DNA of 64,000 nucleotides from contig DISH01000006.1 in NCBI GenBank assembly GCA_002421665.1, positions 217,784 to 281,783 on the forward strand. The letters run 5' to 3'. Under the pieces are notes generated by a model, which worked only from the letters and a program-made list of their open reading frames with translations, was not told where the DNA came from and did not search any database. Positions 1 through 64,000 of the stretch are shown here, piece by piece; the stretch's first letter is position 1, and the number at the start of each line of letters is the position of its first letter. Both the position numbers and the translations under genes were made by a program. This stretch comes from Candidatus Omnitrophica bacterium UBA6215 (GTDB taxonomy: Bacteria > Omnitrophota > Gorgyraeia > Pluralincolimonadales > Pluralincolimonadaceae).

Positions 1-99
1 GGCGATTTTGGAACCCACAACCTTATATTCACCACTTTAAACCACTTTACTCCACCTAACGCTACAAAGTATACACTCCTCCCCCACCCATGTCAAGAA

Positions 100-143
100 A
101 AAAATGGGAAAAAATATGGGGCTGTCCCGTTAGGAACAGCCCC
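100..143 (-). terminator. Rho-independent terminator downstream of pilT
   Basis: An 8-bp GC-rich inverted repeat GGGGCTGT/ACAGCCCC (about 118-125 and 136-143) with a 10-nt loop. On the minus strand it is followed by a U-rich tract (reverse complement of aaaatgggaaaaaatat). It begins about 35 nt past the pilT stop. Confidence 0.5.
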
Positions 144-180
144 AAAAAATATGTATGATTTTAAAGGAAAACGGCGCTCT

Positions 181-1278
181 TCAGCGCTCGGTGAACGGAG
201 TCCCCCGTTCGGTGCGTTTTATGCCTTTGAGGGCCAATTCGAGGACCGGAATGGAATCGCAGAATCTCTTGGCCTCTTCCGCGGATATCCTGCCGTCAAG
301 ACAGAGTTTCGCAAGGTACTGGTCAAAGGTCTGCATACCGTAGATAGATCCGTCTTCGATGAACTGTATAAGCTCGTTGGTCTTGCCTTCTCTTATAAGC
401 GCGGATATAGTCGGCGTATTCAGCATTATCTCGCAGGCCGGGACCCTTCCCTTGCCTTCCTTGACCGGGATCAGTCTCTGCGATATTATCCCTTTAAGTA
501 AAAGGGAAAGCTGCATCCTGATCTCCTCGTGCTGGTGTGGAGGGTAAAAATTCACTATCCTCTCGACCGTTTGGATGGCATTTATAGAATGTATCGTGCT
601 GACAACAAGCTGCCCGGTCTCGGCCGCGTTCATCGCCGCTGCCATGGTCTGCATATCGCGGATATTCCCTATAAATATTACATCGGGGCTCTGGTACATG
701 ACATGCTTCAAAGCCTCGATATAATCGGGCGTATCGAGGCCTATCTCCCTCTGTTCAATGAGCGACTTCTTGTCGTTGAACACGAACTCTATGGGGTCTT
801 CTATCGTCACAACGTGAGAGGGAAGGTTTTGGTTGATATATTCGATGATGCTGGCTATTGTTGTCGATTTTCCGCTGCCGGTAGCACCGGTTATCAATAT
901 GAGCCCGCGCTTTTCAAGCGAAAGCTTACCCAGAACTTTTGCGGGCAGGTTTAATTCGTTAAATGTCTCTATCTTTCCTTTTATATATCTGAATACCGCC
1001 CCGGGTACGCCGTTTTGGTGGAAGATACTCCCGCGAAACCTGCCGAGTCCTTCTATGTTCATGCCGAAATCTATCTCTCGTTCGGTATCAAAAGCCTTCT
1101 TCTGTGCAGGGTTCAGCATCTCGGCGATCATGCCGGAAATGTCTTTCTCCGTGATCCTTTCCTGGTTCGCCGGTATGAGCGAACCGTCCGTCCGGAAATT
1201 AACAGGGCTTCCGACCTTGAAAAATATATCGGAAGCCCCCGATTCCACCATAGACCTGAAAATAGCTTTTATATCCAT
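181..1278 (-). CDS. pilT: Type IV pilus retraction ATPase PilT/PilU family (twitching motility protein)
   Basis: 365-aa ORF. Walker A GATGSGKST, with PilT-type motifs (IEDPIEF, HLVVSTIHS) and a length typical of PilT rather than PilB. Followed by a hairpin terminator. Confidence 0.9.
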   Translation of the reverse strand: MDIKAIFRSMVESGASDIFFKVGSPVNFRTDGSLIPANQERITEKDISGMIAEMLNPAQKKAFDTEREIDFGMNIEGLGRFRGSIFHQNGVPGAVFRYIKGKIETFNELNLPAKVLGKLSLEKRGLILITGATGSGKSTTIASIIEYINQNLPSHVVTIEDPIEFVFNDKKSLIEQREIGLDTPDYIEALKHVMYQSPDVIFIGNIRDMQTMAAAMNAAETGQLVVSTIHSINAIQTVERIVNFYPPHQHEEIRMQLSLLLKGIISQRLIPVKEGKGRVPACEIMLNTPTISALIREGKTNELIQFIEDGSIYGMQTFDQYLAKLCLDGRISAEEAKRFCDSIPVLELALKGIKRTERGTPFTER

Positions 1279-1302
1279 GCCAGCTCACACTCCTGAAATT
1301 TA

Positions 1303-1653
1303 ATTGGGCAAGCCTGTAAGCCGAGTTCTGTGTGGCCCCGTTAAGGGCCATGGCGGTCATCCATCTGGTCCCCGGATCGCTCCGGGGCTCAAGCAGCCAA
1401 CCCGCACATCCGACCTTAAAGGTCCGGGGCGGACAACCCCGAATGATGCGCCTATTTGGCCTTGCTCCGCGTAGAGATTGCCGCGTTTCACTTCTTCCCG
1501 GCGTTAAGGCCGTCCGGCCTCCCGCATGGGATTGTTCGTCACTGTGGCTCTGATCCTTGCCTTACGGCAGACGGGTATTACCCGCTACGCTGTCCTGTGG
1601 AGCTCGGACTTTCCTCTCCCATTACTGGAAGTAACCGTCCGGCTTGCCCAAAT
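1303..1653 (-). ncRNA. rnpB: RNase P RNA, bacterial type A (rnpB)
   Basis: The reverse complement contains hallmark conserved blocks. These are GAGGAAAGTCCGAGCTCCACAGG (P4 5' strand), GCAAGGCCAAATAGG, and ACAGAACTCGGCTTA (P4 3' strand), with P1 pairing GGGCAAGCC...GGCTTGCCC. Length about 350 nt. It lies in the gap between the pilT start and the rnhA stop. The plus-strand ORFs at 1332-1885 are spurious. Confidence 0.85.
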
Positions 1654-1660
1654 CCTTGTT

Positions 1661-2089
1661 CTAAAAGAGCGATTCCTCACCCACTGCCTTGTCGGCCAAC
1701 CTGTCCGCACCTTTATTGAGCGAACGGTCTATGTGGTTTATCTCATATTTGCTGAAACCCGACAAGAGATGTTCGACCTGCCCGCTAAGCGGTTTCAGAC
1801 CCTTGTCCTTGACCCTATACTCCTTCTTGACCTGCTTCACCATCAGTTCGGAATCACAATTGATTATAACTTCATCAGCCCTTAAAATCAAGGCCTCCTG
1901 CAGACCGTATATGAGCGCCGTATATTCGGCTACGTTATTTGTGGTCTCTCCTATGTATTTGGAGACGTTCCTGACCGTCTCCCCGTTCTCATCGCAGACC
2001 ACAACACCTATACCTGACGGCCCGGGATTTCCGCGTGAACCGCCGTCCGTATAGATAACGAGACGTTTAGGCATCGGCTTCCTTTTCAA
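1661..2089 (-). CDS. rnhA: Ribonuclease HI
   Basis: 142-aa ORF with the RNase H fold motifs TDGGSRGNPGP...NNVAEYTALIYGL...D. The real start may be the internal MPKRL (top about 2074), which overlaps the upstream gene's stop by 8 nt. Confidence 0.85.
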   Translation of the reverse strand: MKRKPMPKRLVIYTDGGSRGNPGPSGIGVVVCDENGETVRNVSKYIGETTNNVAEYTALIYGLQEALILRADEVIINCDSELMVKQVKKEYRVKDKGLKPLSGQVEHLLSGFSKYEINHIDRSLNKGADRLADKAVGEESLF

Positions 2090-2798
2090 TATATAATATA
2101 CGGGCGCAGCTTTCGCAAGTGATTATCTTGTCGCCCATCTTTATCTCATTTATGACCTGCGGGGGGAGGTTCATGAAGCAACCTTGGCATGCCTTGTTCT
2201 TTACTGGAACTATCGCTAAACCGTCCCTGCCCGAAAGGACTTTGTCATAATGCCCGAGGACCTTGTGGTCCACAAGGGCTGCTAACTCCCCGCGTCTAGT
2301 ACTAAGCGCCGCTATTTCATTATCGAGGGAAGTTACCTCCGATTCGATTTTTTTCCTGTCATCGCCAAGGTGCTTGTCTGCCTCGGTAAAAAGGCTTTTC
2401 TCTTTCTCCATCTCTTTGGAAAGGAACTCCGATTCTTCCATGAGGACAAGTATGTCATCCTCTATCCTGGATTTATCGGCCTTCTGCCCTTCTATCTCCT
2501 GCTGCATCGATTGGTATTCCTTGTTAGTCTTGAGCTGATAGAGCTGGGTCTGAAGCTTTTTGATATTTTCTTCTTTCGCCTGGAGGTCGAGTTCCCGCTG
2601 TTTGCGTTTTACCTGGTTGGCCTTGGTTTTCTCCTCGATAGCCTTAACGGCCGCCTGCTCTTCATCCCTCCTGACCTCGAGGTCCTCGATAAGTTTTGGC
2701 TTGGATTCCCGTTCTTTCTTGAGGCGGAAGATATCGCTGTCGACGGCCTGAAGATCGATGAGCCGTCTTATCTGTTCTTCTGCATTTATCTTTTGCAT
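2067..2798 (-). CDS. Coiled-coil protein with C-terminal C4 zinc ribbon (COG1579/DUF164 family)
   Basis: A long coiled-coil region ending in CQGC...CESC. The start is placed at MQKINAEE (ATG top 2798), because the ORF-track N-terminal extension (TTG at 2900) runs through tRNA-Val. Confidence 0.7.
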   Translation of the reverse strand: MQKINAEEQIRRLIDLQAVDSDIFRLKKERESKPKLIEDLEVRRDEEQAAVKAIEEKTKANQVKRKQRELDLQAKEENIKKLQTQLYQLKTNKEYQSMQQEIEGQKADKSRIEDDILVLMEESEFLSKEMEKEKSLFTEADKHLGDDRKKIESEVTSLDNEIAALSTRRGELAALVDHKVLGHYDKVLSGRDGLAIVPVKNKACQGCFMNLPPQVINEIKMGDKIITCESCARILYIEKEADA

Positions 2799-2821
2799 TT
2801 GGCGCTCCCAGAGGTGTGAAA

Positions 2822-2898
2822 TGGTGGGCGATAAAGGATTCGAACCTTTGACCTCCACAATGTGAATGTGGCGCTCTAACCAACTGAGCCAATCGCCC
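2822..2898 (-). tRNA. tRNA-Val (anticodon CAC)
   Basis: A cloverleaf folded by hand from the reverse complement GGGCGATTGGCTCAGTTGGTTAGAGCGCCACATTCACATTGTGGAGGTCAAAGGTTCGAATCCTTTATCGCCCACCA. It has a 7-bp acceptor stem, GCTC/GAGC D stem, CCACA/TGTGG anticodon stem with loop TTCACAT, a TTCGAAT T-loop and an encoded CCA. Confidence 0.85.
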
Positions 2899-2904
2899 AA
2901 AAAA

Positions 2905-2981
2905 TGGTGGGCCCAATAGGACTTGAACCTATGACCCGCTGATTATGAGTCAGCTGCTCTAACCAACTGAGCTATGGGCCC
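2905..2981 (-). tRNA. tRNA-Met (anticodon CAU; elongator Met or possibly Ile2/lysidine type)
   Basis: Reverse complement GGGCCCATAGCTCAGTTGGTTAGAGCAGCTGACTCATAATCAGCGGGTCATAGGTTCAAGTCCTATTGGGCCCACCA. It has a 7-bp acceptor stem, anticodon loop CTCATAA and an encoded CCA. It lacks initiator features (C1:A72 mismatch, three G-C pairs in the anticodon stem). Confidence 0.8.
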
Positions 2982-2997
2982 ATGAAAAGTATTAGAT

Positions 2998-3026
2998 ATG
3001 ATACTATTTCGGGGTATTTTTGGCAA
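2998..3026 (-). promoter_or_regulatory. Putative sigma70 promoter for the tRNA-Met/tRNA-Val transcript
   Basis: On the minus strand, TTGCCA, a 17-nt spacer and TATCAT sit about 16 nt upstream of the tRNA-Met 5' end, in the 67-nt gap between the rpoD stop and the tRNA. Confidence 0.4.
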
Positions 3027-3048
3027 GCCAAAAATTACTGCGGAGGCG

Positions 3049-4644
3049 CTAAGATACGCTCTCCTCTCCCAGTCCCAATCCCATCTCGAGGAAGGTCTTA
3101 AGCTTCTTTGAACGTATGGGATGGCGGAGCTTGCGCAGGGCCTTGGCTTCTATCTGTCTTACCCTCTCCCTGGTAACGTTGAATATCGAGCCGACTTCCT
3201 CGAGCGTCCTGGGACAGCCGTCGCCGATCCCGAAACGCAGCTTAAGGACCTTCTTCTCGCGTTCGGTAAGTGTCGTAAGGACATCTTCGAGTTGTTCCTT
3301 GAGCATTGAATAAGCAGTCGCGTTCGCAGGCGATATGGCCCGTTTATCCTCGATAAAGTCCCCGAAATGGGTGTCGCCTTCATCGCCTACCGGGGTCTGG
3401 AGTGATATAGGTTCCTGCGCTATTTTAAGGATACCGCGGACCTTTTCGGTAGCCATCCTCATCTCGTGCGCTATCTCCTCCGGAAGGGGCTCCCTGCCCG
3501 TCTCCTGTACAAGGTTCCGAGAAACCCTGATAAGCTTGTTTATAGTCTCGGTCATATGGACCGGGATCCTTATAGTGCGCGCTTGGTCGGCTATCGCGCG
3601 CGTTATCGCCTGCCTTATCCACCACGTCGCGTATGTAGAAAATTTATACCCACGCTCGTACTCGAACTTATCGACCGCACGCATGAGACCGATGTTGCCT
3701 TCCTGTATTAAGTCAAGGAACGAAAGCCCCCTGTTAGTGTATTTCTTTGCTATGGATACAACGAGCCTCAGGTTGGCTTCCACCAGTTTCTTCTGCGCAC
3801 TCTCGAACTGCCTCTCCCTTCTCCTGACATAAGCCAGGCGGTCCTTTACCCTGAGGAGGGGCTCGCCAAAATCCACCAAAACCCGGCGTCTCCTATCCTT
3901 GATCTGCTTTACCTGCGCTCTTACGGCCTTGGTGTTCTTCCCTCGCAGCCTGATTATGTCCCTGTCGATCCTCTCAAGCTCCATGACCAGGCGTTTCATC
4001 ATATTGGAGATATCCTCGACCACTGAGGTCGAGAACTTGAAATCCATCAGGAGCGGGACAAGGTTGGTGGTCTTTTTGGCACCGCGAAGCCGCTTGGTAA
4101 GCTTCTGTATCTTCCTTATGACCTTCTCTATCTTATCGGTAGGATCGATATCGATAACCTCGTCGATATTCACCTGCCTGGCAAGGATATCATTGACAAG
4201 TGCAAGTATCTCTTTCCTGCAGAACTTGCATTCAAATACCGATTCCCGGAACCTCAACTCGGCTTCTTTTATTTTCTTTGCCAGTTCAAGCTCCTGCTCG
4301 CGAGTAAGAAGGGATATCTGCCCCATCTGTTTCAGGTACATACGGACGGGATCTTCCATGACCGCCATGCGAGGCATCTCTTCGGCTTCGGCCTCGTGCT
4401 TATGGACCTCTTCTTTCTCTTCCTCAAGAGCTTCCTCCTTGAGGTCCTTCTCTTCTTCTGAATCTACTATCTCTATCTTCTCTTTATCGAGAATGGCAAA
4501 GATCTCATCGATGTCCTCCGAAGAAGTGACTTCCTCGGGCAACAGGTTATTCACCTCTTCGAAGGTAAGGTGCCCCTTCTCTTTCCCGAGAGCTATAAGT
4601 TTCTCGAGGCCTTTTATCTTTTTCCTTATATCGGTCTTCTTCAC
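3049..4644 (-). CDS. rpoD: RNA polymerase sigma factor RpoD/SigA (sigma-70)
   Basis: All sigma70 regions are present, including [37 protein letters not shown] and a region 4 HTH. The start is ambiguous among ATG at 4674 (no SD, 27-nt overlap with dnaG), ATG at 4650 (ATGA overlap with the dnaG stop, SD abutting), and GTG at 4644 (AAGGAG-N6-GTG). GTG is chosen because of the canonical SD spacing. Confidence 0.85.
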
Positions 4645-4646
4645 AG

Positions 4647-6413
4647 TCATCTCCTTACAAACTCTTTCCGGCATTTAACCAACCCGCTATATTCGGCCAC
4701 AAGCTGGCTGACCTTGCCCTCGTCTCCCATCATCTGGGCGGCTTTGATAAGGTTCTGCAATTCGGAGAGCCTCGATTCCGCATGCTTGTACTTCATCCAT
4801 CTTATACAATCCTCGAGGTTCTTCTGTTTATCCTTTATATCATCCACTATACTCGTGGATTCCGCTATAAGTCTGGTAAGCTCCGGCTCGAAAAACCTGT
4901 TTATCATCTGCGAAGGGCTGGCTGACTTTCCGTCCGCCGAGGCGAATATCTCTTCCGCCACTTTCCTGGCAGATGCATCTTCGAAATCCGATGGCTTTAA
5001 ACTGCCCCTGACCTGCTCAACTAACTCATTGTCGTCGAGCATGAGCCCTATTATTATCTTCTCGGCCATGGCCGCCTGCTGCTTCTCTTCGGATACGGTA
5101 TCTTCCGAAAACTCATACCCGCGGTCATGCTTGACCTTCTTGATCTCCGATAGTAATGCCTCTTCCCTTATACGCAGCTTTTCCGATAGCTGCTTTATAT
5201 ATTCGAACTTAAGGACGGCATCGGTAACTTTAGCTATTGTCGGCAGCATCTCCGAACATATCTTCGCTTTCCCCGTAGAGCTGCGGCTGTCATGCCTGGA
5301 TTCGAGTACTCCCAGTTTATATTCAAAAAGGTCCGACGCGGAATTAACCAGCGATTCCAGCGCCGCGGCGCCCTTACTGCGCACGAATGAATCCGGGTCA
5401 AAGCCTTTCGGCAGGACCGCTACCCTGACCGACATACCTTCCTGCAGGAATATGTCAAGCCCCCGCAGGGAGGCCGATTCCCCGGCGGCATCTCCGTCGT
5501 AAAGCATCACTACGTTCTTGGTATACCTTTTTATCAGCCTGGCCTGAGAGTCCGTCAGGCTCGTACCTAGGGAAGCCGAAACATTGGGCAGACCTTCCTG
5601 GTAAGGGATGAGAAAATCGAGGTATCCCTCTACTATGACACAAAGGTCCTTTTCCCTTACGGCCTGCACCGAAAAATTAAATCCGTAAAGATGTCTGCTC
5701 TTTACATATACTTCCGTCTCAGGGGAATTTATGTACTTGGGTAAAGAGTTGTCAAGTACTCTCGCGCCGAAAGCAACTACTTTGCCCTTTATGTCGAAGA
5801 TCGGGAATATGATCTTGTTCCTGAACCTGTCGTAGTGACCGCCTTTTTCACCCGGCAGGACCAGTCCGGCACGTTCCAACAGGTCTGTACCCACGCCTTT
5901 GGTCTTGGCGTAATTTATCAGCTCGCTCCAGCCATCCGGCGCAAACCCGAGACCCGTTTTTTCGGCAGTCTTATCGTTTACACCCCGGCTTTTAAGGTAT
6001 GCCCCGGCACGTTTACCCGCTTCCGTCTTGGAGAGCATGGAGCGGTAAAACTCGGCTGCCAATTCGTTGGCCCTGTATATCTGGACAGCGTAGCTGCTTG
6101 TTTCAAATTGGCCGCGCGTAAAACTCGGCAGCGGCACTCCGGCCCTCTTCGCCAGTATCCTGACCGCCTCCGGGAAATCTATATTTTCCATCTTCATAAC
6201 GAACCCGAAGACGTTACCGCCCGCGCCGCATCCGAAACAATGGTAGATCTGCTTGGAAGGGCTTACCATAAATGAAGGCGTCTTTTCCTTATGGAACGGG
6301 CAGTTGGCCTTGTAGTTCCTGCCGGCACGCCTGAGAGGTATATAGCTCCCGACGACCTCTACTATATCCGACTTACTTTGTACTTCTTCTAACAGCTGCT
6401 CCGAAAACGCCAT
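4647..6413 (-). CDS. dnaG: DNA primase DnaG
   Basis: Zinc-binding [11 protein letters not shown]...[12 protein letters not shown], a TOPRIM domain (EGYLD, YDGDAAG) and a C-terminal helicase-binding region. The start is taken at [10 protein letters not shown], 1 nt past the upstream stop. The ORF-track start at 6449 would overlap nif3 by 37 nt. Confidence 0.9.
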
Positions 6414-7372
6414 TATTTCCTGCGGCTTATCCTTTCGAAACCCGAGCAACCGATGAACTCCACCTTACTTTCCTTCTCAATCTTGTCGAAGAGCAGGTTA
6501 AGGCCGAGGTTATCACTCGAAATATGGCCTGCGATCACTATGTTCATATGCCCTTTTTGGGCGTTCTTGAGATGGTCCTCCCCGAGGTGCATAGCTATTA
6601 TAGTGCCTACGCCCGCGGCCTCGAGTTTTTCGAACATGTTCGTCGGGCCTTCCGTACCGCCGGTCATGTCCACAAAAACCTTGCCGGCCCTGTTCCTGGC
6701 ATCACCGAAGAATACGCGCGGCCCCGCGTTCACCTTCATTGCCTGCTGGTATTCCGGTATACCCTTTAGGATATCTATGACATCCGATACAGTCTCGGGC
6801 TTCTTATCATCCATCATCTTCTGGAGAAACGTGACCACGTGATTATCGGCCGGGGTATGGGCACACATCATGGGAATGTCGAGAAGCCTCGCGGCATCAA
6901 CGGTACGGGTATGGTTCGCGGGCAGGACCCTGCGCTCGACCTCTTTTACCCTGTCCCTCATTATGCCTTCGGCAACATTTATCGGGACCCCGAACTTCGC
7001 CCAGATATCTGGCTGCATATTCATTACTTCGTAGAAGTTCGCCCACGCGCGGCCTTCAGGGTGATGCGCGATCACCAGATCTATCTTCCCGCCTTTATCA
7101 TTGAGCCTGTCCGCGAGCATGATCTCCCCGACTTCCATATCTACACCGACAATCGCGCGCTTGACCTCGGTAGAACCTTCGCCGTACAGTATCCTGGTAT
7201 CCGCATAAGGGTTCGCGAGCCTTTCCTTATCAAAGTATTTCTTGTCGCATTCTTTCAGCGCCTCGAAATCTTTCTTTGCCTTGGTCAATACTTTAGCTAC
7301 GGTCTCTTTGCCGCGCGGATCTGCGGCTATGCCTTCCTCCACCACTTTCTGGTAAATCCTGGATAGCTTCAA
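6413..7372 (-). CDS. Nif3-like dinuclear metal-centre protein (YqfO/YbgI family)
   Basis: 319-aa ORF with metal-ligand motifs VIAHHPE and AGHISSDNLG. It sits in the conserved sigA-dnaG-nif3 neighbourhood. Confidence 0.8.
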   Translation of the reverse strand: MKLSRIYQKVVEEGIAADPRGKETVAKVLTKAKKDFEALKECDKKYFDKERLANPYADTRILYGEGSTEVKRAIVGVDMEVGEIMLADRLNDKGGKIDLVIAHHPEGRAWANFYEVMNMQPDIWAKFGVPINVAEGIMRDRVKEVERRVLPANHTRTVDAARLLDIPMMCAHTPADNHVVTFLQKMMDDKKPETVSDVIDILKGIPEYQQAMKVNAGPRVFFGDARNRAGKVFVDMTGGTEGPTNMFEKLEAAGVGTIIAMHLGEDHLKNAQKGHMNIVIAGHISSDNLGLNLLFDKIEKESKVEFIGCSGFERISRRK

Positions 7373-7394
7373 TTCTTCCTCCTGTTTATTCGGA

Positions 7395-7919
7395 TTATTT
7401 CAATTTGTCTTCCGGAGAGGTCTTCCCGACTACCTTATAAGCATACGGGACCAGCTGCCTGATGTAAGGACCCGACAGTGAGCGTTCGTCAACCGACCTT
7501 ACCAGATAATCCACATTCAAGATATTGAACAGCATAAAGAGAAGGCTTAACAGCAAGGCTCCCCTTAAAAGGCCGGCCAAGAAGCCTCCCCACTTGTCTA
7601 TCTTATCGGCAAAAGAAAGTTTAACGATCTTTGTAAGCCCTAAAGCAACGAGTTTAAGGCTCAACATGGGAAGCAATACCAGCAAAACAAAAGAAAAACC
7701 GTCTACCAGGTCTTGCGGAAGGGAGAGCCCGGCATTTATCCTGCTGCCAAAAGGAGAATAATATTTGGCGGCAACATATAACCCTAATATAACCCCTATT
7801 ATCCTGAAAATCTCTACCGACAGGCCCGTTCTGGCGCCAATATAACATGTTCTTAACAAAAGGATTACGGTTAAGACATCAACCCAATTGACACGCTGGA
7901 AGACTTCCGGCAAGATCAT
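7395..7919 (-). CDS. cvpA: CvpA-family membrane protein (colicin V production protein homologue)
   Basis: Four predicted TM helices with a CvpA-like N-terminus NWVDVLTVILLL. The start is set at MILPE (ATG top 7919), because the ORF-track GTG at 7949 lies inside the gene's own -10 element. Confidence 0.75.
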   Translation of the reverse strand: MILPEVFQRVNWVDVLTVILLLRTCYIGARTGLSVEIFRIIGVILGLYVAAKYYSPFGSRINAGLSLPQDLVDGFSFVLLVLLPMLSLKLVALGLTKIVKLSFADKIDKWGGFLAGLLRGALLLSLLFMLFNILNVDYLVRSVDERSLSGPYIRQLVPYAYKVVGKTSPEDKLK

Positions 7920-7939
7920 TCTCCTGATATTTGGAAGTA

Positions 7940-7968
7940 AGTATACCACATAGGGTTAGAATTGTCAA
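7940..7968 (-). promoter_or_regulatory. Putative sigma70 promoter of cvpA
   Basis: On the minus strand, TTGACA, a 17-nt spacer and TATACT (TGg-extended), 20 nt upstream of the MILPE ATG. Confidence 0.5.
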
Positions 7969-7983
7969 GGTACGGTAAAATAC

Positions 7984-8012
7984 TTGACTTTTTTGGCAAA
8001 AAAGAGTATATT
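7984..8012 (+). promoter_or_regulatory. Putative sigma70 promoter giving a leaderless transcript for the 8020 gene
   Basis: TTGACT (7984-7989), a 17-nt spacer and TATATT (8007-8012). The ATG at 8020 is 7 nt downstream of the -10 and there is no SD, which implies a leaderless mRNA. It is divergent from the cvpA promoter. Confidence 0.5.
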
Positions 8013-8019
8013 TTCCTAA

Positions 8020-9399
8020 ATGGCTAATACGGCTTGCAGCGAAAACCTTAAGGTCAAGAACGAGGTCGCGGACCGCGTTCTTCTTGTATTGAATTCCTAC
8101 GATAAACTTGAATTCTCCCCGGATCTAAGGCAATTCTTCAAAAAGAAATTAAGGGAAAAATACAACAAGGTAATAGAGGTCGAGCTTATAGGCATGGCGG
8201 AGCTCGGGCAGACCAGGGGAAACCTTACCGGTTACCTCAGGACGCACGAGCGTATAAAAAAACTCATGTCAAAGAAAAAACTCGATTCCTTCGATACTAT
8301 CATATACATACATGACGCCGGGTTGGCTACCAGGATCTTCCCCCTCTCTTATGAGTTTGGGACCCCGTCAAAGGCAAGCATAAGGTTCCCCGAAGGCAGG
8401 GCGCCGGACATGCTTCTTCCCTGCATAGCGAAAAGTATCCCGCTTTTAAAGAATACTGTGGTAATATTGCCGATAGACCAGTATTTCGACTATTCGGATA
8501 TAGATATAGGCGGACTCCTCAAGTCCCTCAACAAAAATACCGCTTCCATGCTCTTCACTCCCGTCCAGATAAACAGGGCTCTGGGAAGCCTGGGGACGGC
8601 TAAACTCGGAGAGGACAATTCTATTTCATGTTTCTACGAGAAGACCTTTGACGAAAAATTAATACCCAAATTCGGAAAGAATATGACGCTGGCAAACACT
8701 TTCCAGCTTTTTATGACCAAGGAAGGCATAGACAAGCTCCAAAATGCCCTTGATCTTTTCTGTTCCAAGGAAAAGAACAAGGACTTCATAATCCACTTGA
8801 ACGCAACTGAATGGAGCTTCAATAAACTTGTCTGCGAATCCCTTGTCCTCAACAAAAAAGCCCTCTCAAAGATACAGTTGTCCATGCGTGAATGCCTGCA
8901 GCAATATGAGATAAGCGTAGGCGGCGCGGTAGCCAAGGGATATTGGATAGACTGGGCGTCAAATATAATGACCTACCTGGAACTTTTGAGGAAACTTACG
9001 GCACAAATAGCCAAGCCGGACGAATACGGCAATTATTTCGTCAGGAGCAAGAAGATAAAGCCTTCGAGTAAACTGGAATCGTGCGTATTCATCGATTGCG
9101 ATACCATAGATCTTTTCGGAAGCTATAAGAATTGCATATTCATAGCTTGCGAATGGGTCAGGATAATGAATTGCTTCGAGGGCAACGGCTCCCTGTTCTA
9201 TGCACTCAAAAAGAAGAACTTCCTGCGCAAAGAGATGAATTACAAGCTGTTCGCAAATTTCTTAAGCGGAAGGCGCAATATAGAGTTCGAATGCGACATC
9301 TATGATGACTACAGGAACCTCTATAGCGCAATGAAGAAGGTCAGTGACGACTGGCTCTATTATCACGAAGTCCTGAAGGAAAGCTACAACACTAGGTAA
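8020..9399 (+). CDS. Hypothetical protein with divergent sugar-phosphate nucleotidyltransferase-like (GT-A) segment
   Basis: 459-aa ORF. Residues about 95-160 (HDAGLATRIFPLSYEFGTPSKASIRF...VVILPIDQYFDY) resemble the NTP_transferase signature GxGTRLxPLT...PK...GDhiy, but two of the three signature glycines are replaced. Convergent with the giant gene; the 3' ends overlap by 8 nt. Confidence 0.55.
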   Translation: MANTACSENLKVKNEVADRVLLVLNSYDKLEFSPDLRQFFKKKLREKYNKVIEVELIGMAELGQTRGNLTGYLRTHERIKKLMSKKKLDSFDTIIYIHDAGLATRIFPLSYEFGTPSKASIRFPEGRAPDMLLPCIAKSIPLLKNTVVILPIDQYFDYSDIDIGGLLKSLNKNTASMLFTPVQINRALGSLGTAKLGEDNSISCFYEKTFDEKLIPKFGKNMTLANTFQLFMTKEGIDKLQNALDLFCSKEKNKDFIIHLNATEWSFNKLVCESLVLNKKALSKIQLSMRECLQQYEISVGGAVAKGYWIDWASNIMTYLELLRKLTAQIAKPDEYGNYFVRSKKIKPSSKLESCVFIDCDTIDLFGSYKNCIFIACEWVRIMNCFEGNGSLFYALKKKNFLRKEMNYKLFANFLSGRRNIEFECDIYDDYRNLYSAMKKVSDDWLYYHEVLKESYNTR

Positions 9400-12300
9400 T
9401 CTTCTGGAAGTCTGTCGAGAACGCCTTTATACACCTGGACATATAGATCGTAACAGCTTTCTTGGCCCTTACCTCATCCTCATAAACCCTAACAAGCTTG
9501 GCTTTGTAGGCGCGATCCAGTTTCTTCCAGATATCTTCCATCGCCCTGACGTTCTCGTTAAGCCTGTTAAAATCATTTATGATCACGCTGCTGTAAAACT
9601 TGCCCAGGTAGACCCTGTCATCGGAGGTATGCTCTACGTTCAGGATGAGCATATAGGCCGCCTCCAACACCACAAAAACCCATAGCCAGTGAGAATAGCA
9701 CCTTGCGTTGAACTCTGAGGCAAAATAGAGCAGGAACGTCAACAGGATTGTAAATATGAACACGGCTTTTACCCTGCCCAGCACCCTGTTATACCTTATC
9801 TCTGCCTGCCTGTCGCTCTGTATGAGTTCTTGGTGCGAAAAATACATATCGTCCATAAGATCGGACTTCTGGACCGAAGAAGCAGCCGGGTAACCGGGCA
9901 GGTTATCCTTCAGCCATTTATTCAATCGAGTATAACCGCTGAGCTTCCATTTCAGCAGCGCCCAACCTATCAGGGAAGATATACCCAGAAGTGTATAGAC
10001 CACCGATTCAGGAGACGCGGTAGCCGGCCCCGAAGCTATGGAACTTATACCCAGGACAACACAAACAAACAGCAATGGTATTATCACGAAGTTCCAGAAC
10101 TTCGAGATCGTCAACTCCTTGAAGAGCGCTATAGGCTGTGAATGGGCAAAAAGCGGCATTATTATGAAAGACAACGTCGTGCTTATATACAACGCCGAGA
10201 ATATGAATAATGCTTTGACCGCCAACGACGAGAATATCAGGCCCCACATGACAAAACCCACTCCCGTGAAGACGAGAAGGACTACGGCATATATTATCTG
10301 CAGCTTGATCACGGACATCTTCCCTATATCCCCGTCAGGGACTACCTCGTCACGCCAGTTCTTAAGGTACGGTATGCCTATCTTGTTCCATTTGACCCCG
10401 GCGGTATACATCAGGGCGACTATGGCAAAAGGCAGGAACGGTATGAAGGGGCTAAGCCATAACGGCATCGACTTCGTCGCCACCGCCACATAAGCCAAAG
10501 GCAGGCCTATTATCGTGCTGAACATGGAGGCCTTCAGTATGTCCCTCTTCTCCCCCCAGATGATCTTAAGCGGTAAATGTCCGAGGTTCCACCCCTTCGG
10601 GCTTATTATGAATATAGCCTTGCCTTTAAGTCCGGCGAGGAACCCGAAGGCATACGCCGGTATGACCGACGCGTAGAAGAAATGATTCTTCGCAACCAGT
10701 CTTAAATATGCCGAGAAAGATTTCTTGAACCCAAAATGTTCAAGCAGGTATGCGATACCTGTTGCGGTTATCGATTGGTTGAAAAGCAGCCCTAAGATAC
10801 CGAATACTATAGGATACGGCACGGCCATGAAACCGTTTATACCCCAGCATATCATCAGCCACAAGTAAAGGAAATTGATTATGAACATGAGCGGCGTCTG
10901 GTAGAAGAATGAGAACCCGAACATAAGCATGAACTTCTGGGCTACGTGCAGGTTCTCGGAATTCAATATACCGGGGATGACCCTGCCTATGGCGGCATCG
11001 GAAGAACCCATGGCCCACTTTGTAAGCGGGACTAGGCTGGTAAAATATGAGGTCTCCCTGCCTTTACCGAAGAGCAGGTATTCCTTATGAGCGGTCCTGA
11101 AACCTTTCTTCCAAAGAGATGTCGCCAACAGTATATCTTCTGATATGTAGTCCTGCGGGAAACCTCCCGCAGCTGTTATCATATCGGTCCTTATGATCGC
11201 ACTATGGCCGTAAAAACCGCAGGCCTGGAATATGTTCAGGGTGCGCTGCGTAACGGATACGAACGTCTCCTCGTTGAAACCTATTGCCTGAGATATCCAT
11301 GAGTAATTTTTGTTGAATATATACTCCGCGAAGAGAACTTCGCCGAGAGCAGGGTCACTCCTGAATTCCGATAATGCCACCGGTATCTTGACGGCGTCCT
11401 CTACCCTGACAGAACAGTTGGCATCGAAGAAAAGTACGGTCTCGCCTTTTATGAAAGGCAGGGCCTGGTTAAGGCCGCTCGGCTTGCCTTTCTTAACGGG
11501 CGCTACAAAAGGTGCGGTCTCTATAAGTTCTATCCTGCCGGAAGTCTCATCATACCTGTGCAGGCCGCAGTCACTGCCCTTGGAATAGGTAACGGCCGTT
11601 TCGTTTTCCCCGGATGTGTAATCGGCATCGCTGGCAAACCAATAAACGTTGAGCTTCGGCATCTCTTTCATCAATCTTCTCAGGGCTATCCTGTCCGAAT
11701 CCTTGGTCGCGGGGCTGTGATATCCCTCATAGTTGAGCAATATCTGGACCTTCTCGGAAACCATGCGCTCTATCTCTCCATCGGAAGACCCCGGGTAGCA
11801 GATGCGGGCGTACATAGCGAAAGCGTCCCGTATCTTGTATACTTCTACGGCCGTCTTCTCAACACACTGGACGGTAAGATTAGCCCACTTGCGTATCTTT
11901 TCCCTGAGCTGTTCGGGCAACCCTTCCGGGAGCCTCTTAAGGCCGAATAACAACTTGAGTTGCTCCCGTGTAACAAATTGCCCCAGATCGGAACTGCCAA
12001 GCCTGTTGACGAATTCTTCCCACTGGGGCCTGTAAAAACCTATAAGGTGGTTTAGCCTGGTAACTTCGGCGCCCCTGTCGCAACCGTTGAGCTCGTCGAA
12101 AGTAAAGCTGACAGGTTCGTTAAAAGCGGTTATCATTGCCGTCAGCGAAGGCAGATCTGTCCAGGATTCCGCCTTTGGCATTTCCATGAGCCAGCTGTTA
12201 ATATAGACCCTTATCCTTTCCGAAGCTTCTTCGGCGCGTGGCGGCCTGTCAATTTTCGGAGTGGGATTCCCGGATGAATAGACAAGCGACTCCTTCTCTT

Positions 12301-15300
12301 TCCCGCTTATGACATAGTAATCGTGGAGTTCCTTTATCATTGCATTCCAATAGGATTTCCACGTCTCATCAGCGAGGCCGGAAGCCTTCCCCCCTGACGA
12401 CATCATTACATCCGAGAAACGCTGCCTCGATAACCCGAATTTCCTTCTCAACTGGCCCCAGGATATGACCTGCCCGACCCCCTCCCTCTTGCCCCGGTAA
12501 AAACCTATAAGGGCTATTATTATATAGAACAGGGAGAAGAAACTTGAGAGTATAAAAGTAAACGTAAGCAGCAGCGCGCTTAAGTTAATGAACAAACCCC
12601 AACCAGCGTTCACGAACGTAAGTTTGATTATTATCCTGACCGTCCAGATTATCACGAATATACTGAACAGGCCCCACAGGTACGATGCGGAAAAGAACAT
12701 AACCCAGAACAATCTGGTGGAGCGTCTTATCTCGCCGCTTTCCGCGCTTGCAAGGCAAGCCGGCCTGTAGTTGCCAAGGCTCCGTTTCATTAATAGCACT
12801 GTCAGCATTACACCGGCCAGGATCAAGAGGGTTATCTCTATGAACACGGCCAACACGTTCGGGGACAAACGCACGATCGGAGAAAGAATATCGACAAGGT
12901 GGACGGACAATTGCTCTATCCTCCCGGCGAACGGCAAGAGCTTCAAGGCTATAGCCGCTCCGCCGAGGATGACAACGGAAAATATCGGTACGTGAAACTC
13001 CCAGAACCTGCGCAAGTTATCTACGAATTGCGGTATGCCGGCCTTGTCCGGGAACGTCTTCATCCACGCATAGCTTTTATAAGACTTCGGGTCCGATGAG
13101 GGCTCCTTGCCGCCTTTTGTCTCCAGGAACAAAAGTTTCTGTTCCGCGGAAGCTCCCGTAAGTTTAGAGAAGGAAGGTATGAATCCCGGCCTCCTGCCCT
13201 CGAAAAGGTCGTTCATGTCGTCATAAGTGAATATATACTCCTTTATAAGGCCGAGTTTCTTATCATATCCCGGCCTCAAAACTTCTATGAATACCTGCAC
13301 ATCGCTTCGGATCTCTTTTAATACATCAGGCCCTTTGCCGGAACGCAGTATGCCAAGCGATTTATCAAACAGGTAATTCCTGAAACCCGGTACCGCCGCC
13401 CTGAATTCCACGGATTCGTCAAATATCAGGCGGAACAATACTACAAGCGCGAGTTCATCCGGCTTATTCCCAAAACCCGACAGCTTGATCCCGCTTCCGT
13501 TCTTGCCCGACCACTTCTCGAACTCCCTCGCCTCAACTGCAAACAGGTTCCCGAGAATTATCTCCTCGCGTCCTACCCTGTCGGCTATCCTCTTTACAAT
13601 GACATTTATACCGGCGGAATGCCTTGAAGGATCTGCGCCAAAATCGCGGAAACGTTCTTCCAGCAAAGGACGGAACGTTTCCATGACCGCGGCAAAAAGT
13701 ACGGACGTAGGCTTATTCCCTTCGTATACATCTATGCATGCTTTCTTGACTTCTTCAGGAAGGCTCGACCTTTCCAATAAGGCCCTGCTAAACGGCGCTA
13801 TGGCGCCTTTCGGCGGCACCTGCGCCTTTGCTTCATCCTCGGCGACCTTTATCCTGCGGGCCCTGCCTGCTTTCAGCCTCCGCCTGGATATATACCCGAA
13901 CATGAAGAGTGTGCCGGCAAATAATGCGGCAAAGAGGATAGGTTTCTGCCATCTTATGGTCTTCATGAGGTATACTGAACTGCTTTCTATATGTTCCTTC
14001 TTGTATTTATACACACCGTTGTCATCAAATTCGTAGTCCGACCTTATCCAGTGTTCGATATCGAACGGCCTGCGTTCGAGGAATGTCTGTGTCTGCCATC
14101 CGTTGCGATGGTAAACGCTGGCATCTCCGAGGAAAACCGCTACTATCTGAGTACCCGGTTTTGTGCCTTCCGGCTGGGTACCCGGTTTGAAATATCTTTC
14201 TATCTTTATGGGCCTTAGGTATGAATACGGGACAAGCGGATCATAATACTCCGTCTGCCTTCCCCCCTGTATCGGGAGTATGTTCATAAGCCTCAATATT
14301 ATGAAGCGGCGCTCGAGAACGATCAGCTGCCCGCTCAGGGAATGGACATCGTAAAAAGCGTAATCGGAATTCAAGACACCGTATTTGACGCCCCTTATAG
14401 GAGGTCCGTCAGGCAGCTTGAACGGTTTCACCTCAGGCTCATAAGGAACCCTGATCATCGGGTGGCTAAATACGCTGCGCGGATATTCGAGCGTTCCGGA
14501 GAAATATTTGATCTCTCCGACGCGCCCGCCTGGTTCTATGGTATGGTAACCGGGCAGCGTCCCGAACGGGGCTTTTTCCACATTATTCATCGCTTCATCA
14601 AGCGCCTTGCGTTTGATGAGCTTCCCGTACTCGGTCTTCAGTAACTCCCTGAGCTGGTCGACCTCCAGGCCTTCCTTGTACCATTCATAGATTACCGTAT
14701 CTTCCTTCTTGGCTATGGCACGGGTACGGTCTTCTCCCCGGTCATCCTTCCAGGATTCCAGCAGGGTATCCCTGCCGAATATGTTCTTCTTGAGCTTGAG
14801 CTTGCTTCCTTTATGCAATGTCGTCTCATCGCCGAGCATCACGAACTTGACGTTCACCAATTCCCTTCCAAGCACGTCATCGGGAATCATATAACTGACC
14901 GTTGTTATGGCTACGGTATTAGTGAAATGCGGGAACCCGTCTTCCCCGGTAACCATCCTGAATATCCTCTTCTTCATCTGAGGCAACAGGGTGTCGGCAT
15001 ATATGCCCAGAGGCTCCATTCTCTTTATATATTTGGGAGAAAGCACCGAATCGGCGCGGACAGAGTTATCGACATCGCTTATAGATACAAGTTCTCCCGC
15101 GAGATTGAACGTCAGGGTCTTTGCCGGTATTTCGGTCTCGGCTATCCAATCTACCGGGACCTCTAAGGTACCGCCGCGAACTATTAACCTCTGCCTGCCA
15201 AGGCTGTCTCCCGGTTCATAGAAAACGAAATAAGGTGTCTCTCCGGGGGCATTAGGGTCACCGGTAAGGTTGCTTGTTACCTCGTTCTCTTCCAGAATAA

Positions 15301-18300
15301 GGCTGTCGCTGACTCTTCCTACCTTCTCGGCACCGAGCCTGTTAAGTATAAGGACGGCCTGCCTCTCCCTTTCATCTTCGGGCAAAGACGTAAGCGACTT
15401 GGTCAGCGCTTCCTTGAAATTCATGATCTTCCCGGTTGTCTTGTAACGGCGCACCCACGCGAGGCCTTGGGTCAGATTCTCCAGGTTAGGAACTTCCTCC
15501 GATAAAGCCTTTCCGGGTGATTCAAGAAAGACTTCCTTGGTGACCTCCTGGTCGGGCCCGTATTTTACTATGGTTATTATGTTCTTGACTATCTGAGCGG
15601 ATATATCCCCTTCCGGAGTATAATATTCCATTTTCTTTGTGTACCGGGCCTTGCCATCCTCGAATATTATCCTCCCGTTCTCATCTTTGGCAAATACATG
15701 CACTTCCGAGACAAAATATTTCTTATCCGGCGTGTAACCTTTGAATATGCTCTCGGATAAGTCGGAAAACCACTCACCGCTCTCGTCAGTACGATAAGTA
15801 TGGCTGCCCACAACCTGAAGCGTGTCCTTGTCATACTCGATATCCGTCCTGATATCGGAAGTGACGACTTTTGTGAGCGGGTCTATTTGTATATTCTCGG
15901 AATATATTGTCTCGAGGTTACCGGCAATATCATAGACCTCCACATAAAGGACCCTCCCGGTAGCCTCATTGATCACCTTGAGCCAGACCCTGCCCGAAGC
16001 ATCGCGCAGATCTCGTCCGAATTCGTCCTTGCCCAGTATGGACTCATAGCTCCTTAGGGTGGATTCGGCCCTTTCTTTTGCCACCTCAAATTCGCCTAAC
16101 CTTTTTTCGGCTGCTTTTGCGCCATAATATATTACGTGGATAAACCCGTCGTCGTCATACCAGGCCAATTCGTTGGAAAGGCGGTCATACTGTTCGATCA
16201 GTTCGAGGCGGGTCTGCGCATCCTTCTCTTCCCTGACCCTTTTGAGCAGTTCAAGCAGCCTTTCCTTGAATTCTTTTGTCTCCGAAGCTATTACGTCATC
16301 GCCGAGGTATATCCATAGCGGCTGCGTAGGGGTAGGCCTGCTTCCGGTGAATTCCTCCCTGGGCTTTATTACCATGCCCTCAATAAGGCCCCTCTCGTAT
16401 TTCACGGCATTCAACTTCGAAGTCTCGCTCGTCCTCCAATTCGTGAGGTTGAACTTGGTACCCATGACTATTTCCTGGCCGCTCTTGACCGAGACGCCTC
16501 CCACCCTCAATCGCCTTGTCTCATCAAGCCCAAGAACCCTGGCGTAGTACATGCCGCGTTCCTGGGTAGCAAGCATACCCTTGTCGTCAGGAACCACACC
16601 GGCCGATATCAGGTCCGCTCTTTGCCAGTCCTGAGCGTTTATATACTTCTTGTATTCCTGTTCGGTAATAGGCACTTTAGAGACGAGGCCCGGCAGGTCC
16701 TCCACGGAATCATAATATTGAAGTATATTCATATCCGCGTCCACCTCGAGGGCGGTAAAATACCTGGCTATCAAATGGCCTTCGGGCAGATTTTTTGCGG
16801 ACTGGAACTGCTGTGCCGGGTTCTTAAGGTCTTCCCTGTTGGCCTCAGGCAAATCGTTCTCGGAAGAGAACTGCCTTACTATGTTGTAGTCGCCGTCTAT
16901 CTCAAAAGCATAATAAGGCTTATAATTACCGTCCAGGCGCAGGTTGTACTTCGGCGCTATCCTCCATTTGATGCCGGTCGAATCGTCGAAATAAGCATAT
17001 TCCGACTTGATCGCTTTGCTCAGGGGCTCCGGGAGATCCGAGAACTTCTTGTAGATTATCTTGAAACCACCGTCAACACCTATAACATCATAATCCCGTT
17101 TTTGCGTATCCAACACCCCGTCAAACCAGCAATTATAGCTCGTCATAAGGACCGCTATGGCCTTCTTCCTGGCTATCGTAGAATCCTTGAGGACCTGATC
17201 GTAAAGGACCTTATAATAAACTATGGGTTTCTTGAGGGCGGCATCCCTGATGGCTTCCTGCTGCGCGATAAGCTCCGCTTCGGATATCACTCTTTCCTGT
17301 TCCGGGATAACTATCGCCTTGGAGGGTTTTGTCACCTTGCCAGGTTCGTTCATCCATTTAGCGATATCCTTGAGCGAGTCGCGTAACGCGAATCCGTTGA
17401 GGTCAAACGGGTTAAACCCAGAAAGAGGGAATGACGCCCATGTGGCCGAGATGTCGGCATCCGCCTGCGGAGTAAGCCAGTTATCGAATGGGTAGCGCCT
17501 TATACCTTTTTCGGAAGCGTAAGGAAGCGACGCGGAAACATCCATCCTTGCGGCCATACGCCCCAGGTTATCGAGGTATAACTTTGCCGCATCGACAAAC
17601 TTTACTGCGGTTTCATTATCCCCCTTATCCCTTGCATGCTTGGCCATGACAAGATAAGCTAACGCAACCTGAGAAGAGAACTCCGGAGACAGCACAGGCT
17701 TTCTGCCCGGCCTGCCGAATTTATCGGTAAAGTCGAATCCTTCTACGCCTTTGACCTTTACCCCGCTAGGATGCAAATAATCTACTTTTACCCTTGCCCT
17801 TTCCAGGCTCTCAAGCAGCCTGCGGCTCGTGTGGATACCGCCGAATTTCACTCCAAACTCCGAATCCAGGACCTCGGGCCCCAGGATTATAATGGCAAGC
17901 GCGTTCGCATCGGTCGCATAAACATCATTTATCTCGTCCTTAGAAGTACCGGCTGTAAAATATCCTCCTCTTACGTTGTACACGCCGCTCGATACCATCC
18001 ATTTAAGGATATTGTCCATCGCATTCTTGTAAATACCCTTCCCGGTGATATCATAAAGCATGCCGAACAGGACGTAACAGTCCAGGTTCTCTTCTGTTGA
18101 CTTAGCATAATATTCCGCATTGCCCTGGAATGGATATTTCCTTATTCCCCCGTTATCCGCCTGGAGATTGATAAGGAACTCGGCACGGCGTTCAGCCGCG
18201 GAAAGCCATTTTTCATCGCCGTTCAATTGATATTCCCTTACGAAGCTTATTCCCCACCAGGCGTTGGGTCCTGCCGTTATGAGGGGATCTTCGCTCAAGC

Positions 18301-18757
18301 CGGTCCTTACGTCAAGGCCGTTGGGGATGTCCCTGGTCTCCCCTCTTTCCATCAACAACCCGGCAACTTTGGAAGAAAATTCGTACTGGCCGGCCATAAC
18401 CATATTCTGGTGGGCAAGAGCCTGCGGATACACATAAGACATCTCCGCAAAGGGGTTCTTCTCGCCTGACTTGGCTATCATTGTAGGCACAAGGCCCGTA
18501 TCGGGATTAGACCATTCGAGTATGAAAGTTGCCAGCTCGCCGGCATTTATTGGGCCATCCTTTTGCTTTGCATTATCCAGGGGATTCGCCGCGGTAACCG
18601 GTATCGCCTTTTTAGACCCATCCGGAGAAGATTCCCTGACGGACACCTTGAAGGCAGGCCTGTGGCATGAACGCATGGCAAGCAGTACCGCCAGCGCCGC
18701 TATCAATACTATAACTATAATTACCTTTTTGCCGTTTTTGGCCATCTCCGGTCTCAT
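9392..18757 (-). CDS. Giant 3121-aa multidomain envelope protein with a glycosidase-like ectodomain and a GT2-like processive glycosyltransferase core
   Basis: An uninterrupted 9.37 kb ORF. N-terminal signal anchor (KKVIIVIVLIAALAVLLA), then about 1650 aa predicted extracytoplasmic, including a six-hairpin glycosidase-like region (aa about 60-470). A TM helix follows at about aa 1695 and TM clusters at about 2050-2250 and about 2700-3121. Between the clusters is a GT-A region with DxD-like LFFDANCSV, a TED-like ISEDILLATSLW and QxxRW-like LVPLTKWAMG. Its ATG overlaps the stop of the upstream OEP gene (ATGA). Confidence 0.8.
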   Translation of the reverse strand: MRPEMAKNGKKVIIVIVLIAALAVLLAMRSCHRPAFKVSVRESSPDGSKKAIPVTAANPLDNAKQKDGPINAGELATFILEWSNPDTGLVPTMIAKSGEKNPFAEMSYVYPQALAHQNMVMAGQYEFSSKVAGLLMERGETRDIPNGLDVRTGLSEDPLITAGPNAWWGISFVREYQLNGDEKWLSAAERRAEFLINLQADNGGIRKYPFQGNAEYYAKSTEENLDCYVLFGMLYDITGKGIYKNAMDNILKWMVSSGVYNVRGGYFTAGTSKDEINDVYATDANALAIIILGPEVLDSEFGVKFGGIHTSRRLLESLERARVKVDYLHPSGVKVKGVEGFDFTDKFGRPGRKPVLSPEFSSQVALAYLVMAKHARDKGDNETAVKFVDAAKLYLDNLGRMAARMDVSASLPYASEKGIRRYPFDNWLTPQADADISATWASFPLSGFNPFDLNGFALRDSLKDIAKWMNEPGKVTKPSKAIVIPEQERVISEAELIAQQEAIRDAALKKPIVYYKVLYDQVLKDSTIARKKAIAVLMTSYNCWFDGVLDTQKRDYDVIGVDGGFKIIYKKFSDLPEPLSKAIKSEYAYFDDSTGIKWRIAPKYNLRLDGNYKPYYAFEIDGDYNIVRQFSSENDLPEANREDLKNPAQQFQSAKNLPEGHLIARYFTALEVDADMNILQYYDSVEDLPGLVSKVPITEQEYKKYINAQDWQRADLISAGVVPDDKGMLATQERGMYYARVLGLDETRRLRVGGVSVKSGQEIVMGTKFNLTNWRTSETSKLNAVKYERGLIEGMVIKPREEFTGSRPTPTQPLWIYLGDDVIASETKEFKERLLELLKRVREEKDAQTRLELIEQYDRLSNELAWYDDDGFIHVIYYGAKAAEKRLGEFEVAKERAESTLRSYESILGKDEFGRDLRDASGRVWLKVINEATGRVLYVEVYDIAGNLETIYSENIQIDPLTKVVTSDIRTDIEYDKDTLQVVGSHTYRTDESGEWFSDLSESIFKGYTPDKKYFVSEVHVFAKDENGRIIFEDGKARYTKKMEYYTPEGDISAQIVKNIITIVKYGPDQEVTKEVFLESPGKALSEEVPNLENLTQGLAWVRRYKTTGKIMNFKEALTKSLTSLPEDERERQAVLILNRLGAEKVGRVSDSLILEENEVTSNLTGDPNAPGETPYFVFYEPGDSLGRQRLIVRGGTLEVPVDWIAETEIPAKTLTFNLAGELVSISDVDNSVRADSVLSPKYIKRMEPLGIYADTLLPQMKKRIFRMVTGEDGFPHFTNTVAITTVSYMIPDDVLGRELVNVKFVMLGDETTLHKGSKLKLKKNIFGRDTLLESWKDDRGEDRTRAIAKKEDTVIYEWYKEGLEVDQLRELLKTEYGKLIKRKALDEAMNNVEKAPFGTLPGYHTIEPGGRVGEIKYFSGTLEYPRSVFSHPMIRVPYEPEVKPFKLPDGPPIRGVKYGVLNSDYAFYDVHSLSGQLIVLERRFIILRLMNILPIQGGRQTEYYDPLVPYSYLRPIKIERYFKPGTQPEGTKPGTQIVAVFLGDASVYHRNGWQTQTFLERRPFDIEHWIRSDYEFDDNGVYKYKKEHIESSSVYLMKTIRWQKPILFAALFAGTLFMFGYISRRRLKAGRARRIKVAEDEAKAQVPPKGAIAPFSRALLERSSLPEEVKKACIDVYEGNKPTSVLFAAVMETFRPLLEERFRDFGADPSRHSAGINVIVKRIADRVGREEIILGNLFAVEAREFEKWSGKNGSGIKLSGFGNKPDELALVVLFRLIFDESVEFRAAVPGFRNYLFDKSLGILRSGKGPDVLKEIRSDVQVFIEVLRPGYDKKLGLIKEYIFTYDDMNDLFEGRRPGFIPSFSKLTGASAEQKLLFLETKGGKEPSSDPKSYKSYAWMKTFPDKAGIPQFVDNLRRFWEFHVPIFSVVILGGAAIALKLLPFAGRIEQLSVHLVDILSPIVRLSPNVLAVFIEITLLILAGVMLTVLLMKRSLGNYRPACLASAESGEIRRSTRLFWVMFFSASYLWGLFSIFVIIWTVRIIIKLTFVNAGWGLFINLSALLLTFTFILSSFFSLFYIIIALIGFYRGKREGVGQVISWGQLRRKFGLSRQRFSDVMMSSGGKASGLADETWKSYWNAMIKELHDYYVISGKEKESLVYSSGNPTPKIDRPPRAEEASERIRVYINSWLMEMPKAESWTDLPSLTAMITAFNEPVSFTFDELNGCDRGAEVTRLNHLIGFYRPQWEEFVNRLGSSDLGQFVTREQLKLLFGLKRLPEGLPEQLREKIRKWANLTVQCVEKTAVEVYKIRDAFAMYARICYPGSSDGEIERMVSEKVQILLNYEGYHSPATKDSDRIALRRLMKEMPKLNVYWFASDADYTSGENETAVTYSKGSDCGLHRYDETSGRIELIETAPFVAPVKKGKPSGLNQALPFIKGETVLFFDANCSVRVEDAVKIPVALSEFRSDPALGEVLFAEYIFNKNYSWISQAIGFNEETFVSVTQRTLNIFQACGFYGHSAIIRTDMITAAGGFPQDYISEDILLATSLWKKGFRTAHKEYLLFGKGRETSYFTSLVPLTKWAMGSSDAAIGRVIPGILNSENLHVAQKFMLMFGFSFFYQTPLMFIINFLYLWLMICWGINGFMAVPYPIVFGILGLLFNQSITATGIAYLLEHFGFKKSFSAYLRLVAKNHFFYASVIPAYAFGFLAGLKGKAIFIISPKGWNLGHLPLKIIWGEKRDILKASMFSTIIGLPLAYVAVATKSMPLWLSPFIPFLPFAIVALMYTAGVKWNKIGIPYLKNWRDEVVPDGDIGKMSVIKLQIIYAVVLLVFTGVGFVMWGLIFSSLAVKALFIFSALYISTTLSFIIMPLFAHSQPIALFKELTISKFWNFVIIPLLFVCVVLGISSIASGPATASPESVVYTLLGISSLIGWALLKWKLSGYTRLNKWLKDNLPGYPAASSVQKSDLMDDMYFSHQELIQSDRQAEIRYNRVLGRVKAVFIFTILLTFLLYFASEFNARCYSHWLWVFVVLEAAYMLILNVEHTSDDRVYLGKFYSSVIINDFNRLNENVRAMEDIWKKLDRAYKAKLVRVYEDEVRAKKAVTIYMSRCIKAFSTDFQKIT

Positions 18758-21700
18758 TTTGACACGTAAGTTATATATGAATCAATACCCTTGGCTGTAT
18801 ACCTCATAAGGTACCGGTCAAGCTCGTTCATAAGGCTGACCATGTGGTAATAAGCCTGTATATTCTTTATTTTGTTGTTCAACAGGGTCTCTTTTATCTC
18901 CCTGATCCTTACGACGGACATGTCCCCGGTTGCTTCTTCAGCGCGCATGAGTTCGTTCATCCGTTCCTCGAGTACGGATACGTTCTTTTTAAAATTCTCG
19001 TAGTCCAAAACGGCCATCTTATAATCGGTGAAAATCCTTAAAGCATTCTGGAGTACCTCAGACATGTACGACTTCGACTTGAGGGCCGTTATCTTCTCCT
19101 GTAACGCTGCCACTCTCGCCTTGGTGGCCGTGGTAGGGTCGAATATCTTATCCATGGAATTAAGGGATATGAACTCCGAGAGAGAATTATAGCGGGAGAA
19201 TATGGCTTCATTCCTTGTTACTGATCCCATGAAGTCGGTAAGATAAGTATACTCGAGATTGAAAGTCAGGGACTTGATCTGCTTTGATATGGCCTCGGTA
19301 TCAAGCCTGGTCATCTTTATATTGTATTCGATCCGTTTCAGCAGGTCTTCGCGCAGCGGCACCTCCAGATCCTTCTTCGCCAGCCCAAGTTCTGCAGCAA
19401 GCCTTTCTTTTATATCACAGTCATCGGCCAACGTCACTCTCTTGGACAATTCGTCATAGACCTCGATATTCATTATGGAGAACCTGGGGTCAAGCCCTCC
19501 GACTACTATACCGAGATTGCTCCTGTAGCCCTCGCAATATTTACGGGCATCTATTGTTTTTTGCAGAAGGCTTTCTACGAATTCCTTTTGTTTGAGATAA
19601 TCGACATGGGCTACCGCTCCCGCCGTGTAAAGCTCCTCGACCCCTGCAAGAACCGCTTTCTGTTTCTCGCATTCATCGTTTACCTGCGAATATTCCGCGA
19701 GCGAAGCCAGGTAATCGCAATACGCATCCACCACTTTTACGCTGAGGTCGAACTTGGCCTGCTCGAGGTCTTTCCTGGCAAGTTCAACCCTCAATTCCTG
19801 TTTCTTTACCATAAGCTTGTTCACAAGATCCACTTCCGCGGAAACGACCGCCCCGGTCGTCTGGACGGTCTTTTTCTTCTGGGAACCCCTGTTATCCATC
19901 ACATAATAACCTTTGCTTACGTTGCCGTTGACCCTTATCATCTTATAATAGTTCAGGGACTCTTCCTCAAGTAAGAGGGCTTCCTCGTATTTTTTGACCT
20001 CGCGGCTGTTACGCAAAGCGATATCCAGGGCCTCCTGAAGACCCGACAGAAGTATCTTATCGCTTCCTTCCTGCCGGGCGTCTTTCTCCACAAAGAGGAT
20101 CTCCCTTGCGCTTGCGTAGTAATTATCGAACACTGACTCTTCATAGGTCAGCTGGGAGACAAGGTAATCAAGGCGGGCATCCGCCCATTGACGTTTTGTC
20201 CTTCCCCCGAACTTGTAAAGTTCATCCGTTATCTTGAACTGGTTCCCGGAATTCTCCATCTTGTTACGCAGATCATTGAGAAGGTCGTTCGAGGCGTCGT
20301 ATGCGGATTTTACGGCAAACTTCTCTTTCTCGTAAGAATCCATGCTCTTCGCGTACTCTATCTCCGATTTTATACGGTCCCTGGCGGCTTCAGACATCGC
20401 TATCTTCTCGGCATGGTCTCCCCAAGGTATAGAGACGCTGAAGGAAAGCTGCTTGTCCGGGTCTTCCCAGCCGTCATAATCTGAACCTTTGGTCTCATAC
20501 CTGACCTGCCATATTGCCCCTTCATAGGCCAAGGCCTTGGCCTCGCCCGCCCTCTTCCTCTCAACGGTATTGAGCGCCTGCTTTACGGAAGCCATGCCGT
20601 CATAATAAGGCTCTACCTTCTCTTTCAGCATCATCTTGAAATCGGACAACCCCTCTTCGCTTCCGAACAGGGCAGGTTCCTTGACCGTTATGGTCTCATT
20701 AAGCGGTATCCCCGTCCATCTCTTGAGATTATACTCGGCTACCGCCAGGGAAAATTCGACATTCGAGATCTCCTTGTCCACTTCAAGCCGCTGGAGGACA
20801 AGAGGAAGTATGTCAGAGTTGGTATACTTGGGGTTTTTCCCCTTCATATCCTCGAGCATATCGTTTATAAGGTCGTTTTTGAGTCGTTTTATCTCGTCAA
20901 GCTTTTTAAGGGTATTACCGAAACGCAGGACGAGGAGATAGTTCCTTATTACCTCATCGGCAACTACGCTCTGTAGGGCCCTGCCCCCGCATTCGGCCTC
21001 CTTGAGCCCTGCTCTGGCGGCTTTTACCGCCGCTCCGACCTTATTGTCGAGTATGCGGCCTTCCAGGGCAAGGAATGCCCTTGTATTCTTAGAAGGAGTC
21101 CCGTTTATGTTCACGTTCTCCAGGACCGCCGCTCCGTAAAGTTTCGGAAGATAACCGGCCTTCTCCGCGCCAATGCGCACCTTTTCTATTTTTATCCTCT
21201 TCTCTGCTATCTGCCTTGCCGTAAGAAGGTCCGCCCTCTCTCCCCTTGAGATCAGGTCCTCGAGCCCCATATCCTGGTAGGTCGGGCTGGTATTCTCCGG
21301 CTTGAGCTCTATCCCGTTGAGATTCGATAAAGTTACCGTATAATCGCTCAGGGCCTGCTGCAAAGCGTATTTGGCCTTGTATAGGTTATCGCTCATCCTT
21401 ATTATCTCGATGACCGGGAGCGAAAGCTTCTCTCTTAGCATCCTCAGGGTGTCTTCCGTCTTCGCTATGTACTCCCTATAGTTATCTATCTTATCCCTGA
21501 GGTCGGTTATTTTCGCGTTCCCTTTGAGGTCGTCGCACTCGAGGTCCTCCGAAGCCTTCAATACCTCAAGCCTGGCTATTTGAGATTCCAGGCTCTTCGT
21601 ATGGTTCAGGCCTTCGGAATGGCCGAAATCCGTAACGAATAACTCCAACTGGGTATCGGTTATTACCTTCCTTTCGAACCTTGTGCCTTTGCCTTCCGCC

Positions 21701-22602
21701 AGGCCGAGTATAGTCGTTGAGGTCAGTTTCAGGCGGGGATTATTGCCTATATGGGCCGCTACGGAAGCTTCCTCGCTCCTCTTCTTGATTATATCAAGCG
21801 TATAGCTTTTGGGTCTTATCTCCGCCTTTTCGGCGAAGACCGGGTCCCTGTTCACGTTACCGGGAAGCTCCTGGACAACTATATCAAGGTCATCGTTGTC
21901 CTCCAACCCCAGCAATCCCCTGAGATCCCGCCTTGTATTAATGAGGGTGTTCAGAGCCCCTATCTTCCTCTCGTTGACTATGCCCAGATAATTCTTCAAT
22001 TCGAGTTTTTCCGTCTCCGTATATTCAGGACTGTCTTTTATAATGCCTATTACCTTCTCGACGGTCTCGACGTTATCGCAACTCATGCGATAATTCTCCT
22101 GCGCCGCGGCAACCGCATAATAAACCGATATAAGTTTCCTTGTTTTCCATGTGACAGCCTGTTTGACCTCAAGCAGGCTTGCCTCATAGTTCTTCCTGTC
22201 TTTGGAGATATAATTAAGGCTGTCGGAAGTGATAGACATCTCTATCACCAATTGCTGTTCCGAGAAAAGGTCTGTCTGCTGGTCGAGGTCACTGAAGAGG
22301 TCGAACGGTTTTACCACGCTTCCCGCTACGCTGATCTTAGGAAGGAAGGTGTCCATCTTCCTTGCCTTTATCCCAAGCACGGCGGCATCGGAGGAAAGTT
22401 TGGCTATCTGGATATCCCTGTCAACTTCATAAAGCTTGTTAAGGGCTGACTCAAGCGAAAGATTACTGCAATCTATTCCTGCCTGTAATTCCTCAGCAGA
22501 ATAAGGTTCTTCCGCACCGCCCGGACAGGATACGAGCATTACCGATACTGTCAACGCGGTAAAAACTACTGCTATAATTTTGATCGATCTTCGGCTAAGC
22601 AT
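18754..22602 (-). CDS. Outer-membrane efflux protein (TolC/OprM/NodT family) lipoprotein, 1282 aa, about three OEP units long
   Basis: Lipobox LVSC in the signal peptide and an OEP-family N-terminal signature LSLESALNKLYEVDRDIQIAKLSSDAAVLGIKARKMDTFLPKISVAG. OEP-like half-repeat starts recur at about aa 245, 445, 640, 830 and 1030. Highly coiled-coil. SD AAAGGGG upstream. Confidence 0.75.
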   Translation of the reverse strand: MLSRRSIKIIAVVFTALTVSVMLVSCPGGAEEPYSAEELQAGIDCSNLSLESALNKLYEVDRDIQIAKLSSDAAVLGIKARKMDTFLPKISVAGSVVKPFDLFSDLDQQTDLFSEQQLVIEMSITSDSLNYISKDRKNYEASLLEVKQAVTWKTRKLISVYYAVAAAQENYRMSCDNVETVEKVIGIIKDSPEYTETEKLELKNYLGIVNERKIGALNTLINTRRDLRGLLGLEDNDDLDIVVQELPGNVNRDPVFAEKAEIRPKSYTLDIIKKRSEEASVAAHIGNNPRLKLTSTTILGLAEGKGTRFERKVITDTQLELFVTDFGHSEGLNHTKSLESQIARLEVLKASEDLECDDLKGNAKITDLRDKIDNYREYIAKTEDTLRMLREKLSLPVIEIIRMSDNLYKAKYALQQALSDYTVTLSNLNGIELKPENTSPTYQDMGLEDLISRGERADLLTARQIAEKRIKIEKVRIGAEKAGYLPKLYGAAVLENVNINGTPSKNTRAFLALEGRILDNKVGAAVKAARAGLKEAECGGRALQSVVADEVIRNYLLVLRFGNTLKKLDEIKRLKNDLINDMLEDMKGKNPKYTNSDILPLVLQRLEVDKEISNVEFSLAVAEYNLKRWTGIPLNETITVKEPALFGSEEGLSDFKMMLKEKVEPYYDGMASVKQALNTVERKRAGEAKALAYEGAIWQVRYETKGSDYDGWEDPDKQLSFSVSIPWGDHAEKIAMSEAARDRIKSEIEYAKSMDSYEKEKFAVKSAYDASNDLLNDLRNKMENSGNQFKITDELYKFGGRTKRQWADARLDYLVSQLTYEESVFDNYYASAREILFVEKDARQEGSDKILLSGLQEALDIALRNSREVKKYEEALLLEEESLNYYKMIRVNGNVSKGYYVMDNRGSQKKKTVQTTGAVVSAEVDLVNKLMVKKQELRVELARKDLEQAKFDLSVKVVDAYCDYLASLAEYSQVNDECEKQKAVLAGVEELYTAGAVAHVDYLKQKEFVESLLQKTIDARKYCEGYRSNLGIVVGGLDPRFSIMNIEVYDELSKRVTLADDCDIKERLAAELGLAKKDLEVPLREDLLKRIEYNIKMTRLDTEAISKQIKSLTFNLEYTYLTDFMGSVTRNEAIFSRYNSLSEFISLNSMDKIFDPTTATKARVAALQEKITALKSKSYMSEVLQNALRIFTDYKMAVLDYENFKKNVSVLEERMNELMRAEEATGDMSVVRIREIKETLLNNKIKNIQAYYHMVSLMNELDRYLMRYTAKGIDSYITYVSK

Positions 22603-22629
22603 GACCCCTTTAGATAAGTTAAGGTAATG

Positions 22630-22824
22630 CTATTTTTTTGCCTTAAGGCCCTGAGAATGCATCTTAAGCCACTCATCTATATCCTGCTTATTGAACAGGT
22701 ATTTCCTCAAAACTTTAACATGCGGGAAACTCTGTTCTTTAATAAGCTTACGGATACTTCCTTCGCTGAGGCTTAGATATCTCGAGACCTCATCCATTGT
22801 TATATATTTCGTGCTTGTATCCAT
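22630..22824 (-). CDS. Small helix-turn-helix DNA-binding protein (excisionase/MerR-like HTH family)
   Basis: 64-aa ORF with the pattern ITMDEVSRYLSLSEGSIRKLIKEQSFPHVKV...DIDEWL typical of excisionase-family HTH proteins. Strong SD (AAGGAG-N8-ATG). Only 27 nt upstream of the OEP gene. Confidence 0.7.
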   Translation of the reverse strand: MDTSTKYITMDEVSRYLSLSEGSIRKLIKEQSFPHVKVLRKYLFNKQDIDEWLKMHSQGLKAKK

Positions 22825-22856
22825 TTAGCCTCTCCTTCCCTCATATTTCGTATATA

Positions 22857-22885
22857 ATTGTATTACACGTATTAAGGCTCGTCAA
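22857..22885 (-). promoter_or_regulatory. Putative sigma70 promoter for the HTH-OEP-giant gene operon
   Basis: On the minus strand, TTGACG, a 17-nt spacer and TACAAT, about 30 nt upstream of the SD AAGGAG and the ATG of the HTH gene. Confidence 0.5.
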
Positions 22886-22924
22886 GGATTTTATTGTTAC
22901 AGGAAGAATTGAAGGATAGTGGTT

Positions 22925-24217
22925 CTATTCTGCGGGTTTTTCGGTTTCCCTAAGCTTGCCGTTCTCGTCAAAACTTATCTTTGAACCTTTCGGGTAAAAG
23001 CGCCCCTGCACGTCTTGGTCTCGGCCCAAGATCACATAGCGCAATTTCCCGGATTCCCCAAGGCCCACTATAGTGTCCCTCATAAAAAGGGTCTCTCCTA
23101 TCTTATGGTCTTTGGCCAAGGAAGCATATTGCAGGCTGCCCGATTCATAAAGATCGACCTTTGTGTTCGCTGCACAAGGTATACCGCTTATCTCATTTTC
23201 TTCGCCGAGCGTCGCATATTGCAGTTTCCCGGATTCGTAGAGTCCCGCGACCGTACACTTAGCGCAGGGAATACCGTTTATTTTTTGCCTGGATACAAGC
23301 GTTCCGAATTGCAATTTTCCTGAAAGATAAAAACCGGCTTTACTACCCTTGGCATAATATATGCCGTTTATGTTCTGGTCGTCCGCCAACGTGGCATACT
23401 GCAGGTTCCCAGACTGGTAAAAACCTATGGTGGAACCTTTCGCGCACATGATACCCTGGACCTTGCTGATCTCATTGAGAACCGCCCAATCTACTTTCCC
23501 GTTCTCGTAAAAACTAACACTTGGACCGCTTGCGCAGGTGATACCCATCACCTCGGTAGGCGAAACCAGATACGCGTTCTTTATGCTGCCGGATTCATAA
23601 AAGACGAAGTAAGTCCCCTGCCTGAACTTTACTCCGCCCATGTCGACATCCGCCGGGATCGTAACGTACTGCAGTCTTCCGGATTCATAAAAACCGGCGG
23701 GAAAACCTTTGGCACAAACGATACCCTGTATATCCTGGTCTTTGGCCAATGTGGCATACTGCAATTTCCCGGATTCATAAAAACCGGCTTTTGTGCCTTT
23801 CGCGCAATATATCCTTTGGACCTCTTCATCGGCAGCAAAGACGGCATGTAAAAGCTTTCCGGCCCTACTGAAATACAATGAGGTGCCCTTGGCAAATGGT
23901 ATCCCATAGACCTGCTGGTCCGCGCCAAGGTAGGCGTAATCGAGCTTTCCCGCTTCGTTGAAATATACCGAAGTACCTTTTGTAAAAAAAATACCCGATA
24001 CATGCTGGTCCGCGCCAAGGTAGGCGTACTGTAATCTTCCGGCTTCCGTAAAATAAACAAGCGTTCCCTTAGGGAAATCTATACCCTGTATAGTCTCGGC
24101 TTTTTTCAGGACTTTATCGCGTATGATGACATCGGCGGAAGCGGGAAAACCCGCGGATAGGGCAGCCGCAATGAAGACGGCCGACAGTAAAAACCGGGTC
24201 AGATCTGGACGACGCAA
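22925..24217 (-). CDS. Secreted protein composed of 13 tandem 30-residue repeats (MORN-like/YwqK-like motif)
   Basis: 430-aa ORF. N-terminal signal peptide (FLLSAVFIAAALSAGFPASA), then 13 imperfect repeats of 30 aa with consensus GIxCAKGTxxGFYESGKLQYATLAxDQxIx. No other domain. Confidence 0.75.
   Translation of the reverse strand: MRRPDLTRFLLSAVFIAAALSAGFPASADVIIRDKVLKKAETIQGIDFPKGTLVYFTEAGRLQYAYLGADQHVSGIFFTKGTSVYFNEAGKLDYAYLGADQQVYGIPFAKGTSLYFSRAGKLLHAVFAADEEVQRIYCAKGTKAGFYESGKLQYATLAKDQDIQGIVCAKGFPAGFYESGRLQYVTIPADVDMGGVKFRQGTYFVFYESGSIKNAYLVSPTEVMGITCASGPSVSFYENGKVDWAVLNEISKVQGIMCAKGSTIGFYQSGNLQYATLADDQNINGIYYAKGSKAGFYLSGKLQFGTLVSRQKINGIPCAKCTVAGLYESGKLQYATLGEENEISGIPCAANTKVDLYESGSLQYASLAKDHKIGETLFMRDTIVGLGESGKLRYVILGRDQDVQGRFYPKGSKISFDENGKLRETEKPAE
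22928..24085 (-). repeat. 90-nt periodic tandem coding repeat (13 copies) within the repeat-protein gene
   Basis: The recurring plus-strand element ttcccggattcataaaaaccgg and its variants are spaced 90 nt apart. This corresponds to the 30-aa protein repeat. Confidence 0.7.
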
Positions 24218-25776
24218 TTTCTTCCTTTGTCCTTAGCTTGATAAAGGGCGACGTCCACCCGTTTCAGGAAATCATGGGGAAATATGTCTTTCTTTATGTC
24301 GTCTTCCGAGAGCGTCGTCACTCCGATACTTACGGTAACTTTCAATTTCTTGTCCTCATATTCGACTATAACATCCTCGGCTATCTTCTTGCGTATTCTC
24401 TCCGCCAATATATATATGCCTTCCCTGTCTGTCTCGGTGGCAAGCACTACAAGCTCCTCGCCGCCATACCTTGAAGCAACATCGGACTCCCTAAGGCTGG
24501 CCTTAAGCATATCGGAGATCTTGATCAGGACCTCATCGCCTACCTGGTGGCCGTAGTTGTCGTTGAATGACTTGAAATGGTCGATATCGAGCATCATGAG
24601 CGACAACCTGGTCCTGTACCTCTTAGCCCTGTAAACTTCGGCTTTCAACGTCTCCAGGAAGTAGGAATGTGTATAAAGGTGAGTCAATTCATCCGTTATG
24701 GCTCTCTCCCTCTGTTTCTTCAATTCAATGGTCATCATGTTGAACGACCTGGCGAGCTCGCCTATCTCGTCATCAGTCTTTATGTCTATCTTGTGGTTAA
24801 GGTCGCCTTCACCGACTATCTTAGTACCTATAAGCAGCTTCCTGACCGATACAAGCATGCTGTTTGAAAGCACCAGCCCTATTGCTATAGCCACCATTAT
24901 GCTCAGGATAAGCAGGATGAGGGATTGGCTTCTCATCTTCGCCACGCCGTAAAGAGCTTCCTGGGCAGGCTGCTTTACCACGACCGTACCTTTGATATTC
25001 CCTGACAACGGAAGGTATGATACCAGCATGTCGCCTATATTAGCGCTCCCGGTCTTACCCTCAAGGGCAAGTTTCACCGTATTGTCGTTATACAGGTTTC
25101 CGGTATCCGCATCTCCCGTCTTGTATATAAGGTTACCTTTTTTGTCTGTCACGATTATCGTTCCCCTCTCGCCTATCTTGGTCTGGTCCAGCATAGGCCA
25201 AAGGCTGCGAAGCTTGACCGCGGTCACAAGTACGCCTATCCTCCTGCCGTAGCTGTCATAATCAAATATCGGGGAAGCTATCGTAACAAAAGGCTGGCCG
25301 CCCGAAGAAAAATATATATCCGATATATAACTCTTCTTCTTGGATTTCAGGAAGATGTCGCTTAAGGACATGTCTTTGTTCTGGTCACCCGGGTTCCGGG
25401 AAGCTATCTCTATGCCCTGCTCGTTAAGCACGGCCACGGGGTCCAGCATCTCGTGTTCCGAGATGATCTCATACATCATCTTGTCTATCTGGAAGAGGTC
25501 GAAATCCTTTATGCTGGGCATGAGGGTCATGAGTTCGACTGAAGATTTGGCCTGTTGCAGGAAGTTATCTATCTTGCTGCGTACGTTCTCGCACGCGGTG
25601 AGGTTCCTCTTGAGGACGGCATCTTCCAAGGAACTCTGCCCCTGGTAGATGAGGATCATCCCGCTCAGGAATGTGGTAAATGTCACGAGCAGGATAAATA
25701 TCAGGATAAACCTGAAATTAATGCTGGAAGTAAAAGGGATCTTCTCTCTTGTACTGGTAAGCGGAACTTCTGCCAA
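24199..25776 (-). CDS. Sensor diguanylate cyclase (N-terminal TM, periplasmic dCache-like sensor, HAMP, GGDEF domain)
   Basis: 525-aa ORF with two TM segments flanking an approximately 250-aa periplasmic region. A HAMP-like linker is followed by a GGDEF domain with the active-site variant RYGGEEL and an I-site-like RESD. Overlaps the downstream gene by 19 nt. Confidence 0.85.
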   Translation of the reverse strand: MAEVPLTSTREKIPFTSSINFRFILIFILLVTFTTFLSGMILIYQGQSSLEDAVLKRNLTACENVRSKIDNFLQQAKSSVELMTLMPSIKDFDLFQIDKMMYEIISEHEMLDPVAVLNEQGIEIASRNPGDQNKDMSLSDIFLKSKKKSYISDIYFSSGGQPFVTIASPIFDYDSYGRRIGVLVTAVKLRSLWPMLDQTKIGERGTIIVTDKKGNLIYKTGDADTGNLYNDNTVKLALEGKTGSANIGDMLVSYLPLSGNIKGTVVVKQPAQEALYGVAKMRSQSLILLILSIMVAIAIGLVLSNSMLVSVRKLLIGTKIVGEGDLNHKIDIKTDDEIGELARSFNMMTIELKKQRERAITDELTHLYTHSYFLETLKAEVYRAKRYRTRLSLMMLDIDHFKSFNDNYGHQVGDEVLIKISDMLKASLRESDVASRYGGEELVVLATETDREGIYILAERIRKKIAEDVIVEYEDKKLKVTVSIGVTTLSEDDIKKDIFPHDFLKRVDVALYQAKDKGRNCVVQI

Positions 25777-25804
25777 AGCGATCCCCCCTCTTTTAAAGGA
25801 GAAA

Positions 25805-27046
25805 TTACTTCTTGAGTATCTCCTTGAACTTCTGGGTCAGGGCCGGGACTACCTCGTAAAGGTCACCGACTATCCCATACGTAGCTACTGAGAATATGGG
25901 CGCCTGAGAGTCTTTGTTTATCGCAATTATTATCTCGGACGAGGACATGCCTGCCAAATGCTGTATCTGGCCGGATATACCGCAGGCTATATATATTTTC
26001 GGGCAAACGGTCTTTCCCGTCTGGCCGACCTGATGCGAATACGGTATCCACTCCGCGTCAACCGCGGACCTGGAAGCGCCTACCGCGCCTCCAAGCACCT
26101 TAGCCAGTTCCTCGATGACCTTGAACCCCTCGGCCTTGCCTAATCCCCTTCCGCCCGAGACTATGATGTCCGCCTCGGTAAGGTTCACTGTTGAGGAGAT
26201 CTCCTCAACTACGTCGGATATCCTGGTACGGGAAGCCAAAAGGTTGTCAGGATAGGACTTTTTCACGACCTGCCCTTTCCTGGACTTATCGACCTGCGCT
26301 TCCTTGAATACTTTATGGCGGACAGTCGCCATCTGGGGCCGGTAGTTCTCGCAAAGGATCGTAGCCATTATGTTACCGCCGAACGCCGGGCGCGTCTGCA
26401 GGAGGATCTTCTTCTCCTTGTCGATATCAAGCGCGGTACAATCTGCGGTCAGGCCGGTATAAAGTTTTACCGCTATGCGGGAAGCCAGCGATCTGCCGAT
26501 CGATGTCGCCCCGTAAAGAAGGATCTCCGGCTTGAACTCTTTGACAAGCTCTACTATTATATTTGTATAAGGCTCGTCTTGGTAACTCTTGAGCCCGGCA
26601 TTCTCAACCAAGTACACTTTATCCGCCCCGCGCCAGAAAAGCTCTTCCGCCTGGGCTTCTACAGCATCTCCTATAAGGACAGCGGCGAGTTCCGTACCCA
26701 GGGCGTCGGCAAGCTCCCTGCCCTTCCCGAGCAGCTCATATACCACGCTCTGGACTTTGCCTTTCTTCTGCTCCGCGAATACCCATACTCCCTTGTAATC
26801 ACCGAGGGCGACCTTCGGGGCGACTTTGCATACGGTCATCTCTATGGCCTTGAACTTACATGATTCCACGCAGGCCCCGCAAAGCGTGCACTTCATATAA
26901 TCTATCACCGCAAGCTTGCCCTTCTTCGCCTCGGCCGAGTCGACCATCGATATAGCGCCGAACGGACAGGTCTTTACGCACATGGTGCAGCCGGTGCAAT
27001 TACCGGTTATTATTTGTATTGAACAATCCTTTGGTTTATCTGTCAT
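25805..27046 (-). CDS. etfA: Electron transfer flavoprotein alpha subunit fused to an N-terminal 2x[4Fe-4S] ferredoxin domain
   Basis: N-terminal CTGCTMCVKTCP and CTLCGACVESC cluster motifs, followed by the EtfA FAD-binding domain (VSGGRGLG...YIACGISGQIQHLAG). Confidence 0.9.
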   Translation of the reverse strand: MTDKPKDCSIQIITGNCTGCTMCVKTCPFGAISMVDSAEAKKGKLAVIDYMKCTLCGACVESCKFKAIEMTVCKVAPKVALGDYKGVWVFAEQKKGKVQSVVYELLGKGRELADALGTELAAVLIGDAVEAQAEELFWRGADKVYLVENAGLKSYQDEPYTNIIVELVKEFKPEILLYGATSIGRSLASRIAVKLYTGLTADCTALDIDKEKKILLQTRPAFGGNIMATILCENYRPQMATVRHKVFKEAQVDKSRKGQVVKKSYPDNLLASRTRISDVVEEISSTVNLTEADIIVSGGRGLGKAEGFKVIEELAKVLGGAVGASRSAVDAEWIPYSHQVGQTGKTVCPKIYIACGISGQIQHLAGMSSSEIIIAINKDSQAPIFSVATYGIVGDLYEVVPALTQKFKEILKK

Positions 27047-27047
27047 T

Positions 27048-27854
27048 TTATGTCTTGCTCACCGATATGACTACGTCTTTTATGGAATCCGCTAATTTAT
27101 TCACGATATCCGGAACCTCTCCCTGTAATACCTGTCCTCCGGTTCTCTTTGGGGGCGTAAAGATCTTTTTCACGGCTGTCGGGGAACCCTGAAGGCCGAG
27201 CCTGTCCGGGTCAACCTCTAGATCTTTCGCGCCCAGGACCGTCGCCTTCGACTGCTTGGCCTTTATCTTTCCTTTAAGTGACGGCAAGCGCGGTATGTTT
27301 ATCTCTTTTACAACGGTTATCAGGCAAGGCAACGGGGTCTCTATGACTTCATAACCTTCCTCGGTCATCCTCTCGAACTTAGCCAAACCCTCTTTTATGT
27401 CTTCGGTCTTCTTTACATACGTGACCTGCGGTATATCCAATGTGGCCGCGATTCCGGGTCCAACCTGTGCGGTGTCCCCGTCTATGGCCTGCTTGCCGCA
27501 GATTATCAGGTCGAACTTCCCGAGTTTCTGTATACCCTTTGCAAGTGTATAACTCGTGGCCCAGGTATCCGAACCCGCAAAAGCGCGATCACTCATAAGG
27601 ACCATCTCGTCGGCGCCCATGGATACGGCTTCGCGCAGCGCCTCTTCAGCCTGGGACGGGCCCATGCTCAAAACCGTCACTTTCGTTGACGCGGCACCCA
27701 GCCTCTCTTTTATCCTCAGGGCTTCCTCGATGGCGTACATATCGAACGGATTGACTATCGACTGCACCCCCTCGCGCATCAGGGTGTTCGTTTCGGGATT
27801 TATCCTTATGTCCTGGGTATCCGGAACCTGTTTGATACAGACTATTATGTTCAT
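27048..27854 (-). CDS. etfB: Electron transfer flavoprotein beta subunit
   Basis: 268-aa ORF. EtfB signature [12 protein letters not shown]...[19 protein letters not shown]. Adjacent to etfA with a 1-nt gap. Confidence 0.9.
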
Positions 27855-29005
27855 CCTCTTAACTGCTCTTTCAGTAATTCCAACGCTATGACATTGCGCT
27901 GGATCTGGTTAGTACCCTCGTATATCTGGGTTATCTTCGCATCACGCATGTATTTTTCCACGGGATAATCACGCATGTAACCGTAACCGCCCAGGACCTG
28001 TATGGCATCGGTCGTCACTTTCATCGCCACGTCGGAGGCAAAGAGCTTGGCCATAGCGGATTCCTTGGAAACATCTTTCGCGCCGGTATCGACCATCTTG
28101 GCCACTGAATACGTAAGAGCACGGGCAGCCTCAACTTCTGTGGCCATATCGGCCAGCATGAACTGCAACCCCTGGAACGACGATATAGTCTTGCCGAATT
28201 GTTTACGTTCGCGGGAATATTTGACTGCGTGGTCTAAAGCACCCTGCGCAATACCAACGGCCTGCGCGGCTACACCCGGACGGGACTTATCAAAGGTCTT
28301 CATCGCAACTATAAAACCCATACCTTCGCGTCCCAGTAAATTCGCCTTGGGTATCTTGCATTCGTTAAATACAAGCTCGCGGGTAGCGGAGGCGCGTATA
28401 CCAAGCTTCTTCTCTTTCTTGCCGAAATCAAAACCCGGGGTGCCTTTCTCAATGATAAAAGCGCTGGCGCCGCGCGCGCCCTTTTCCCTGTCGGTCATCG
28501 CTATGACCGTGTAGACTTCCGCTTCACCGCCGTTGGTTATCCATTGCTTGACGCCGTTAAGCACATAATGATCGCCCTCTTTCCTGGCTGTTGTAGCTAT
28601 TGCGCCCGCATCCGAACCTGCGCCGGCTTCGGTCAAAGCAAAAGCGGCAAGTTTCTTGCCGCTTGCTATATCCGGGAGATATTTCTGCTTCTGTTCATCG
28701 TTACCGAACAATATTATGGGGTACGTCCCGAGAGCCGTGGCAGCAAAACATATGGCAATACCGCCGCACGCGCGCGAAAGTTCTTCGGTCACGAGGCAAA
28801 GCTCCATAGCACCACCGCCTAAGCCTCCGTACTTTTCCTCGATGTAGACACCGCAAAGGTCGGATTCTGCCATAACCTTCATGATCTCCCAAGGAAAAGT
28901 CTCTTTTTCGTCATGCTCGGCCGCGACGGGCGTAATCTTTTCTTTCGCAATCTTGCGCGCCAGATCGCGCACCATAATCTGCTGCTCTGTAAGTAAATAA
29001 TCCAT
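27851..29005 (-). CDS. Acyl-CoA dehydrogenase (butyryl-CoA dehydrogenase-like, short-chain)
   Basis: 384-aa ORF with ACAD motifs ([23 protein letters not shown]). 4-nt overlap with etfB, giving a bcd-etfBA arrangement. Confidence 0.9.
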
Positions 29006-29034
29006 AATCTCACCCCTTTTGCGAATTATTCGGG

Positions 29035-30282
29035 TTACGGAAGGAACTTTTTAACAGCGATGCAGGCGTTGTGCCCGCCGAAACCGAAGGCATTTGATAT
29101 CGCAACATCTACCTTGGCCTTCCTTGCTTTATTTGGTACATAATCGAGATCGCAATCGGGATCCTGCGTCTCGTAATTTATGGTAGGAGGTATTATATCC
29201 TCTTTCACGGACATGGTGCAGGCGATAAATTCTATCCCGCCTGCGGCGCCAAGGCAATGGCCTGTCATAGATTTGGTTGAACTGACTGGTATCTTATATG
29301 CCATCTCGCCGAATACCTTCTTTATGGCCAGGGACTCTATCTTATCGTTCAATTCGGTGGAGGTCCCGTGCGCGTTTATATATGATACACCGCCGGCCGT
29401 CAACCCTCCATCCTGCAAAGCAAGCTTCATGCACATCGCGGCCCCTTCCCCTTTAGGGTCGGGCGCAGTCATGTGATAGGCGTCGCCGGACATCCCGTAA
29501 CCGGCCAACTCGGCGTATATCTTGGCTCCGCGCTTTTGAGCGTGATCCAGAGATTCTATGACGGCGATGCCGCAACCTTCCCCGATAACAAAACCGTCCC
29601 TGTTCTTATCGAACGGCCTGCTTGCTTTTTCGGGTTCGTCATTCCTCTTCGAAAGCGCCGTAAGAGCACAAAAACCTCCGACACCTGTCGGTACAACCGC
29701 CGCTTCGGTCCCTCCGGTTATCATGACATCGGCGTAACCATGCTGTATGAGCCTCAGGGCTTCCCCTATCGAATGGTTGCCGGTAGCGCAGGCAGTAGCA
29801 ACACAGGAGTTCGGACCTTTGAGCCCGAACTGTATGGATATCTGGCCCGGCGCCATATTTACTATAAGCATCGGTATGAGCAACGGGGCCAGCCTGGAAG
29901 GACCTTTTTCCTTCCAGATAAGGGTCTGGTCCTGTATAACCTTTAATCCCCCTATACCCGAACCCACGAGGACCCCTATCCTGTAAGGGTCCTCTTTTGA
30001 GATATCAAGTCCGGAATCCTCGATGGCCATCTTGGAGCAACAGACCGCGAATTGGACGAACCGGTCCATTCTCCTGATATCCTTCGGATTGCTTATATGA
30101 AGGGAGGGATCGAATCCCTTGACCTCGCAGGCTATCTGGCTGTCAAAACCGGTGGGATCGAACTGCGTAATCTTTCCGGCGCCGCTTTTGCCCGCAAGCA
30201 GGGATGCCCAAAACTCATCCTTGGTATTGCCTACGGGTGTAACGGCTCCAAGGCCCGTTACTACTACTCTTCTTCTCTCCAT
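29035..30282 (-). CDS. fabF: 3-oxoacyl-ACP synthase II
   Basis: 415-aa ORF with the KAS II catalytic triad context (CATG...HGTST...GHNACIAV). Confidence 0.9.
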
Positions 30283-30291
30283 TAAGCTCTA

Positions 30292-30537
30292 TTAAGCCTT
30301 GTTTCCGGTCTTTTCTTCTATATACTTGATGGCTTCGCCTACCGTCTTCATCTTCTCGGCGTCCTCATCGGGTATCTCTGCCTTGAACTCTTCCTCAAGC
30401 GCCATAACGATCTCAACCGTATCCAGGGAATCCGCGCCAAGGTCATCTATGAACGTCGCCTGGGGGGTAACTTCTTCCAGTTTTACACCTAACTGCTTCG
30501 CTATTATCTCCCTAACTTTATCTGCAACAGCCGACAT
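30292..30537 (-). CDS. acpP: Acyl carrier protein
   Basis: 81 aa with the phosphopantetheine attachment motif LGADSLD. Confidence 0.9.
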
Positions 30538-30561
30538 GTACTCTCCTCCTTGTTGGGTTGA

Positions 30562-31302
30562 CTACATGACCATCCCGCCGTCAATCTTTATTACCTGTCC
30601 GGTTATGTATGACGACGCGTCAGATGCCAGGAACATCGCCAGTTCAGCTACGTCGCTTGCTTTTCCGAATCTATTTAATGGGATCATCGACAACATCTGG
30701 GCTTTCACGTTTTCAGGAAGCTTTGCGGTCATGTCTGTAGCTATGAAGCCCGGAGCAATAGCGTTCACGTTAACGTTCCTTGATGCCAGTTCTTTTGCTA
30801 CGCTCTTTGTGATCCCTATTATCCCCGCCTTGGAGGCCGCGTAATTGGCCTGTCCGGCATTACCCATTATACCGATTATTGAGGCTATGGAAACTATCTT
30901 GCCGTAACGCTGCTTCATCATAACCTTTGAGGCCGCCTTTGTGCAATTAAATGTCCCTTTTAGGTTTACGGCGATTACGGAATCGAATTCCTGCTCGCTC
31001 ATCCGGACGATCAAAGCGTCTCTGGTTATGCCTGCATTGTTAATCAGTATATCGATTTTCTGGAATTTGTCAAGCGTCTTATTGACCATATCCTCGACCT
31101 GGGAGAAGTTGGTCACGTCTACAACGAAAGTGGCGCTTTTGCGCCCCAGGGACTCTATCTCCTTGCTCGTAGAGTCCAGGGCATCCTGGTTCACATCGCA
31201 AAGGACTATGTCGCAGCCTTCCTTCGCGAAAGCCAGGGCTATCTCCCTGCCTATACCCCTCGCCCCTCCGGTTATTAAGCATACCCTGTCCTTAAATATC
31301 AT
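30562..31302 (-). CDS. fabG: 3-oxoacyl-ACP reductase
   Basis: 246-aa SDR with TGGARGIG NAD(P)-binding motif and YAASKAG catalytic motif. Confidence 0.9.
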   Translation of the reverse strand: MIFKDRVCLITGGARGIGREIALAFAKEGCDIVLCDVNQDALDSTSKEIESLGRKSATFVVDVTNFSQVEDMVNKTLDKFQKIDILINNAGITRDALIVRMSEQEFDSVIAVNLKGTFNCTKAASKVMMKQRYGKIVSIASIIGIMGNAGQANYAASKAGIIGITKSVAKELASRNVNVNAIAPGFIATDMTAKLPENVKAQMLSMIPLNRFGKASDVAELAMFLASDASSYITGQVIKIDGGMVM

Positions 31303-31317
31303 TGCCGTCTCCTCTCT

Positions 31318-32253
31318 TTACTCGCGCAATAAAGCATCTTTCACGGACAAAACATCGGAAGATGCCTCTACGTTAAGGCATTCAAGCGCCGGATCTATCC
31401 TCCTTAACAAACCGGCCAGGACCTTGCCCGGGCCGACTTCTATATACCTTTTTATCCCGCGTCCGGAAAGGAACTTTATAGAATCCTCCCAAAGCACGGA
31501 CGATTTCACTTGGATTACTAGATTGGACTTGATCTCGTCCGGGGATTCCTCGAAACCGGCATTTACATTAGTCACGACCGGTATCCTGGGAGGCTTTATC
31601 GCCACTTTATCCGCTTCCACGGCAAGCTTTGAAGCCGCCGGTTCCATAAGGCTGGAATGGAAAGCACCGCTTACATCAAGGGGGATGACCTTCCGCGCGC
31701 CCTTTTGCCTGGCCGAATTGGAAGCCGCCTCCACGTTCGCCTTGGTCCCGGATATCACGATCTGTCCGGGAGAGTTCAGGTTAGCTATCTCCGCACCCGT
31801 CTCCAAACAGGCCTTTCTGGTCTCTTCAAGGGAAAGCCCTATTACCGAAGCCATAGTGCCGGGATTCTGCTTGGATGCTTCTTCCATGAATTGACCGCGT
31901 TTTCTTACAAGCATTACCGCATCGTCAAAAGAGATCGAACCTGCCGCAACGAGCGCAGTATACTCGCCGAGACTGAGCCCCAGCACAGCCTTCGGCACAA
32001 GCGGAGCCTCTAGAGCCGACTCAAGGGCCCTCAATGCGGCTATCGAGGCCGTTAATATAGCCGGCTGGCAGATATCCGTCCTTGTCAACTCTTCCTTGGG
32101 CCCGTCAAAACATAACTTTGCTATGTCAAAACCAAGGATGTTATTGGCTTTTTCGAATATGACTTTTGAAGCGGGGAATTGCCCGTATAATTCCTTGCCC
32201 ATTCCTACGTACTGGGCACCCTGTCCCGGGAATATTATGGCAGCATCTACCAT
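31318..32253 (-). CDS. fabD: Malonyl-CoA:ACP transacylase
   Basis: GQGAQ, GLSLGE and catalytic Ser/His motifs. The start is taken at MVDAAIIFPGQG, just after the fabH stop. The ORF-track start at 32274 would overlap fabH. Confidence 0.9.
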   Translation of the reverse strand: MVDAAIIFPGQGAQYVGMGKELYGQFPASKVIFEKANNILGFDIAKLCFDGPKEELTRTDICQPAILTASIAALRALESALEAPLVPKAVLGLSLGEYTALVAAGSISFDDAVMLVRKRGQFMEEASKQNPGTMASVIGLSLEETRKACLETGAEIANLNSPGQIVISGTKANVEAASNSARQKGARKVIPLDVSGAFHSSLMEPAASKLAVEADKVAIKPPRIPVVTNVNAGFEESPDEIKSNLVIQVKSSVLWEDSIKFLSGRGIKRYIEVGPGKVLAGLLRRIDPALECLNVEASSDVLSVKDALLRE

Positions 32254-33230
32254 TCTATTACGCATGACCCCCATACAAAACCGCTTCCGAAAGCAACCAT
32301 GAGCACCTTGTCGCCCTTCTTTACCCTGCCTTCTTTTACAGCTTCATACAGGGCAACTATAGCGGAAGCCGCCGACATATTGCCGTATCTTTCCACGTTC
32401 ACGAACGCCCTATCGGAAGGTATGCCTACGCGTTCGATAACGGCTTCTATTATCCTCCTGTTGGCTTGGTGGGGTATTATGCAATCGATATCCTTCGTAG
32501 TAAGTCCGGCTTTCTCAATGGCCCTGTTCACCGCATCGGTCATTACCCTTACTGCGTTTTTGAAGACTTCGTTGCCTTCCATCTTAAGGAAATGCAACCC
32601 TTGGGTTACGGTCTCGTGTGAGGCCGGATTGACTGAACCTCCTGCCGGGAACATCAGCAGCCTGCTCTTTGTCCCGTCCGCACCGAGATACGATGACAAT
32701 AGCCCTCCCGATTTGACGGGCGCTATGACGGCAGCGCCTGCCCCGTCACCGAACAAAACGCACGTCGAACGGTCATTCCAATCTATAAAACGCGACAACA
32801 GTTCAACGCCAATGACGAGTATCCTTTTGTACATGCCCGTCTCGATGAACTGCTGGGCTATCGTAAGCTCGTGGATAAAACCCGAACAGGCTGCGTTGAT
32901 GTCAAAACAGGCCGCGTTCTTAGCCCCAAGCTTGGCCTGCACGAAACAGCTTGTCGCCGGAAAAGGCATATCGGGTGTTATGGTGGCAAGTATGATAAGT
33001 TCTATGTCCTCGGGCATAAGGTTGGCATCCTTAAGGGCCATGCGGGCGGCGTGGACAGCCAGGTCCGAAGTAGTCTCTTCCTTATGGGCTATCCTCCTCT
33101 CGGATATTCCCGTCCTTGTACGTATCCACTCGTCCGAAGTCTCGACAAGTTTTTCGAGATCGGCATTGGTCATTACCTTCTCGGGCAGATATGCCCCCAG
33201 ACCTATAATTCCGGCTTTTGTCTTCATCAT
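32247..33230 (-). CDS. fabH: 3-oxoacyl-ACP synthase III
   Basis: FabH motifs (ACSGF, HQANRRI, GNMSAASA). The start is set at MMKTKAGIIG, whose ATG overlaps the plsX stop (ATGA). The ORF-track start at 33350 is an upstream in-frame ATG inside plsX. Confidence 0.9.
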   Translation of the reverse strand: MMKTKAGIIGLGAYLPEKVMTNADLEKLVETSDEWIRTRTGISERRIAHKEETTSDLAVHAARMALKDANLMPEDIELIILATITPDMPFPATSCFVQAKLGAKNAACFDINAACSGFIHELTIAQQFIETGMYKRILVIGVELLSRFIDWNDRSTCVLFGDGAGAAVIAPVKSGGLLSSYLGADGTKSRLLMFPAGGSVNPASHETVTQGLHFLKMEGNEVFKNAVRVMTDAVNRAIEKAGLTTKDIDCIIPHQANRRIIEAVIERVGIPSDRAFVNVERYGNMSAASAIVALYEAVKEGRVKKGDKVLMVAFGSGFVWGSCVIEW

Positions 33231-34219
33231 TTGGGGTTGTTTATTGAATCGAGGATGTGATTGTTTACCTTGTGGTCTACAAATTCCCCGGCGACCCTTA
33301 TGGCGTTCTTTATGGCTTTCGCGGAAGAGCGTCCGTGACTTATTATGCATATCCCGTTGACGCCCAGCAGGGGCGCACCGCCGTATTCCGCATAGTCTAT
33401 TTGCTTCTTCACGGCTTCCAGCGCCGGCTTGGTCAATAATCCGCCTATTATCCTTAACGGGTCTTTCTTTATCTGGTCTTTTATGAAGGATGCTATGGTA
33501 GAAGCTATGGATTCCGAGACCTTCAGGACCACATTACCGGTATAACCGTCGCATATTACAACATCAAAAACACCGGTAAATATATCTTTGCCTTCGGCAT
33601 TCCCTTTGAAATTAAGCTTGCTTGATTCCAGCAGCTGGTGGGTTTTTTTGAGGTAATCAGGCCCCTTGGAAGATTCTTCTCCTATATTAAGAAGGCCTAT
33701 GGAAGGGTTCTTTCTCCCGAATATATGTTTTGCGTATACGTCACCCATCAAGCCGAATCCCATAAGATGCTCGGGTTCGGGGTTTATAGTGGCGCCCACA
33801 TCTATAAGTAATACCGGACCCTTAATAGAAGGTAACGGTATCGCTATGCCGGGGCGCTCCACTCCCGGAAGCCTCCTGAGCGACAGCATGGCCGCGCTTA
33901 CGAAAGCCGCCGTATTACCGGCCGATACAACCGCGTCGGCTTTACCTTCTTTGGCAAGCTCGGTTGCAACGCATATAGAAGAATCCTTTTTGGCCCTGGC
34001 GCTGGCGGCGCCGGGCTCATGCATATCTATTATCTCGGAAGCATGATGTATTTTTACGTTGGAAGGGACATGGCCTGTTTTTTTGAGCTCAGCCTCAAGC
34101 CTGGCCTTGTCTCCAACCAAAATTATCTCGGAACCGTACTCTAACGCGGCTTGGACCGCCCCCTCGACAACTACCTTCGGGGCATAATCACCGCCCATGC
34201 CATCGACGGCTATCCTCAT
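33227..34219 (-). CDS. plsX: Phosphate acyltransferase PlsX
   Basis: 330-aa ORF with an MRIAVDGMGGDYAP N-terminus typical of PlsX. Confidence 0.9.
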   Translation of the reverse strand: MRIAVDGMGGDYAPKVVVEGAVQAALEYGSEIILVGDKARLEAELKKTGHVPSNVKIHHASEIIDMHEPGAASARAKKDSSICVATELAKEGKADAVVSAGNTAAFVSAAMLSLRRLPGVERPGIAIPLPSIKGPVLLIDVGATINPEPEHLMGFGLMGDVYAKHIFGRKNPSIGLLNIGEESSKGPDYLKKTHQLLESSKLNFKGNAEGKDIFTGVFDVVICDGYTGNVVLKVSESIASTIASFIKDQIKKDPLRIIGGLLTKPALEAVKKQIDYAEYGGAPLLGVNGICIISHGRSSAKAIKNAIRVAGEFVDHKVNNHILDSINNPK

Positions 34220-34413
34220 TTCTTCTTCTCTTCCTTGACCTTAACGTCAAGGACTTTGCGTCCTTTGTAATAACCGCAGCTGGGGCATGCGTGGTGTGAT
34301 TTTACATACGCAAAACACTGGGGACATTTAGATACGGCCGGCGCTGAAAGTACCTGATGGGTACGCGATTTATCACGCCTTGCTTTTGAATGTTTTCTTT
34401 TTGGCAGTGCCAT
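34216..34413 (-). CDS. rpmF: 50S ribosomal protein L32
   Basis: 65 aa, MALPKRKHSKARRDKSR...CPQC...CPSCG. Confidence 0.9.
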   Translation of the reverse strand: MALPKRKHSKARRDKSRTHQVLSAPAVSKCPQCFAYVKSHHACPSCGYYKGRKVLDVKVKEEKKK

Positions 34414-34430
34414 TTATCTCTTCTCCTTCG

Positions 34431-34877
34431 TTAATTGCCGCTTTTCTTGGCTTCGCTCCACCTGTCTGCATCCGGCTTGTGCCCGCAATCGCCTTCGTTA
34501 AGGTTCTTGCCGCAAACCTGGCAGAGCCCTTTGCAGTTCTCACTGCAAAGAGGTTTTACCGGATACTCCAATATTATTTCCTGCCTTATATCATCGGTCA
34601 GGTCCAGGACGGTCTTCCCTTTGACGTCGTAGCTGAAATCGAATTCCTTGTTGAAATTTATAATGTATGCCGCGAGGCAACGTCCGCATACCGCCTCGAT
34701 CCTGCCTTCCGCCGACACATGGGCGTAGACATCATCTGTGTCGCGCGTTATGAACGCCTTCAATGTTATAGGTGTTACGAACTTGAGGTCATCCCTAGCC
34801 AGGTCAAGGGCCGCGGCATCATGCTGTTCCTCAAGCGTCAACCCTTCCTGCGGTATGTCATTGACCTTTATCTTCAT
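34431..34877 (-). CDS. yceD: YceD/DUF177 family protein (large-subunit rRNA accumulation protein)
   Basis: 148 aa with C-terminal CxxC...CxxC. Sits in the conserved position upstream of rpmF-plsX. Confidence 0.8.
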   Translation of the reverse strand: MKIKVNDIPQEGLTLEEQHDAAALDLARDDLKFVTPITLKAFITRDTDDVYAHVSAEGRIEAVCGRCLAAYIINFNKEFDFSYDVKGKTVLDLTDDIRQEIILEYPVKPLCSENCKGLCQVCGKNLNEGDCGHKPDADRWSEAKKSGN

Positions 34878-35353
34878 CTTAGTTTGCGTGTCAGGGCCTT
34901 GGCGACAAAAGGCGGGACAAAATCCCTTACATCTGCGCCAAAGGCGAACGCTTCCTTTATAAGTTTCGATGAAATATACGAGTATGATTCCGAAGGCATC
35001 ATGAATATCGTCTCTATGTCCTGGGCAAGTTTCCTGTTCGTAAGGGCCATCTGAAATTCATATTCGAAATCCGAGAGCATCCTGAGCCCGCGCACCATGA
35101 CAACGGAGCCCTTCTCCCTGACATAGTCTACGGCAAGGTTGTCAAAACTTTCTATCTCAACCCCCCTCATGCCCTTGGTCGCCTGCCTGAGCAAGGCCAG
35201 CCTTTCTTCCACACTGAACAAGGGTTTTTTTTCGGCGTTACGCGCCACGGCTATCACGACCGTATCAAAGATCTTCAGGGCCCTTTTAATCAGGTCTATG
35301 TGGCCGTATGTAACCGGATCGAAAGTCCCTGGATAGACCGCTTTTTTCTTCAT
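34874..35353 (-). CDS. coaD: Phosphopantetheine adenylyltransferase
   Basis: 159 aa with motifs YPGTFDPVTYGHID and RGLRMLSDFEYE. Confidence 0.9.
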   Translation of the reverse strand: MKKKAVYPGTFDPVTYGHIDLIKRALKIFDTVVIAVARNAEKKPLFSVEERLALLRQATKGMRGVEIESFDNLAVDYVREKGSVVMVRGLRMLSDFEYEFQMALTNRKLAQDIETIFMMPSESYSYISSKLIKEAFAFGADVRDFVPPFVAKALTRKLR

Positions 35354-35363
35354 GGTTAGCCTT

Positions 35364-35927
35364 TTAATCCTTGCGGTAAAATGAAACCAGCGTATCGCCG
35401 TACCTGGCAGTACGCAAGAGCTTTAAACTCCCGCTTGAATCGGGCATCTTATCATGCTTGGAATGCTCTATGACCGCTACGCCAGTCGCAGACAATATAT
35501 CATAATCACCAAGCAAAAACAAGGTTTTTTTGGCCAAATCCTTGTAATAAGGCGGGTCCATCAACACTATATCGAAGGCCGCGGCATCCCTGGAGAGTCT
35601 TTCGATGGCTGCGGAAGAATCCGCATATATAACGGCCGCCGGATACGGGGCTTGCGCCGCCGAAACAAGCCCAAGCAAGCCGAGATTGTCTTTTATCGCC
35701 TTTATAGAGGCCCTGCTGTTATCCACGAACGTGCACGAAGCCGCCCCCCTGCTTATGGCCTCTATGCCGAGAGCACCGGAACCGGCAAAGAGATCCAGCA
35801 CTTTTGAGCCCTTCACGGACTCCCCGAGTATATCGAATATAGCCTTCCTAACGTTATCAAGGGTAGGCCTTATACTGGAGGGGGCCTTTATTATCCTGCT
35901 TTTATGTGTTCCGCTTGTTATCCGCAT
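35364..35927 (-). CDS. rsmD: 16S rRNA (guanine966-N2)-methyltransferase RsmD
   Basis: 187 aa with SAM-binding VLDLFAGSGALGIEA and a DPPY catalytic motif. Confidence 0.85.
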   Translation of the reverse strand: MRITSGTHKSRIIKAPSSIRPTLDNVRKAIFDILGESVKGSKVLDLFAGSGALGIEAISRGAASCTFVDNSRASIKAIKDNLGLLGLVSAAQAPYPAAVIYADSSAAIERLSRDAAAFDIVLMDPPYYKDLAKKTLFLLGDYDILSATGVAVIEHSKHDKMPDSSGSLKLLRTARYGDTLVSFYRKD

Positions 35928-37995
35928 CCGGGAATTTCCTCCTCAAAATCTCCCTTAACCCTGAGTTTTCCGGCTTTTTGAGGCCGGTATCATACTGCAT
36001 TAGGCCGAAAGCCTCTTTCCTGGCCGACTCAAGCTGCTTAACATTCGAGACAAGATTGGCATACTTGAGTTCCGGAAGCCCATGCTGCCTTGTACCGAAG
36101 AACTGTCCCGGACCTCTCAAATTGAGGTCCTCCTCCGCTATATTAAACCCGCTTGTCGTCCCTATAAGCGCTCTTAAGCGCTTCTTCGCTTCTTCCGACT
36201 CCGTGTCGGAAATAAGGATACAGTAAGAACGCTGGCTGCCCCTGCCTATCCTGCCGCGCAACTGGTGCAGCTGGCTCAACCCGAACCTTTCGGGATTCTC
36301 GATAAGCATGACCGATACATTAGGGTTGTCTATTCCTACTTCGATAACGGTAGTTGAAACAAGTATACGGACCTTGCCTGACCCGAAATCCGACATCACC
36401 TTCTCCCTTTGCGCGTTATCCAGCCTGCCGTGTACCAGGCCTATACCAAAACCGGGAAATACCGAGTCCCTGAACCTGGCGTACATCTCGGCGGCAGACT
36501 TAAGCTCTTCGTTCTTTGATCTGCTTATAATGGGGCACACTATGAAGGCCTGCTTACCGGCAGATACTTCCTGATATATGAATTTGTATACCCCCCGGCG
36601 CTTGTCTTCCCCGACCAGGTACGATCTTGAAGGTATCCGGCCCCGGGGCATTTCATCCAATACGGACAGGTCCAGGTCACCGTACAACGTCATGGCAAGC
36701 GTCCTCGGAATAGGGGTCGCTGTCATAAAAAGCATATCCGGGTTCAAACCTTTGCGGCCCAATTGCGCTCTCTGGTCGACCCCGAATTTATGCTGTTCGT
36801 CAATAACGGCAAGACCCAGGTCATTGAAGACCACTCCCTCCTGGACGAGGGCATGCGTGCCAATCACTATATCGGCCCGGCCTTCTTTTATCATGCGAAG
36901 CGCCTCTTCACGGTCCTCTCCAGTAACGCTATTGGTAAGAAGGACTATATTAACCCCCAGAGGGCTGAGCAGCCTGTTGAGGTTATTGAAATGCTGCTGC
37001 GCTAAAATTTCGGTAGGGGCCATCAAGGCCCCCTGGTGGGCATTGGAAACCGTAAGTACCAACGCATATGCGGCCACTATTGTCTTGCCGGAACCCACAT
37101 CCCCTTCAAGCAGGCGGCTCATCGGCTTGCTGCTGGCCATATCTTCCTCTATGTCAGATATAGCGCGCTTCTGTGCATCTGTAAATCTGAAGGGGAGCAG
37201 CTGGCTGAACGAAGCCGTCAAGTCCCCCCCTACTTTATGGATTATGCCGTTGCCCGAAGACAAGGAGCTCGTTTTTCTGCGCGCAAGCGCCAGCTGCAGG
37301 ATAAAAAACTCGTCAAAAACTATCCTGTCATATGCAGCCTTGCGGGAGGTTTCGTCGGGAGGGAAATGAATGTCCGAAAGTGCCTGCCTTAGCCCCGGCA
37401 GATCGTTCCTATCCATTATAGCCGTGGGTATGAACTCCTCCACATCGTCAATATATCTGTCGAGAAGGTTTTTTATCACCGACCTCATCCCCCTCTGGCT
37501 TATACCTTCGGTTAACGGGTAAATAGGCACTATCCTTCCCGTATGGATGGTCTCGCCGTCCTGATCGTTGATGATCTCGAAATCGGGGTTCGCCATCTGT
37601 TGAAAATCCTTGTATCTCTCCACCTTGCCATATAGGATGACTTTATCACCGACCTTGAAAACGTTCTGCATATACGGCTGGTTGAACCAAAGCGCGTAGA
37701 TAACGCCTGTTTCGTCCCCGAAGGCCATCTTATATACGGCCATCTTCCCTCCCCGGCGCACCCCTGAGGTTAATACCTCGCCCTTTACGGCAATATGCAA
37801 ACCGGGCTTAAGCTTATTTATCGGCTCAAAATGGCTGCGGTCCTCATAGCGGCGGGGAAAGTGATAAAGAAGGTCCTCGACCGTCTCTATATCCAGTTTA
37901 CGGAGTATTTCGGACCTGGCGGGACCTACTCCCTTGACAAAACGCACCGGGATATCGCATATGGCTTGTTTTTTAGTATTGATGTTTTGGGTCAT
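35902..37995 (-). CDS. recG: ATP-dependent DNA helicase RecG
   Basis: 697 aa with an N-terminal wedge domain and helicase motifs (GDVGSGKT, DEQHKFG, QLRGRIGRG). Confidence 0.9.
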   Translation of the reverse strand: MTQNINTKKQAICDIPVRFVKGVGPARSEILRKLDIETVEDLLYHFPRRYEDRSHFEPINKLKPGLHIAVKGEVLTSGVRRGGKMAVYKMAFGDETGVIYALWFNQPYMQNVFKVGDKVILYGKVERYKDFQQMANPDFEIINDQDGETIHTGRIVPIYPLTEGISQRGMRSVIKNLLDRYIDDVEEFIPTAIMDRNDLPGLRQALSDIHFPPDETSRKAAYDRIVFDEFFILQLALARRKTSSLSSGNGIIHKVGGDLTASFSQLLPFRFTDAQKRAISDIEEDMASSKPMSRLLEGDVGSGKTIVAAYALVLTVSNAHQGALMAPTEILAQQHFNNLNRLLSPLGVNIVLLTNSVTGEDREEALRMIKEGRADIVIGTHALVQEGVVFNDLGLAVIDEQHKFGVDQRAQLGRKGLNPDMLFMTATPIPRTLAMTLYGDLDLSVLDEMPRGRIPSRSYLVGEDKRRGVYKFIYQEVSAGKQAFIVCPIISRSKNEELKSAAEMYARFRDSVFPGFGIGLVHGRLDNAQREKVMSDFGSGKVRILVSTTVIEVGIDNPNVSVMLIENPERFGLSQLHQLRGRIGRGSQRSYCILISDTESEEAKKRLRALIGTTSGFNIAEEDLNLRGPGQFFGTRQHGLPELKYANLVSNVKQLESARKEAFGLMQYDTGLKKPENSGLREILRRKFPDADNKRNT

Positions 37996-38034
37996 CTGTG
38001 TTATTATTATACTCCAATAAATAAGGAGAAAACA

Positions 38035-38262
38035 ATGTCAAAGGTATGTGATATATGCGGAAAAGGCAAACTTGCCGGCATGTCTATAAAGCGCCGCGGT
38101 ATGGCTAAAAAGGACGGCGGTGTAGGCCGTAAGATAACCGGAAGGAGCATAAGGCGTTTTTCACCCAACCTTCAGAAGGTCAAGGTGAACATGAAGGGCG
38201 TAATAAAGACGATTAAGGTCTGCACTTCCTGCATAAGGTCGGGTAAGATAGTAAAGGCCTAA
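38035..38262 (+). CDS. rpmB: 50S ribosomal protein L28
   Basis: 75-aa MSKVCDICGKG...RRFSPNLQKVKV. AAGGAG SD sits 5 nt upstream of ATG 38035. The ORF-track N-terminal extension from 37795 has no support. The 3' end overlaps the recJ stop by 4 nt (convergent). Confidence 0.85.
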   Translation: MSKVCDICGKGKLAGMSIKRRGMAKKDGGVGRKITGRSIRRFSPNLQKVKVNMKGVIKTIKVCTSCIRSGKIVKA

Positions 38263-39983
38263 CTCAATTTCAAGTCCTTCAATTGTAACTGCACCATCTC
38301 CTGCCCCTGCCACACATTAATAGAAGGCGTAAAAGCAAGGTCGAATATTGAAGAGGCGGCATCAAGTTTATAATCAAGGGCTTTCCTGAAGCCAACCGCC
38401 TCGTAGGTCGTCTGTCCGTCAGTCACCCATATCTTTAGGGTGTTTGACCCCATTACCTTTGGCGGGGTTTTAAGCTTAAGACCTTTGACGGCAAATACCG
38501 GCTTCCTGTTACCTACCCCATAAGGCTCCAGGAGGGCAAGCTCCTTCATGAGTTTATCGGTTATATCCTTAAGTAAAACCCAGGCGTCTATATCCAACGT
38601 GGGGACCAGGTCAAGCGGTTGGAGAACATCATGCGCTACGGCATTCAAAGCATCGCGGAAATTACCCATGTTTTCCCTGGTAATGCTTATTCCCGCGGCA
38701 TGCTCATGGCCGCCGAACTCGATAAGATGCTCTTTGCATTTCGACAGGGCATCAAAAAGGTGAAAATTCTTTATTGACCTTCCGGAGCCTTTACCGTGAA
38801 GACGACCGTCCTCATCGAACGCCACCAGGACAGTAGGTCTATAGTACCTTTCTACGATACGCGAAGCCACGATCCCTATGACACCGGGATGCCACCTGTC
38901 CCCGTGCAATACTATTACCTTGTGCTCCTTAAAATTCACTTCGCGCTCTACTTTGGAAACGGCGTCCCTTAGGATCGCTTCCTCCATCTTCTGGCGTTCC
39001 CTGTTACTCCTGTCCAACTCGGCCGCAAGGTTAACCGCTTCCTCTTTATCTTCGGTAAGAAGCAGTTTAAGCGAATGCGCGGAAGTCCCCATCCTGCCCG
39101 AAGCATTTATGCGCGGACCCAGGATAAAAGCCACTGTTTCTGAATAAAATTCCTTCTTCCTTCCTATGCCGGCCGCTTCCATAAGTGCCCTCAAGCCGGC
39201 GCGCTTGGTCTTCGCAAGATACTTCAACCCGTGCTTGACCAATATCCTGTTCTCTCCGGTAAGCGGGGCCACATCGGCTATAGTCCCCAATGCCACGAGA
39301 TCCAGGTCCTCCTCCAACGGCCGGATCTCGCTCCCTTTCGGGCGTTCCAAAACCTTTCTTAACGCCTGTGCGAGTTTATATACAAGCCCGACACCGGCAA
39401 GATGTTTATACGGATACCCGGAACCCGCCACAAGGGGATTGAGTATGCCGTAAGAACGGGGTATCTTGCTTTCGAGAGGCTCATGGTGGTCGATTATAAC
39501 GGAATCTATGCCGTTACCGTTAAGAAGGTCTATCTCTTCCGCTGCGGTTATACCGCAATCGACGGATATGGCAAGGTCCATGCCGGTTTTACGTTCCTTC
39601 TCCAAAGCTTGCCGGCTTAAGCCGTAGCCTTCCCTTACGCGATCGGGTATATAAGTCCGGACAACGGCGCCATAATCTTTTAAAGTATTATATAAAAGTG
39701 CCGTAGCCGTAAGGCCGTCTACATCATAGTCGCCGAAGATAACGATCTTCTGCCTGTTCTTGACGGCCAGACCTATCCTTCCGACAACCTTCTGCATGTC
39801 CTTGAAAAGAAACGGATCGTGGAGGGAGGAAAGTTCGCAGGCCAGGAAAGCGCGCGCCTCTGCGGCTGTCTTTACGCCTCTCTTCAGCAACAGGTGCGCA
39901 ACAAGCGGCGATATGCCCGTATCTTCACAAACAGCCCTTGTCTTTTCGGTATCCGGAGAATCTATTTCCCAGGCCTTCTGCAT
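38259..39983 (-). CDS. recJ: Single-stranded-DNA-specific exonuclease RecJ
   Basis: 574 aa with DHH (DYDVDG, DHH) and DHHA1 motifs. Confidence 0.9.
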   Translation of the reverse strand: MQKAWEIDSPDTEKTRAVCEDTGISPLVAHLLLKRGVKTAAEARAFLACELSSLHDPFLFKDMQKVVGRIGLAVKNRQKIVIFGDYDVDGLTATALLYNTLKDYGAVVRTYIPDRVREGYGLSRQALEKERKTGMDLAISVDCGITAAEEIDLLNGNGIDSVIIDHHEPLESKIPRSYGILNPLVAGSGYPYKHLAGVGLVYKLAQALRKVLERPKGSEIRPLEEDLDLVALGTIADVAPLTGENRILVKHGLKYLAKTKRAGLRALMEAAGIGRKKEFYSETVAFILGPRINASGRMGTSAHSLKLLLTEDKEEAVNLAAELDRSNRERQKMEEAILRDAVSKVEREVNFKEHKVIVLHGDRWHPGVIGIVASRIVERYYRPTVLVAFDEDGRLHGKGSGRSIKNFHLFDALSKCKEHLIEFGGHEHAAGISITRENMGNFRDALNAVAHDVLQPLDLVPTLDIDAWVLLKDITDKLMKELALLEPYGVGNRKPVFAVKGLKLKTPPKVMGSNTLKIWVTDGQTTYEAVGFRKALDYKLDAASSIFDLAFTPSINVWQGQEMVQLQLKDLKLS

Positions 39984-39984
39984 G

Positions 39985-40851
39985 TCAGGCGGGCTCTATA
40001 TGGACCATGACATCCGTAACGCCCTGGAATTTTTCGCGTATGCGTTTCTCGATCACGGTAGCAAGGTCATGGGACTTGCCTACTGTCATGTTCCTGTCAA
40101 CGGTTATATGCAGGTCTACATGTATGTCATCCGCCCTTCCGCGCGTACGTATCCTGTGGCAACCGACCACATCCTTCAGGTCGGAAAGAGCTTCGTTAAT
40201 GTCCTGGCTGTTGATGACGGCATAATCGGTAAGGACCCTGGAGGTGTCCCTTAGTATCCCGACCCCGACATAGCCGATAAGTAAAGCTATTATCATCCCG
40301 GCTATGACATCTATGATGGGCAGGCCGAGCCTGACGCTTATCAAGCTGACCACTACCATTACGGAAGCGAGTATGTCCGATCCGGTATGGAGGGAATCCG
40401 CTATCAGGAAGTCGCTGTTTAGCTCCCTGCCCTTCTTCATCTCGTACCTGACAACCCAGACATTGACCAAAAGGGTTATACCCATTACGACAAAACTCAG
40501 GACCGTAGCTTCCGGAACTATAAGCTCTTGGTGAATAAGCTTGTGTACGGAATTACTCAACAGCCTGAATGCCACAAGGAAGAGCGCAACCGCTATAGCC
40601 ATGGAAGCCAGGGTCTCGTACTTCCTGTGTCCGTAAGGATGGCCTACGTCACGGGGGCGTGCCGCCACTCCTATACCGATAAGCCCTATGATATTCGATG
40701 ACCCGTCGGAAAGCGAGTGCACGCCGTCCGCGAACATCGAGACCGAGTTCGTAATGTGGCCGTAGACCATCTTCGCGACAGCCACGCCCCAGTTAAGGAG
40801 CAATATCGCTATGAGAAGACGGCGTATCTGCGAAAACTTGTTTTCGCTCAT
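39985..40851 (-). CDS. Cation diffusion facilitator family metal efflux transporter
   Basis: 288 aa. Six TM helices with conserved HSLSD/HTGSD metal-site motifs and a C-terminal cytoplasmic domain. Confidence 0.85.
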   Translation of the reverse strand: MSENKFSQIRRLLIAILLLNWGVAVAKMVYGHITNSVSMFADGVHSLSDGSSNIIGLIGIGVAARPRDVGHPYGHRKYETLASMAIAVALFLVAFRLLSNSVHKLIHQELIVPEATVLSFVVMGITLLVNVWVVRYEMKKGRELNSDFLIADSLHTGSDILASVMVVVSLISVRLGLPIIDVIAGMIIALLIGYVGVGILRDTSRVLTDYAVINSQDINEALSDLKDVVGCHRIRTRGRADDIHVDLHITVDRNMTVGKSHDLATVIEKRIREKFQGVTDVMVHIEPA

Positions 40852-43067
40852 AACCCTTTCTTTTTATTCCCGTGGAACAGAAGCATGAGCGGGCTGGCTA
40901 TGAAGACCGTCGAATAGACGCCCGATATAAAACCTACGAGCAGGCAGAAAGCGAAATCATTGAGCACCTCTCCGCCGTAGAAATAGAGTATCGCAACAAC
41001 AACCAGCACGGTAAAAGAAGTAAGAAGCGTCCTGGACATCGTCTGGTTGACGCTCAGGTTTATCAGGTCCTTAAGCGACATCTTGGGATTGATCCTGGCG
41101 TTCTCCCTTATCCTGTCATAGATAACTATCGTGTCGTTTATGGAAAAACCCGCGATAGTAAGAAGACCGGAGACTATAAGCAGCGACATCTCGCGTCCGG
41201 TCAGCGCCATGAAGCCCATGGCTACGAATACATCGTGGAAAAGCGCGAGTACGCCCGCCAAGGCAAAATACCAGTGCTTGAACCTGAAAGCCACATAAGC
41301 CATAATGCCTATCATGGAGAATACGATGGCATACGTCGCCTTTGTTCGCAGCTGGTTTCCTACCGAAGGACCGACTTTTTCTATCCTTATGACCTCTGCC
41401 TTGTTATCCTTGAAGGCCGATTCGAATTTCTTCGTTATCTCGTTCGTTACTTCCCCTGAAGTGCGTACTATGAACTCCTTTGGATCGTCTCTCAGCTGTT
41501 GGACGGAAGCATCTCCCAATCCGATCTCTGCCAGGGCGCTGCGCACATCCTTGACATCCACGAGTTTCTGGAACCTGAATTCCTGGACCTGGCCTCCTTT
41601 AAAATCGACACCGTAGACATCCGAACCCCTCATGAAGAAAGTGCCCATCCCTACGATGAGGACAGCGGCGGACAGCGCATAGCATATCCAGCGTATTTTG
41701 ATGTAATTTATCTTGGGCGTACCGATTATCTTGAGCATCGGAAGGCCCTTGATAAGTTTCATGCCCATAAGAAGCTCGAATATAACCCTCGTTACGAATA
41801 CAGATGTGAACATGCTGATAAGAAGACCTATGATAAGGGTAAGGGCAAAACCGCGGATCGGGCCGGTACCGAACTGGAACAAGAAGATCGCCGCCACTAC
41901 GGTAGTAAGGTTGGAGTCTATGATTGCGCTCATCGCCCTGTCGTAACCGAGCCTTATGGCTTGCCCCAGTGTTTTCCCCGATTCAAGCTCTTCCCTCATT
42001 CTCTCCTGTATAAGGACATTTGCGTCAACGGCCATACCCAGGGTAAGTACTATACCCGCTATACCGGGCAGGGTAAGCGTTACATGAAAATACGCCATGG
42101 ACCCGAGCAGTAACACAAGGTTCAGGACAAGCGCTATGTCCGCGACAAAACCCGCAAGCAGGTAATAGACAAGCATGAAAGCACCGACAAAAGCAGCGCC
42201 AAGGAGAGTGGCCCTTATACCAGCGTTTATGGAATCCTGCCCGAGCAGCGGTCCTATGGTCCTCTCCTCTTCGATATATACCGGCGCGGGAAGCGCACCG
42301 ACCTTAAGGACTATAGCAAGGTCTCCTGCCTCTTCTTTCGAGAACCTGCCGGTGATCTGAGCCTGGCCCGAAGGTATCGCTTCGCGTATCTGCGGAGCAG
42401 ACTTGACCTTTCCGTCAAGGACGATAGCAAGCCTGCGACCCACGTTCTCCTGGGTTATCTTGGCGAATTTCTTTGCGCCTTCGGCATTGAACTGTATGGA
42501 GACATAGGGTTCGTTGAAATGCGATTGGTCAAAACTCATGAATGCAGCCGTAAGGGCATCGCCGGTAAGGACCGCGGTCTTTTCAAGCAGCAACGGGTTT
42601 TCATCTTCATCTTTTGTCAGTTCATATCCCGCCGGGACTTCACCTTGAAGAGCCTTATTCAATCTTTCGGCATCGCTTGATACCAGCTTGAACTCGAGTT
42701 GCGCGGTCTTGCCTATAAGCTGGAGAGCGCGCTCTCTGTCCGTTATACCCGGCAGCTGGACGACTATCTCATCCTTGCCCTGCGGGGATATCTGCGGCTC
42801 CTTAACGCCGAACTCGTCTATCCTGTTGCGGATTACTTCCAGGGCCCTCTCCGCCGCGTCCTTCCTGGCTTCTTCGGGTATCTTGGAAGTATCAACCTTC
42901 AGTACAAGATGCATACCTCCCTGCAGGTCGAGGCCGAGATTTATCCTGCCCTCCCGCGTAACATTCCCGTCCTTGTCCTTTACATCAAACGGAGGGTATA
43001 TAAAGTACAGTGAGGCTCCTACGAGAGCGACTACCAGCAATAATTTCCACAGAAGCCCCTTTTTCAT
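40848..43067 (-). CDS. secDF: Protein translocase subunit SecDF (fused SecD-SecF)
   Basis: 739 aa. A SecD periplasmic domain plus a 6-TM bundle, followed by a SecF-like second half beginning around KIIGTPKINYIKIRW. Confidence 0.9.
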   Translation of the reverse strand: MKKGLLWKLLLVVALVGASLYFIYPPFDVKDKDGNVTREGRINLGLDLQGGMHLVLKVDTSKIPEEARKDAAERALEVIRNRIDEFGVKEPQISPQGKDEIVVQLPGITDRERALQLIGKTAQLEFKLVSSDAERLNKALQGEVPAGYELTKDEDENPLLLEKTAVLTGDALTAAFMSFDQSHFNEPYVSIQFNAEGAKKFAKITQENVGRRLAIVLDGKVKSAPQIREAIPSGQAQITGRFSKEEAGDLAIVLKVGALPAPVYIEEERTIGPLLGQDSINAGIRATLLGAAFVGAFMLVYYLLAGFVADIALVLNLVLLLGSMAYFHVTLTLPGIAGIVLTLGMAVDANVLIQERMREELESGKTLGQAIRLGYDRAMSAIIDSNLTTVVAAIFLFQFGTGPIRGFALTLIIGLLISMFTSVFVTRVIFELLMGMKLIKGLPMLKIIGTPKINYIKIRWICYALSAAVLIVGMGTFFMRGSDVYGVDFKGGQVQEFRFQKLVDVKDVRSALAEIGLGDASVQQLRDDPKEFIVRTSGEVTNEITKKFESAFKDNKAEVIRIEKVGPSVGNQLRTKATYAIVFSMIGIMAYVAFRFKHWYFALAGVLALFHDVFVAMGFMALTGREMSLLIVSGLLTIAGFSINDTIVIYDRIRENARINPKMSLKDLINLSVNQTMSRTLLTSFTVLVVVAILYFYGGEVLNDFAFCLLVGFISGVYSTVFIASPLMLLFHGNKKKGL

Positions 43068-43357
43068 TTCTCCTCTCCCGACCTCTTCTTTACCATATAA
43101 GAGATAGCGTATTTATCGACTTCCATCTTCGCATTATCGTCTATTCGCAATACCACGGAGGTCTCTTTTACGTTGACTATCGTCCCGTGTATCCCCCCGG
43201 ACGTAACGACCTCGTCGTTCTTGGCAAGACTCTTTACCATCTCCTGATGGCGCTTGCGTTCCTTCTGTTGGGGCCTGATCAAAAGGAAATAGAATATGAC
43301 AAAAACCAGTATAAGCGGTATGAAACTGCCTATCGATCCTGCAGCCTGTGGGTCCAT
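43064..43357 (-). CDS. yajC: Preprotein translocase subunit YajC
   Basis: 97 aa with a single TM and the conserved FLLIRPQQKR motif. Confidence 0.85.
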   Translation of the reverse strand: MDPQAAGSIGSFIPLILVFVIFYFLLIRPQQKERKRHQEMVKSLAKNDEVVTSGGIHGTIVNVKETSVVLRIDDNAKMEVDKYAISYMVKKRSGEEK

Positions 43358-44466
43358 TTTTCCATCCTTTCGTTTTTGTATTCCGTGAACTTGCCTTCCT
43401 TTATCGCCTGCCTTATCCCGCGCATAAGTCTCTGGTAAAAATAAATGTTATGCAAAGAGACGAGCTTGAGCCCGAGAATCTCATCCGTGTTGAACAGGTG
43501 CCTGATGTAGCTGCGCGTATGGTTCCTGCATGCGTAACAACCACACCCCTCCTCTATCGGGGAGAGGTCGGACGAGTTAACGGCTGTCCTTACGGAAAAC
43601 CTGCCTTCAGACGTGAACGCCGTCCCGTTGCGCCCGTTCCTGGTCGGAACTACGCAATCGAACATGTCTATGCCGTGCGAAACCGCTTCCAGTATATCAC
43701 GGGGTTCGCCTACCCCCATAAGGTATCTCGGCTTGTCTTCCGGCAGCAGCGACACGGTAAAATCCGTAATCTCGCTGGTTATCTCCCTGGGTTCGCCTAC
43801 CGCAAGACCGCCTAAAGCATAACCGTCGAAATCCATTCCTACAAGCTCTTCGGCGCATTCCTTCCTGAGGTCCTCATACGAGGCACCCTGCACTATCCCG
43901 AATAGATGCTGTTCCCGGTTGGGGCCGGGACCGGTATCGGCAAAAGCGGTTTTCGAAAGACGGGCCCATTCAAGGGTCCTCTTAACTGCCCGTTTGGCCA
44001 TCCCGTGCTCGCATGGGTAATGTACGCACTCATCAAGGACCATCATTATATCACTTCCGAGCGCGGTTTGGAACTCTAACATGCTCCTTGGGGTGAGGAA
44101 ATGCTTAGAGCCGTCTATGTGTGATTGGAACTCAACTCCCTCATCCGTCACTTTTCGCAGGACTGCAAGGCTAAAAACCTGGAAACCGCCCGAGTCGGTC
44201 AGTATGGGCCTGTCCCAATTCATGAACCTATGCAGACCGCCCGCATTCCTTATTATATCCGCACCCGGCCTGAGATACAAGTGGTACGCGTTTGACAGCA
44301 GTATCTGGACGCCGCAACCCTTTAATTCATCGTTGGAAAGGGTCTTTACGGTGGCCTGCGTACCCACCGGCATGAACGCGGGGGTCTCGAACTCCCCGTG
44401 GGAAGTTTTTACTTTGCCTGACCTGGCACGCGTCGATATGTCTTTTGCGGTTATCTCTATTTTCAT
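43330..44466 (-). CDS. tgt: Queuine tRNA-ribosyltransferase
   Basis: 378 aa. Motifs GEFETPAFMPVGTQATVK, a DSGGFQ catalytic Asp and a zinc site CxCxxC...H. Confidence 0.9.
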   Translation of the reverse strand: MKIEITAKDISTRARSGKVKTSHGEFETPAFMPVGTQATVKTLSNDELKGCGVQILLSNAYHLYLRPGADIIRNAGGLHRFMNWDRPILTDSGGFQVFSLAVLRKVTDEGVEFQSHIDGSKHFLTPRSMLEFQTALGSDIMMVLDECVHYPCEHGMAKRAVKRTLEWARLSKTAFADTGPGPNREQHLFGIVQGASYEDLRKECAEELVGMDFDGYALGGLAVGEPREITSEITDFTVSLLPEDKPRYLMGVGEPRDILEAVSHGIDMFDCVVPTRNGRNGTAFTSEGRFSVRTAVNSSDLSPIEEGCGCYACRNHTRSYIRHLFNTDEILGLKLVSLHNIYFYQRLMRGIRQAIKEGKFTEYKNERMEKWTHRLQDR

Positions 44467-45506
44467 ATTATGAGCATGGAATCGCCGTAGCTGTAAAACC
44501 TGTATTTCTCCTTTACGGCCTCTTCATAAGCCTGAAACATTATCTCTTTCCCGCAAAAAGCCGCGACAAGCATAAGCAGCGTGGTCTTGGGCAAATGGAA
44601 ATTCGTAATAAGTGCATCGACGAACTTGAAATTATACGGCGGATAGATGAAAAGATTGGTCCAGCCCTTCCCCTGTTCCACCTTGTTCCTGGTCCCCTTT
44701 ACAAGCCGTGCCTGGTTCTCTATAACCCGGCACGTGGTAGTCCCCACGGCGAATATCTTACCGCCGCGCTCCTTTACCGAATTGAGCTTTTGGGTCGTCT
44801 CCGGTTTCAGCTCGAACAATTCGGGTTCCATCTTGTGCCTCAAGACTTCGTCTACCATGACCGGCTTGAAGGTCCCGTAACCGACGTGGAGGGTCAACGA
44901 CTCCACCGAAGCGCCCCTGGATTCGATATTCCTTATAAGGTCATCCGTAAAATGTAAACCTGCTGTAGGGGCTGCCACTGCCCCTGGTGCCCTGGCGTAT
45001 ACTGTCTGGTACCTCTCCTCATCGGATTTCTCCGGGACCCTTTTGATATAAGGAGGCAGCGGAACTATGCCTATATTTTCCAGGACGGAATTGAAATCGC
45101 TTCCGTTAACGTTAAACTCAATGAGCCTTATCCCGTCGCTTTCGCCGCGGATGGTCCCCGTAACATCCCCCTCGCCGAATGCCAGCTTCGTCCCCACCCT
45201 GATCTTGGTGGAAGTATCGATGAGGCATTTATACAGGCGATCGCTCATCTTCTCGATAAGCATAACTTCCGCCTTACCGCCGGTATCTGCACGCTTTCCT
45301 GGGAGGCGGGCCTTTATGACCTTCGTGTCATTGACCACCAGGCAATCGCCCGGGTTTATATAACCCGCGATATCGCAAAAGTTCCTGTGCTCGATCTTCT
45401 TCGATATCTTATGCACTACCATGAGACGCGAAGCATCACGCGCCTGCGCGGGATACTGCGCTATCAGTTCTTCGGGAAGCTTATAATTAAACTCGCTGAC
45501 TTTCAT
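44463..45506 (-). CDS. queA: S-adenosylmethionine:tRNA ribosyltransferase-isomerase QueA
   Basis: The start is set at MKVSEFNYKLPEELIAQYP, directly after the spoIID-like stop. The ORF-track start at 45641 extends 45 codons into the upstream gene. Confidence 0.9.
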   Translation of the reverse strand: MKVSEFNYKLPEELIAQYPAQARDASRLMVVHKISKKIEHRNFCDIAGYINPGDCLVVNDTKVIKARLPGKRADTGGKAEVMLIEKMSDRLYKCLIDTSTKIRVGTKLAFGEGDVTGTIRGESDGIRLIEFNVNGSDFNSVLENIGIVPLPPYIKRVPEKSDEERYQTVYARAPGAVAAPTAGLHFTDDLIRNIESRGASVESLTLHVGYGTFKPVMVDEVLRHKMEPELFELKPETTQKLNSVKERGGKIFAVGTTTCRVIENQARLVKGTRNKVEQGKGWTNLFIYPPYNFKFVDALITNFHLPKTTLLMLVAAFCGKEIMFQAYEEAVKEKYRFYSYGDSMLII

Positions 45507-46672
45507 TTTGCGTTTTTTTCTCCATAGTTGTCCATGATCTTGGAACCGGGATAATAGAAATACAATATCTCGTCGGCTTTCTTCCCTGCGCGCGACATGT
45601 AATACGCGCCCCACTGGCATAGCCCTACGCCGTGGCCCCATCCAAGTCCTTCGAACGCTACATATTCGCCTATCACAGTGACCTTGAAGTTCGTGCTCCT
45701 GACCGTATCCGAACCCATTATCCTCCTGAAATCCTTCGCGAGCAGCACGGAATCGCCTTTCGTCCCCTTTACTCGCAACTCCGATATCCTGCCGGAATGG
45801 TCCCTTCGTATGACATCAAAACCCAGGATATCGCCGACGGGGTAACCTGCTTCATCTAACCTTTGTTCGGCCTCGTTTACGGGCATCCAGCGCTCCCAAT
45901 AATAATGCGGCGACTTCCTGCACCAGTTGCATTTAACGCCTTTCAACGGCGGCAGGTCTATATTCCAGAGGTTTGCGGCATCGAACGTGCTGCCCCCGCA
46001 CGTCGCATGGAAGAACGCGGGGAATACCGCCCCCTTATAGGTAAGGACCTGTCCTCGCGTCTGTTCGACCGCCCTGTTCGTCCTCCATTTTTCGGAGAAT
46101 ATTCCTCCGTATACCTGTGAATTCACGTCGGCGTATACGTCATAATCCTTGCCCTTCGATTCGTTGATCTGGTTAAGGGCATATGTCCTGGCGGCTATAG
46201 CCTGGGCCTTCAGCGCTTCCATCGGCCACCATGTCGATACCTCATTCCGTATTACGCCATACAAATACTCCTCTAGGTCAACGGTATTTATCACCATGAC
46301 CTTGCCCGATATGTTATATATCTTTATCTCGCCCCGGAATACCCTCTCGTTTATATAGGCCCGAGCACCGCCTAAAGGCTCTATCTCGACTGCCGGAGAG
46401 TCGATCGCGGAACCGCCTATATCGAAACCCGCCCCGGAAGGTTTGAGAAACGAGTCTCCCAGGTACTTGCCTTCAAGCAGTGGTTTTTTGGAGACTAGGT
46501 CCGATATCCTGTAATTACCCGCTATGCGTAACCTTACGGCATCCGCGTCTTTTACAACAGATACGCGGACAAGCGGGGTCTTGCAGGTATCCTGCGCAGA
46601 TGCGGCAACCGGCAAAGACGCCAAAAAGACAAGAACGGCGATATCTATTATCGGGCGCAGGCGTCTTATCAT
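45503..46672 (-). CDS. SpoIID/LytB-domain protein (peptidoglycan amidase enhancer family)
   Basis: 389 aa with a signal peptide and the SpoIID signature EEYLYGVIRNEVSTWWPMEALKAQAIAARTYAL. Confidence 0.85.
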   Translation of the reverse strand: MIRRLRPIIDIAVLVFLASLPVAASAQDTCKTPLVRVSVVKDADAVRLRIAGNYRISDLVSKKPLLEGKYLGDSFLKPSGAGFDIGGSAIDSPAVEIEPLGGARAYINERVFRGEIKIYNISGKVMVINTVDLEEYLYGVIRNEVSTWWPMEALKAQAIAARTYALNQINESKGKDYDVYADVNSQVYGGIFSEKWRTNRAVEQTRGQVLTYKGAVFPAFFHATCGGSTFDAANLWNIDLPPLKGVKCNWCRKSPHYYWERWMPVNEAEQRLDEAGYPVGDILGFDVIRRDHSGRISELRVKGTKGDSVLLAKDFRRIMGSDTVRSTNFKVTVIGEYVAFEGLGWGHGVGLCQWGAYYMSRAGKKADEILYFYYPGSKIMDNYGEKNAK

Positions 46673-46678
46673 GACCGG

Positions 46679-47731
46679 CTAAAATAACTCCTTCTGCGAT
46701 TCTCTTTTGGGCGGGATTTTGAGGTGGACGCGGGCGGCATCAGTAACTTCCCTGCCCCTTGGCGTCCTCTTAAGAAAACCTATCTTGAGAAGGAAGGGTT
46801 CTACTACATCGGATATCGTGTCCGGCTCCTCGTTTAGGGTCGCTGAGATCGAGTCTATACCGACCGGACCGCCTTTATAGGTATCGATTATCGCTTTTAG
46901 AACTTTTCTATCGAGGCCGTCCAGGCCCATCTGGTCTATTCCAAGCATGGACAACGACCTATCAACGGTAGCGGCATCGACCTTACCCGAGTTCTTGACC
47001 TCTGCATAATCCCTTACCCTGCGGAGGAGCCTGTTGGCTATTCGAGGGGTGCCGCGGGACCTGCGGGATATCTCGCCGGCGCTTTCCTTGTCCAGGCTTA
47101 TCTTGAGGATCTTTGCCGACCTCTTGACTATCTGGACAAGTTCCTCCGGAGAATAGAAATCTAATGTATAGAGCATGCCAAACCTTCCCCTCATGGGAGC
47201 GCTCAACAAGCCCGAACGGGTCGTAGCTCCGACAAGGGTAAAATGCTTTAAATTGAACTTGATTGTCTTTGCGTAAGGCCCCTTGTCTATGGTGAAATCT
47301 ATCTGGTAGTTCTCCATGGCCGGGTAAAGGAACTCCTCGACAACCTTGGAGAGACGATGTATCTCATCGATAAAAAGTATATCCCCTTCGCCGAGATTCG
47401 TAAGTATCCCTATCAGGTCGCCGGCGCGTTCGATGGCCGGGCCTGAGGTGGCCGTTATCTTGGTACCCATCTCGCCGGCTATTATATGGGCAAGAGTGGT
47501 CTTGCCGAGGCCCGGAGGACCGGAAAAAAGCACATGCTCAAGGGGCTCATCCCTCTTTTTCGCCGCCGCAATGGCGATTAGGACATTATCGACCACGGAC
47601 TTTTGCCCGACAAAATCGCCTATACTCCCCGGACGCAGTGACAGGTTAAGTATAGCATCTTCCTCGGTCTCCTGCGCAAAGACCAGCTTCTCGCGCAATG
47701 ATGCCTGCCTGTTCTCTTTTTCGGGGCTCAT
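46679..47731 (-). CDS. ruvB: Holliday junction branch migration helicase RuvB
   Basis: 350-aa AAA+ protein with GPPGLGKTT and a winged-helix C-terminus. Confidence 0.9.
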   Translation of the reverse strand: MSPEKENRQASLREKLVFAQETEEDAILNLSLRPGSIGDFVGQKSVVDNVLIAIAAAKKRDEPLEHVLFSGPPGLGKTTLAHIIAGEMGTKITATSGPAIERAGDLIGILTNLGEGDILFIDEIHRLSKVVEEFLYPAMENYQIDFTIDKGPYAKTIKFNLKHFTLVGATTRSGLLSAPMRGRFGMLYTLDFYSPEELVQIVKRSAKILKISLDKESAGEISRRSRGTPRIANRLLRRVRDYAEVKNSGKVDAATVDRSLSMLGIDQMGLDGLDRKVLKAIIDTYKGGPVGIDSISATLNEEPDTISDVVEPFLLKIGFLKRTPRGREVTDAARVHLKIPPKRESQKELF

Positions 47732-48396
47732 CCCTTATCTTTCCTGTTCTTATAGACTTCGTTGAGCAGGTCTTCGGCGGTATTGCACTTTGGCGAACGC
47801 TGTAAGGCTTTTCCTACCATCTCCTTCGCTTCCTGTTTTGTATACTGTAATTGCAGGAGCACATCGACCGCTTCTTCCGCGAAATCCTGCGCACCCGTCG
47901 CCGCAACTTCAATACCATACTCCTGTATAAGCCCAAACTTGCCAAGCTTGTTCTGGAGCTTTGCGACTATCTCTTTGGCCCTTTGTTCCCCTATACCCGG
48001 GAGGGACCTGAGGGTGGAAAGATCCCCGTCGGCTATGGCCTTTACTACCTGCGGGATGGAAGCATTCAATGCCTTGACCGCGGCTTTAGGCCCTATACCG
48101 GAGACCGTTATGAACTTTTCAAAAAATTCCTTTTCTATCTCGTTCAGGAAACCGATCAGAACGGGAATGCTGCGAGCAGGATCGGTATGGTAATAATGGT
48201 AAGTTATAAGCTGTATTGTGCCGTCAGGGGAAATGTTGGAGTCTATGGCCTTCATCACGCAGCCGGGTATCAGGACTTCATAGGAAAGCCCTCCGCCAAC
48301 ATCGATTATAAGCGACGAAATTTTACGTTTGGCTATCTTTCCGTGGATATGGGATATGATCCTATTGCCCTCCTGATTTCCGAGCAATGTACGCAT
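47728..48396 (-). CDS. ruvA: Holliday junction DNA helicase RuvA
   Basis: An OB domain (IIDVGGGLSYEV) plus paired HhH motifs. The start is uncertain; MRTLLG at top 48396 is chosen over the ORF-track 48420, and both overlap ruvC. Confidence 0.8.
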   Translation of the reverse strand: MRTLLGNQEGNRIISHIHGKIAKRKISSLIIDVGGGLSYEVLIPGCVMKAIDSNISPDGTIQLITYHYYHTDPARSIPVLIGFLNEIEKEFFEKFITVSGIGPKAAVKALNASIPQVVKAIADGDLSTLRSLPGIGEQRAKEIVAKLQNKLGKFGLIQEYGIEVAATGAQDFAEEAVDVLLQLQYTKQEAKEMVGKALQRSPKCNTAEDLLNEVYKNRKDKG

Positions 48397-48850
48397 GCGC
48401 GACCGCAAGCGCCAGAGCATCCGAGATGTCCGGCGGCTCAGGCGCCGCTTCCATGCCGAAAAGGTTCTGGATCATGCGCTGCATCTGGTATTTACTGGCA
48501 TGCCCGGCTCCAGTAACGGCTTTCTTTACGCGGGTAGCCGGGTAACCTACAAGTTCGGCTCCCGACTTCTTTGCGAGAAGGCACACGACCCCTCTCGCGT
48601 GACCCATAAGTATCGCCGTCATCGGGTGTTTGTAATGCGAATAAAGTTGCTCGAGTACCAGGACTTCCGGCTTGTGCTCTTTTACAAGCCCTTCCAAGCC
48701 GTCATATATCTTCCCAAGCCTTGCTTCCAGGTTTTCATTTGTACGGGTCCTGACGACGCCCGCTTCTATCAATCTCAGGTTACGGGGCCCCGCTTCTATG
48801 AGGCCGTAGCCCGTAATGCACAGACCTGGGTCAATACCCAGAATCTTCAT
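48362..48850 (-). CDS. ruvC: Crossover junction endodeoxyribonuclease RuvC
   Basis: 162 aa, MKILGIDPGL..., with the catalytic acidic residues conserved. Confidence 0.9.
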   Translation of the reverse strand: MKILGIDPGLCITGYGLIEAGPRNLRLIEAGVVRTRTNENLEARLGKIYDGLEGLVKEHKPEVLVLEQLYSHYKHPMTAILMGHARGVVCLLAKKSGAELVGYPATRVKKAVTGAGHASKYQMQRMIQNLFGMEAAPEPPDISDALALAVAHAYIARKSGGQ

Positions 48851-48852
48851 TA

Positions 48853-49602
48853 TCAGTCCTTATCCTGCTCCAGCATCTCATCGGGAATATCAAAATTCGC
48901 ATACACGTTCTGGACATCCTCATAATCTTCCAGCGCGTCTACCAGAGACAGGACCTGCTTGGCCTGGTCACCGGCAACTTTTATGGTCATCGTCGGGACC
49001 ATCGTCACCTCGGCAACCTGGCATTCCACCTTACTGTCATCGAGCGCCTTCTTTACCTTCTCGAACTCCTTCGGGTCGGTGGTAACCTCGTATGTATTCC
49101 CTTCGGTCTTCATGTCCTCAGCGCCGGCGTTCAATACTATGCCCATCAAATTGTCTTCTTCTATCTTCGACTTATCGATGACAACAAGCCCTTTCTTATG
49201 GAAAAAACGTGATACGGCGCCGGGGCCTGCCATATTCCCGCCCTTGCGCGAAAGGATGTTCTTGATCTCCGCCGCCGCCCTGTTCTTGTTGTCGGTAAGG
49301 GCCTCGACCATTATAGCTACGCCGCCCGGTCCGTATACCTCATAGACTATCGTTTCATATACTACTCCGGGAAGCTCCCCCGTGCCCTTCTTTATCGCCT
49401 TTTCGACGTTGTCCTTCGGCATATTGACTTCCTTCGCCTTCGCTAACGCAAGGCGCAGCCTCGGGTTCATGTCTGGATTGCCGCCCCCGTCCCTGGCGGC
49501 AACGGTTATTTCTTTAGTGACCTTGGTAAAAAGCTTACCTTTGACGGCATCAGCGGCAGCCTTTTTATGCTTTGTAGTGGCCCATTTCGAATGTCCGGAC
49601 AT
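48853..49602 (-). CDS. yebC: YebC/PmpR family DNA-binding transcriptional regulator
   Basis: 249-aa MSGHSKWATTKHKK... with full-length YebC family similarity. Confidence 0.9.
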   Translation of the reverse strand: MSGHSKWATTKHKKAAADAVKGKLFTKVTKEITVAARDGGGNPDMNPRLRLALAKAKEVNMPKDNVEKAIKKGTGELPGVVYETIVYEVYGPGGVAIMVEALTDNKNRAAAEIKNILSRKGGNMAGPGAVSRFFHKKGLVVIDKSKIEEDNLMGIVLNAGAEDMKTEGNTYEVTTDPKEFEKVKKALDDSKVECQVAEVTMVPTMTIKVAGDQAKQVLSLVDALEDYEDVQNVYANFDIPDEMLEQDKD

Positions 49603-49650
49603 CTCAGGAAATACCTCCGATTAGGATTATTTTGTGGATTTGAATACAAG

Positions 49651-49680
49651 ATTATACCACTCCCGGCGACGGGCTGTAAA
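49651..49680 (-). promoter_or_regulatory. Putative sigma70 promoter for the yebC-ruvCAB transcription unit
   Basis: On the minus strand, TTTACA, an 18-nt spacer and an extended -10 TGgTATAAT. Transcription would start about 40 nt before the SD GGAGG and the yebC ATG. Confidence 0.5.
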
Positions 49681-49702
49681 GTTAATTCTGGCGGGTTTAA
49701 AG

Positions 49703-51745
49703 CTATTTGTGGTGTTCGTGGCCGTGGTTTGCCCCGGCTTCCTCGGTTGCCTTTTTGGCGCCGGCAACGATCCCCTGGGTGATCTTAGCGGGGACTTCCT
49801 CATAATGGTCGAATTTCATGGAGTAAGAACCGCGGCCGCCTGTCATCGAACGCAACTCCGTGGCATATTTGAACATCTCGGCCAAAGGTATCAGGGCTTT
49901 GACGTACTCCTGCTTGCCCCGGCCCTCTATTCCCATTATCCTGCCGCGGCGCGAATTAATGTCACCCGTTATCTGCCCGAGGTAATCGTTAGGGACTATG
50001 ATCTCCACGCTCATGACAGGCTCAAGGAGAACCGGGCTCGCCTGCTCTTGTCCGTTCTTGAAGGCCATAGACCCGGCTATCTGGAAAGCCATGTCGGAAG
50101 AATCGACTTCGTGGAACGAGCCGTCATATACGGTTACCCTTACGTCGACCACCGGGTACCCGGCAAGGAAACCTTTTGTCATGGCATCCTTAACCCCTTT
50201 CTCAACAGAAGGGATATACTGCCTGGGGATGGCGCCTCCAACGACTTTATCGACGAATTCAAAGGCTTTTCCATGGGGCAGCGGTTCAAGCTCCAGCCAG
50301 CAATCGCCGTATTGGCCTCGGCCGCCGGACTGCCTCTTGAACTTACCCTGTACCTTGACGGTCTTCTTTATGGTCTCTTTATACGGGACTTTCGGGACGC
50401 CTACTTCCACTTCCACCCCAAAACGTTTCTTCATCCTGTCAAGCATGACATCCAGATGCAGGTCCCCCATGCCGGAAATTACCAATTCATGGGTCTGTTC
50501 GTCACGACTTATACGGAAGGTCGGGTCTTCTGAAACAAGCCGCGTAAGCGCAGCCATGATCTTTTCTTCATCCTGGCGTGTCTTGGGCTTTACCGAGTTC
50601 GATATGCACGGTTCCGGGAAACCGGTAGGAGTAAAAACAACCGGATTTTTATCGTCACAAACGGTGTCGTTATTATGGGTATCCTTAAGTTTGGCTACGG
50701 CGGCAATATCCCCTGCGGCGGCTTTTTGCACAGGTATCTGTTCCTTACCCTGAAGGATATATATCTGTCCTATCCTCTCCTTCAAGTCCCTTGAAGAATT
50801 ATAGAAACCCGAGTTGGACTCGACTGCCCCGGAATATACCCTGAAAAGCGTAAGATGGCCTACGTATGGATCGAAGATATCCTTGAATATAAAAGCTGAA
50901 AAGGGCCCGTCTTCGACGGGGCTTCTCGAGACGGCTTCTTTTGTCTTAGGGTTGACCCCTTCGACCGCTTGCCTATCCGCAGGAGAAGGCAGGAGGTCGA
51001 CTATGCCGTCCAATAGCTCCTGGACGCCAATGTTCTGCACCGCGGACCCGCAAAAAACCGGTACTATTTTTCCCGATATGCAGGCGGCTTTAAGGGCTTT
51101 CGTGATCTCGTCAGGGGACAACTCCTTCCCTTCAAGATATTTTTCCGTGAGCGAATCATCGGTCTCCACAACAGCGTCAAGGAGGTCTTCTTTAAGCTTC
51201 CCTCCTTTTGCCAAAACGTTCTCGACCGATTTAAAGGAAAGCTGTTCCCCCACCGGGCAGTTCAATGCCACGCACTGCCGCCCGAAGCGCTCACGTATCG
51301 CCTCCAGAGTATTTTCAAAACTGGCGTTCTCCTTATCCAGTTTGTTCAGGAATATGATGCGGGGGATCGCGCTATCCTCCAGTAACCCCCATACGCGTTC
51401 CGTACCCACTTCTATCCCGTGAACAGTCTCAACGATGAGAACGGCCGCGTCCGCGGCGCGCATCGGAGCTATGACATCTCCTACAAAATCGGCATAACCG
51501 GGCGTGTCCAGGATATGTACACGCGTATTCTTCCATATAAGATGCAGGAACTTTGAGCTAATGGATATCTTCCGCTCTATCTCATCGGAGTTGTAATCGG
51601 AATGGGTATTGCCCTCGGATATCTTACCGAGGCGTGTCGTCATCTTGGAATCGAACAAAAGCGCTTCAATCAATGATGTCTTCCCCGAACCGGAGTGCGA
51701 AACGAAGATCACGTTGCGGATGTCTTTTGAGGGATATCTTTCCAT
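49703..51745 (-). CDS. Elongation factor G paralogue (EF-G2-like translational GTPase)
   Basis: 680 aa with the five-domain EF-G architecture. G motifs are DTPGYADF and NKLD. G1 is divergent: SHSGSGKTS instead of AHIDAGKTT. SD AAGGAAGGA. Confidence 0.85.
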   Translation of the reverse strand: MERYPSKDIRNVIFVSHSGSGKTSLIEALLFDSKMTTRLGKISEGNTHSDYNSDEIERKISISSKFLHLIWKNTRVHILDTPGYADFVGDVIAPMRAADAAVLIVETVHGIEVGTERVWGLLEDSAIPRIIFLNKLDKENASFENTLEAIRERFGRQCVALNCPVGEQLSFKSVENVLAKGGKLKEDLLDAVVETDDSLTEKYLEGKELSPDEITKALKAACISGKIVPVFCGSAVQNIGVQELLDGIVDLLPSPADRQAVEGVNPKTKEAVSRSPVEDGPFSAFIFKDIFDPYVGHLTLFRVYSGAVESNSGFYNSSRDLKERIGQIYILQGKEQIPVQKAAAGDIAAVAKLKDTHNNDTVCDDKNPVVFTPTGFPEPCISNSVKPKTRQDEEKIMAALTRLVSEDPTFRISRDEQTHELVISGMGDLHLDVMLDRMKKRFGVEVEVGVPKVPYKETIKKTVKVQGKFKRQSGGRGQYGDCWLELEPLPHGKAFEFVDKVVGGAIPRQYIPSVEKGVKDAMTKGFLAGYPVVDVRVTVYDGSFHEVDSSDMAFQIAGSMAFKNGQEQASPVLLEPVMSVEIIVPNDYLGQITGDINSRRGRIMGIEGRGKQEYVKALIPLAEMFKYATELRSMTGGRGSYSMKFDHYEEVPAKITQGIVAGAKKATEEAGANHGHEHHK

Positions 51746-51817
51746 AAGGTCCTTCCTTTAAATTAGATTTATTGGTGAGGTCTGCCTTTTTGGACACTAC
51801 AGATATGTATATGGTAA

Positions 51818-51846
51818 AATATAACTCGCCCGTGAAATGTTGTCAA
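51818..51846 (-). promoter_or_regulatory. Putative strong sigma70 promoter for the EF-G paralogue
   Basis: On the minus strand, a perfect TTGACA, a 17-nt spacer and TATATT, about 70 nt upstream of the ATG. It lies in the 113-nt gap downstream of the pilin-like array. Confidence 0.55.
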
Positions 51847-51858
51847 GCAAAAATCAGG

Positions 51859-54800
51859 TCAAAACTCCTTGAAATACAAGATATCCGTCTTCGGAAGATA
51901 TGTAACGGTAATGTCCTCCAAGACGGGGGTCTCAAGCGCCGGGGTCCCGGTCGTCGAGATCGCCGACTGCTGCAGGACAAAACCGTCCCAGTAATTATCC
52001 GTAGGTATCCACTTACCCCAAACACCTATCCCGGCGCGCACTTTCGTCGCGGATGTCGGGGCCGCAACCCAGCCCATATCCATAAATATATAATCACTAC
52101 CAACGTTAGTGCCCGATGAGACCGGCGTCGAACCTGAGTAAACAATGTTGCCTGCACTATCATAAAATTTCAGTTCAAGATCTCCGTGCCAACTGCCGCA
52201 GTCTGCGGACCATGAATACCATCCGCTGAATCTGTATTTGGCGCCTTTAACGCACGGCACCTCCTGATATATTTCGGTATCCAATTTACTGCTGTTGCTG
52301 CCGGAGCGCCTGCCGTGTCGCAGGCTATATGCTCCTTCATGCGGCTTGAGAGTGCTTGCAGTAGCGCCATTTGCCAATGCAACCGTCCAGTTGCTCAAAC
52401 TCCCGCTTTCGAAGCCGCCGTTCACTAAGACATTATCAACCTCTTGGACAGTTTCAGTCCCCGTAGCAATTAATTCCGCTTTAACCGCCAATTTGTCACT
52501 AACCGTATTTATAGCCCGCCCCGCGGAGGGATCGGTCCACTCCCCTGTCCATGAGGTCTTTGCACCTGTCGTATCCACGGATACCGTAATTCCGCCGCCT
52601 TCATCGGCTATTTCGTCCGGCACGGCTTGCGTCCATGTTATGGTCCCAAGCAGGACATTTTTCCCGAAGTCGATCTCCGGGGACTCATAACTACCGTTCA
52701 TGACATAAATACCGTTGTTCATATCCGCGACGATCTCGTAATCAGACCGTTGGGTATCCCACATCCAGACCGAACCTATCACCGAGTTGGAAAACTCGTA
52801 GCTGCCTTCACTTACATTCCACTTGCTGTATTCGTTTCCGCACATGAAATCATAATCTATATCGGATTTATCCTCGTAATCGGGATGATAATAATAAACG
52901 TTTATATCGTTAGATCCGTCCGAACCGCAATTATAAAAGAGCTTCAGTTCCCCGTTCAAATATACGTACATAGGGCATACGGAGGAATTGTACGTCCCCT
53001 CCGGGTTTCCTTCTATCGGAGAAGGATTAGTCCACGTAACCGCCAGATGATTCCACTTACCCGCATCCCAATGGCCCCAACTCCTGCTGCCATAAGGCCA
53101 TCCAAAGCCGGTATCCCCCCATTTGAACAACCCTTCGGAAAACCCCCATTTTGAAGTCGACGGGCTCCATCGCCCTCCTCCCCACTTAGCCTCAGCGTAA
53201 GTCCCCCCTCCGTCGGACCACATGAATAACGCCATAAATGGCATTCCGGCGGGATCGTCATAGCCGTCTATGGCGCTTCCGCTCGTAAGTCTTAGCATCT
53301 TCCTGTCCACATCGCTGTCCCCATACATCATGGAATCGATACTGTTCCATTGGGTCTTGAACCATATCTCAAGCGTCCCCTTACTGGCGGAAACATTCCC
53401 GGGGCATTTATATGCGGCGTTTACCTTATCGAACATGTCGGAAAGCATTCCGTCGGGCATAAGGTCCCCGCGGGTCAGGTAATCCGCAATACTTCCAATA
53501 TTTGGCTTTGTCCCGCTCCCGCTCGCCTTGACATCGGAAAGGGATTTATTGCCGCCCGCACTCTGGGCATCCAACGACTTCCTGTAATTAGCGTTGAACC
53601 AGGAGGTGCAGCTCGTCCCATCCGGGCCGCCAACGGTCTTCTTGGCGAGCATTATCTGTCCGTCGTATGCCGCCGCGGACGGACGCAGGTCCGTATCTTC
53701 CACCTCGACCGGCTCGGGATAAGTCGTGATATCCGTCTTGGAAGAGCCCGTCGCCTCAAACTGCTGCTGGCTCGTTAACCTGTACTGGTCAAATATCTTG
53801 GCAATACATATCACGTTCTTCTTCGCAACGGTTATCGGAGGTCTGCTTACCGTGCCCACAGAGGTTATCTCGTAGTAACCGCCGGAATTAAAACTGAACT
53901 CCGTAGTGTTGACACTAAAACCTCTGTCGTCCGAGTCCGCCGCACCGTTCTTGTTCCAATCCATGAGATATTTCCCGATATACCCCATCTTTGACGCCCA
54001 GCCGTAATTACGTATCCATGAAAACCCGGTATTCGGATTCGCGTTAGCCATAACCAAATCGGCGTCCCTGGAGCCTATCGAACTGCATCCTGCTATTGAC
54101 TCATAAAACTGCGGCCATCCTGAATAAGGCCTATGGTCTATTATATACTGGGCCAAAACATTCGCTTCATCAGCCGTTATCTCAAGAGTACCGGTCCCGG
54201 AACATGCATCGCATGCAACGGGCCCGATCAATGATGTCCCGGCCAGTGAACCGTCTCCCCCGCATTTCGGGCAGGCGTGTATCGCTTTTATCCCCCTGAG
54301 GACGGCCCTAAGGACTTCTTTTGAAGCGGTATTCACGTTGATCGGAGCCCTCGGCTGCAACGCATAAGGCGTAACCAAATCTGTAGGGTTTACCACGGAA
54401 GTATCGATAAAACCGTAGATGGTAAGGTAATCGGCGACCCCGGCGTACTTTTCCTCGATCTCGGCTTTTGTGGAACCGCTTATATATAACTTTATCTCTT
54501 CTTTCGCGGAATAAGGCGCATGCGAAGCTATGTTATCGCAATCGGCATCGGTAAGCAGCGCGGGACTTGAGGTAGCGCTCAAGTTCTTTAATATCTGGGC
54601 AAGGTTTGGATTGCCGTCATTAAGGTTTATCCGGCTGGCGCAATCTACCGCGGTAACGCTATATGAACCGGCAAGGCCCCTGTCGAAGGTAAACGTTCCG
54701 TCATACGATACTTCGGACGTATCAACGGCATCCGCAGTCGCCCCGTTGTCCCCCGTCCTCAATTCGGCTATCGCTTTCGCTATACCGGCATCCGCCATCA

Positions 54801-54942
54801 TCGACGCCTTTTTCGCGTAATAATAATTAAACGCCGATTTGAGACCTAATATAGAATTTATGGTAAAACTTACGCCAATAAAGGACATAAAGGTCAACGC
54901 GCCCAAGGCTATAAGTATAGCGACGCCTTTTCTTTTCCGCAT
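51859..54942 (-). CDS. Giant (1027 aa) PilX/GspK-like minor-pseudopilin protein with DnaJ-type zinc knuckle, LamG/ConA-like and CBM4/9-like modules (paralogue 1)
   Basis: N-terminus MRKRKGVAILIALGALTFMSF...AKAIAEL resembles PilX_N/GspK. GspK-like NLN (SYSVTAVDCASRINLND) and NVNTAS (INVNTASKEVLRAVL) motifs are present. Zinc knuckle CPKCGGDG...CDACSGTG. LamG-like GKWNHLAVTW...YVYLNGEL. CBM4/9-like VNGGFESGSLSNWT...YRFSGW. The C-terminus PVLEDITVTYLPKTDILYFKEF is shared with the paralogues. Confidence 0.75.
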   Translation of the reverse strand: MRKRKGVAILIALGALTFMSFIGVSFTINSILGLKSAFNYYYAKKASMMADAGIAKAIAELRTGDNGATADAVDTSEVSYDGTFTFDRGLAGSYSVTAVDCASRINLNDGNPNLAQILKNLSATSSPALLTDADCDNIASHAPYSAKEEIKLYISGSTKAEIEEKYAGVADYLTIYGFIDTSVVNPTDLVTPYALQPRAPINVNTASKEVLRAVLRGIKAIHACPKCGGDGSLAGTSLIGPVACDACSGTGTLEITADEANVLAQYIIDHRPYSGWPQFYESIAGCSSIGSRDADLVMANANPNTGFSWIRNYGWASKMGYIGKYLMDWNKNGAADSDDRGFSVNTTEFSFNSGGYYEITSVGTVSRPPITVAKKNVICIAKIFDQYRLTSQQQFEATGSSKTDITTYPEPVEVEDTDLRPSAAAYDGQIMLAKKTVGGPDGTSCTSWFNANYRKSLDAQSAGGNKSLSDVKASGSGTKPNIGSIADYLTRGDLMPDGMLSDMFDKVNAAYKCPGNVSASKGTLEIWFKTQWNSIDSMMYGDSDVDRKMLRLTSGSAIDGYDDPAGMPFMALFMWSDGGGTYAEAKWGGGRWSPSTSKWGFSEGLFKWGDTGFGWPYGSRSWGHWDAGKWNHLAVTWTNPSPIEGNPEGTYNSSVCPMYVYLNGELKLFYNCGSDGSNDINVYYYHPDYEDKSDIDYDFMCGNEYSKWNVSEGSYEFSNSVIGSVWMWDTQRSDYEIVADMNNGIYVMNGSYESPEIDFGKNVLLGTITWTQAVPDEIADEGGGITVSVDTTGAKTSWTGEWTDPSAGRAINTVSDKLAVKAELIATGTETVQEVDNVLVNGGFESGSLSNWTVALANGATASTLKPHEGAYSLRHGRRSGSNSSKLDTEIYQEVPCVKGAKYRFSGWYSWSADCGSWHGDLELKFYDSAGNIVYSGSTPVSSGTNVGSDYIFMDMGWVAAPTSATKVRAGIGVWGKWIPTDNYWDGFVLQQSAISTTGTPALETPVLEDITVTYLPKTDILYFKEF

Positions 54943-56010
54943 CTAATAACCTGTCCCTGTTGTTATCGAAGCTTCTTTTCTGATATAACTCGTCAATTCC
55001 TCAAATCCGTCCTCGTCGAGAAGCTTTTTCATTACCTCAGGATTTATCCTCGTATTCGGGTCGTTCTTCACCTTATTATAGACGGATGGATTTTTAAACT
55101 CAAGGTCGCAGTATTGCTGTAATTTTAAAAGTGAGTTAGCGGCAACTGTCACTGCATCTTCCGCACCCGGATGGAGAACATTTCTGGCATCGCTCTTCTT
55201 CTGCAACCCCCTTAAATAAAGCGCCCATGAGTTTGCCCATTTATTCCACTCTTTCGCGTTGAATTTCCTCTTCGAAGACTCATACATCCTGCATAGTTCC
55301 GAACGCGACGCCTCAAGCTTGGAGATCGAGGAACAAACCCTGCCCTTAAACTCCGCCTCCGTGCAGAGTATCTCCTTCATCCCGCCAGCATAAAGCAGGC
55401 AGCGCGACTCTGCCGTTCTTGCCTTGGTGCCTGAGGCAAAATTGGTCAACAACAGTTTTTTGATATCCTCTGTTTGTCTCTCCGGGGTAAAGATCGCCGT
55501 GACCGTATACACGGAAGGAAGCAGCCTTCTTTTTGAAAATTTGAAATCCATGAAGAACTTGTTTCCGAATACGCTTGTCCTGCCCGAAGCCATGACCACT
55601 CCGCGTCTTGCTATTAGAAGTTCTATAGAGGCGCCGTCGGGAAAAACGGCATCACCTTCAACGTCAACGATCACGGTATCTCCCTGACGGTCATAAAAAG
55701 CCCTTACCGACAGATCATAGGGCATGGCCTTGTCTTTATCTTCCTGGGGGTTAACCGGGGAGGGGGCCGATTCGGTCTTGGAGAAAAAATCTTCCGGCAG
55801 GGGCTTCTTTTCTATGGATCCTACATCACTCAAGCTGAATTTTACCTTACCTGCCTTCATCCTGAAGATCAGGCAGTTGCTATCCTCTTCCGTGATCTCG
55901 CCTTCAAACACTTTGCCGTTCTTAAGCCTGATCTCGTCCGCGAACGAACCCTGCAGGACAAAAAAAAGACTGGCGCAGATAACAATTATCCGGCCGGCCT
56001 TTGATAGCAT
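54943..56010 (-). CDS. Secreted hypothetical protein, paralogue family member 1 (355 aa)
   Basis: Sec signal peptide (cleavage near SFA/DE). N-terminal IRLKNGKVFEGEITEE beta-hairpin motif, a beta-sandwich-like middle and a W-rich helical C-terminus EWNKWANSWALYLRGL. Paralogous to the 343-aa and 403-aa genes. No gap from the upstream pilin-like gene. Confidence 0.7.
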   Translation of the reverse strand: MLSKAGRIIVICASLFFVLQGSFADEIRLKNGKVFEGEITEEDSNCLIFRMKAGKVKFSLSDVGSIEKKPLPEDFFSKTESAPSPVNPQEDKDKAMPYDLSVRAFYDRQGDTVIVDVEGDAVFPDGASIELLIARRGVVMASGRTSVFGNKFFMDFKFSKRRLLPSVYTVTAIFTPERQTEDIKKLLLTNFASGTKARTAESRCLLYAGGMKEILCTEAEFKGRVCSSISKLEASRSELCRMYESSKRKFNAKEWNKWANSWALYLRGLQKKSDARNVLHPGAEDAVTVAANSLLKLQQYCDLEFKNPSVYNKVKNDPNTRINPEVMKKLLDEDGFEELTSYIRKEASITTGTGY

Positions 56011-56013
56011 GTA

Positions 56014-59000
56014 TCAAAACTCTCTGGTGTAGAGCACCTGTGTCTTCGGCAGGTACGTAAAAGTCACGTCCTCGATAACAGGCGTATCAGTAAGAGGGAC
56101 AAGCGTCGTCGCTCCCTGCTCGATGAGCTTAAGGTCGTCAAAACTGGCGGGAATATACGCCCCGGAAGCCCAGCTGCATAGAGATATAGTGCAAAGGGTC
56201 GCGTCAGCGGGAGCCGTTACCCAGCTGCCGTTGGTAGGTATGCGCGTGTAAAGCCACGCGTCGCGAGTCCCCATGATAGATACTTCACCGCTGTTATAAC
56301 CGCCCGTCCCGTTGAACCACATCGTATAATAACAATTAATTGTTCCATACCCGCTCGGAAGGTAGGAATATCCTTCGAACTTGTATGCCTTTCCTCCGGT
56401 TATCGGCACGTCTATAGATACCCTGGCACTGCCGAAATTACCTGCGGACCAGGTCCCGCCGTGGACCGGACGGGCTTTAGTGCTAAGGAAAGTCCCCCAA
56501 CTCGGCGAGGCGCCCCAGCCTGAAGGAAGCGGGGCTTCGCTGCCGCCCAAGCCGGGATCATGCGTTTCAAAAGTCGGATCGGTGCAATCTTGCATGACAT
56601 CCGCGTCGGGCTGCGCAGCCGTACCCTTGGTCGAATTGAATACGCTTCTGAAGCGTATGGAACTGCTCCTTACGCGGTTATTGGAATTATTGACTATCGC
56701 CTCTCCTGATGATGAGCCGGTAGACTCCCAATCCCCGTAATAGGTCCCGGATATCGCCGGGTCAACAGCCATAGTTATCGTCTCTTCCGTACTCGGAGTT
56801 ATGGCGGTCCAGCTTGCCGTAGCCCACGTAACCGGGGTCCCGGTATCCGGAGAAGGCAGCGTTAATGTCGGAGATACATACGTCCCGGTCTTCCGGAACA
56901 GGCCGTTGCCGTATTCGGTCAGTATCTGGGCATTCGAAAGCTGCTGGTCCCATATCCTTACCGACGCCACAACCCCGTTCAACTGGCTGCGCTGGAAATG
57001 TGAAACCGTGCCGCTGCCCGCCCACCACTCGTTCCCAAGCATGAGGTATTGGGCGGAAGTGCTATCAAGATATTCCAAGTGGTGGAAATTCTGGTCCGTA
57101 CTCCTCTGTTTCCCGTCAAAATAGACTTTAAGGTCCTTCGGATAAATGCCCGGCCATGTAGACGTACTGTTAGCCGGATTACATTTGCCGTCATTAGCCG
57201 GTTCTTTCCAGCTGATCACATACTGGTGCCATTTACCGGAATTCCACGTACCCAAGGCCTCGGACCCTACATAGTTCCTGCAAAATTCTATGGCGTATTC
57301 GTTGCTTCCTTCTCCCTTGGAAGGATAATATTGCCAACTGGTACCGTTCCAGTACCCGTATCCCTGGGCGCCTATGGAACAGCCTTTCTGTGTCCCGCTG
57401 AAATTCTGCGAATAAAAAACATACGTGGAGAACGGCCATGTCTTGGTTCCGCTGCCGGTTATCTCGTCTTTGCTCATCAGTCGGTATATCTTGCGGTCCT
57501 TACAATCATCGTTATAAAGCATCGTATCGTTGCTGTTCCACATCGACTTGAACCATATCTCCATAGTACCGGCGCTGTAAGTGATATTATTGTTAGCCAG
57601 GTAGTCCGGGCAGACCACGTCATATGTATCGATAAGCATGCCGTCGGGCATCAATTCACCCCTTGAGCCCGCGGAAGCCACGCTGCCGATATTGGGCTTG
57701 GTCGCCAAAGTTCCGGAACCCGGGTTCGGCGGGTTTTGCAAAGCCGAGCTCCCCCCCGCGGCATTGGCATTCAACGAGGTGGTATAAGTAGCCCTGAAAA
57801 ATTTTCCGGAATTAGGCGTAGTACGGCTGACCCTGTCCATCATTATTTGCCCGTCATACGCCGCAGCTGTCACGCCTACCCCGGCAGGTTCCGGGTAAGT
57901 AGTCGTATTGGTTTTTACGTTCCCCGCCGAATCGAACTGCTGCTGATTGGCGGCTTTAACTATACCGAAAAGCCTGGCTGTCTCAGATATACCTCGCTGG
58001 GCGAGCAACACACCCGCAACCGTCCTGTAAGTACCGGTGGACCTTATCTCGTAATAGCCGCCCGAGTTAAAACTGAATTCCGTCGTGCTCTTCCTGAGCC
58101 CTTTATCGGTCGCCTCAACGGTCCCGTTCTTGTCGATATCTATCATATACTTACCCACATAACCCAGTCGCAATGCCCACGCATCATTACGGGCCCACGA
58201 AAAACCCGTATTGGGGTTAGCGTTAGCCATCACCACTTCCTGGTCGGACGAATATGTCCCGTTATTAAAGAACGCCTTTATCGAAGAATAGAAAGACTCC
58301 CAGCTTATATAGGGCCTGTGCGCCACTATGTAATTGGCCAGGTCCTGGGCTTCGGTCGAGTTTATTATCAGGTTACCCGTAATATTTGAAGGAGAGCCCC
58401 CTCCGTCGCAATACGGACAATCCAGGTGGGTACCTAACACGTCAAAATAATAACCGTCCCCTCCGCATTTCGGGCATGAATGGTCGGCCTCTATATTCAT
58501 CAGCAGGGCTCGAAGGACCTCAGCCGAAGCCGTATTGACGTTCACCGGGGAACGCGGCTGCAGCGCGTATGGAGTAGTTATATCCTGCGGATCGATCGTC
58601 GTAGGATCGACATAGCCGTATATTGTTATATAATCGGCTATCTTCGCGTACTTCGCTTCCGATATTCCCGCTTTTACCTTGATCTCTTCTTTCGTGGTAT
58701 AAGGCCTGTTGGCGGCTATGTTGTCGCACTCGGCGGTTGTCAGGCCCGCTGAGACAACGGTATTGAGGTTTTGCAATATCTGGGAAAGGCGCGCGTTGCT
58801 GTTGCTGTCGCTGAGGTTTATGCGGCTGGCACAGTCGATAACCGTAACGCTGTAACTGCCGCGGTTGCCAAGAAGGGAATTATCGGAAAACCCGCTTGAA
58901 AAAGCCGTTTCCGCAAGACTGTCTATGGCGTCATTAAAGGCGCCCTGATTGCCGTACCTGAGTTCGGCTATGGCCTTAGCTACACCGGCTTCCGCAAGCA

Positions 59001-59139
59001 TCCTGGCTTTGACATTAGCATTAAAATTATGCGCCGCTTTCTGCTCCATTATAACCGAAAGCACCATGGTCGAGCCTATAAGCGAGAGCATGGCCAGAAC
59101 ACCAAGAGCGAAGACTATAGCGAGTCCTTTTCTCATCAT
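56014..59139 (-). CDS. Giant (1041 aa) PilX/GspK-like minor-pseudopilin protein with zinc knuckle, LamG-like and CBM-like modules (paralogue 2)
   Basis: The N-terminal ~430 aa are co-linear with paralogue 1 (AKAIAELRYG, SYSVTVIDCASRINLSD, VNVNTASAEVLRALL, CPKCGGDG...CPYCDGGG, ANANPNTGFSW, TEFSFNSGGYYEI). LamG-like GKWHQYVISW...LKVYFDGKQ. C-terminus PVIEDVTFTYLPKTQVLYTREF. Confidence 0.75.
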   Translation of the reverse strand: MMRKGLAIVFALGVLAMLSLIGSTMVLSVIMEQKAAHNFNANVKARMLAEAGVAKAIAELRYGNQGAFNDAIDSLAETAFSSGFSDNSLLGNRGSYSVTVIDCASRINLSDSNSNARLSQILQNLNTVVSAGLTTAECDNIAANRPYTTKEEIKVKAGISEAKYAKIADYITIYGYVDPTTIDPQDITTPYALQPRSPVNVNTASAEVLRALLMNIEADHSCPKCGGDGYYFDVLGTHLDCPYCDGGGSPSNITGNLIINSTEAQDLANYIVAHRPYISWESFYSSIKAFFNNGTYSSDQEVVMANANPNTGFSWARNDAWALRLGYVGKYMIDIDKNGTVEATDKGLRKSTTEFSFNSGGYYEIRSTGTYRTVAGVLLAQRGISETARLFGIVKAANQQQFDSAGNVKTNTTTYPEPAGVGVTAAAYDGQIMMDRVSRTTPNSGKFFRATYTTSLNANAAGGSSALQNPPNPGSGTLATKPNIGSVASAGSRGELMPDGMLIDTYDVVCPDYLANNNITYSAGTMEIWFKSMWNSNDTMLYNDDCKDRKIYRLMSKDEITGSGTKTWPFSTYVFYSQNFSGTQKGCSIGAQGYGYWNGTSWQYYPSKGEGSNEYAIEFCRNYVGSEALGTWNSGKWHQYVISWKEPANDGKCNPANSTSTWPGIYPKDLKVYFDGKQRSTDQNFHHLEYLDSTSAQYLMLGNEWWAGSGTVSHFQRSQLNGVVASVRIWDQQLSNAQILTEYGNGLFRKTGTYVSPTLTLPSPDTGTPVTWATASWTAITPSTEETITMAVDPAISGTYYGDWESTGSSSGEAIVNNSNNRVRSSSIRFRSVFNSTKGTAAQPDADVMQDCTDPTFETHDPGLGGSEAPLPSGWGASPSWGTFLSTKARPVHGGTWSAGNFGSARVSIDVPITGGKAYKFEGYSYLPSGYGTINCYYTMWFNGTGGYNSGEVSIMGTRDAWLYTRIPTNGSWVTAPADATLCTISLCSWASGAYIPASFDDLKLIEQGATTLVPLTDTPVIEDVTFTYLPKTQVLYTREF

Positions 59140-60350
59140 CAGTTTATCTCCCTGGGGGCGGATGACAGCTCGGAATTCATGATGCCCACCAGTTTCTGCA
59201 ACTCCATCTCCAAAGCGTAACGTTTCTTCTCCATATCGGCTTTCTTTGCGGCACCTGCCTCGGAAGACCGGGTCTTAAGGCTATCGGTCATTATAACATA
59301 TATATCGGAAAGATACTTTACCGCAATAGGCAGGCCCTTCTCGCACTCCGGATACAGGGCCGCCGCGTCTTTCCTTCCGTTCTTTAGGCTGTTACTCAAC
59401 TTTTTAAGGCGGAAACGCCACCTATCGGACCATTCATCCCACGTCACGGCGTTAAAATCGTTAAGGGACAAAGCATAGACATCTTTGAGTTCTTTATATA
59501 ATTCTTCTACGGAAGACACCTCGAGCGCAGTGTCGCTCTTCTCGTTCTTTTCGTTCTTCGCGGCTTCGGAAGCCCTTCCTATAACTACGTCGGCACTCGA
59601 AGCCGTGTAAGGTATCTTACCGTTTAAAGCTGCCTTCTTGAACTCCGGCCTCTGCATGTCAGGGATGAACACTGCTTCCACTTTATATTTGCCCGCGGCC
59701 AATTCCGTCCCGAAAGGTCCGAACGATATACTGAAGGAGTTACCCATAACGACCGACTCCCCCATGGTGATCACATTATCTATGCGTTTCAAGAATATCT
59801 TCAGGACGGCCCAATCAGGCAGCCCCGTCTTGCCGTCTACATGCAGTATTATCTTGTTCCCGTATTGTTCGATGGAATTCGATATCTCTATCCCGTAAGG
59901 GGATATCTCTGCCTCTTCTTCCCCGGCATCAAGAGGAATAGAGGCCTCCACGCCTTTTAATTGTCCGCCGGGACCTCCTGTTTTCATAGAACTGATCACG
60001 CTATCAACCTGTTTCTCTGGAAAGAACAGTACCTGCACTTCATATTTCCCGGACAGCGGTTTATCTAAAGGCCCGAGCGTAACATAATATTTGCCGGGAG
60101 AGACTTTTATGTCTTTAAAAGCGACCGGACTGCCGTTCTTCTTAACAAAAACCGATACTACGGCATCCCTCGGAAGAGTAGTCTCCCCTGAAACACTTAC
60201 TTTCGGGCCTTCCTTGGTCCTCAGGTAAAGCGCCTTATCAATGGTTATCTCGAATACAGTGTCACCGTCCGCCGCGGGGGCCAAAAAACAAAAAAAGCCG
60301 GCAACAAGTATAATTATATTAACGGCTTTTGGAAGTAACTCTCTTTTCAC
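59139..60350 (-). CDS. Secreted hypothetical protein, paralogue family member 2 (403 aa, two beta-sandwich-like repeats)
   Basis: GTG start with SD GGGAGGG at N7. Signal peptide (APAA/DG). Two repeats of a ...GKYxVxxxFxPxxQ module. W-rich C-terminal motif TWDEWSDRWRFRLKKL. 1-nt overlap with the downstream giant gene. Confidence 0.7.
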   Translation of the reverse strand: MKRELLPKAVNIIILVAGFFCFLAPAADGDTVFEITIDKALYLRTKEGPKVSVSGETTLPRDAVVSVFVKKNGSPVAFKDIKVSPGKYYVTLGPLDKPLSGKYEVQVLFFPEKQVDSVISSMKTGGPGGQLKGVEASIPLDAGEEEAEISPYGIEISNSIEQYGNKIILHVDGKTGLPDWAVLKIFLKRIDNVITMGESVVMGNSFSISFGPFGTELAAGKYKVEAVFIPDMQRPEFKKAALNGKIPYTASSADVVIGRASEAAKNEKNEKSDTALEVSSVEELYKELKDVYALSLNDFNAVTWDEWSDRWRFRLKKLSNSLKNGRKDAAALYPECEKGLPIAVKYLSDIYVIMTDSLKTRSSEAGAAKKADMEKKRYALEMELQKLVGIMNSELSSAPREIN

Positions 60351-60406
60351 GGTTTATCCCTCCCACCCGGCTATTTGACCACGCTGTTCAATTAAAATAT
60401 ATCATA

Positions 60407-61438
60407 TTATTGCCTGTTCTTCAAGTCGGCGGCTACAGCGGAAACATCCTGCTTTGTCTCTTCCAGCGCCTGTTCAAACGACCTCTTAAGAAGCGCGACG
60501 TCCTGCACAGGGAACCCCGTTTTCGCAGGTTTTGAATCCAGGGAGTTCAGCTTGATCGTATATGCCCTTAAAAGCAACGGCAGCTGGTTAAAACAGAACC
60601 GGATCCTCCTCTGGGACAGGGCATGGGTAGACACAACATAGGCCTTGGCTTCTTCTTCAAATTTCTGCCTGGCGGCACTGACCTTAGAGAACCACCTCCC
60701 CGACCAGTCTTCCCATTTCTGCGCGCTATACGAGGACCTGCTCTTCTCATATTCCGCATTAAGCTCTTTGTAAAGGGCTTCCGCCCCTGAAGCCGTCCGG
60801 TTGAGGTATTCCCTGGTCTTAGTCTCGTCGGTTTCCGCGCGTTCCCGGCTGCCTATCATCAATTCGTAAGGCTTCGAATATAACCTGTTATTGGTGCCGG
60901 TCATCGCCTCCGCCTGAACGGTATACACTCCTGATATCATGCGATTTTCGAACGGACCGAATACCACGTAGAACTCCCCTCTCTTTACGCGGGATTCTTT
61001 CATGTTTATTACCCCTCCCGCCTGCATGAAATATACCCTCAAAGGTGTGTTGTTGGCAAGTTCGCTCGTTCCGCTGACGTATATCTTGCCTCTCTTGTAT
61101 TCCGCCTTCACTTTTATGCTCGCGGAAAATACCTGCGGGGCTTCTTCCGTTTTCGGTTCCGGCTCGGGTTCGGTATTTATCTCGGGGAGCGCCGCGGTCG
61201 AATATCCCTCGGCCGGCTCCCTGGCTTCGAAAGAGCTTACATCCTTCCTGGCTATCCTCATCTTGCCTGAGCCCAATTTGATCTCGATATAATCTATTGT
61301 CTTATCGGTTATCTTCCCCTCTATAGTCCTCCCGTTCCGCAGGAAGATTATATCGGCACGTGACGAAGCCGCCATAAATAACCATATTAGCGAGATCGAT
61401 ATTATCTTAGCCGGCCTTATCATTGTCCTTCTCTCCAA
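60407..61438 (-). CDS. Secreted hypothetical protein, paralogue family member 3 (343 aa)
   Basis: Signal peptide (SSRA/D). IIFLRNGRTIEGKITDK N-terminal motif as in the 355-aa paralogue, and a W-rich KWEDWSGRWFSKV motif. The start may be the internal MIRPAK (top about 61423), which overlaps the upstream stop in ATGA fashion. Confidence 0.7.
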   Translation of the reverse strand: MERRTMIRPAKIISISLIWLFMAASSRADIIFLRNGRTIEGKITDKTIDYIEIKLGSGKMRIARKDVSSFEAREPAEGYSTAALPEINTEPEPEPKTEEAPQVFSASIKVKAEYKRGKIYVSGTSELANNTPLRVYFMQAGGVINMKESRVKRGEFYVVFGPFENRMISGVYTVQAEAMTGTNNRLYSKPYELMIGSRERAETDETKTREYLNRTASGAEALYKELNAEYEKSRSSYSAQKWEDWSGRWFSKVSAARQKFEEEAKAYVVSTHALSQRRIRFCFNQLPLLLRAYTIKLNSLDSKPAKTGFPVQDVALLKRSFEQALEETKQDVSAVAADLKNRQ

Positions 61439-64000
61439 TACTCAACCTCAACCTTAGGCAGGAAAGTTACGGTTATATCCTCAAGAACGGGAGTCCTGGA
61501 ACTCGCTGAATACTGGTCCCTGCTTATACTCGACGATGAAAGTACCGCCTTATACTGAATAAAGGGATCCGTCCCTGAAAGCTGCGCCCCATTGGTAAGC
61601 GATGACCCCCACGATGTATCCCCGGTAGGCAGACCTGAAGCGGTAGACGCTATCCTGGCATACATAGTGACGTTTGTGCTGGACATGGGTTGGGTCTGGG
61701 GGGACCACGAAACGGTTCCCCATATTACCGATGAGCCCGCGCAGAACGGCGTCGACACTAAATAACCGTTCTCGGGTATTCCCCGGATATCATCCCAATG
61801 CGTCTGCAGGACTGTTACCGCGCCGGCCTTATCAAAATCCGCCGGCCCTATGGTACACTGTCCCCTGTTGAAATCCGACCAGTCCCAACCGAGGTATTGG
61901 TTATTGGCTATATATTTGAAGATCTGGGTATTAGCCCCAAGCGTGCCCGGCGACCAGGTAGACAGGGCTCCTGAAGTACCGTTTACGAAGGACCTGTACG
62001 ATACGCTCGTCCCGGAATTCGCGCCGGCCATCCCGATGGTCTTCTCCGGCAGGTAATTGAACTGAGTATAGAACATCTTTGTATACATCCTTATCTCGTT
62101 GGTATCGCCGAAACAATAAAGAGGTTTGGGCTCAGTGGTAACGTTGGTATTGCCATGGCTGTCGTTGAGCAGGCATTTGTAGCCTCTTGCCGTCATCGTT
62201 TGCCCGCCGTATCCGGTAGGCCATGTATCATCCTGCACGCCCTTGGCGAATATCCAGCATCCGCAGAACGGCGCTTCAGGCTGCCAGTAAGTATAGCTTC
62301 CAGGAGAAGGTATCGTCTCAAGTTCCCAACTTGCCGGCCGCGTCGGGTTGTATATGTAAGTCGGGTTTCCGCTCGCGTCATAAACCGGATACACCTCCGG
62401 CTCCCCGTAACGGCCCTCAAGGCTCCCGTCAAAGACACCGTTACCGTTCTGGTCATAATAATAGACATACCTGCTGCTGCCTGAATACAGGCGCGTCGTG
62501 GGAGGCGGGAAAGACAGCGGATATACCGTTCCGTTGCCGCGCCATGCTATCCTGGTAGAAGGCGCGGGTTCTTTTACGTATGCCCTTACAAAAACGGAAT
62601 TCGTGTTAGGTCTGAAATAGTTCCTGTTGACCTCGAAATGTTTGCTTTCAAAAGTGTTGACCTCTATATATACCTCCCTGTCGCCGTCAGTATCATTATC
62701 CTGGAAATCCTGGTAACTAACGTTAAATTCGCTAGTCCCCCACCACGACCTGTTCGCGACATAACCTTTCATCATGACGGCCGAGAACGCCGGATCCTCG
62801 TCAAAATTATCCCAATACCCGAGCTTAAGAGAATCCGGAGTTGTCGCGTAACCCGGGACCTCCCATTGCATCTTGCCCGCCCCGGAATTCCAACTGTCTT
62901 CTACAGTAGGACACTCGTCAAGCCAATTAACATTGAAGACCTCCCCGTCCTGGAAGTTGCCGTATCTGCCGAACCAGGCGGCATAAAACTCTTCTTTGGT
63001 GGTCTGCGTCCACGTACCGAATACCTTGACGACCGCGGAAAGCTGTTTTACGGAAGCCGTCTGCGTGCCATTAAGCTCCCTGGCGGTAACGCCTATCGTA
63101 TAGATCCCCGCGTGGTTATATCCGCTCGTAAGTTCTGTCCTCGGGTCATACCCGAGCCTCTCAGCAGGTATAGGCGCGGCCGAAGCGAAGGAGGCCGATT
63201 TCCACTTCAACTGCACCGAATTATGGAACAATTGGTCATAGTATTCCAGGCGTATCCTGTGCCAACCGGGATTCGCGAATGTATAAGTCCCCGACGCGGT
63301 CCTGTCCCACGGATAATTTTCCGAACTTTGCTTATCCGTCCAACGGGAACAGACTAAAGTATCATTTATATAGAACCTTGCACCGTCATCGCAGGCTATC
63401 CAGAAGGTTATCGGAGTATTGACCTCGGAATCCGTTATCTCTATATAACCGGTCCAGATGACCCCGAATGTGGTAAGCCCGTAATCGCCTACCGTGGCGA
63501 TGGTCCCTCCTCCGGCAAATTCAGCGTCATGCGTCTCCGCCCAAGTATCGCCTCCGTCACCGTCGGTCCCGGGCATTACCGCGTCATCAGGAGTCTGGTA
63601 TATCTGTCCGATCTCCACTATCTTTTCGCAAAAACTTGACTTGTCAATAGCTACGTTAGGAGTTGAACCTGTCAGGTTGCTGTAATACTTGCCCAGGAGG
63701 CCGCCCCTGATTATAGGCTTATTCACCGTCAATTTGTTCTTATTAGCTTCGAAAACCGCCTGGGTAATACCGGTTGCCATCCTGATCTCGGAAATGGCGT
63801 CAAAAGGCGCGTTCTTGCATTGCGCGGACCCCTCGATATTACCGGAAACGCCTCCTACTGCGGTATTGACCGCGTCGGAGTCCCTGTAGTCTATTATGTT
63901 GGCGATCTGCTGGTTAGAAAGGAAGGTTTGGAGTATAGTTATCTGGCTTGAGTCGGTTTCATCAAAGGTATTTATATTTACCTTATCCTCCTCTGAGGAT
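61420..64000 (-). CDS. Giant PilX/GspK-like minor-pseudopilin protein with PA14 domain (paralogue 3; 5'-partial, N-terminus beyond window end)
   Basis: The reading frame stays open from the track's M at 63780 to the window edge. In that upstream part it encodes a GspK-like ANIIDYRDSD motif. It contains a PA14-like segment (GTYTFANPGWHRIRLEYYDQLFHNSVQLKWKS) and ends with PVLEDITVTFLPKVEVEYWREGQ, like paralogues 1 and 2. Confidence 0.7.
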   Translation of the reverse strand, partial: SSEEDKVNINTFDETDSSQITILQTFLSNQQIANIIDYRDSDAVNTAVGGVSGNIEGSAQCKNAPFDAISEIRMATGITQAVFEANKNKLTVNKPIIRGGLLGKYYSNLTGSTPNVAIDKSSFCEKIVEIGQIYQTPDDAVMPGTDGDGGDTWAETHDAEFAGGGTIATVGDYGLTTFGVIWTGYIEITDSEVNTPITFWIACDDGARFYINDTLVCSRWTDKQSSENYPWDRTASGTYTFANPGWHRIRLEYYDQLFHNSVQLKWKSASFASAAPIPAERLGYDPRTELTSGYNHAGIYTIGVTARELNGTQTASVKQLSAVVKVFGTWTQTTKEEFYAAWFGRYGNFQDGEVFNVNWLDECPTVEDSWNSGAGKMQWEVPGYATTPDSLKLGYWDNFDEDPAFSAVMMKGYVANRSWWGTSEFNVSYQDFQDNDTDGDREVYIEVNTFESKHFEVNRNYFRPNTNSVFVRAYVKEPAPSTRIAWRGNGTVYPLSFPPPTTRLYSGSSRYVYYYDQNGNGVFDGSLEGRYGEPEVYPVYDASGNPTYIYNPTRPASWELETIPSPGSYTYWQPEAPFCGCWIFAKGVQDDTWPTGYGGQTMTARGYKCLLNDSHGNTNVTTEPKPLYCFGDTNEIRMYTKMFYTQFNYLPEKTIGMAGANSGTSVSYRSFVNGTSGALSTWSPGTLGANTQIFKYIANNQYLGWDWSDFNRGQCTIGPADFDKAGAVTVLQTHWDDIRGIPENGYLVSTPFCAGSSVIWGTVSWSPQTQPMSSTNVTMYARIASTASGLPTGDTSWGSSLTNGAQLSGTDPFIQYKAVLSSSSISRDQYSASSRTPVLEDITVTFLPKVEVEYWREGQ

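Follow-up and report, generated by a model that had tools for sequence, protein, structure and literature searches.

Type IV filaments are described as equipping their tips in three ways: in diderms PilY1 is plugged into PilK, in monoderms canonical pilins carry C-terminal modules, and in type IVb pili (T4bP) trimeric pilins serve as cargo adapters. That modular tip pilins can bear lectins is well established (PMC9934059, PMC8179133). In the Omnitrophota type IV pili occur commonly, T4aP being widely encoded, and they have been proposed to mediate host attachment in this phylum (PMC10066038); planctomycetes bear dextran-binding pili-like fibres (PMC5394234). In the 64,000-nucleotide stretch of DNA from an uncultured Omnitrophota bacterium analysed here (the window), we found an array that probably represents a fourth arrangement, in a diderm, in which the subunit at the GspK/PilK position itself bears a lectin head and is encoded in several alternative copies, usually with a secreted partner of its own.

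The array (51859-64000, minus strand) comprises six tightly packed ORFs, three for paralogues of about 1000 aa (K1-K3) and three for secreted paralogues of 338-403 aa (acc1-acc3) (Table 1). As calculated from the coordinates, K1 and acc1 overlap by 4 nt, acc1 and acc2 are separated by 56 nt, acc2 and K2 overlap by 1 nt, K2 and acc3 lie 3 nt apart, and acc3 abuts K3 (0 nt). Alignment gave 43% identity between K2 and K3 and 25% between K1 and K3, which have N-terminal and C-terminal blocks in common, and 22-24% among the acc proteins. The ORFs and these identities bear out the preliminary description of three minus-strand paralogues of this size, the third running off the window, interleaved with three Sec-type paralogues (there given as 343-403 aa), and the motifs that it quoted (AKAIAELR, SRINLN, PINVNTAS, KWNHLAVTW...YVYLNGEL and VNGGFESGSLSNWT) were all found, IIDYRDSD being located in K1. 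The K1 frame is open to the window edge, with no in-frame upstream stop; on a public contig (L001, 7110-10004) full-length K1 is a 964-aa ORF starting at GTG, and public gene calls give 949-963 aa. For acc1, whose exact protein is present on 19 public contigs, an alternative TTG start (60407-61438) would yield 343 aa. A scan of the array for promoters and terminators returned counts not above those in shuffled sequence.

Table 1. Features of the array and the PilT-like ATPase gene, in window coordinates.
Feature	Position	Strand	Description
K3	51859..54942	-	1027 aa, GspK-type minor (pseudo)pilin with lectin modules
K3 residues 1005-1027	51862..51930	-	Conserved C-terminal beta-hairpin TPVLEDITVTYLPKTDILYFKEF
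K3 residues ~835-1000	51943..52440	-	CBM4/9-, CBM16-, CBM61-like jelly roll
K3 residues ~498-753	52684..53451	-	ConA/LamG-like beta-sandwich
K3 residues ~1-410	53713..54942	-	GspK-like pilin domain with inserted helical (helix-hairpin-helix) domain
K3 residues ~219-255	54178..54288	-	CxxCGGDG...CxxCxGxG zinc-ribbon-like insert in helical domain
K3 residues 1-63	54754..54942	-	Basic leader MRKRKG, then long hydrophobic helix (pilin alpha-1), no Glu5
acc3	54943..56010	-	355 aa, Sec-type secreted partner, no known family
K2	56014..59139	-	1041 aa, GspK-type minor (pseudo)pilin, LamG-like and C-terminal beta-sandwich modules
acc2	59139..60350	-	403 aa, partner-family paralogue (alignments, ACC profile)
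acc1	60407..61423	-	338 aa from ATG at 61423 (public gene calls)
K1	61420..64000 (window edge)	-	C-terminal ~860 residues of GspK-type protein
PA14 domain of K1	63196..63477	-	Pfam PA14, 33.6 bits (cutoff 24)
PilT-size T2SSE-family ATPase	181..1278	-	365 aa; Pfam T2SSE E 2e-37; candidate retraction motor, unlinked to array

The N-terminal segments, previously taken to look uncleaved, are not simply of that kind but have the class III layout of GspK. The leaders of K1 (...RDRRG/IALLMAIG, or MMINKPGRDRRG/IALLMAIG in the full-length protein on L001), K2 (MMRKG/LAIVFALG) and K3 (MRKRKG/VAILIALG) share with E. coli GspK (MNNEQRG/VALLIVL) a short basic stretch ending in Gly, followed by a hydrophobic helix without Glu5 that spans residues 5-63 in the model of K3. 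The suggested relationship of this region to GspK and PilX is apparent both in sequence signal and in a fold search. NCBIfam T2SS_GspK matched K3 and K2 (E 3e-8 and 6e-9, respectively; 6.2e-9 for K2 to one more digit) over model positions 2-230, Pfam matches in K2 comprised T2SSK (E 4.8e-4), HHH_3 (5.8e-4), Laminin_G_3 (2.9e-3) and PilX_N (0.064), and among 52 full-length K homologues 23 matched T2SSK (E<=1e-3, best 2.1e-10) and 11 PilX_N. K1-K3 themselves do not reach the cutoffs curated for these two families, K3 and K2 scoring 17.1 and 20.9 bits against a cutoff of 24.2 for T2SSK (PF03934) and 33.6 and 35.8 bits against 130 for NF037980. Because the K family profile matched PDB sequences only weakly (GspK at E 0.17), a fold search was needed to show the relationship; the closest solved structures to the K pilin domain were T2SS GspK proteins, and the models predict that K retains the whole GspK fold, including the inserted alpha domain and the surfaces that contact I and J. 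In hhalign comparisons of the K family with E. coli GspK, with or without the lectin region, only the N-terminal helix aligned, so that the C-terminal hairpin could not be mapped onto the last GspK strands. N_methyl (PF07963) matched none of K1-K3, as expected for GspK-type subunits, whereas it matched the H, I and J proteins described below; a survey of modular pilins that used the IPR012902 N-terminal motif has therefore probably missed such proteins. The zinc-ribbon-like insert of K3, with weak Pfam matches to DnaJ_CXXCXGXG and Anti-TRAP, is kept in the K family consensus, and three members match DnaJ_CXXCXGXG; alignment with K3 shows that it is missing in K1.

The lectin modules proposed in the preliminary description, namely LamG, CBM4/9-like and, in K1, PA14 (33.4 bits on the full-length protein), are present, but they are not merely appended, since a family-wide hairpin comes after them. 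The ConA/LamG-like domain is matched by fold as well as by the Laminin_G_3 profile, the modelled jelly roll of K3 resembles solved CBMs of the CBM4/9, CBM16 and CBM61 type, and K2 probably has such a jelly roll as well. From these folds we infer that the modules bind glycans. K1-K3 each combine a pilin module with one of non-pilus function (PA14, LamG or CBM), the composition of modular type IV pilins in the sense of Raynaud et al. 2021. The C-terminal hairpin, with the motif PVL(D/E)DVTITY, forms an identical block in K1-K3, is modelled with pLDDT >90 in K3 and forms the very end of almost every complete K relative (673-1400 aa, two phyla). This C-terminal module matched neither PDB sequences nor Pfam, and no PilY1-type C-terminal beta-propeller was detected in K. 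The idea that the motif is an outer-membrane-protein or sorting signal was rejected, since it lacks hydrophobic character and the last residues of K1 are REGQ.

On the public contig, just past the window (L001 5455-6951), K1 is immediately preceded by gspH-, gspI- and gspJ-like genes (151, 123 and 237 aa) with G/FTLIE prepilin motifs and N_methyl matches, the first with a GspH domain and the third with a faint T2SSJ match in a precomputed gene-call table. Type IV pilus or T2SS genes are hence not wholly absent, and of the components sought in the DNA past position 64000 the GspH/I/J-like minor pilins are there, whereas the major pilin and prepilin peptidase are not adjacent; next to the array there is likewise no assembly ATPase or secretin, and its flanks are an rRNA operon and EF-G. 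K1 orthologues match the KN profile with E 1e-33 to 9e-36, and H-I-J followed by K recurs in L021, L035, L052, L060 and L067. In other Omnitrophota, K relatives come after H-I-J within type IV pilus clusters, of which that in L046 has two PilB-like ATPases, T2SSF, a T2SSG-type pilin and PilM, with no PilY1-like gene after K, and those in L052 and L060 have long T2SSE-like ATPases together with a PilT-like ATPase. The pilT gene noted earlier in the window, where it stands alone, proved to encode a T2SSE-family ATPase of PilT size, whose nearest relatives in other Omnitrophota sit within pilus clusters; the DNA beyond it is the cell-division (dcw) cluster and holds no pilus genes.

The acc proteins consist of an Ig-like sandwich and a helical bundle, with an optional N-terminal barrel that has a sub-threshold NCBIfam match to a Leptospira domain; acc1-acc3 yielded no Pfam match and no specific fold match to any described family. 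With 274 cluster representatives, all unnamed, acc is an unannotated protein family, defined here, that has a clear genomic partner in K: an acc homologue adjoins 32 of the 49 Omnitrophota K genes (about one-third have no acc neighbour) and 12 of 43 K genes from elsewhere. Synteny and orthology show that at least five species share the triple array, each gene having its counterpart (against the ACC profile, acc2 orthologues from syntenic arrays give E 5e-82 to 9e-107). Rapid diversification, which the preliminary description had invoked, was rejected on this ground, and the array is an old, stable triplication. The system is broader than the window, for genomes of the clade hold additional K and acc pairs within glycan-utilisation loci (GH9/GH94, GH2, GH26). 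Such orphan pairs neighbour GH94, GH9+CBM30, GH2, GH35 and GH26+CBM9 as well as LacI/GntR regulators, sugar ABC transporters and PEP-CTERM CBM proteins, and both the K-LamG architecture and the K-acc pairing reach into Planctomycetota.

We consider it likely that K1-K3 are alternative apex subunits, at the GspK/PilX position, of a type IV pilus-like filament with lectin heads, and homology and context suggest that they act as pilus-tip adhesins. The long N-terminal helix of each K, preceded by a class III leader of the GspK type, would keep the protein anchored in the inner membrane, and one K together with the common GspH/I/J-like minor pilins would form the priming complex that ends at the filament tip. 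Since each K would carry several hundred residues of glycan-binding modules (PA14 in K1, ConA/LamG-like in K2 and K3, the jelly roll in K3 and probably K2), the K that caps a filament would specify the lectin head displayed, and by extending, binding and being retracted by PilT the filament would fasten the cell to polysaccharide or to a partner cell coated with glycans. The presence of additional pairs in glycan-utilisation loci points to tips whose specificity fits the substrate of the co-encoded enzymes, and acc may serve its own K as an assembly factor in the periplasm or as a partner at the tip. We infer prepilin processing, the tip location, competition among K variants and this role of acc. 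Several points speak against the apex-subunit reading: K1-K3 score below the family cutoffs, the PDB-sequence match to GspK is weak, no assembly machinery adjoins the array, acc yielded no informative homologue and is missing beside about one-third of the Omnitrophota K genes, and a K head of about 100 kDa would have to pass through or sit in a secretin. More tentatively, K and acc could be substrate-specific exchangeable tips, a scheme that we regard as possible rather than probable, in which a common H-I-J core would receive as its cap the K variant being expressed, the copies in glycan loci would be induced along with their enzymes, the filament would fish for just the polysaccharide that the locus degrades, and the hairpin could take the place, in cis, of the PilY1 plug, which stabilises PilK. 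This scheme would also make the K-LamG family a prime candidate for the glycan-binding component of planctomycete fibres, because GspK-LamG proteins and K-acc pairs occur in Planctomycetota.

Several of the same observations would suit a type II secretion pseudopilus capped by K, whose heads would recruit (glyco)protein or CAZyme cargo or push it through the secretin, with the PUL-linked copies tuning GH secretion: T2SS GspK proteins are the nearest solved structures, the helical T2SSK domain is found in K, Pfam T2SSG matches the major pilin of a related cluster, and secreted GH9, GH2 and GH26 enzymes adjoin orphan K copies. We nevertheless judge this unlikely, as K-containing clusters have PilM (L046) or PilT-like ATPases (L052, L060), both hallmarks of a retractile type IV pilus, the window holds a PilT-type ATPase, a scan of ten L046 proteins, five encoded downstream of K, gave no GspC/L/M-type Pfam match, and lectin modules of tip pilins are already known as adhesins. 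The wide occurrence of T4aP in Omnitrophota (PMC10066038) points in the same direction. Very improbable in our estimation is that K never polymerises and is an inner-membrane-anchored periplasmic glycan binder or sensor with a GspK-like anchor, acc being its periplasmic partner; orphan copies beside regulators and ABC transporters have no neighbouring H-I-J, and no assembly machinery adjoins the array, but the complete GspK fold, I-J contact surfaces included, and the leader Gly at position -1 are kept, as is the H-I-J-K order in the array and in full pilus clusters.

The apex-subunit reading also has a variant concerning the ligand, in which the array would serve attachment to a host or prey via cell-surface glycans, as would suit the epibiotic or predatory lifestyle proposed for Omnitrophota, and not the capture of free polysaccharide; its probability is a share of that of the apex-subunit reading, not an addition to it, and we hold the variant to be rather doubtful. 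The triple array does lie in a housekeeping neighbourhood, outside any glycan-utilisation locus, and K1 has PA14, a domain frequent in adhesins, but in the same genomes paralogues lie within utilisation loci of the cellulose, mannan and galactoside types, K folds are like those of CBM16/61/22, which typically bind plant-type glycans, and the organism is without a known host. Host attachment has, on the other hand, been proposed for the type IV pili of Omnitrophota (PMC10066038). K and acc are concrete candidate genes for the attachment of Omnitrophota to substrates or hosts, the K copies in polysaccharide-utilisation-like loci would link what a pilus tip recognises to carbohydrate foraging in two phyla that are poorly understood, and the K-LamG proteins are, by extension, candidates for what lets planctomycete fibres bind polysaccharide.

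Compared with known systems, K is closest to GspK (ETEC GspK, 3CI0; P. aeruginosa XcpX, 5VTM) and PilX/PilK, with which it shares the Gly-ending leader, the helix without Glu5, a gene position after gspH-I-J homologues and an expected apex position in the priming complex. It differs from GspK in being three times larger (~1000 versus ~330 aa), in the added PA14, LamG and CBM modules, Cys4 ribbon and conserved extra C-terminal module, in occurring as three copies in one operon with others elsewhere in the genome, in the scores of K1-K3 below the curated family cutoffs, and in its pairing with a dedicated secreted protein. K2 also matched Verru_Chthon cassette protein A (TIGR02600; E 9.6e-5), over its first ~60 residues only and with 20 bits against a cutoff of 332; that protein is very large, and its gene has small prepilin-like genes for company in a phylum of the PVC group; a literature search on the cassette found nothing. 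In T4bP, CofB/TcpB and CofJ/TcpF pair a large minor pilin that has beta-sandwich or lectin-like domains with a co-encoded secreted binder, to which K-acc may be likened on the basis of published descriptions; CofB is a homotrimer of a different pilus class, and no sequence or fold relationship was found for acc. S. sanguinis PilC (lectin) and PilB (vWA), like K, fuse a pilin carrier to ligand-binding modules for display at the tip, but PilC belongs to a monoderm, and its pilin module is short, of the canonical class III type and bears the lectin at its C-terminus, whereas K uses as carrier the GspK-type subunit of an H-I-J-K complex in a diderm. PilY1/PilC of diderm T4aP likewise place a large modular ligand-binding head on the H-I-J-K complex; PilY1, which has a beta-propeller, is not a pilin but a protein of its own, whereas K unites head and K subunit in one polypeptide, and as the C-terminal plug of PilY1 augments PilK, the K hairpin may by analogy recall the engineered PilK-PLUG fusion.

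The region from 51859 to 64000 comprises six closely packed minus-strand ORFs, in which three GspK-type paralogues with lectin modules (K1, K2 and K3) are interleaved with three secreted partner paralogues (acc1, acc2 and acc3). Alignments give 43% identity for K2 with K3, 25% for K1 with K3, a pair that has common blocks at the N-terminus and in the last ~25 residues, and 22-24% among the acc paralogues. The array noted in the preliminary description was thus borne out, and all of the motifs it quoted were found. The junctions, in order from K1 (4-nt overlap, 56-nt gap, 1-nt overlap, 3-nt gap, 0-nt gap), fit one translationally coupled operon, and a promoter and terminator scan of the array gave nothing above shuffled expectation. 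The 113-nt K3/EF-G spacer holds a near-consensus sigma-70-like promoter, in a scan that as a whole was no better than chance, which suggests that the EF-G paralogue may be its own transcription unit. Elsewhere in the window, two overlapping genes may encode a giant protein pair for glucan synthesis and export, judging from their domains.

Array genes and other features in the window
Feature	Position	Strand	Description
3121-aa protein	9392-18757	-	1,3-beta-glucan synthase (FKS-like), GT2 domains, GH76-like region
1282-aa protein	18754-22602	-	TolC-type OEP repeats; overlaps glucan synthase gene
Diguanylate cyclase	24199-25776	-	dCache-HAMP-GGDEF
EF-G-family paralogue	49703-51745	-	680 aa; comes after K3
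Sigma-70-like promoter	51818-51846		TTGACA-17-TATATT
K3	51859-54942	-	1027 aa
K3 ribbon	54178-54288		residues ~219-255
acc3	54943-56010	-	355 aa; optional barrel
K2	56014-59139	-	1041 aa
acc2	59139-60350	-	403 aa
acc1	60407-61438	-	343 aa from TTG; 338 aa from ATG at 61423 (public gene calls); optional barrel (60407-61423)
K1		-	start outside window; frame open up to base 63999

Exact acc1 and K2 proteins were found on 17-19 public metagenome contigs (longest 352 kb), where full-length K1 is a 964-aa ORF from GTG (949-963 aa in gene calls) with the leader MMINKPGRDRRG/IALLMAIG (slash, predicted cleavage site). In the DNA past base 64000, where the preliminary description proposed to look for GspH/I/J-like minor pilins, three small genes with canonical prepilin motifs (G/FTLIE, G/FTLIE and G/LTLVE) lie directly 5' of K1; all three match Pfam N_methyl, the first additionally matches the GspH domain, and the third has a faint T2SSJ match in the precomputed gene-call table. 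Further upstream, just past base 64000, is a complete 16S-tRNA-tRNA-23S-5S rRNA operon (157-5331 of L001, a public contig holding full K1), which ends ~120 nt ahead of the gspH-like gene, so that the minor-pilin operon follows immediately downstream on the same strand. The EF-G paralogue, YebC and RuvCAB lie 3' of K3. With the H/I/J-like genes 5' of K1, the rRNA operon beyond them and EF-G after K3, the transcription unit reads gspH-gspI-gspJ-K1-acc1-acc2-K2-acc3-K3.

NCBIfam T2SS_GspK matched K3 (E 2.9e-8) and K2 (6.2e-9) over model positions 2-230 of 307, Pfam T2SSK matched at the PINVNTAS motif (7e-3 for K3, 4.8e-4 for K2) and PilX_N reached 0.064 for K2, so that K1-K3 by themselves give a consistent, sub-threshold indication of a GspK-like nature at the sequence level. 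Full-length homologues matched T2SSK in 23/52 cases (best 2.1e-10) and PilX_N in 11/52; the evidence for the proposed GspK/PilX relationship is stronger at the family level, and structure was the decisive test. Among the lectin modules, PA14 in K1 exceeds the Pfam cutoff, and Laminin_G_3 is sub-threshold in K2 and matched by 16/52 homologues. An AlphaFold2 model of K3 computed from the family homologue alignment was confident (mean pLDDT 86.5, pTM 0.77) and consists of a 59-residue N-terminal helix, two strands, a helical domain (~114-320) and more strands (340-408). The K leaders show the GspK layout (basic leader, Gly at -1, Glu5 absent), as does that of E. coli GspK (MNNEQRG/VALLIVL). A CxxCGGDG...CxxCxGxG ribbon, kept in the family consensus, interrupts the helical domain of K2 and K3 and is absent from K1; in K3 this DnaJ/anti-TRAP-like, four-cysteine element sits inside the helix-hairpin-helix domain of an extracytoplasmic pilin, with an equivalent region in K2.

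K1, K2 and K3 share the terminal sequence TPVL(E)D(I/V)T(V/F)T(Y/F)LPK...Y.RE. Almost all complete relatives in the examined loci, from 673 to 1400 aa, in Omnitrophota and Planctomycetota and with unlike middle modules, have this motif at their very C-terminal end as well. In the K3 model it is a confident beta-hairpin (pLDDT >90). Shorter relatives carry a small sandwich (consensus WGTIxWTE...IxYRAxF) followed at once by the hairpin, and K3 has a CBM placed between the two. We somewhat favour the reading in which the small sandwich receives its last strands from the hairpin; less probably, the hairpin folds back onto the pilin domain, as in the engineered PilK-PLUG fusion (bioRxiv 10.64898/2026.09.18.752573). 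The C-terminal module had no match among Pfam and PDB sequences, and hhalign against E. coli GspK aligned the N-terminal helix alone.

An acc homologue adjoins 32/49 Omnitrophota K genes (25 of them with acc downstream) and 12/43 non-Omnitrophota K genes, mostly from Planctomycetota. The acc3 model (pLDDT 79.8) opens with a signal helix that has an AxA-type site (SFA/DE); a small beta-barrel, which is optional, and a disordered linker lead on to an Ig-like sandwich and a helical bundle. That acc pairs with K almost one to one, and is tightly coupled to it, suggests a K-specific periplasmic assembly factor or tip partner, for which CofB-CofJ may serve as a loose analogue from the literature. 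The acc3/acc1 barrel (I.LKNG....G.I, N-terminal ~50 mature residues) resembles, below threshold, the Leptospira 'LA_0442/LA_0875 N-terminal domain' (NF047433; E 5e-9 and 1.5e-8) as well as related Leptospira families, and is apparently an unnamed periplasmic module of wide distribution.

Scanning one genome for each species yielded 206 relatives, of which 76 loci were examined. Named homologues come nearly all from Candidatus Omnitrophota MAGs, with some records labelled Planctomycetia or Dehalococcoidales. Several 'uncultured Planctomycetia bacterium' contigs (L014, L017, L018, L020, L022, L023, L029, L034, L037) are syntenic with Omnitrophota contigs, with K3 identity up to 91%, and one homologue carries the Dehalococcoidales label; these bin labels look unreliable. 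Planctomycetota relatives of 960-1240 aa have the GspK-like N-domain in common, and 6/8 carry Laminin_G_3. The full order K1(PA14)-acc-acc-K2-acc-K3 is kept in at least 5 species at 64-91% K3 identity (L014-L017, L021; also L009/L010), with I or J genes upstream wherever the fetched DNA extends that far, which makes the triplication old and stable.

The same genomes hold two to four additional K genes, e.g. CAZAEH01 (L014, L022, L029) and CAZYUB01 (L017, L018, L023, L034, L037). Such orphan K(+acc) genes sit within polysaccharide-utilisation-like loci: with a PEP-CTERM CBM11/30 protein, a GntR/LacI-type regulator, GH94, a CBM30 protein and GH9+CBM30 in the genome closest to the window (L022); with two PEP-CTERM mannanase-GBD proteins, a sugar ABC transporter, LacI and a 1385-aa GH2 in L029; with a PEP-CTERM CBM11 protein and GH26+CBM9 in L037; and with GH94, GH2, GH35, GH9 and sugar transporters in L011, L012 and the P0036 contig. 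Of the contextual evidence, this setting speaks most strongly for a carbohydrate-directed function. The small PEP-CTERM proteins (CBM11, CBM30 or mannanase-GBD) flanking orphan pairs (L022 13360-14178; L029 685-2000; L037 9253-9897) imply that these Omnitrophota anchor glycan binders at the surface through an exosortase-type system. L011 also encodes PilZ-domain proteins; together with the diguanylate cyclase gene of the window, they make a c-di-GMP link to the K system possible.

From gene order, folds, conservation and contexts, we infer that K1-K3 probably serve as alternative subunits at the apex of a type IV pilus-like filament, in the GspK/PilX position. A single H-I-J core would be common to all three, each K presenting another glycan-binding head, and the orphan pairs would add heads fitted to particular glycan loci. 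Given the GspK profile matches, K could instead be a T2SS pseudopilus tip working in enzyme secretion, which we consider unlikely: in L046 a lone K comes after H-I-J in a cluster that also encodes two PilB-like ATPases, T2SSF, a T2SSG-type major pilin and PilM, with no PilY1-like gene after K, and in L052 and L060 three genes with prepilin motifs precede K in clusters that include long T2SSE-like ATPases and a PilT-like ATPase, contents that point to a retractile type IV pilus and not a classical T2SS. T4aP genes are reported to be common in all Omnitrophota classes (PMC10066038). That the K proteins are non-polymerised, membrane-anchored glycan binders is very improbable beside the conserved H-I-J-K order. 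If K proteins do cap a pilus, host or prey glycans would be a minority candidate for the ligand of the three-gene array, behind free polysaccharide. More speculatively, PUL-encoded K proteins might act as exchangeable 'fishing' tips, an idea that could also apply to the dextran-binding fibres found in planctomycetes (PMC5394234).

GspK itself is regarded as a modular pilin. Lectin-bearing modular tip pilins are established, as in S. sanguinis PilC, and more than 1,200 modular pilins have been surveyed (PMC9934059, PMC8179133); we found no paper describing the K-acc arrangement. In contrast to known modular pilins, the carrier here is the GspK-type member of an H-I-J-K complex in a diderm, has several alternative genes that lie in one operon as well as in glycan loci, and comes with the dedicated, uncharacterised partner family acc and a universal C-terminal module; K carries the head itself, in a place that a separate protein, PilY1, normally takes in diderm T4aP.

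Follow-up and report, generated by a model that had tools for sequence, protein, structure and literature searches.

K1, K2 and K3, three giant GspK-like minor pseudopilins encoded on the minus strand in a gspH-I-J-K operon of an Omnitrophota genome, share a genuine 23-residue C-terminal ending, and this ending marks an undescribed family of giant, predicted sugar-binding pilus-tip proteins. It consists of two parts: TPVLEDVTITY(L), the strand that closes a common beta-sandwich (jelly-roll) domain, and the last ~11 residues (the tail), which form a family-specific terminal strand. We favour the explanation that the two strands make up the C-terminal beta-hairpin of a jelly-roll ‘cap’ closing these tip pseudopilins and that the tail acts as an intramolecular clasp, and we give it roughly an even chance of being correct. 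Omnitrophota are uncultured, mostly ultra-small and thought to depend on attachment to cells or surfaces, and we know of no type IV pilus adhesin from them. Type IV pili are near-universal in Omnitrophota (Seymour et al. 2023, PMC10066038).

The stretch of DNA that we analysed (the window, 64,000 nucleotides) contains two of the three giant proteins of the preliminary description, K2 and K3, as a whole, while the third, K1, is cut by the window end. The genes and their endings are as follows.

51859-54942, minus strand: K3 gene, 1027 aa, stop codon at 51859-51861
51862-51930, minus strand: K3 C-terminal motif TPVLEDITVTYLPKTDILYFKEF, aa 1005-1027, from translation, regex scan and AlphaFold2 strands
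51895-51930, minus strand: first half of the K3 motif, TPVLEDITVTYL, closing strand of the C-terminal jelly-roll domain
51862-51894, minus strand: K3 tail, PKTDILYFKEF, of the form x4-[IV]L[YS][WY][RK]E plus 0-5 residues
56014-59139, minus strand: K2 gene, 1041 aa, colinear paralogue of K3
56017-56085, minus strand: K2 C-terminal motif TPVIEDVTFTYLPKTQVLYTREF, aa 1019-1041, from translation and regex scan
61420-64000, minus strand: K1 gene, PA14-bearing paralogue, N-terminus beyond the window end
61423-61494, minus strand: K1 C-terminal motif TPVLEDITVTFLPKVEVEYWREGQ, from translation and regex scan

On longer contigs, our ORF reading of locus L001 puts K1 at 964 aa, and the gene calls supplied with the contigs put it at 949-963 aa. 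In translation the three genes have the common ending TPV[LI]ED[IV]T[VF]T[YF]LPK..[VI].Y.[KR]E, and a regex scan of all six frames of the window found the motif at these three sites only, each 20-23 residues ahead of a stop. Pairwise identities within the 23 residues amount to 16, 15 and 14. When K1 is compared with K2 or K3 by BLASTP, significant matches are confined to the pilin part at the N-terminus (27-29% identity) and to the ending (E 1e-5 to 1e-6, 54-64% identity). The motif copies are only 58-65% identical at the nucleotide level, and 9-10 of the 14-16 residues shared per pair are written in different synonymous codons, which shows purifying selection on the peptide. The near-identity of the endings is thus borne out (14-16 of 23 residues shared), but the accompanying claim that the preceding modules differ holds for K1 alone, as K2 and K3 are colinear, ~40% identical and of common architecture. 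The layout of K3 and the three pilin-type N-termini, with a slash at the cleavage position as read by analogy, are given below.

53773-54942, minus strand: GspK-like pilin module of K3, aa 1-390, N-terminus RKG/VAILIAL
52717-53625, minus strand: LamG / concanavalin-A-like lectin region of K3, aa ~440-742, boundaries approximate
52438-52710, minus strand: N-terminal five strands of the K3 jelly roll, aa ~745-835, with the penultimate strand KLAVKAELIATG at the end
51943-52437, minus strand: carbohydrate-binding module (CBM) of K3, aa ~836-1000, between the penultimate and closing jelly-roll strands
Pilin-type N-termini: K3 MRKRKG/VAILIALGALTFMSFIG; K2 MMRKG/LAIVFALGVLAML; K1 RDRRG/IALLMAIGILGLL

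All three proteins start with a basic leader, Gly at -1 and a hydrophobic alpha1N, and have no Glu at +5. In the pilin module of K3 this N-terminus is followed by a helix-hairpin-helix (HhH) alpha-domain, a zinc-ribbon insert, a beta-hairpin and then the stretch IFDQYRLTSQ. A fold search recovered the GspK fold, in which an HhH alpha-domain is inserted into the pilin sheet. Scores of the K proteins against the models NF037980 T2SS_GspK (27.5-35.8 bits, cutoff 130) and PF03934 T2SSK (17-21 bits, cutoff 24.2) stayed below the cutoffs, and the N-terminal profile gave only weak matches, to ComEA (HhH) and XcpX, among PDB sequences. At L001, genes for GspH-like (151 aa), GspI/PilV-like (123 aa) and GspJ-like (237 aa) proteins lie immediately upstream of K1, preserving the gspH-gspI-gspJ-gspK order, and the full arrangement is gspH-I-J-K1-p-p-K2-p-K3, where p is a gene for a secreted partner protein; among 42 related loci, prepilin-type ORFs occur in the fetched flanks of seven only. 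Lectin modules (PA14, LamG-like, CBM) are present on K1, K2 and K3, truly different ones only on K1 with its PA14 module. With a pilin module and at least one extra functional domain in one chain, the K proteins are modular type IV pilins, and the earlier view of the ending as carried by pilin-like proteins is upheld.

The first half of the motif belongs to a domain that is also found outside pilins. The C-terminal domain of the family is homologous to internal repeats of two secreted LamG/DUF2341/dockerin proteins, P0142 and P0147, in which the repeat is unannotated (hhalign probability 99%, E 3.6e-18), and the alignment stops exactly at TPVLxDVTITY(L). Once its CBM is deleted, the K3 jelly roll likewise aligns with these repeats up to the closing strand (E 1.4e-4) and, end to end, with the short-type domain of the family (probability 99.6%, E 7e-24). 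The secreted proteins share the closing-strand signature RYIQYR...TP[VI]L.D[VI]TI.Y with K, often after a LamG-like domain, but have Sec signal peptides and lack a pilin module; their jelly roll is internal or repeated and, unlike in K, never followed by the x4-ILYWRE tail. Other non-pilin fragments end in RYIQYR..TPxLxDVTIxY with the tail absent, and the tail had no counterpart when looked for in the non-pilin jelly-roll homologues. A profile of the C-terminal domain found no family in Pfam or NCBIfam and no solved relative among PDB sequences, and word-index homology searches with the last 50 residues or the non-pilin domain returned almost only short fragments. AlphaFold2 places jelly-roll strands at residues 749-825 of K3; in a model of the isolated K1 domain, also a jelly roll, the strand LEDITVTFL lies within a block of mean pLDDT 91. 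The loop immediately ahead of the closing strand houses a nested CBM of ~165 residues in both K2 and K3, which explains why this strand looked as if kept across swapped modules. The observation itself stands, since the ending is retained whichever lectin modules precede it.

The second half of the motif follows the pattern x4-[IV]L[YS][WY][RK]E, derived from position statistics over 183 unique endings. Conservation extends over both faces of the tail, with I16 and L17 each near 3 bits, and the conserved L17 and W19 would by alternation share one strand face. A strand-like ending had been suggested at the outset, and AlphaFold2 agrees with it by predicting strands at residues 1007-1016 and 1020-1026 of full-length K3 with pLDDT 90-94 (91-94 for the tail strand). 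In the isolated K1 domain the tail is modelled without a strand and at lower confidence (~79), a comparison that spans two paralogues, K3 with ILYFKE and K1 with VEVEYWRE, which has Glu at the conserved Leu position. Mutual-information covariation of the tail with other parts of the protein gave only weak and conflicting signals, the best blocks being a LamG strand at 0.81 sd and a pilin strand at 0.6 sd.

The motif search proposed in the preliminary description was run exhaustively over 1.84 billion proteins (1.84e9) and returned 264 representatives with the ending, which is thus a family-wide feature. Among the matches listed, it occupied the extreme C-terminus in all but one, and nearly all complete proteins had a GspK/PilX-like N-terminus. 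Protein lengths range from about 670 to 2200 aa owing to a variable middle. The family is rare: a search of 185,579 species genomes confirmed just 42 loci, and some genomes hold several copies. With one exception these loci are labelled Omnitrophota or Planctomycetota, and the same search found the C-terminal pattern in no Verrucomicrobiota-labelled record. Annotated neighbourhoods were read for five related loci, all Omnitrophota-type, and in three of them the cassette lies beside cellulose or glycan-utilisation genes.

In the explanation that we favour, the N-terminal GspK-fold pilin module would anchor the protein to the tip, either of a type IV filament or of a T2SS-like pseudopilus, the lectin modules behind it (LamG, PA14, CBM) would present glycan-binding surfaces, and the jelly-roll ‘cap’ would close every family member. 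Judged by sequence and predicted structure, TPVLEDVTITY(L) is the last core strand of this jelly roll, and because the same strand ends non-pilin homologues and the CBM of K2 and K3 is nested before it, it is conserved whatever module precedes. The tail would be an extra, family-specific strand, neither cleaved nor used for sorting, that may fold back onto its own protein, either at the LamG/jelly-roll interface or on the pilin module, and clasp the adhesin head. The appearance of the tail strand in full-length K3 and not in the isolated K1 domain, the conservation of both tail faces and the codon evidence for purifying selection are consistent with such a clasp, although the two models concern different paralogues and the covariation signal of the tail is ambiguous. 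Moreover, P0147 has a LamG-like domain followed by a jelly roll without any tail, so this domain pair needs no clasp, and the restriction of the tail to proteins with a GspK-like module, together with the coupling to a partner gene, means that an intermolecular role fits equally well.

It is conceivable, if only tentatively so, that the x4-ILYWRE tail is a plug-in strand taken up, in trans or in cis, by the GspI/J/K tip sheet or by the secreted partner. Somewhat more doubtful is the specific version in which the tail is a ‘C-beta’ licensing strand as in PilC/PilY1/MshQ (in trans) and GspK/CpaL (in cis). Here, the last ~6-10 residues might return past the adhesin and complete the small sheet of the protein’s own GspK-type pilin module, packing against GspJ and thereby licensing and locking the tip complex. 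In PilC/PilY1 it is the final ~10 residues that complement PilK-type pilins, and according to the same work (Ellison et al. 2026 preprint, PMC12918778) CpaL achieves this in cis, following a middle region of ~470 residues that is dispensable. The K family matches this architecture with its GspK-fold N-terminus, variable middle and conserved C-terminal strand, which in K3 lies at 1020-1026 of 1027 residues with pLDDT above 90, as expected of a C-beta drawn from the last ~6-12 residues. Confinement of the tail to proteins with a GspK-like module, with none on the non-pilin jelly-roll homologues, points in the same direction, as do the tail strand being modelled in the full-length protein only, the resemblance of [IV]L[YS][WY][RK]E to the terminal strand QIYRRTL of Escherichia coli GspK, and weak covariation hints linking the tail with the pilin strand KTITAVV and with IWRQ. 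However, a closer match to the GspK terminal strand follows right after the pilin hairpin, namely IFDQYRLTSQ at residues 383-392 of K3 (predicted strand 385-389; family consensus KIFDIWRQTTQ), which we likened to QIYRRTL by eye, and the site of the GspK terminal strand is thus probably already filled in cis. Also, the tail is only 3-4 residues away from the jelly-roll core strand and the best-coupled block in the weak covariation data lies in the LamG region. Pfam and NCBIfam scans detected no sequence homology of the K proteins to PilY1 or CpaL.

The other candidate for an intermolecular contact is the secreted partner, of which the window encodes three beside the three K genes.

54943-56010, minus strand: partner gene between K2 and K3, 355 aa, signal peptide
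59139-60350, minus strand: partner paralogue, 403 aa, signal peptide, stop overlapping the K2 start by 1 nt
60407-61438, minus strand: partner paralogue directly after K1, 338-343 aa, signal peptide

In 33 of 40 loci, the gene with the motif is directly followed by one for a signal-peptide protein, at a distance of -14 to +110 nt and mostly of 3-6 nt. The possibility that the motif is simply the last strand of a globular fold also found in non-pilin proteins, with no co-occurring partner, had been raised in the preliminary description; its first part is true of the first 11-12 residues and not of the last ~11, and its second part is contradicted by these downstream genes. A further possibility, which we consider unlikely, is that the co-encoded partner, as a chaperone or second tip subunit, recognises the tail as a donor or beta-augmentation strand, with K and partner forming a two-protein adhesin. 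Besides the tight gene coupling, the conservation of L17 and W19 on one face would suit such docking, and the partner family tracks the tail type: Omnitrophota-type tails go with a family of 281-411 aa (directly downstream in 23 Omnitrophota-type loci) and Planctomycetota-type tails with another of 145-180 aa. This match may, however, reflect phylogeny alone, the tail persists in K3 and its orthologues although no partner gene adjoins them, the partner shows no recognisable chaperone or incomplete-Ig signature, and the tail is already placed with high confidence in the monomer model. The partner proteins matched no Pfam family and gave only weak N-terminal matches in NCBIfam. Partner C-termini were also considered as a universal donated strand and rejected, as the ends of the Omnitrophota partners look helical and are not conserved.

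The preliminary description further considered a C-terminal sorting, anchoring or processing signal, comparable to LPXTG, CTERM, T9SS-CTD or the OMP beta-signal, and this has become very improbable. The ending is extremely C-terminal, strongly conserved and includes an ‘LPKT’ string in the window copies, but it is followed by no transmembrane stretch or basic tail, with the protein stopping 0-5 residues past [RK]E. A sortase motif is rejected because LPKT (positions 12-15) varies across the 183 endings and is followed by no Gly, and an OMP beta-signal because the terminal Phe is not conserved, the last residue being F, E, I, V, Q, R or others. One half of the motif is buried as a core strand, and the pilin-type N-terminus already provides export. 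CTERM, T9SS and other C-terminal sorting-domain models had no matches in the K proteins, and the dedicated processing enzyme that had been envisaged did not materialise: no sortase, exosortase, rhombosortase or peptidase was among the Pfam-annotated genes flanking the loci read. Finally, recent duplication or gene conversion, suggested by the location of all three paralogues within one operon, or chance, can be practically dismissed, since the synonymous codon divergence and low nucleotide identity rule out conversion of the motif, and the ending is retained in 183 distinct sequences from two phyla.

The ending provides a simple and specific sequence tag for giant lectin-bearing tip pseudopilins and their coupled partner genes, and illustrates that a conserved terminal motif can be two-layered, with a short family-specific tail added to an ordinary domain-closing strand. 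If the tail is only a clasp, it is a useful family signature and little beyond. If it is a plug-in strand, one filament machine could be capped by any of several interchangeable giant lectin adhesins, encoded in stand-alone cassettes of K plus partner, and the newly proposed rule of C-terminal strand complementation in type IV filaments would extend to uncultured Omnitrophota and Planctomycetota. A complementing tail would thereby offer an independent, deep-branching test of strand complementation as a licence for type IV filament tips.

Among known systems, the cassette A-D of Verru_Chthon proteins (TIGR02600, TIGR02598, TIGR02599, TIGR02596) resembles the K locus in combining three prepilin-type proteins with one large (~1300 aa) GspK-like protein; its models match K2 and the H, I and J proteins weakly, far below cutoffs and only over the N-terminal ~60 residues. 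GspK / XcpX, the minor tip pseudopilin of the T2SS (PDB 3CI0, 5VTM), has in common with K the basic residues, Gly at -1 and hydrophobic helix without Glu5, the HhH-containing alpha-domain inserted in the pilin sheet, the gspH-I-J-K order at this locus and a GspK-like terminal-strand motif after the hairpin (QIYRRTL vs IFDQYRLTSQ). In contrast to GspK / XcpX, the K proteins score far below the family cutoffs and exceed it 2-7 times in length, with some 300-1900 additional residues that comprise lectin modules, jelly-roll cap and tail; many family members have a zinc-ribbon insert (CxxCxGxG twice), and there are several paralogues per genome, mostly outside H-I-J operons and with a secreted partner downstream. 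Like the K tail, the C-beta of CpaL/TadG and PilC/PilY1/MshQ is a short, conserved strand with which a large tip protein ends; in CpaL it is also far removed from the pilin-like N-terminal domain of the same chain. Unlike these systems, the K family appears to retain GspK’s own proximal terminal strand, and its tail, for which a pilin contact is only proposed, comes immediately after a jelly-roll core strand. Modular type IV pilins are known from Streptococcus sanguinis, where PilC bears a lectin module and PilB a vWA module (Raynaud et al. 2021, PMC8179133). The K proteins differ from these in their GspK-type pilin module, in the chaining or nesting of several lectin modules, and in ending in a conserved family-specific cap domain and tail that are coupled to a partner gene.

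The three giant minus-strand pilin-like proteins of the window, K1, K2 and K3, are almost identical over their last 23-24 residues in ORF translation:

51859-54942, minus strand: K3, 1027 aa, ending TPVLEDITVTYLPKTDILYFKEF
56014-59139, minus strand: K2, 1041 aa, ending TPVIEDVTFTYLPKTQVLYTREF
61420 to past the window end, minus strand: K1, ending TPVLEDITVTFLPKVEVEYWREGQ

The near-identity reported in the preliminary description was borne out, with 16, 15 and 14 residues common to the respective pairs within 23 codons, and a regular-expression search in six frames found the motif at these three sites alone in 64 kb, each 20-23 residues ahead of the stop. K2 and K3 are colinear paralogues (~40% identical); K1 yields only two significant BLASTP segments against them, one covering the N-terminal ~190 residues at 27-29% identity, the other the ending at 54-64% identity (E 1e-5 to 1e-6). 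Different synonymous codons encode 10, 10 and 9 of the shared residues per pair and nucleotide identity is 58-65%, so the similarity is maintained at the protein level; the codon divergence also rules out a recent conversion tract as its source. The common ending is real and statistically solid.

An exhaustive search of 1.84 billion cluster representatives with a 49-position profile of the ending (cut-off E<=1e-3) matched only 264 proteins; of the 150 listed, all but one carry the match at the very end of the chain. Nearly all complete matches possess a basic-plus-hydrophobic GspK/PilX-type N-terminus, confirming the proposed link to pilin-like proteins, and usually a [VIL]N[VIL]N[TS]A helix-hairpin-helix motif. 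A variant is recognisable at the end of 61 of the 64 K3 homologues (722 to 1765 aa). From 183 distinct endings we obtained the consensus [DE]-T-P-V-[LF]-[DE]-D-[VI]-[TS]-[IV]-T-Y-[LFM]-x4-[IV]-L-[YS]-[WY]-[RK]-E, in which the Thr almost always stands 21-29 residues before the end of the protein. Scanning one genome per species (185,579 species) with a degenerate DNA pattern that encodes [DE]TPV[LF][DE]D[VI][TSI][IV] gave 80 matching stretches, 42 of them confirmed, with up to four copies in some genomes. All but one of the confirmed loci lie in MAGs labelled Omnitrophota or Planctomycetota/Planctomycetia, the exception being an ‘Actinomycetota’ MAG. No Pfam or NCBIfam model and no literature description was found for the K family, its signature ending or the partner genes downstream; the family is one of GspK-type modular tip pilins, undescribed in the literature found.

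The motif is strand-like in the AlphaFold2 model of K3 (strands 1007-1016 and 1020-1026), as had been suspected, and falls into two parts. The C-terminal domain of short family members spans ~110 residues (G.[FY].S...WGTI.WT...I.F.V......W......I.Y[RK]A.F......DTPVLDDVTITY). Two exceptions in the motif search, both non-pilin, are P0142 (DUF2341, HYDIN-like Ig, dockerin, Sec signal peptide) and P0147 (LamG-like); in both, a domain that ends RYIQYRVELSTS..ETPVLNDVTINY or RWIQYEATLSTS..TPILSDVTITY occurs twice internally. When the pilin-family domain is aligned profile to profile with the four copies (probability 99%, E 3.6e-18, 87 columns), the alignment stops exactly at ...TPVLxDVTITY(L), and more non-pilin fragments carry the same strand signature without the tail. 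Secreted proteins of unrelated origin that are not pilins (P0142, P0147, P0204-P0216) show this jelly-roll ending, RYIQYR...TP[VI]L.D[VI]TI.Y; the domain has no Pfam match in P0142 or P0147, and the pilin-family homologue has no Pfam, NCBIfam or PDB-sequence match. In K3, the strands of the jelly roll occupy 749-825 and, past the carbohydrate-binding module (CBM, 853-993), 1007-1016; removing residues 831-999 in silico leaves a sequence with an end-to-end match to the short-type domain (probability 99.6%, E 7e-24). In K2 and K3 the CBM therefore sits inside the final jelly-roll loop, which explains the impression of a terminal strand ‘kept across swapped lectin modules’. The first half of the motif is very probably an ordinary domain-closing strand.

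The earlier reservation that the motif is simply the last strand of a fold also found in non-pilin proteins thus applies to the first half and fails for the tail, x4-[IV]L[YS][WY][RK]E, which has no counterpart in the non-pilin homologues compared. The tail forms strand 1020-1026 (pLDDT 91-94) in full-length K3; in the isolated K1 domain no strand is assigned to it and confidence drops to about 79. These models, of two different paralogues, suggest that the surface on which the tail packs lies beyond the jelly roll. I16 and L17 are both strongly conserved among the 183 endings, so both faces of the tail strand appear constrained. Mutual-information signals were weak and conflicting, hinting at the LamG strand ‘TLYVD’ on the one hand and at the pilin strand ‘KTITAVV’ with ‘IWRQ’ on the other. 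Taken singly, the likeliest interpretation of the tail is an intramolecular clasp, and the composite explanation, in which the closing strand of the jelly roll would be followed by such a clasp, has in our view an even chance of being correct.

Alternatively, the tail might be a complementing strand for the GspK-type pilin module. A recent preprint (Ellison et al. 2026, PMC12918778) reports that PilC/PilY1/MshQ use their last ~10 residues to complement, in trans, the beta-sheet of PilK/GspK-type pilins, and that GspK and the ~600-residue CpaL supply the strand in cis, in CpaL after a dispensable ~470-residue middle region. The K proteins share this gross layout, and there is a loose resemblance between their tail and QIYRRTL, the terminal strand of E. 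coli GspK. However, a segment right after the pilin hairpin (consensus KIFDIWRQTTQ; predicted strand 385-389 in K3) looks closer to that strand (QIYRRTLQLY) than the tail does:

53767-53796, minus strand: GspK-like segment IFDQYRLTSQ of K3, aa 383-392

Given this look-alike, the GspK position is probably already filled, which leaves complementation by the tail unlikely. The lectin part of K3 seems appended exactly where GspK ends.

The tail could also dock the partner, a secreted protein encoded just downstream, although we consider this quite improbable. The window holds three such paralogues, interleaved with the K genes:

54943-56010, minus strand: signal-peptide protein
59139-60350, minus strand: signal-peptide protein
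60407-61438, minus strand: signal-peptide protein

A partner does co-occur: a signal-peptide protein gene follows the motif-bearing gene in 33 of the 40 genome loci (out of 42) with a readable downstream ORF, mostly within 3-6 nt. At 23 other loci the gene next to the motif-bearing pseudopilin gene encodes a member (281-411 aa) of the family of the window's 355-, 403- and 343-aa proteins, and at 10 Planctomycetota-type loci a member of an unrelated 145-180 aa family. Three more loci hold K3 orthologues with EF-G as the following gene, an arrangement shared with the window, and the operon there still has three K and three partner genes. Pfam has no model for either partner family; a weak match to a Leptospira-type N-terminal domain is present in two of the window copies. 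The small Planctomycetota-type partners mostly end in a conserved basic-Gly-Gly stretch, ...[RK]R[RK]GG[IL] (L005, L009, L033-L049), which looks like a terminal signal or strand itself.

A sorting or anchoring role, as first proposed, is unlikely: the 183 endings have no hydrophobic anchor or basic tail after the motif, no conserved ‘LPKT’ and no conserved aromatic last residue, the K proteins match no C-terminal sorting-domain model, and the Pfam-annotated genes of the neighbourhoods read include no sortase, exosortase or peptidase candidate.

GH94 (cellobiose-phosphorylase-like), GH9 and CBM30/CBM11 genes and GntR/LacI-type regulators adjoin the K-plus-partner cassette in three other Omnitrophota loci (L006, L007, L008), hinting that K tip adhesins serve cellulose or glycan capture. 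Prepilin-type genes occur in the fetched flanks of only 7 of the 42 loci, which fits tip adhesins that bind glycans and can be exchanged on a filament machine whose genes lie elsewhere. No secretin, ATPase or platform genes were found in the scanned window stretches 9.4-30.3 kb and 33.2-46.7 kb. At L017 (JABMSB010000028.1), the motif-bearing gene is followed, instead of a partner gene, by an ORF starting MFWNRPRKYIGIDISESG with a PilM-like look, which, if true, would connect one family member or more with the assembly genes of type IVa pili. Elsewhere in the window, two minus-strand genes that overlap stop to start may encode a giant polysaccharide synthesis and export pair: the 3121-aa product of one (9392-18757) contains glucan-synthase/GT2 and GH76-like regions, and the 1282-aa product of the other (18754-22602) contains TolC-like OEP repeats.

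The locus recurs on longer public contigs, in the order GspH-like (GFTLIE prepilin motif), GspI/PilV-like, GspJ-like, K1, two secreted proteins, K2, one secreted protein, K3, EF-G, YebC and RuvCAB. Upstream of the gspH-like gene, outside the window, ~3 kb (L001 1-3170) hold no called gene and only short, doubtful ORFs. Full K1, read as an ORF on the longer contig, has 964 aa and a PA14 domain. Close homologues are annotated as Candidatus Omnitrophota. A double CxxCxGxG zinc-ribbon motif, DnaJ/anti-TRAP-like (weak Pfam matches to Anti-TRAP and DnaJ_CXXCXGXG), forms an insert within the GspK-like alpha-domain in K2 and K3, as in many members of the family, and is unusual for an exported pseudopilin:

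54190-54273, minus strand: zinc-ribbon motif in K3, aa 224-251
58396-58476, minus strand: zinc-ribbon motif in K2, aa 222-248

The N-terminal 400 residues match E. coli K-12 GspK in hhalign (probability 90.7%), and we therefore read K1-K3, which fall outside the curated GspK family by HMM score, as minor tip pseudopilins of the GspK fold that carry grafted lectin modules. Raynaud et al. 2021 (PMC8179133) described the same design, a pilin with added modules, as ‘modular pilins’.

Follow-up and report, generated by a model that had tools for sequence, protein, structure and literature searches.

A four-cysteine, DnaJ-like insert in the GspK-type domain of two modular pseudopilin-like proteins from an Omnitrophota genome

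The window analysed here is a stretch of 64,000 nucleotides from Candidatus Omnitrophica bacterium UBA6215. A cassette on its minus strand encodes two large pseudopilin-like paralogues together with accessory secreted proteins, as follows, in the order of transcription:

61420..63780, minus strand, first gene of the cassette, encoding a PA14-domain protein of 786 aa
60407..61438, minus strand, 343-aa accessory protein with a Sec signal peptide
59139..60350, minus strand, accessory protein of 403 aa with a Sec signal peptide; stop codon and paralogue 2 start overlap by 1 nt
56014..59139, minus strand, paralogue 2, a GspK-like modular pseudopilin of 1041 aa (open reading frame; Pfam, NCBIfam)
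54943..56010, minus strand, 355-aa accessory protein with a Sec signal peptide, directly abutting the start of paralogue 1
51859..54942, minus strand, paralogue 1, a GspK-like modular pseudopilin of 1027 aa (open reading frame; Pfam, NCBIfam; AF2 and Foldseek)

Paralogues 1 and 2 are collinear and 39% identical to each other. The 355-, 403- and 343-aa proteins are mutually paralogous and constitute a three-member accessory family, which is weakly related to a gene downstream of an Auribacterota homologue of the two pseudopilin-like proteins. The 786-aa PA14 protein and both paralogues carry a C-terminal motif, TPVLEDITVT(F/Y)LPK; this protein was considered as a third GspK-like paralogue and rejected because only the motif of ~20 residues is in common. 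Within the window no pseudopilin or machinery genes adjoin the two paralogues, whose neighbours are accessory secreted proteins and housekeeping genes, and a regular-expression scan of the window found no pilin of the canonical type with FTLIE following the leader Gly. That the window also encodes an acyl-CoA dehydrogenase and an ETF that has ferredoxin domains suggests that the host is an anaerobe. A CDF zinc exporter gene (39985-40851) was considered for a link to the cysteine-rich insert described below and was rejected, as it is surrounded by housekeeping genes.

Paralogue 1 consists of an N-terminal GspK fold of ~400 aa followed by C-terminal lectin/CBM-like modules, with the following elements:

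54754..54942, minus strand, prepilin-like leader (MRKRKG followed by VAIL...) and long hydrophobic alpha1 helix, residues 1-63 (sequence; AF2 helix 2-63)
54427..54633, minus strand, first helix-hairpin-helix (HhH) repeat of the alpha-domain, residues ~104-172 (profile against ComEA HhH and XcpX)
54295..54345, minus strand, helix 1 of the second HhH repeat, PINVNTASKEVLRAVLR (motif common to XcpX)
54175..54294, minus strand, four-cysteine insert, residues 217-256 (alignments; DSSP of models; profile matches to DnaJ and anti-TRAP)
54091..54174, minus strand, helix 2 of the second HhH repeat and RPY motif, residues 257-284 (AF2 helices 257-270 and 276-284; family consensus)
52201..52434, minus strand, CBM_4_9/NTTRR-F1-like module of carbohydrate-binding type, residues 837-914 (Pfam, NCBIfam)

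The leaders of both proteins end in Gly (MRKRKG before VAILIALGALTFMSFIGVSF in paralogue 1, MMRKG before LAIVFALGVLAMLSLIG in paralogue 2) and are followed by a hydrophobic helix of ~20 residues without Glu at +5, a pattern found throughout the family. PilX_N and T2SS_GspK match the N-terminus of paralogue 1 weakly (Pfam, NCBIfam), the NCBIfam T2SS_GspK E-values of the two paralogues being 3e-8 and 6e-9. The bit scores (33.6 and 35.8 for NF037980, cut-off 130; 17.1 and 20.9 for PF03934, cut-off 24.2) lie below the curated GspK cut-offs, and thus the paralogues are distant relatives rather than equivalogs. When the AF2 model of the N-domain (pLDDT 89.1, pTM 0.86) was searched with Foldseek, the sole significant PDB matches were 9a1f_T, 6utu_C, 5vtm_X and 3ci0_K (E 1.9e-6 to 6.2e-4, prob 1.00). 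A profile of the family aligns through the 'NVNTAS' of XcpX, and over the first HhH repeat it matches XcpX as well as the HhH domain of ComEA (E 3.4e-7); paralogue 2 has an HHH_3 match in Pfam. The GspK-like host domain proposed in the initial annotation is thus borne out by structure (XcpX/GspK), by NCBIfam and by the profile alignment. Like GspK/XcpX, the K subunit of the T2SS that corresponds to PilX/PilK of type IVa pili, the paralogues have a prepilin-type helix without Glu5, a pilin sheet and an alpha-domain of two HhH repeats including 'NVNTAS'. Unlike them, they are three- to fourfold longer and end in ~600 aa of lectin/CBM-like modules, and they carry a four-cysteine insert in the hairpin of the second HhH repeat that is missing from the solved GspK/XcpX structures.

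The C-terminal ~600 residues are probably built of lectin/CBM-like modules, as judged from domain calls that are sub-threshold or borderline: CBM_4_9 (E 3.8e-5, 24.5 bits against a cut-off of 25.9; Pfam) and NTTRR-F1 (E 4.8e-7, 30 bits against 70; NCBIfam) in the C-terminal half, and Laminin_G_3 (18.2 bits against 27.6). A fusion of a pilin module to adhesion-type modules is also found in the modular 'grafted' pilins PilB and PilC of Streptococcus sanguinis, which belong to the modular type IV pilins reviewed in PMC10191384 and PMC6916266. The pilin module of the present proteins differs in being of the large GspK type, and an internal metal knuckle is undescribed for PilB/PilC.

Are these proteins parts of a filament? 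Homologues with the insert occupy the K position after G-H-I-J, as GspK/XcpX do. One locus reads GspG-H-I-J-[K] (L005), a second I-J-[K] followed by GspF (L008) and a third [K]-PilMN-PilO-like-secretin (L007), where K is the insert-bearing homologue in each case; the homologues with gspGHIJ or pilus-machinery neighbours are P0019, P0026 and P0012. This operon context agrees with the earlier assignment to a pilus or pseudopilus subunit. As the two paralogues themselves have no pilus genes as neighbours, the incorporation of the window copies into a pilus rests on these homologues.

The insert is composed of a stem strand, knuckle 1, a variable beta-hairpin, knuckle 2 and a second stem strand. 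The knuckles, read from the sequence, are located as follows:

54250..54273, minus strand, paralogue 1 knuckle 1, CPKCGGDG (C224, C227)
54190..54213, minus strand, paralogue 1 knuckle 2, CDACSGTG (C244, C247)
58453..58476, minus strand, paralogue 2 knuckle 1, CPKCGGDG (C222, C225)
58396..58419, minus strand, paralogue 2 knuckle 2, CPYCDGGG (C241, C244)

Scanned in all six frames, the window has CxxCxGxG twice in each paralogue ORF, at homologous positions, and nowhere else. The initial annotation had correctly found two such units per paralogue and had placed them at 54200-54275 and 58405-58478, right to ~10 nt and slightly off against the motif positions. Its distance of ~17 residues does not hold: the distance between their first cysteines is 20 residues in paralogue 1 and 19 in paralogue 2, and the units are separated by spacers of 12 or 11 residues. 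It had also put the units right after the NVNTAS helix-hairpin, whereas the insert in fact takes the place of the hairpin itself. Between the helices NVNTASxEVLxAVL and ITxxEAxxLAxYIxxxRPY, the hairpin of the second HhH repeat is replaced by 30-50 residues, at the position where insert-free members of the family have 'G(I/L)SDGTNTIS'. The Pfam T2SSK and NCBIfam GspK matches stop at helix 1 of this repeat, at residue 217/218.

This position bears on the possibility that the HhH repeats and a zinc ribbon together form a nucleic-acid-binding head, making the protein a DNA receptor at the tip for uptake, like competence minor pilins. The match of the first HhH repeat to the DNA-binding domain of ComEA accords with such a role, as does the frequent binding of nucleic acids by zinc ribbons, including the UvrA and ribosomal zinc ribbons among the matches of the insert. 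HhH repeats are, however, a general feature of GspK/XcpX, for which DNA binding is not known. Moreover, the insert abolishes the hairpin, which is the phosphate-contacting element of canonical HhH motifs, and the lectin/CBM-like C-terminal modules point to adhesion to glycans instead, so that we consider a DNA receptor quite unlikely.

An exhaustive HMMER search yielded a family of 1183 matches, of which the best 150 were read; a word-index search with paralogue residues 1-411 had given only five matches, four without the insert and one frameshifted, and it was the HMMER search that revealed the family. The insert-bearing set comprises 23 sequences (two from the window, seven from loci L001-L004 and 14 cluster representatives at 50% identity), mostly from Omnitrophota with one from Auribacterota, and all four cysteines are invariant in every one of them (23/23), at identities as low as ~32-35%. 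They are likewise invariant in orthologues from three MAGs and one metagenome contig, and in all 16 insert-bearing rows of alignment A3, where almost every one of the 50 remaining rows has gaps at the insert cysteine columns (47/50 and 50/50). The orthologues thus retain the four cysteines that the initial annotation had singled out for a conservation check. Around 130 other family members among the best 150 of 1183 matches lack the insert. Within this large family the insert is restricted to a single sub-clade, composed mainly of Omnitrophota sequences and one from Auribacterota, and a simple NJ tree recovers the insert-bearing clade as monophyletic at a bootstrap of only 26/100. Knuckle 1 has C, P, C, G, D and G invariant in 17/17 inserts, and the invariance of P and G-D-G fits a knuckle turn rather than cysteines alone. 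In knuckle 2 both cysteines are invariant and the glycines looser, with the variants CxSCSSG, CPACPD and CTDCYA. One might ask whether a pattern of this kind could be a functionless coincidence. The shortness of the motif is all that speaks for chance; the retention of four cysteines in 23 of 23 sequences, down to ~32-35% identity, in two ancient paralogues and four genomes makes the probability of such an origin negligible.

Which known modules does the insert resemble? Its profile finds as the best PDB sequence match the cysteine-rich domain of E. coli DnaJ (1EXK, E 5.2e-5), over repeats 2 and 3, which form zinc centre II, followed by anti-TRAP (3lcz, E 3.6e-3) and then by classical ribosomal zinc ribbons. 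In Pfam, DnaJ_CXXCXGXG (PF00684) is matched by 17/17 inserts at E<=1 with a best E of 9e-6, none reaching the cut-off, and the Anti-TRAP family by 15/17. With the PF00684 gathering threshold at 32.7 bits, the two paralogues at full length reach 15.2 and 13.3 and the insert of paralogue 1 alone 19.7; the anti-TRAP scores are 16.8 bits for PF15777 (cut-off 32) and 18.5 bits for NF058604 (cut-off 65), with anti-TRAP-type Pfam/NCBIfam matches at E 1e-3 to 1e-4. A Foldseek search with the insert alone gave seven matches, all of them Cys4 zinc modules (UvrA twice, anti-TRAP, DnaJ, BSD2 and DnaJA2 twice) and none significant (best E 1.7).

Since all Pfam and NCBIfam scores are under the cut-offs, the insert is DnaJ-like and not a DnaJ domain. 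The DnaJ zinc-finger signature seen initially therefore stands as far as the profile match to 1EXK and the 17/17 inserts are concerned, but it covers two of the four DnaJ repeats and stays below the cut-offs. Common to both are two consecutive CxxCxGxG knuckles with a beta-hairpin between them. DnaJ, however, has four repeats and two interleaved zinc centres, where the insert has two repeats, which would correspond to a single metal centre like that of anti-TRAP, BSD2 or CYO1; the insert is also extracytoplasmic, is accompanied by neither a J domain nor DnaJ C-terminal domains, and has a degenerate knuckle 2 in some members. In anti-TRAP (RtpA), BSD2 and CYO1/SCO2, two CxxCxGxG units likewise make up one Cys4 site, but there the unit is a small domain, free-standing or C-terminal, that serves in regulation or as a chaperone, whereas the insert is an internal loop in a pilin-family fold. 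The motif is too short to tell homology from convergence with DnaJ.

CPxCG is a knuckle signature of rubredoxin as well. A rubredoxin-like Fe(Cys)4 centre with a redox role at the filament tip, for example in extracellular electron transfer, would suit an apparently anaerobic host, and conductive pilins have been predicted in Omnitrophota (PMC10066038). Such a centre is nevertheless extremely unlikely: the 25 families that Pfam listed for the inserts include no rubredoxin, a lone tip centre would stand without an evident electron path, and no aromatic or haem features are present.

In the AF2 model of the N-domain the knuckle blocks have a pLDDT of 91-92 and the spacer 77, with short strands at 219-221, 232-233, 242-243 and 253-254. 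A model of the insert only (pLDDT 81.7) places strands at 4-8 and 39-43, where they would form the stem, and at 19-20 and 29-30, where they would form the hairpin. By this topology the knuckles would meet, although DSSP gives strands and not their pairing; the strand positions of the models thus imply that the two knuckles may face each other.

Taken together, these data are best explained by a modular GspK/PilX tip adhesin in which a structural, zinc-ribbon-like insert stiffens an exposed finger, a reading to which we assign a probability of roughly 60%. A subunit of the GspK/PilX type is believed to cap type IV pili and T2SS pseudopili, and is well placed to set the contacts of the filament. 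The combination of prepilin helix, GspK fold and lectin/CBM-like modules points to an adhesin subunit located at the tip of a type IV pilus or a T2SS-like filament. In one sub-clade the second HhH hairpin would have been exchanged for the zinc-ribbon-like insert of 30-50 residues, whose two stem strands would pair so that the CPxCGGDG and CxxCxGxG knuckles oppose each other and the variable beta-hairpin juts out between them. Anti-TRAP and centre II of the DnaJ cysteine-rich domain, a single metal centre, would share this topology. The four thiolates would bind one Zn2+, taken up in the periplasm once the pseudopilin has been inserted in a Sec-dependent manner, and the metal would clamp the insert as a rigid, surface-exposed finger on the cap domain at the filament tip, with the hypervariable hairpin as a possible contact surface.

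Two points count against metal binding: Zn(Cys)4 sites are rare outside the cytoplasm and prone to oxidation, and knuckle 2 departs from CxxCxGxG in several members. The four cysteines might instead carry no metal and form two periplasmic disulfides that staple the insert, or a redox-active CxxC pair; such a pair would recall the thiol-disulfide oxidoreductase activity reported for CYO1 and LQY1, both CxxCxGxG proteins. A metal-free insert would suit its extracytoplasmic location, and in the thylakoid membrane LQY1 and CYO1, the latter with two CxxCxGxG repeats, have been described as protein disulfide isomerases (PMC4754418). Another cysteine pair, NCNPN...TTEFCF, is common in insert-free members (29/50 and 39/50) and suggests the use of disulfides in this fold; among insert-bearing members its cysteines occur in 3/16 and 5/16, most being without the pair. 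Disulfides would not, however, need the invariant P and G-D-G of knuckle 1, which are typical of metal knuckles; the closest profile matches of the insert are all metal sites; and in a host that is apparently anaerobic, thiolates can persist in the periplasm. We therefore regard a metal-free insert as somewhat unlikely and favour the zinc-clamped finger.

The literature searched yielded no paper describing a zinc site in a pilin or pseudopilin, in line with the earlier statement that the knuckle is not a known pseudopilin feature; the structure of the pilin PilJ from C. difficile reportedly contains zinc. The GspE/PilB ATPases have Cys4 zinc sites in the cytoplasm. The prepilin peptidase PilD also has a cytoplasmic zinc site, formed by the tetracysteine motif CxxC...CxxC (PMC4471445, PMC10191384). 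These sites lie in cytoplasmic enzymes, whereas the insert lies in an exported filament subunit of the same type of nanomachine. For an exported cap subunit, a conserved Cys4 knuckle would be an unusual route to stabilising a protein or adding a function outside the cell, and it hints that anaerobic candidate phyla may swap disulfide stapling for metal stapling. The Omnitrophota are ultra-small bacteria, uncultured and probably dependent on hosts, and type IV pili have been proposed as their attachment devices (PMC10066038), which makes the modular tip proteins candidate host-recognition factors. The insert is a lineage-specific variant of a known protein family and no new system; it offers a testable structural variant and has no bearing on a major open question.

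The subdomain that carries the insert also has similar knuckle pairs at different sites in P0101, P0028 and P0070, each a single cluster; a search with the knuckle region of P0101 gave no match. They invite a further reading, rather improbable in our judgement, in which the Cys4 knuckle is a functional centre at the tip: a redox CxxC or a metal site with which these nanobacteria, themselves putatively parasitic, would attack or sense disulfides or metals of a host or prey cell surface while attaching, or an Fe(Cys)4 site for electron transfer. If this were true, the repeated gain of knuckles at three or four positions of the subdomain would reflect selection for that activity. One homologue of the family has been automatically named 'zinc finger-like domain-containing protein' by NCBI.

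Two duplicated GspK-like modular pseudopilin genes of the window, paralogue 1 and paralogue 2, are collinear and 39% identical over their full length, and in both of them the hairpin of the second helix-hairpin-helix (HhH) repeat is replaced by a four-cysteine unit (the insert) consisting of knuckle 1, CPKCGGDG, and a second knuckle of CxxCxGxG type. The two knuckle units read earlier in each paralogue are present, at coordinates that had been off by at most about 10 nt:

51859-54942, minus strand: paralogue 1, 1027 aa
54250-54273, minus strand: knuckle 1 of paralogue 1, CPKCGGDG, seen in the sequence
54190-54213, minus strand: knuckle 2 of paralogue 1, CDACSGTG, seen in the sequence
56014-59139, minus strand: paralogue 2, 1041 aa
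58453-58476, minus strand: knuckle 1 of paralogue 2, CPKCGGDG, seen in the sequence
58396-58419, minus strand: knuckle 2 of paralogue 2, CPYCDGGG, seen in the sequence

The sequence around the knuckles is PINVNTASKEVLRAVLRGIKAIHA-CPKCGGDG-SLAGTSLIGPVA-CDACSGTG-TLEITADEANVLAQYIIDHRPY in paralogue 1 and CPKCGGDG-YYFDVLGTHLD-CPYCDGGG in paralogue 2. A six-frame scan of the whole 64 kb detected no further CxxCxGxG outside the two paralogues.

The N-terminal part of the paralogues gives weak Pfam matches to T2SSK, PilX_N and HHH_3, and the C-terminal part matches CBM_4_9 and Laminin_G_3; modular pilins bearing grafted adhesion domains are known (PMC10191384, PMC6916266). NCBIfam T2SS_GspK matches residues 5-218 (E 3e-8 and 6e-9 in the two paralogues), the match ending exactly at the start of the insert. 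An AlphaFold2 model of residues 1-421 of paralogue 1, with a 66-sequence alignment as input, has a pLDDT of 89.1 and a pTM of 0.86, and its only significant Foldseek matches in the PDB are XcpX/GspK chains, all with a probability of 1.00: 9a1f_T (1.9e-6), then 6utu_C, 5vtm_X and 3ci0_K (6.2e-4). XcpX is also recovered by sequence with the family profile (E 2.7e-4), in an alignment spanning the common 'APLNVNTASVPVLAAMFE', and the profile matches the ComEA HhH domain at the first HhH repeat (E 3.4e-7). The N-termini (MRKRKG/VAILIALG...) are compatible with a leader of prepilin type that, like that of GspK, lacks Glu5. Because of these structural and sequence matches and the Glu5-less leader, the term 'GspK-like' of the initial annotation is valid at the level of fold or superfamily, but not in the sense of a GspK equivalog, the T2SS_GspK score (34-36 bits) lying far below its cut-off of 130.

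An exhaustive HMMER search of cluster representatives at 50% identity yielded 1183 family members (P0001, P0002 and so on) at E<=1e-3. Among the best 150 of the 1183, the insert occupies the hairpin site in 14 intact clusters (P0006-P0015, P0018, P0019, P0024 and P0026) and in the frameshifted P0001; in the rest this site is taken by a plain hairpin, G(I/L)SDGTNTIS. Conservation of the four cysteines in other genomes is confirmed: they are present in 16/16 insert-bearing rows of the family alignment, the other rows having gaps there (47/50 and 50/50), and three MAGs (L002-L004) contain both paralogues with all four cysteines kept (3/3), and therefore the duplication is older than the divergence of these MAGs. 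That the pattern arose by chance is scarcely credible. Invariant positions are C-P-x-C-x-G-D-G of knuckle 1, both cysteines of knuckle 2 and one glycine; the spacer between the knuckles varies from 7 to ~18 residues with poorly conserved sequence, and several members carry up to ~20 extra residues within or past knuckle 2. In a neighbour-joining tree calculated without the insert columns, the 16 insert-bearing sequences form one clade (bootstrap 26/100). The named ones belong nearly all to Candidatus Omnitrophota and one to Candidatus Auribacterota, and the NCBI name of the latter is 'zinc finger-like domain-containing protein'. The insert is a lineage-specific insertion within a known protein family, and for one homologue automatic annotation has already picked it up. 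In the metagenome contig L001, the knuckle motif is present but spread over a frameshift: P0001, the closest metagenomic homologue (JGI 3300048658; L001 10001-11291), is interrupted within knuckle 1 after CPNCGG, the frame picking up again at DGYIRAAYGGNPSCTECNGSG. This reflects a sequencing error or else a pseudogene. For L002, L004 and the clusters of P0007, near-identical proteins are assigned to MAGs labelled 'uncultured Planctomycetia', Syntrophorhabdaceae and Dehalococcoidales besides Omnitrophota, probably reflecting inconsistent binning or labelling of public MAGs.

A profile built from 17 inserts was searched against all PDB sequences. Its top match is the cysteine-rich domain of E. 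coli DnaJ (1EXK, E 5.2e-5) at repeats 2 and 3, which jointly make zinc centre II of DnaJ, followed by anti-TRAP (3.6e-3) and then ribosomal zinc ribbons. PF00684 is matched by 17/17 single inserts at E<=1 (best 9e-6) and Anti-TRAP by 15/17, with 0/17 at any Pfam gathering threshold. In an AlphaFold2 model of the insert alone (pLDDT 81.7), strands 4-8 and 39-43 are placed to make the stem and strands 19-20 and 29-30 the hairpin; with such a pairing, the knuckles would be opposed. Every Foldseek match of this model is a Cys4 zinc module (UvrA, anti-TRAP, DnaJ, BSD2 and DnaJA2), none being significant for so small a query. The DnaJ-type signature claimed initially holds as a profile match to 1EXK and to PF00684 at E<=1, but it represents half of the DnaJ cysteine-rich domain and stays below the gathering threshold. 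A single-centre, DnaJ-like putative zinc ribbon is the most fitting description of the insert, and its likeness to DnaJ may reflect either common descent or convergence.

The most likely reading of the insert, with a probability of roughly 0.6, is a structural Zn(Cys)4 clamp, which would stiffen a finger projecting from the alpha-domain of the cap subunit. The metal would be taken up in the periplasm, because pseudopilins are inserted by Sec/SRP and folded outside the cytoplasm. Binding of nucleic acid is improbable, and a rubredoxin-like iron site very improbable. Somewhat less remote, though still unlikely, is that the cysteines form disulfides or redox-active CxxC pairs. The cysteine pair NCNPN...TTEFCF (columns at query positions ~301 and 350), which occurs in 29/50 and 39/50 insert-free rows and is absent from most insert-bearing members, could equally fit disulfide-bonded cysteines in the GspK-like fold, and a disulfide isomerase role is described for CYO1 and LQY1, CxxCxGxG proteins of the thylakoid membrane (PMC4754418). 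Under the Zn(Cys)4 reading, absence of this pair from insert-bearing members could mean putative metal stapling in place of a disulfide. Insert-bearing members often have C101 (12/16) and C135 (9/16; paralogue 1 numbering), and stabilising cross-links may have been exchanged between these and the NCNPN...TTEFCF pair.

GspE/PilB ATPases have zinc sites. In the literature searched, a zinc site in the T4P/T2SS machinery was found only for the cytoplasmic prepilin peptidase (PMC4471445, PMC10191384) and none for GspK, PilX or other pseudopilins, in line with the initial statement that the knuckles are not a known feature of these proteins. Overall, the observation stands and its interpretation largely holds, metal binding staying putative.

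Knuckle pairs also occur elsewhere in the second HhH subdomain of members without the hairpin insert: past helix 2 in P0101 (two canonical CxxCxGxG, residues 236-268), past the RPF helix in P0028 (residues 247-290) and ahead of KPYKSY in P0070 (residues 236-275). These pairs suggest recurrent acquisition. The first 60 aa of P0101 are near-identical to those of P0008, a hairpin-insert member. In the distant members P0098, P0102 and P0109, the C-terminal half (about residues 960-1100) contains a module densely packed with cysteines, CxDCRNCxDC...HCFNRFP...CDDCxGCExCD, putatively a different extracellular metal or disulfide cluster.

The window cassette comprises, in transcription order, genes for a PA14 protein, 343-aa and 403-aa proteins, paralogue 2, a 355-aa protein and paralogue 1, followed by an EF-G-type elongation factor gene and more housekeeping genes; neither pilin nor pilus machinery genes lie near the two paralogues in the window. 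The contexts of three insert-bearing homologues are textbook:

Gene contexts of insert-bearing homologues
P0019, L005: GspG-like (GFTLIE), 202 aa (GFTLIE), 156 aa (GFTLIE), 240 aa (weak T2SSJ match), K-like gene
P0026, L008, Auribacterota MAG: two N_methyl pilins, K-like gene, 336-aa gene; GspF nearby
P0012, L007, Omnitrophota MAG: K-like gene, PilM/PilN, Amuc_1100-type protein, 229-aa gene, secretin

One database source labels a family member 'Tfp pilus assembly protein PilX'. An extracytoplasmic, pilus-associated role, initially proposed as an exported pilus-tip-type subunit, is well supported for the family by these operons, and for the two window copies we infer it from the homologues.

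The 343-aa (60407-61438), 403-aa (59139-60350) and 355-aa (54943-56010) proteins, all on the minus strand, are mutually paralogous and have Sec signal peptides; their genes are interleaved and tightly packed with the GspK-like genes (1-nt overlap at 59139, abutment at 54942/54943). NCBIfam Lepto_7_Nterm is matched by two of the three (E 5e-9 and 1.5e-8), and in L008 the Auribacterota homologue is followed downstream by a gene (4350-5360) whose product is weakly related to them (blastp 5e-5). This family looks like a putative conserved accessory partner. A C-terminal motif of ~20 residues, TPVLEDITVTYLPKTxILYxxE, is common to both paralogues, the PA14 protein (61420-63780, minus strand) and the distant members P0002, P0005, P0079 and P0101, and could be a signal for sorting, docking or strand complementation.

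Elsewhere in the window, a 3121-aa ORF (9392-18757, minus strand) matches Pfam Glucan_synthase PF02364 at residues 2174-2644 (E 8e-27), a 1,3-beta-glucan synthase component of the FKS type that is most familiar from eukaryotes, and also has a GT2 region and a GH76-like N-terminal region. Directly upstream, with a 4-nt overlap, lies the gene (18754-22602, minus strand) for a 1282-aa protein that contains an OEP/TolC-like domain. This combination is unusual in bacteria, and the two proteins may be a putative pair for exopolysaccharide synthesis and export. At 25805-29005 (minus strand), ETF alpha, which carries a 2x[4Fe-4S] ferredoxin domain at its N-terminus, is grouped with ETF beta and acyl-CoA dehydrogenase, an arrangement typical of electron-bifurcating ETF systems, and this resemblance suggests an anaerobic lifestyle.
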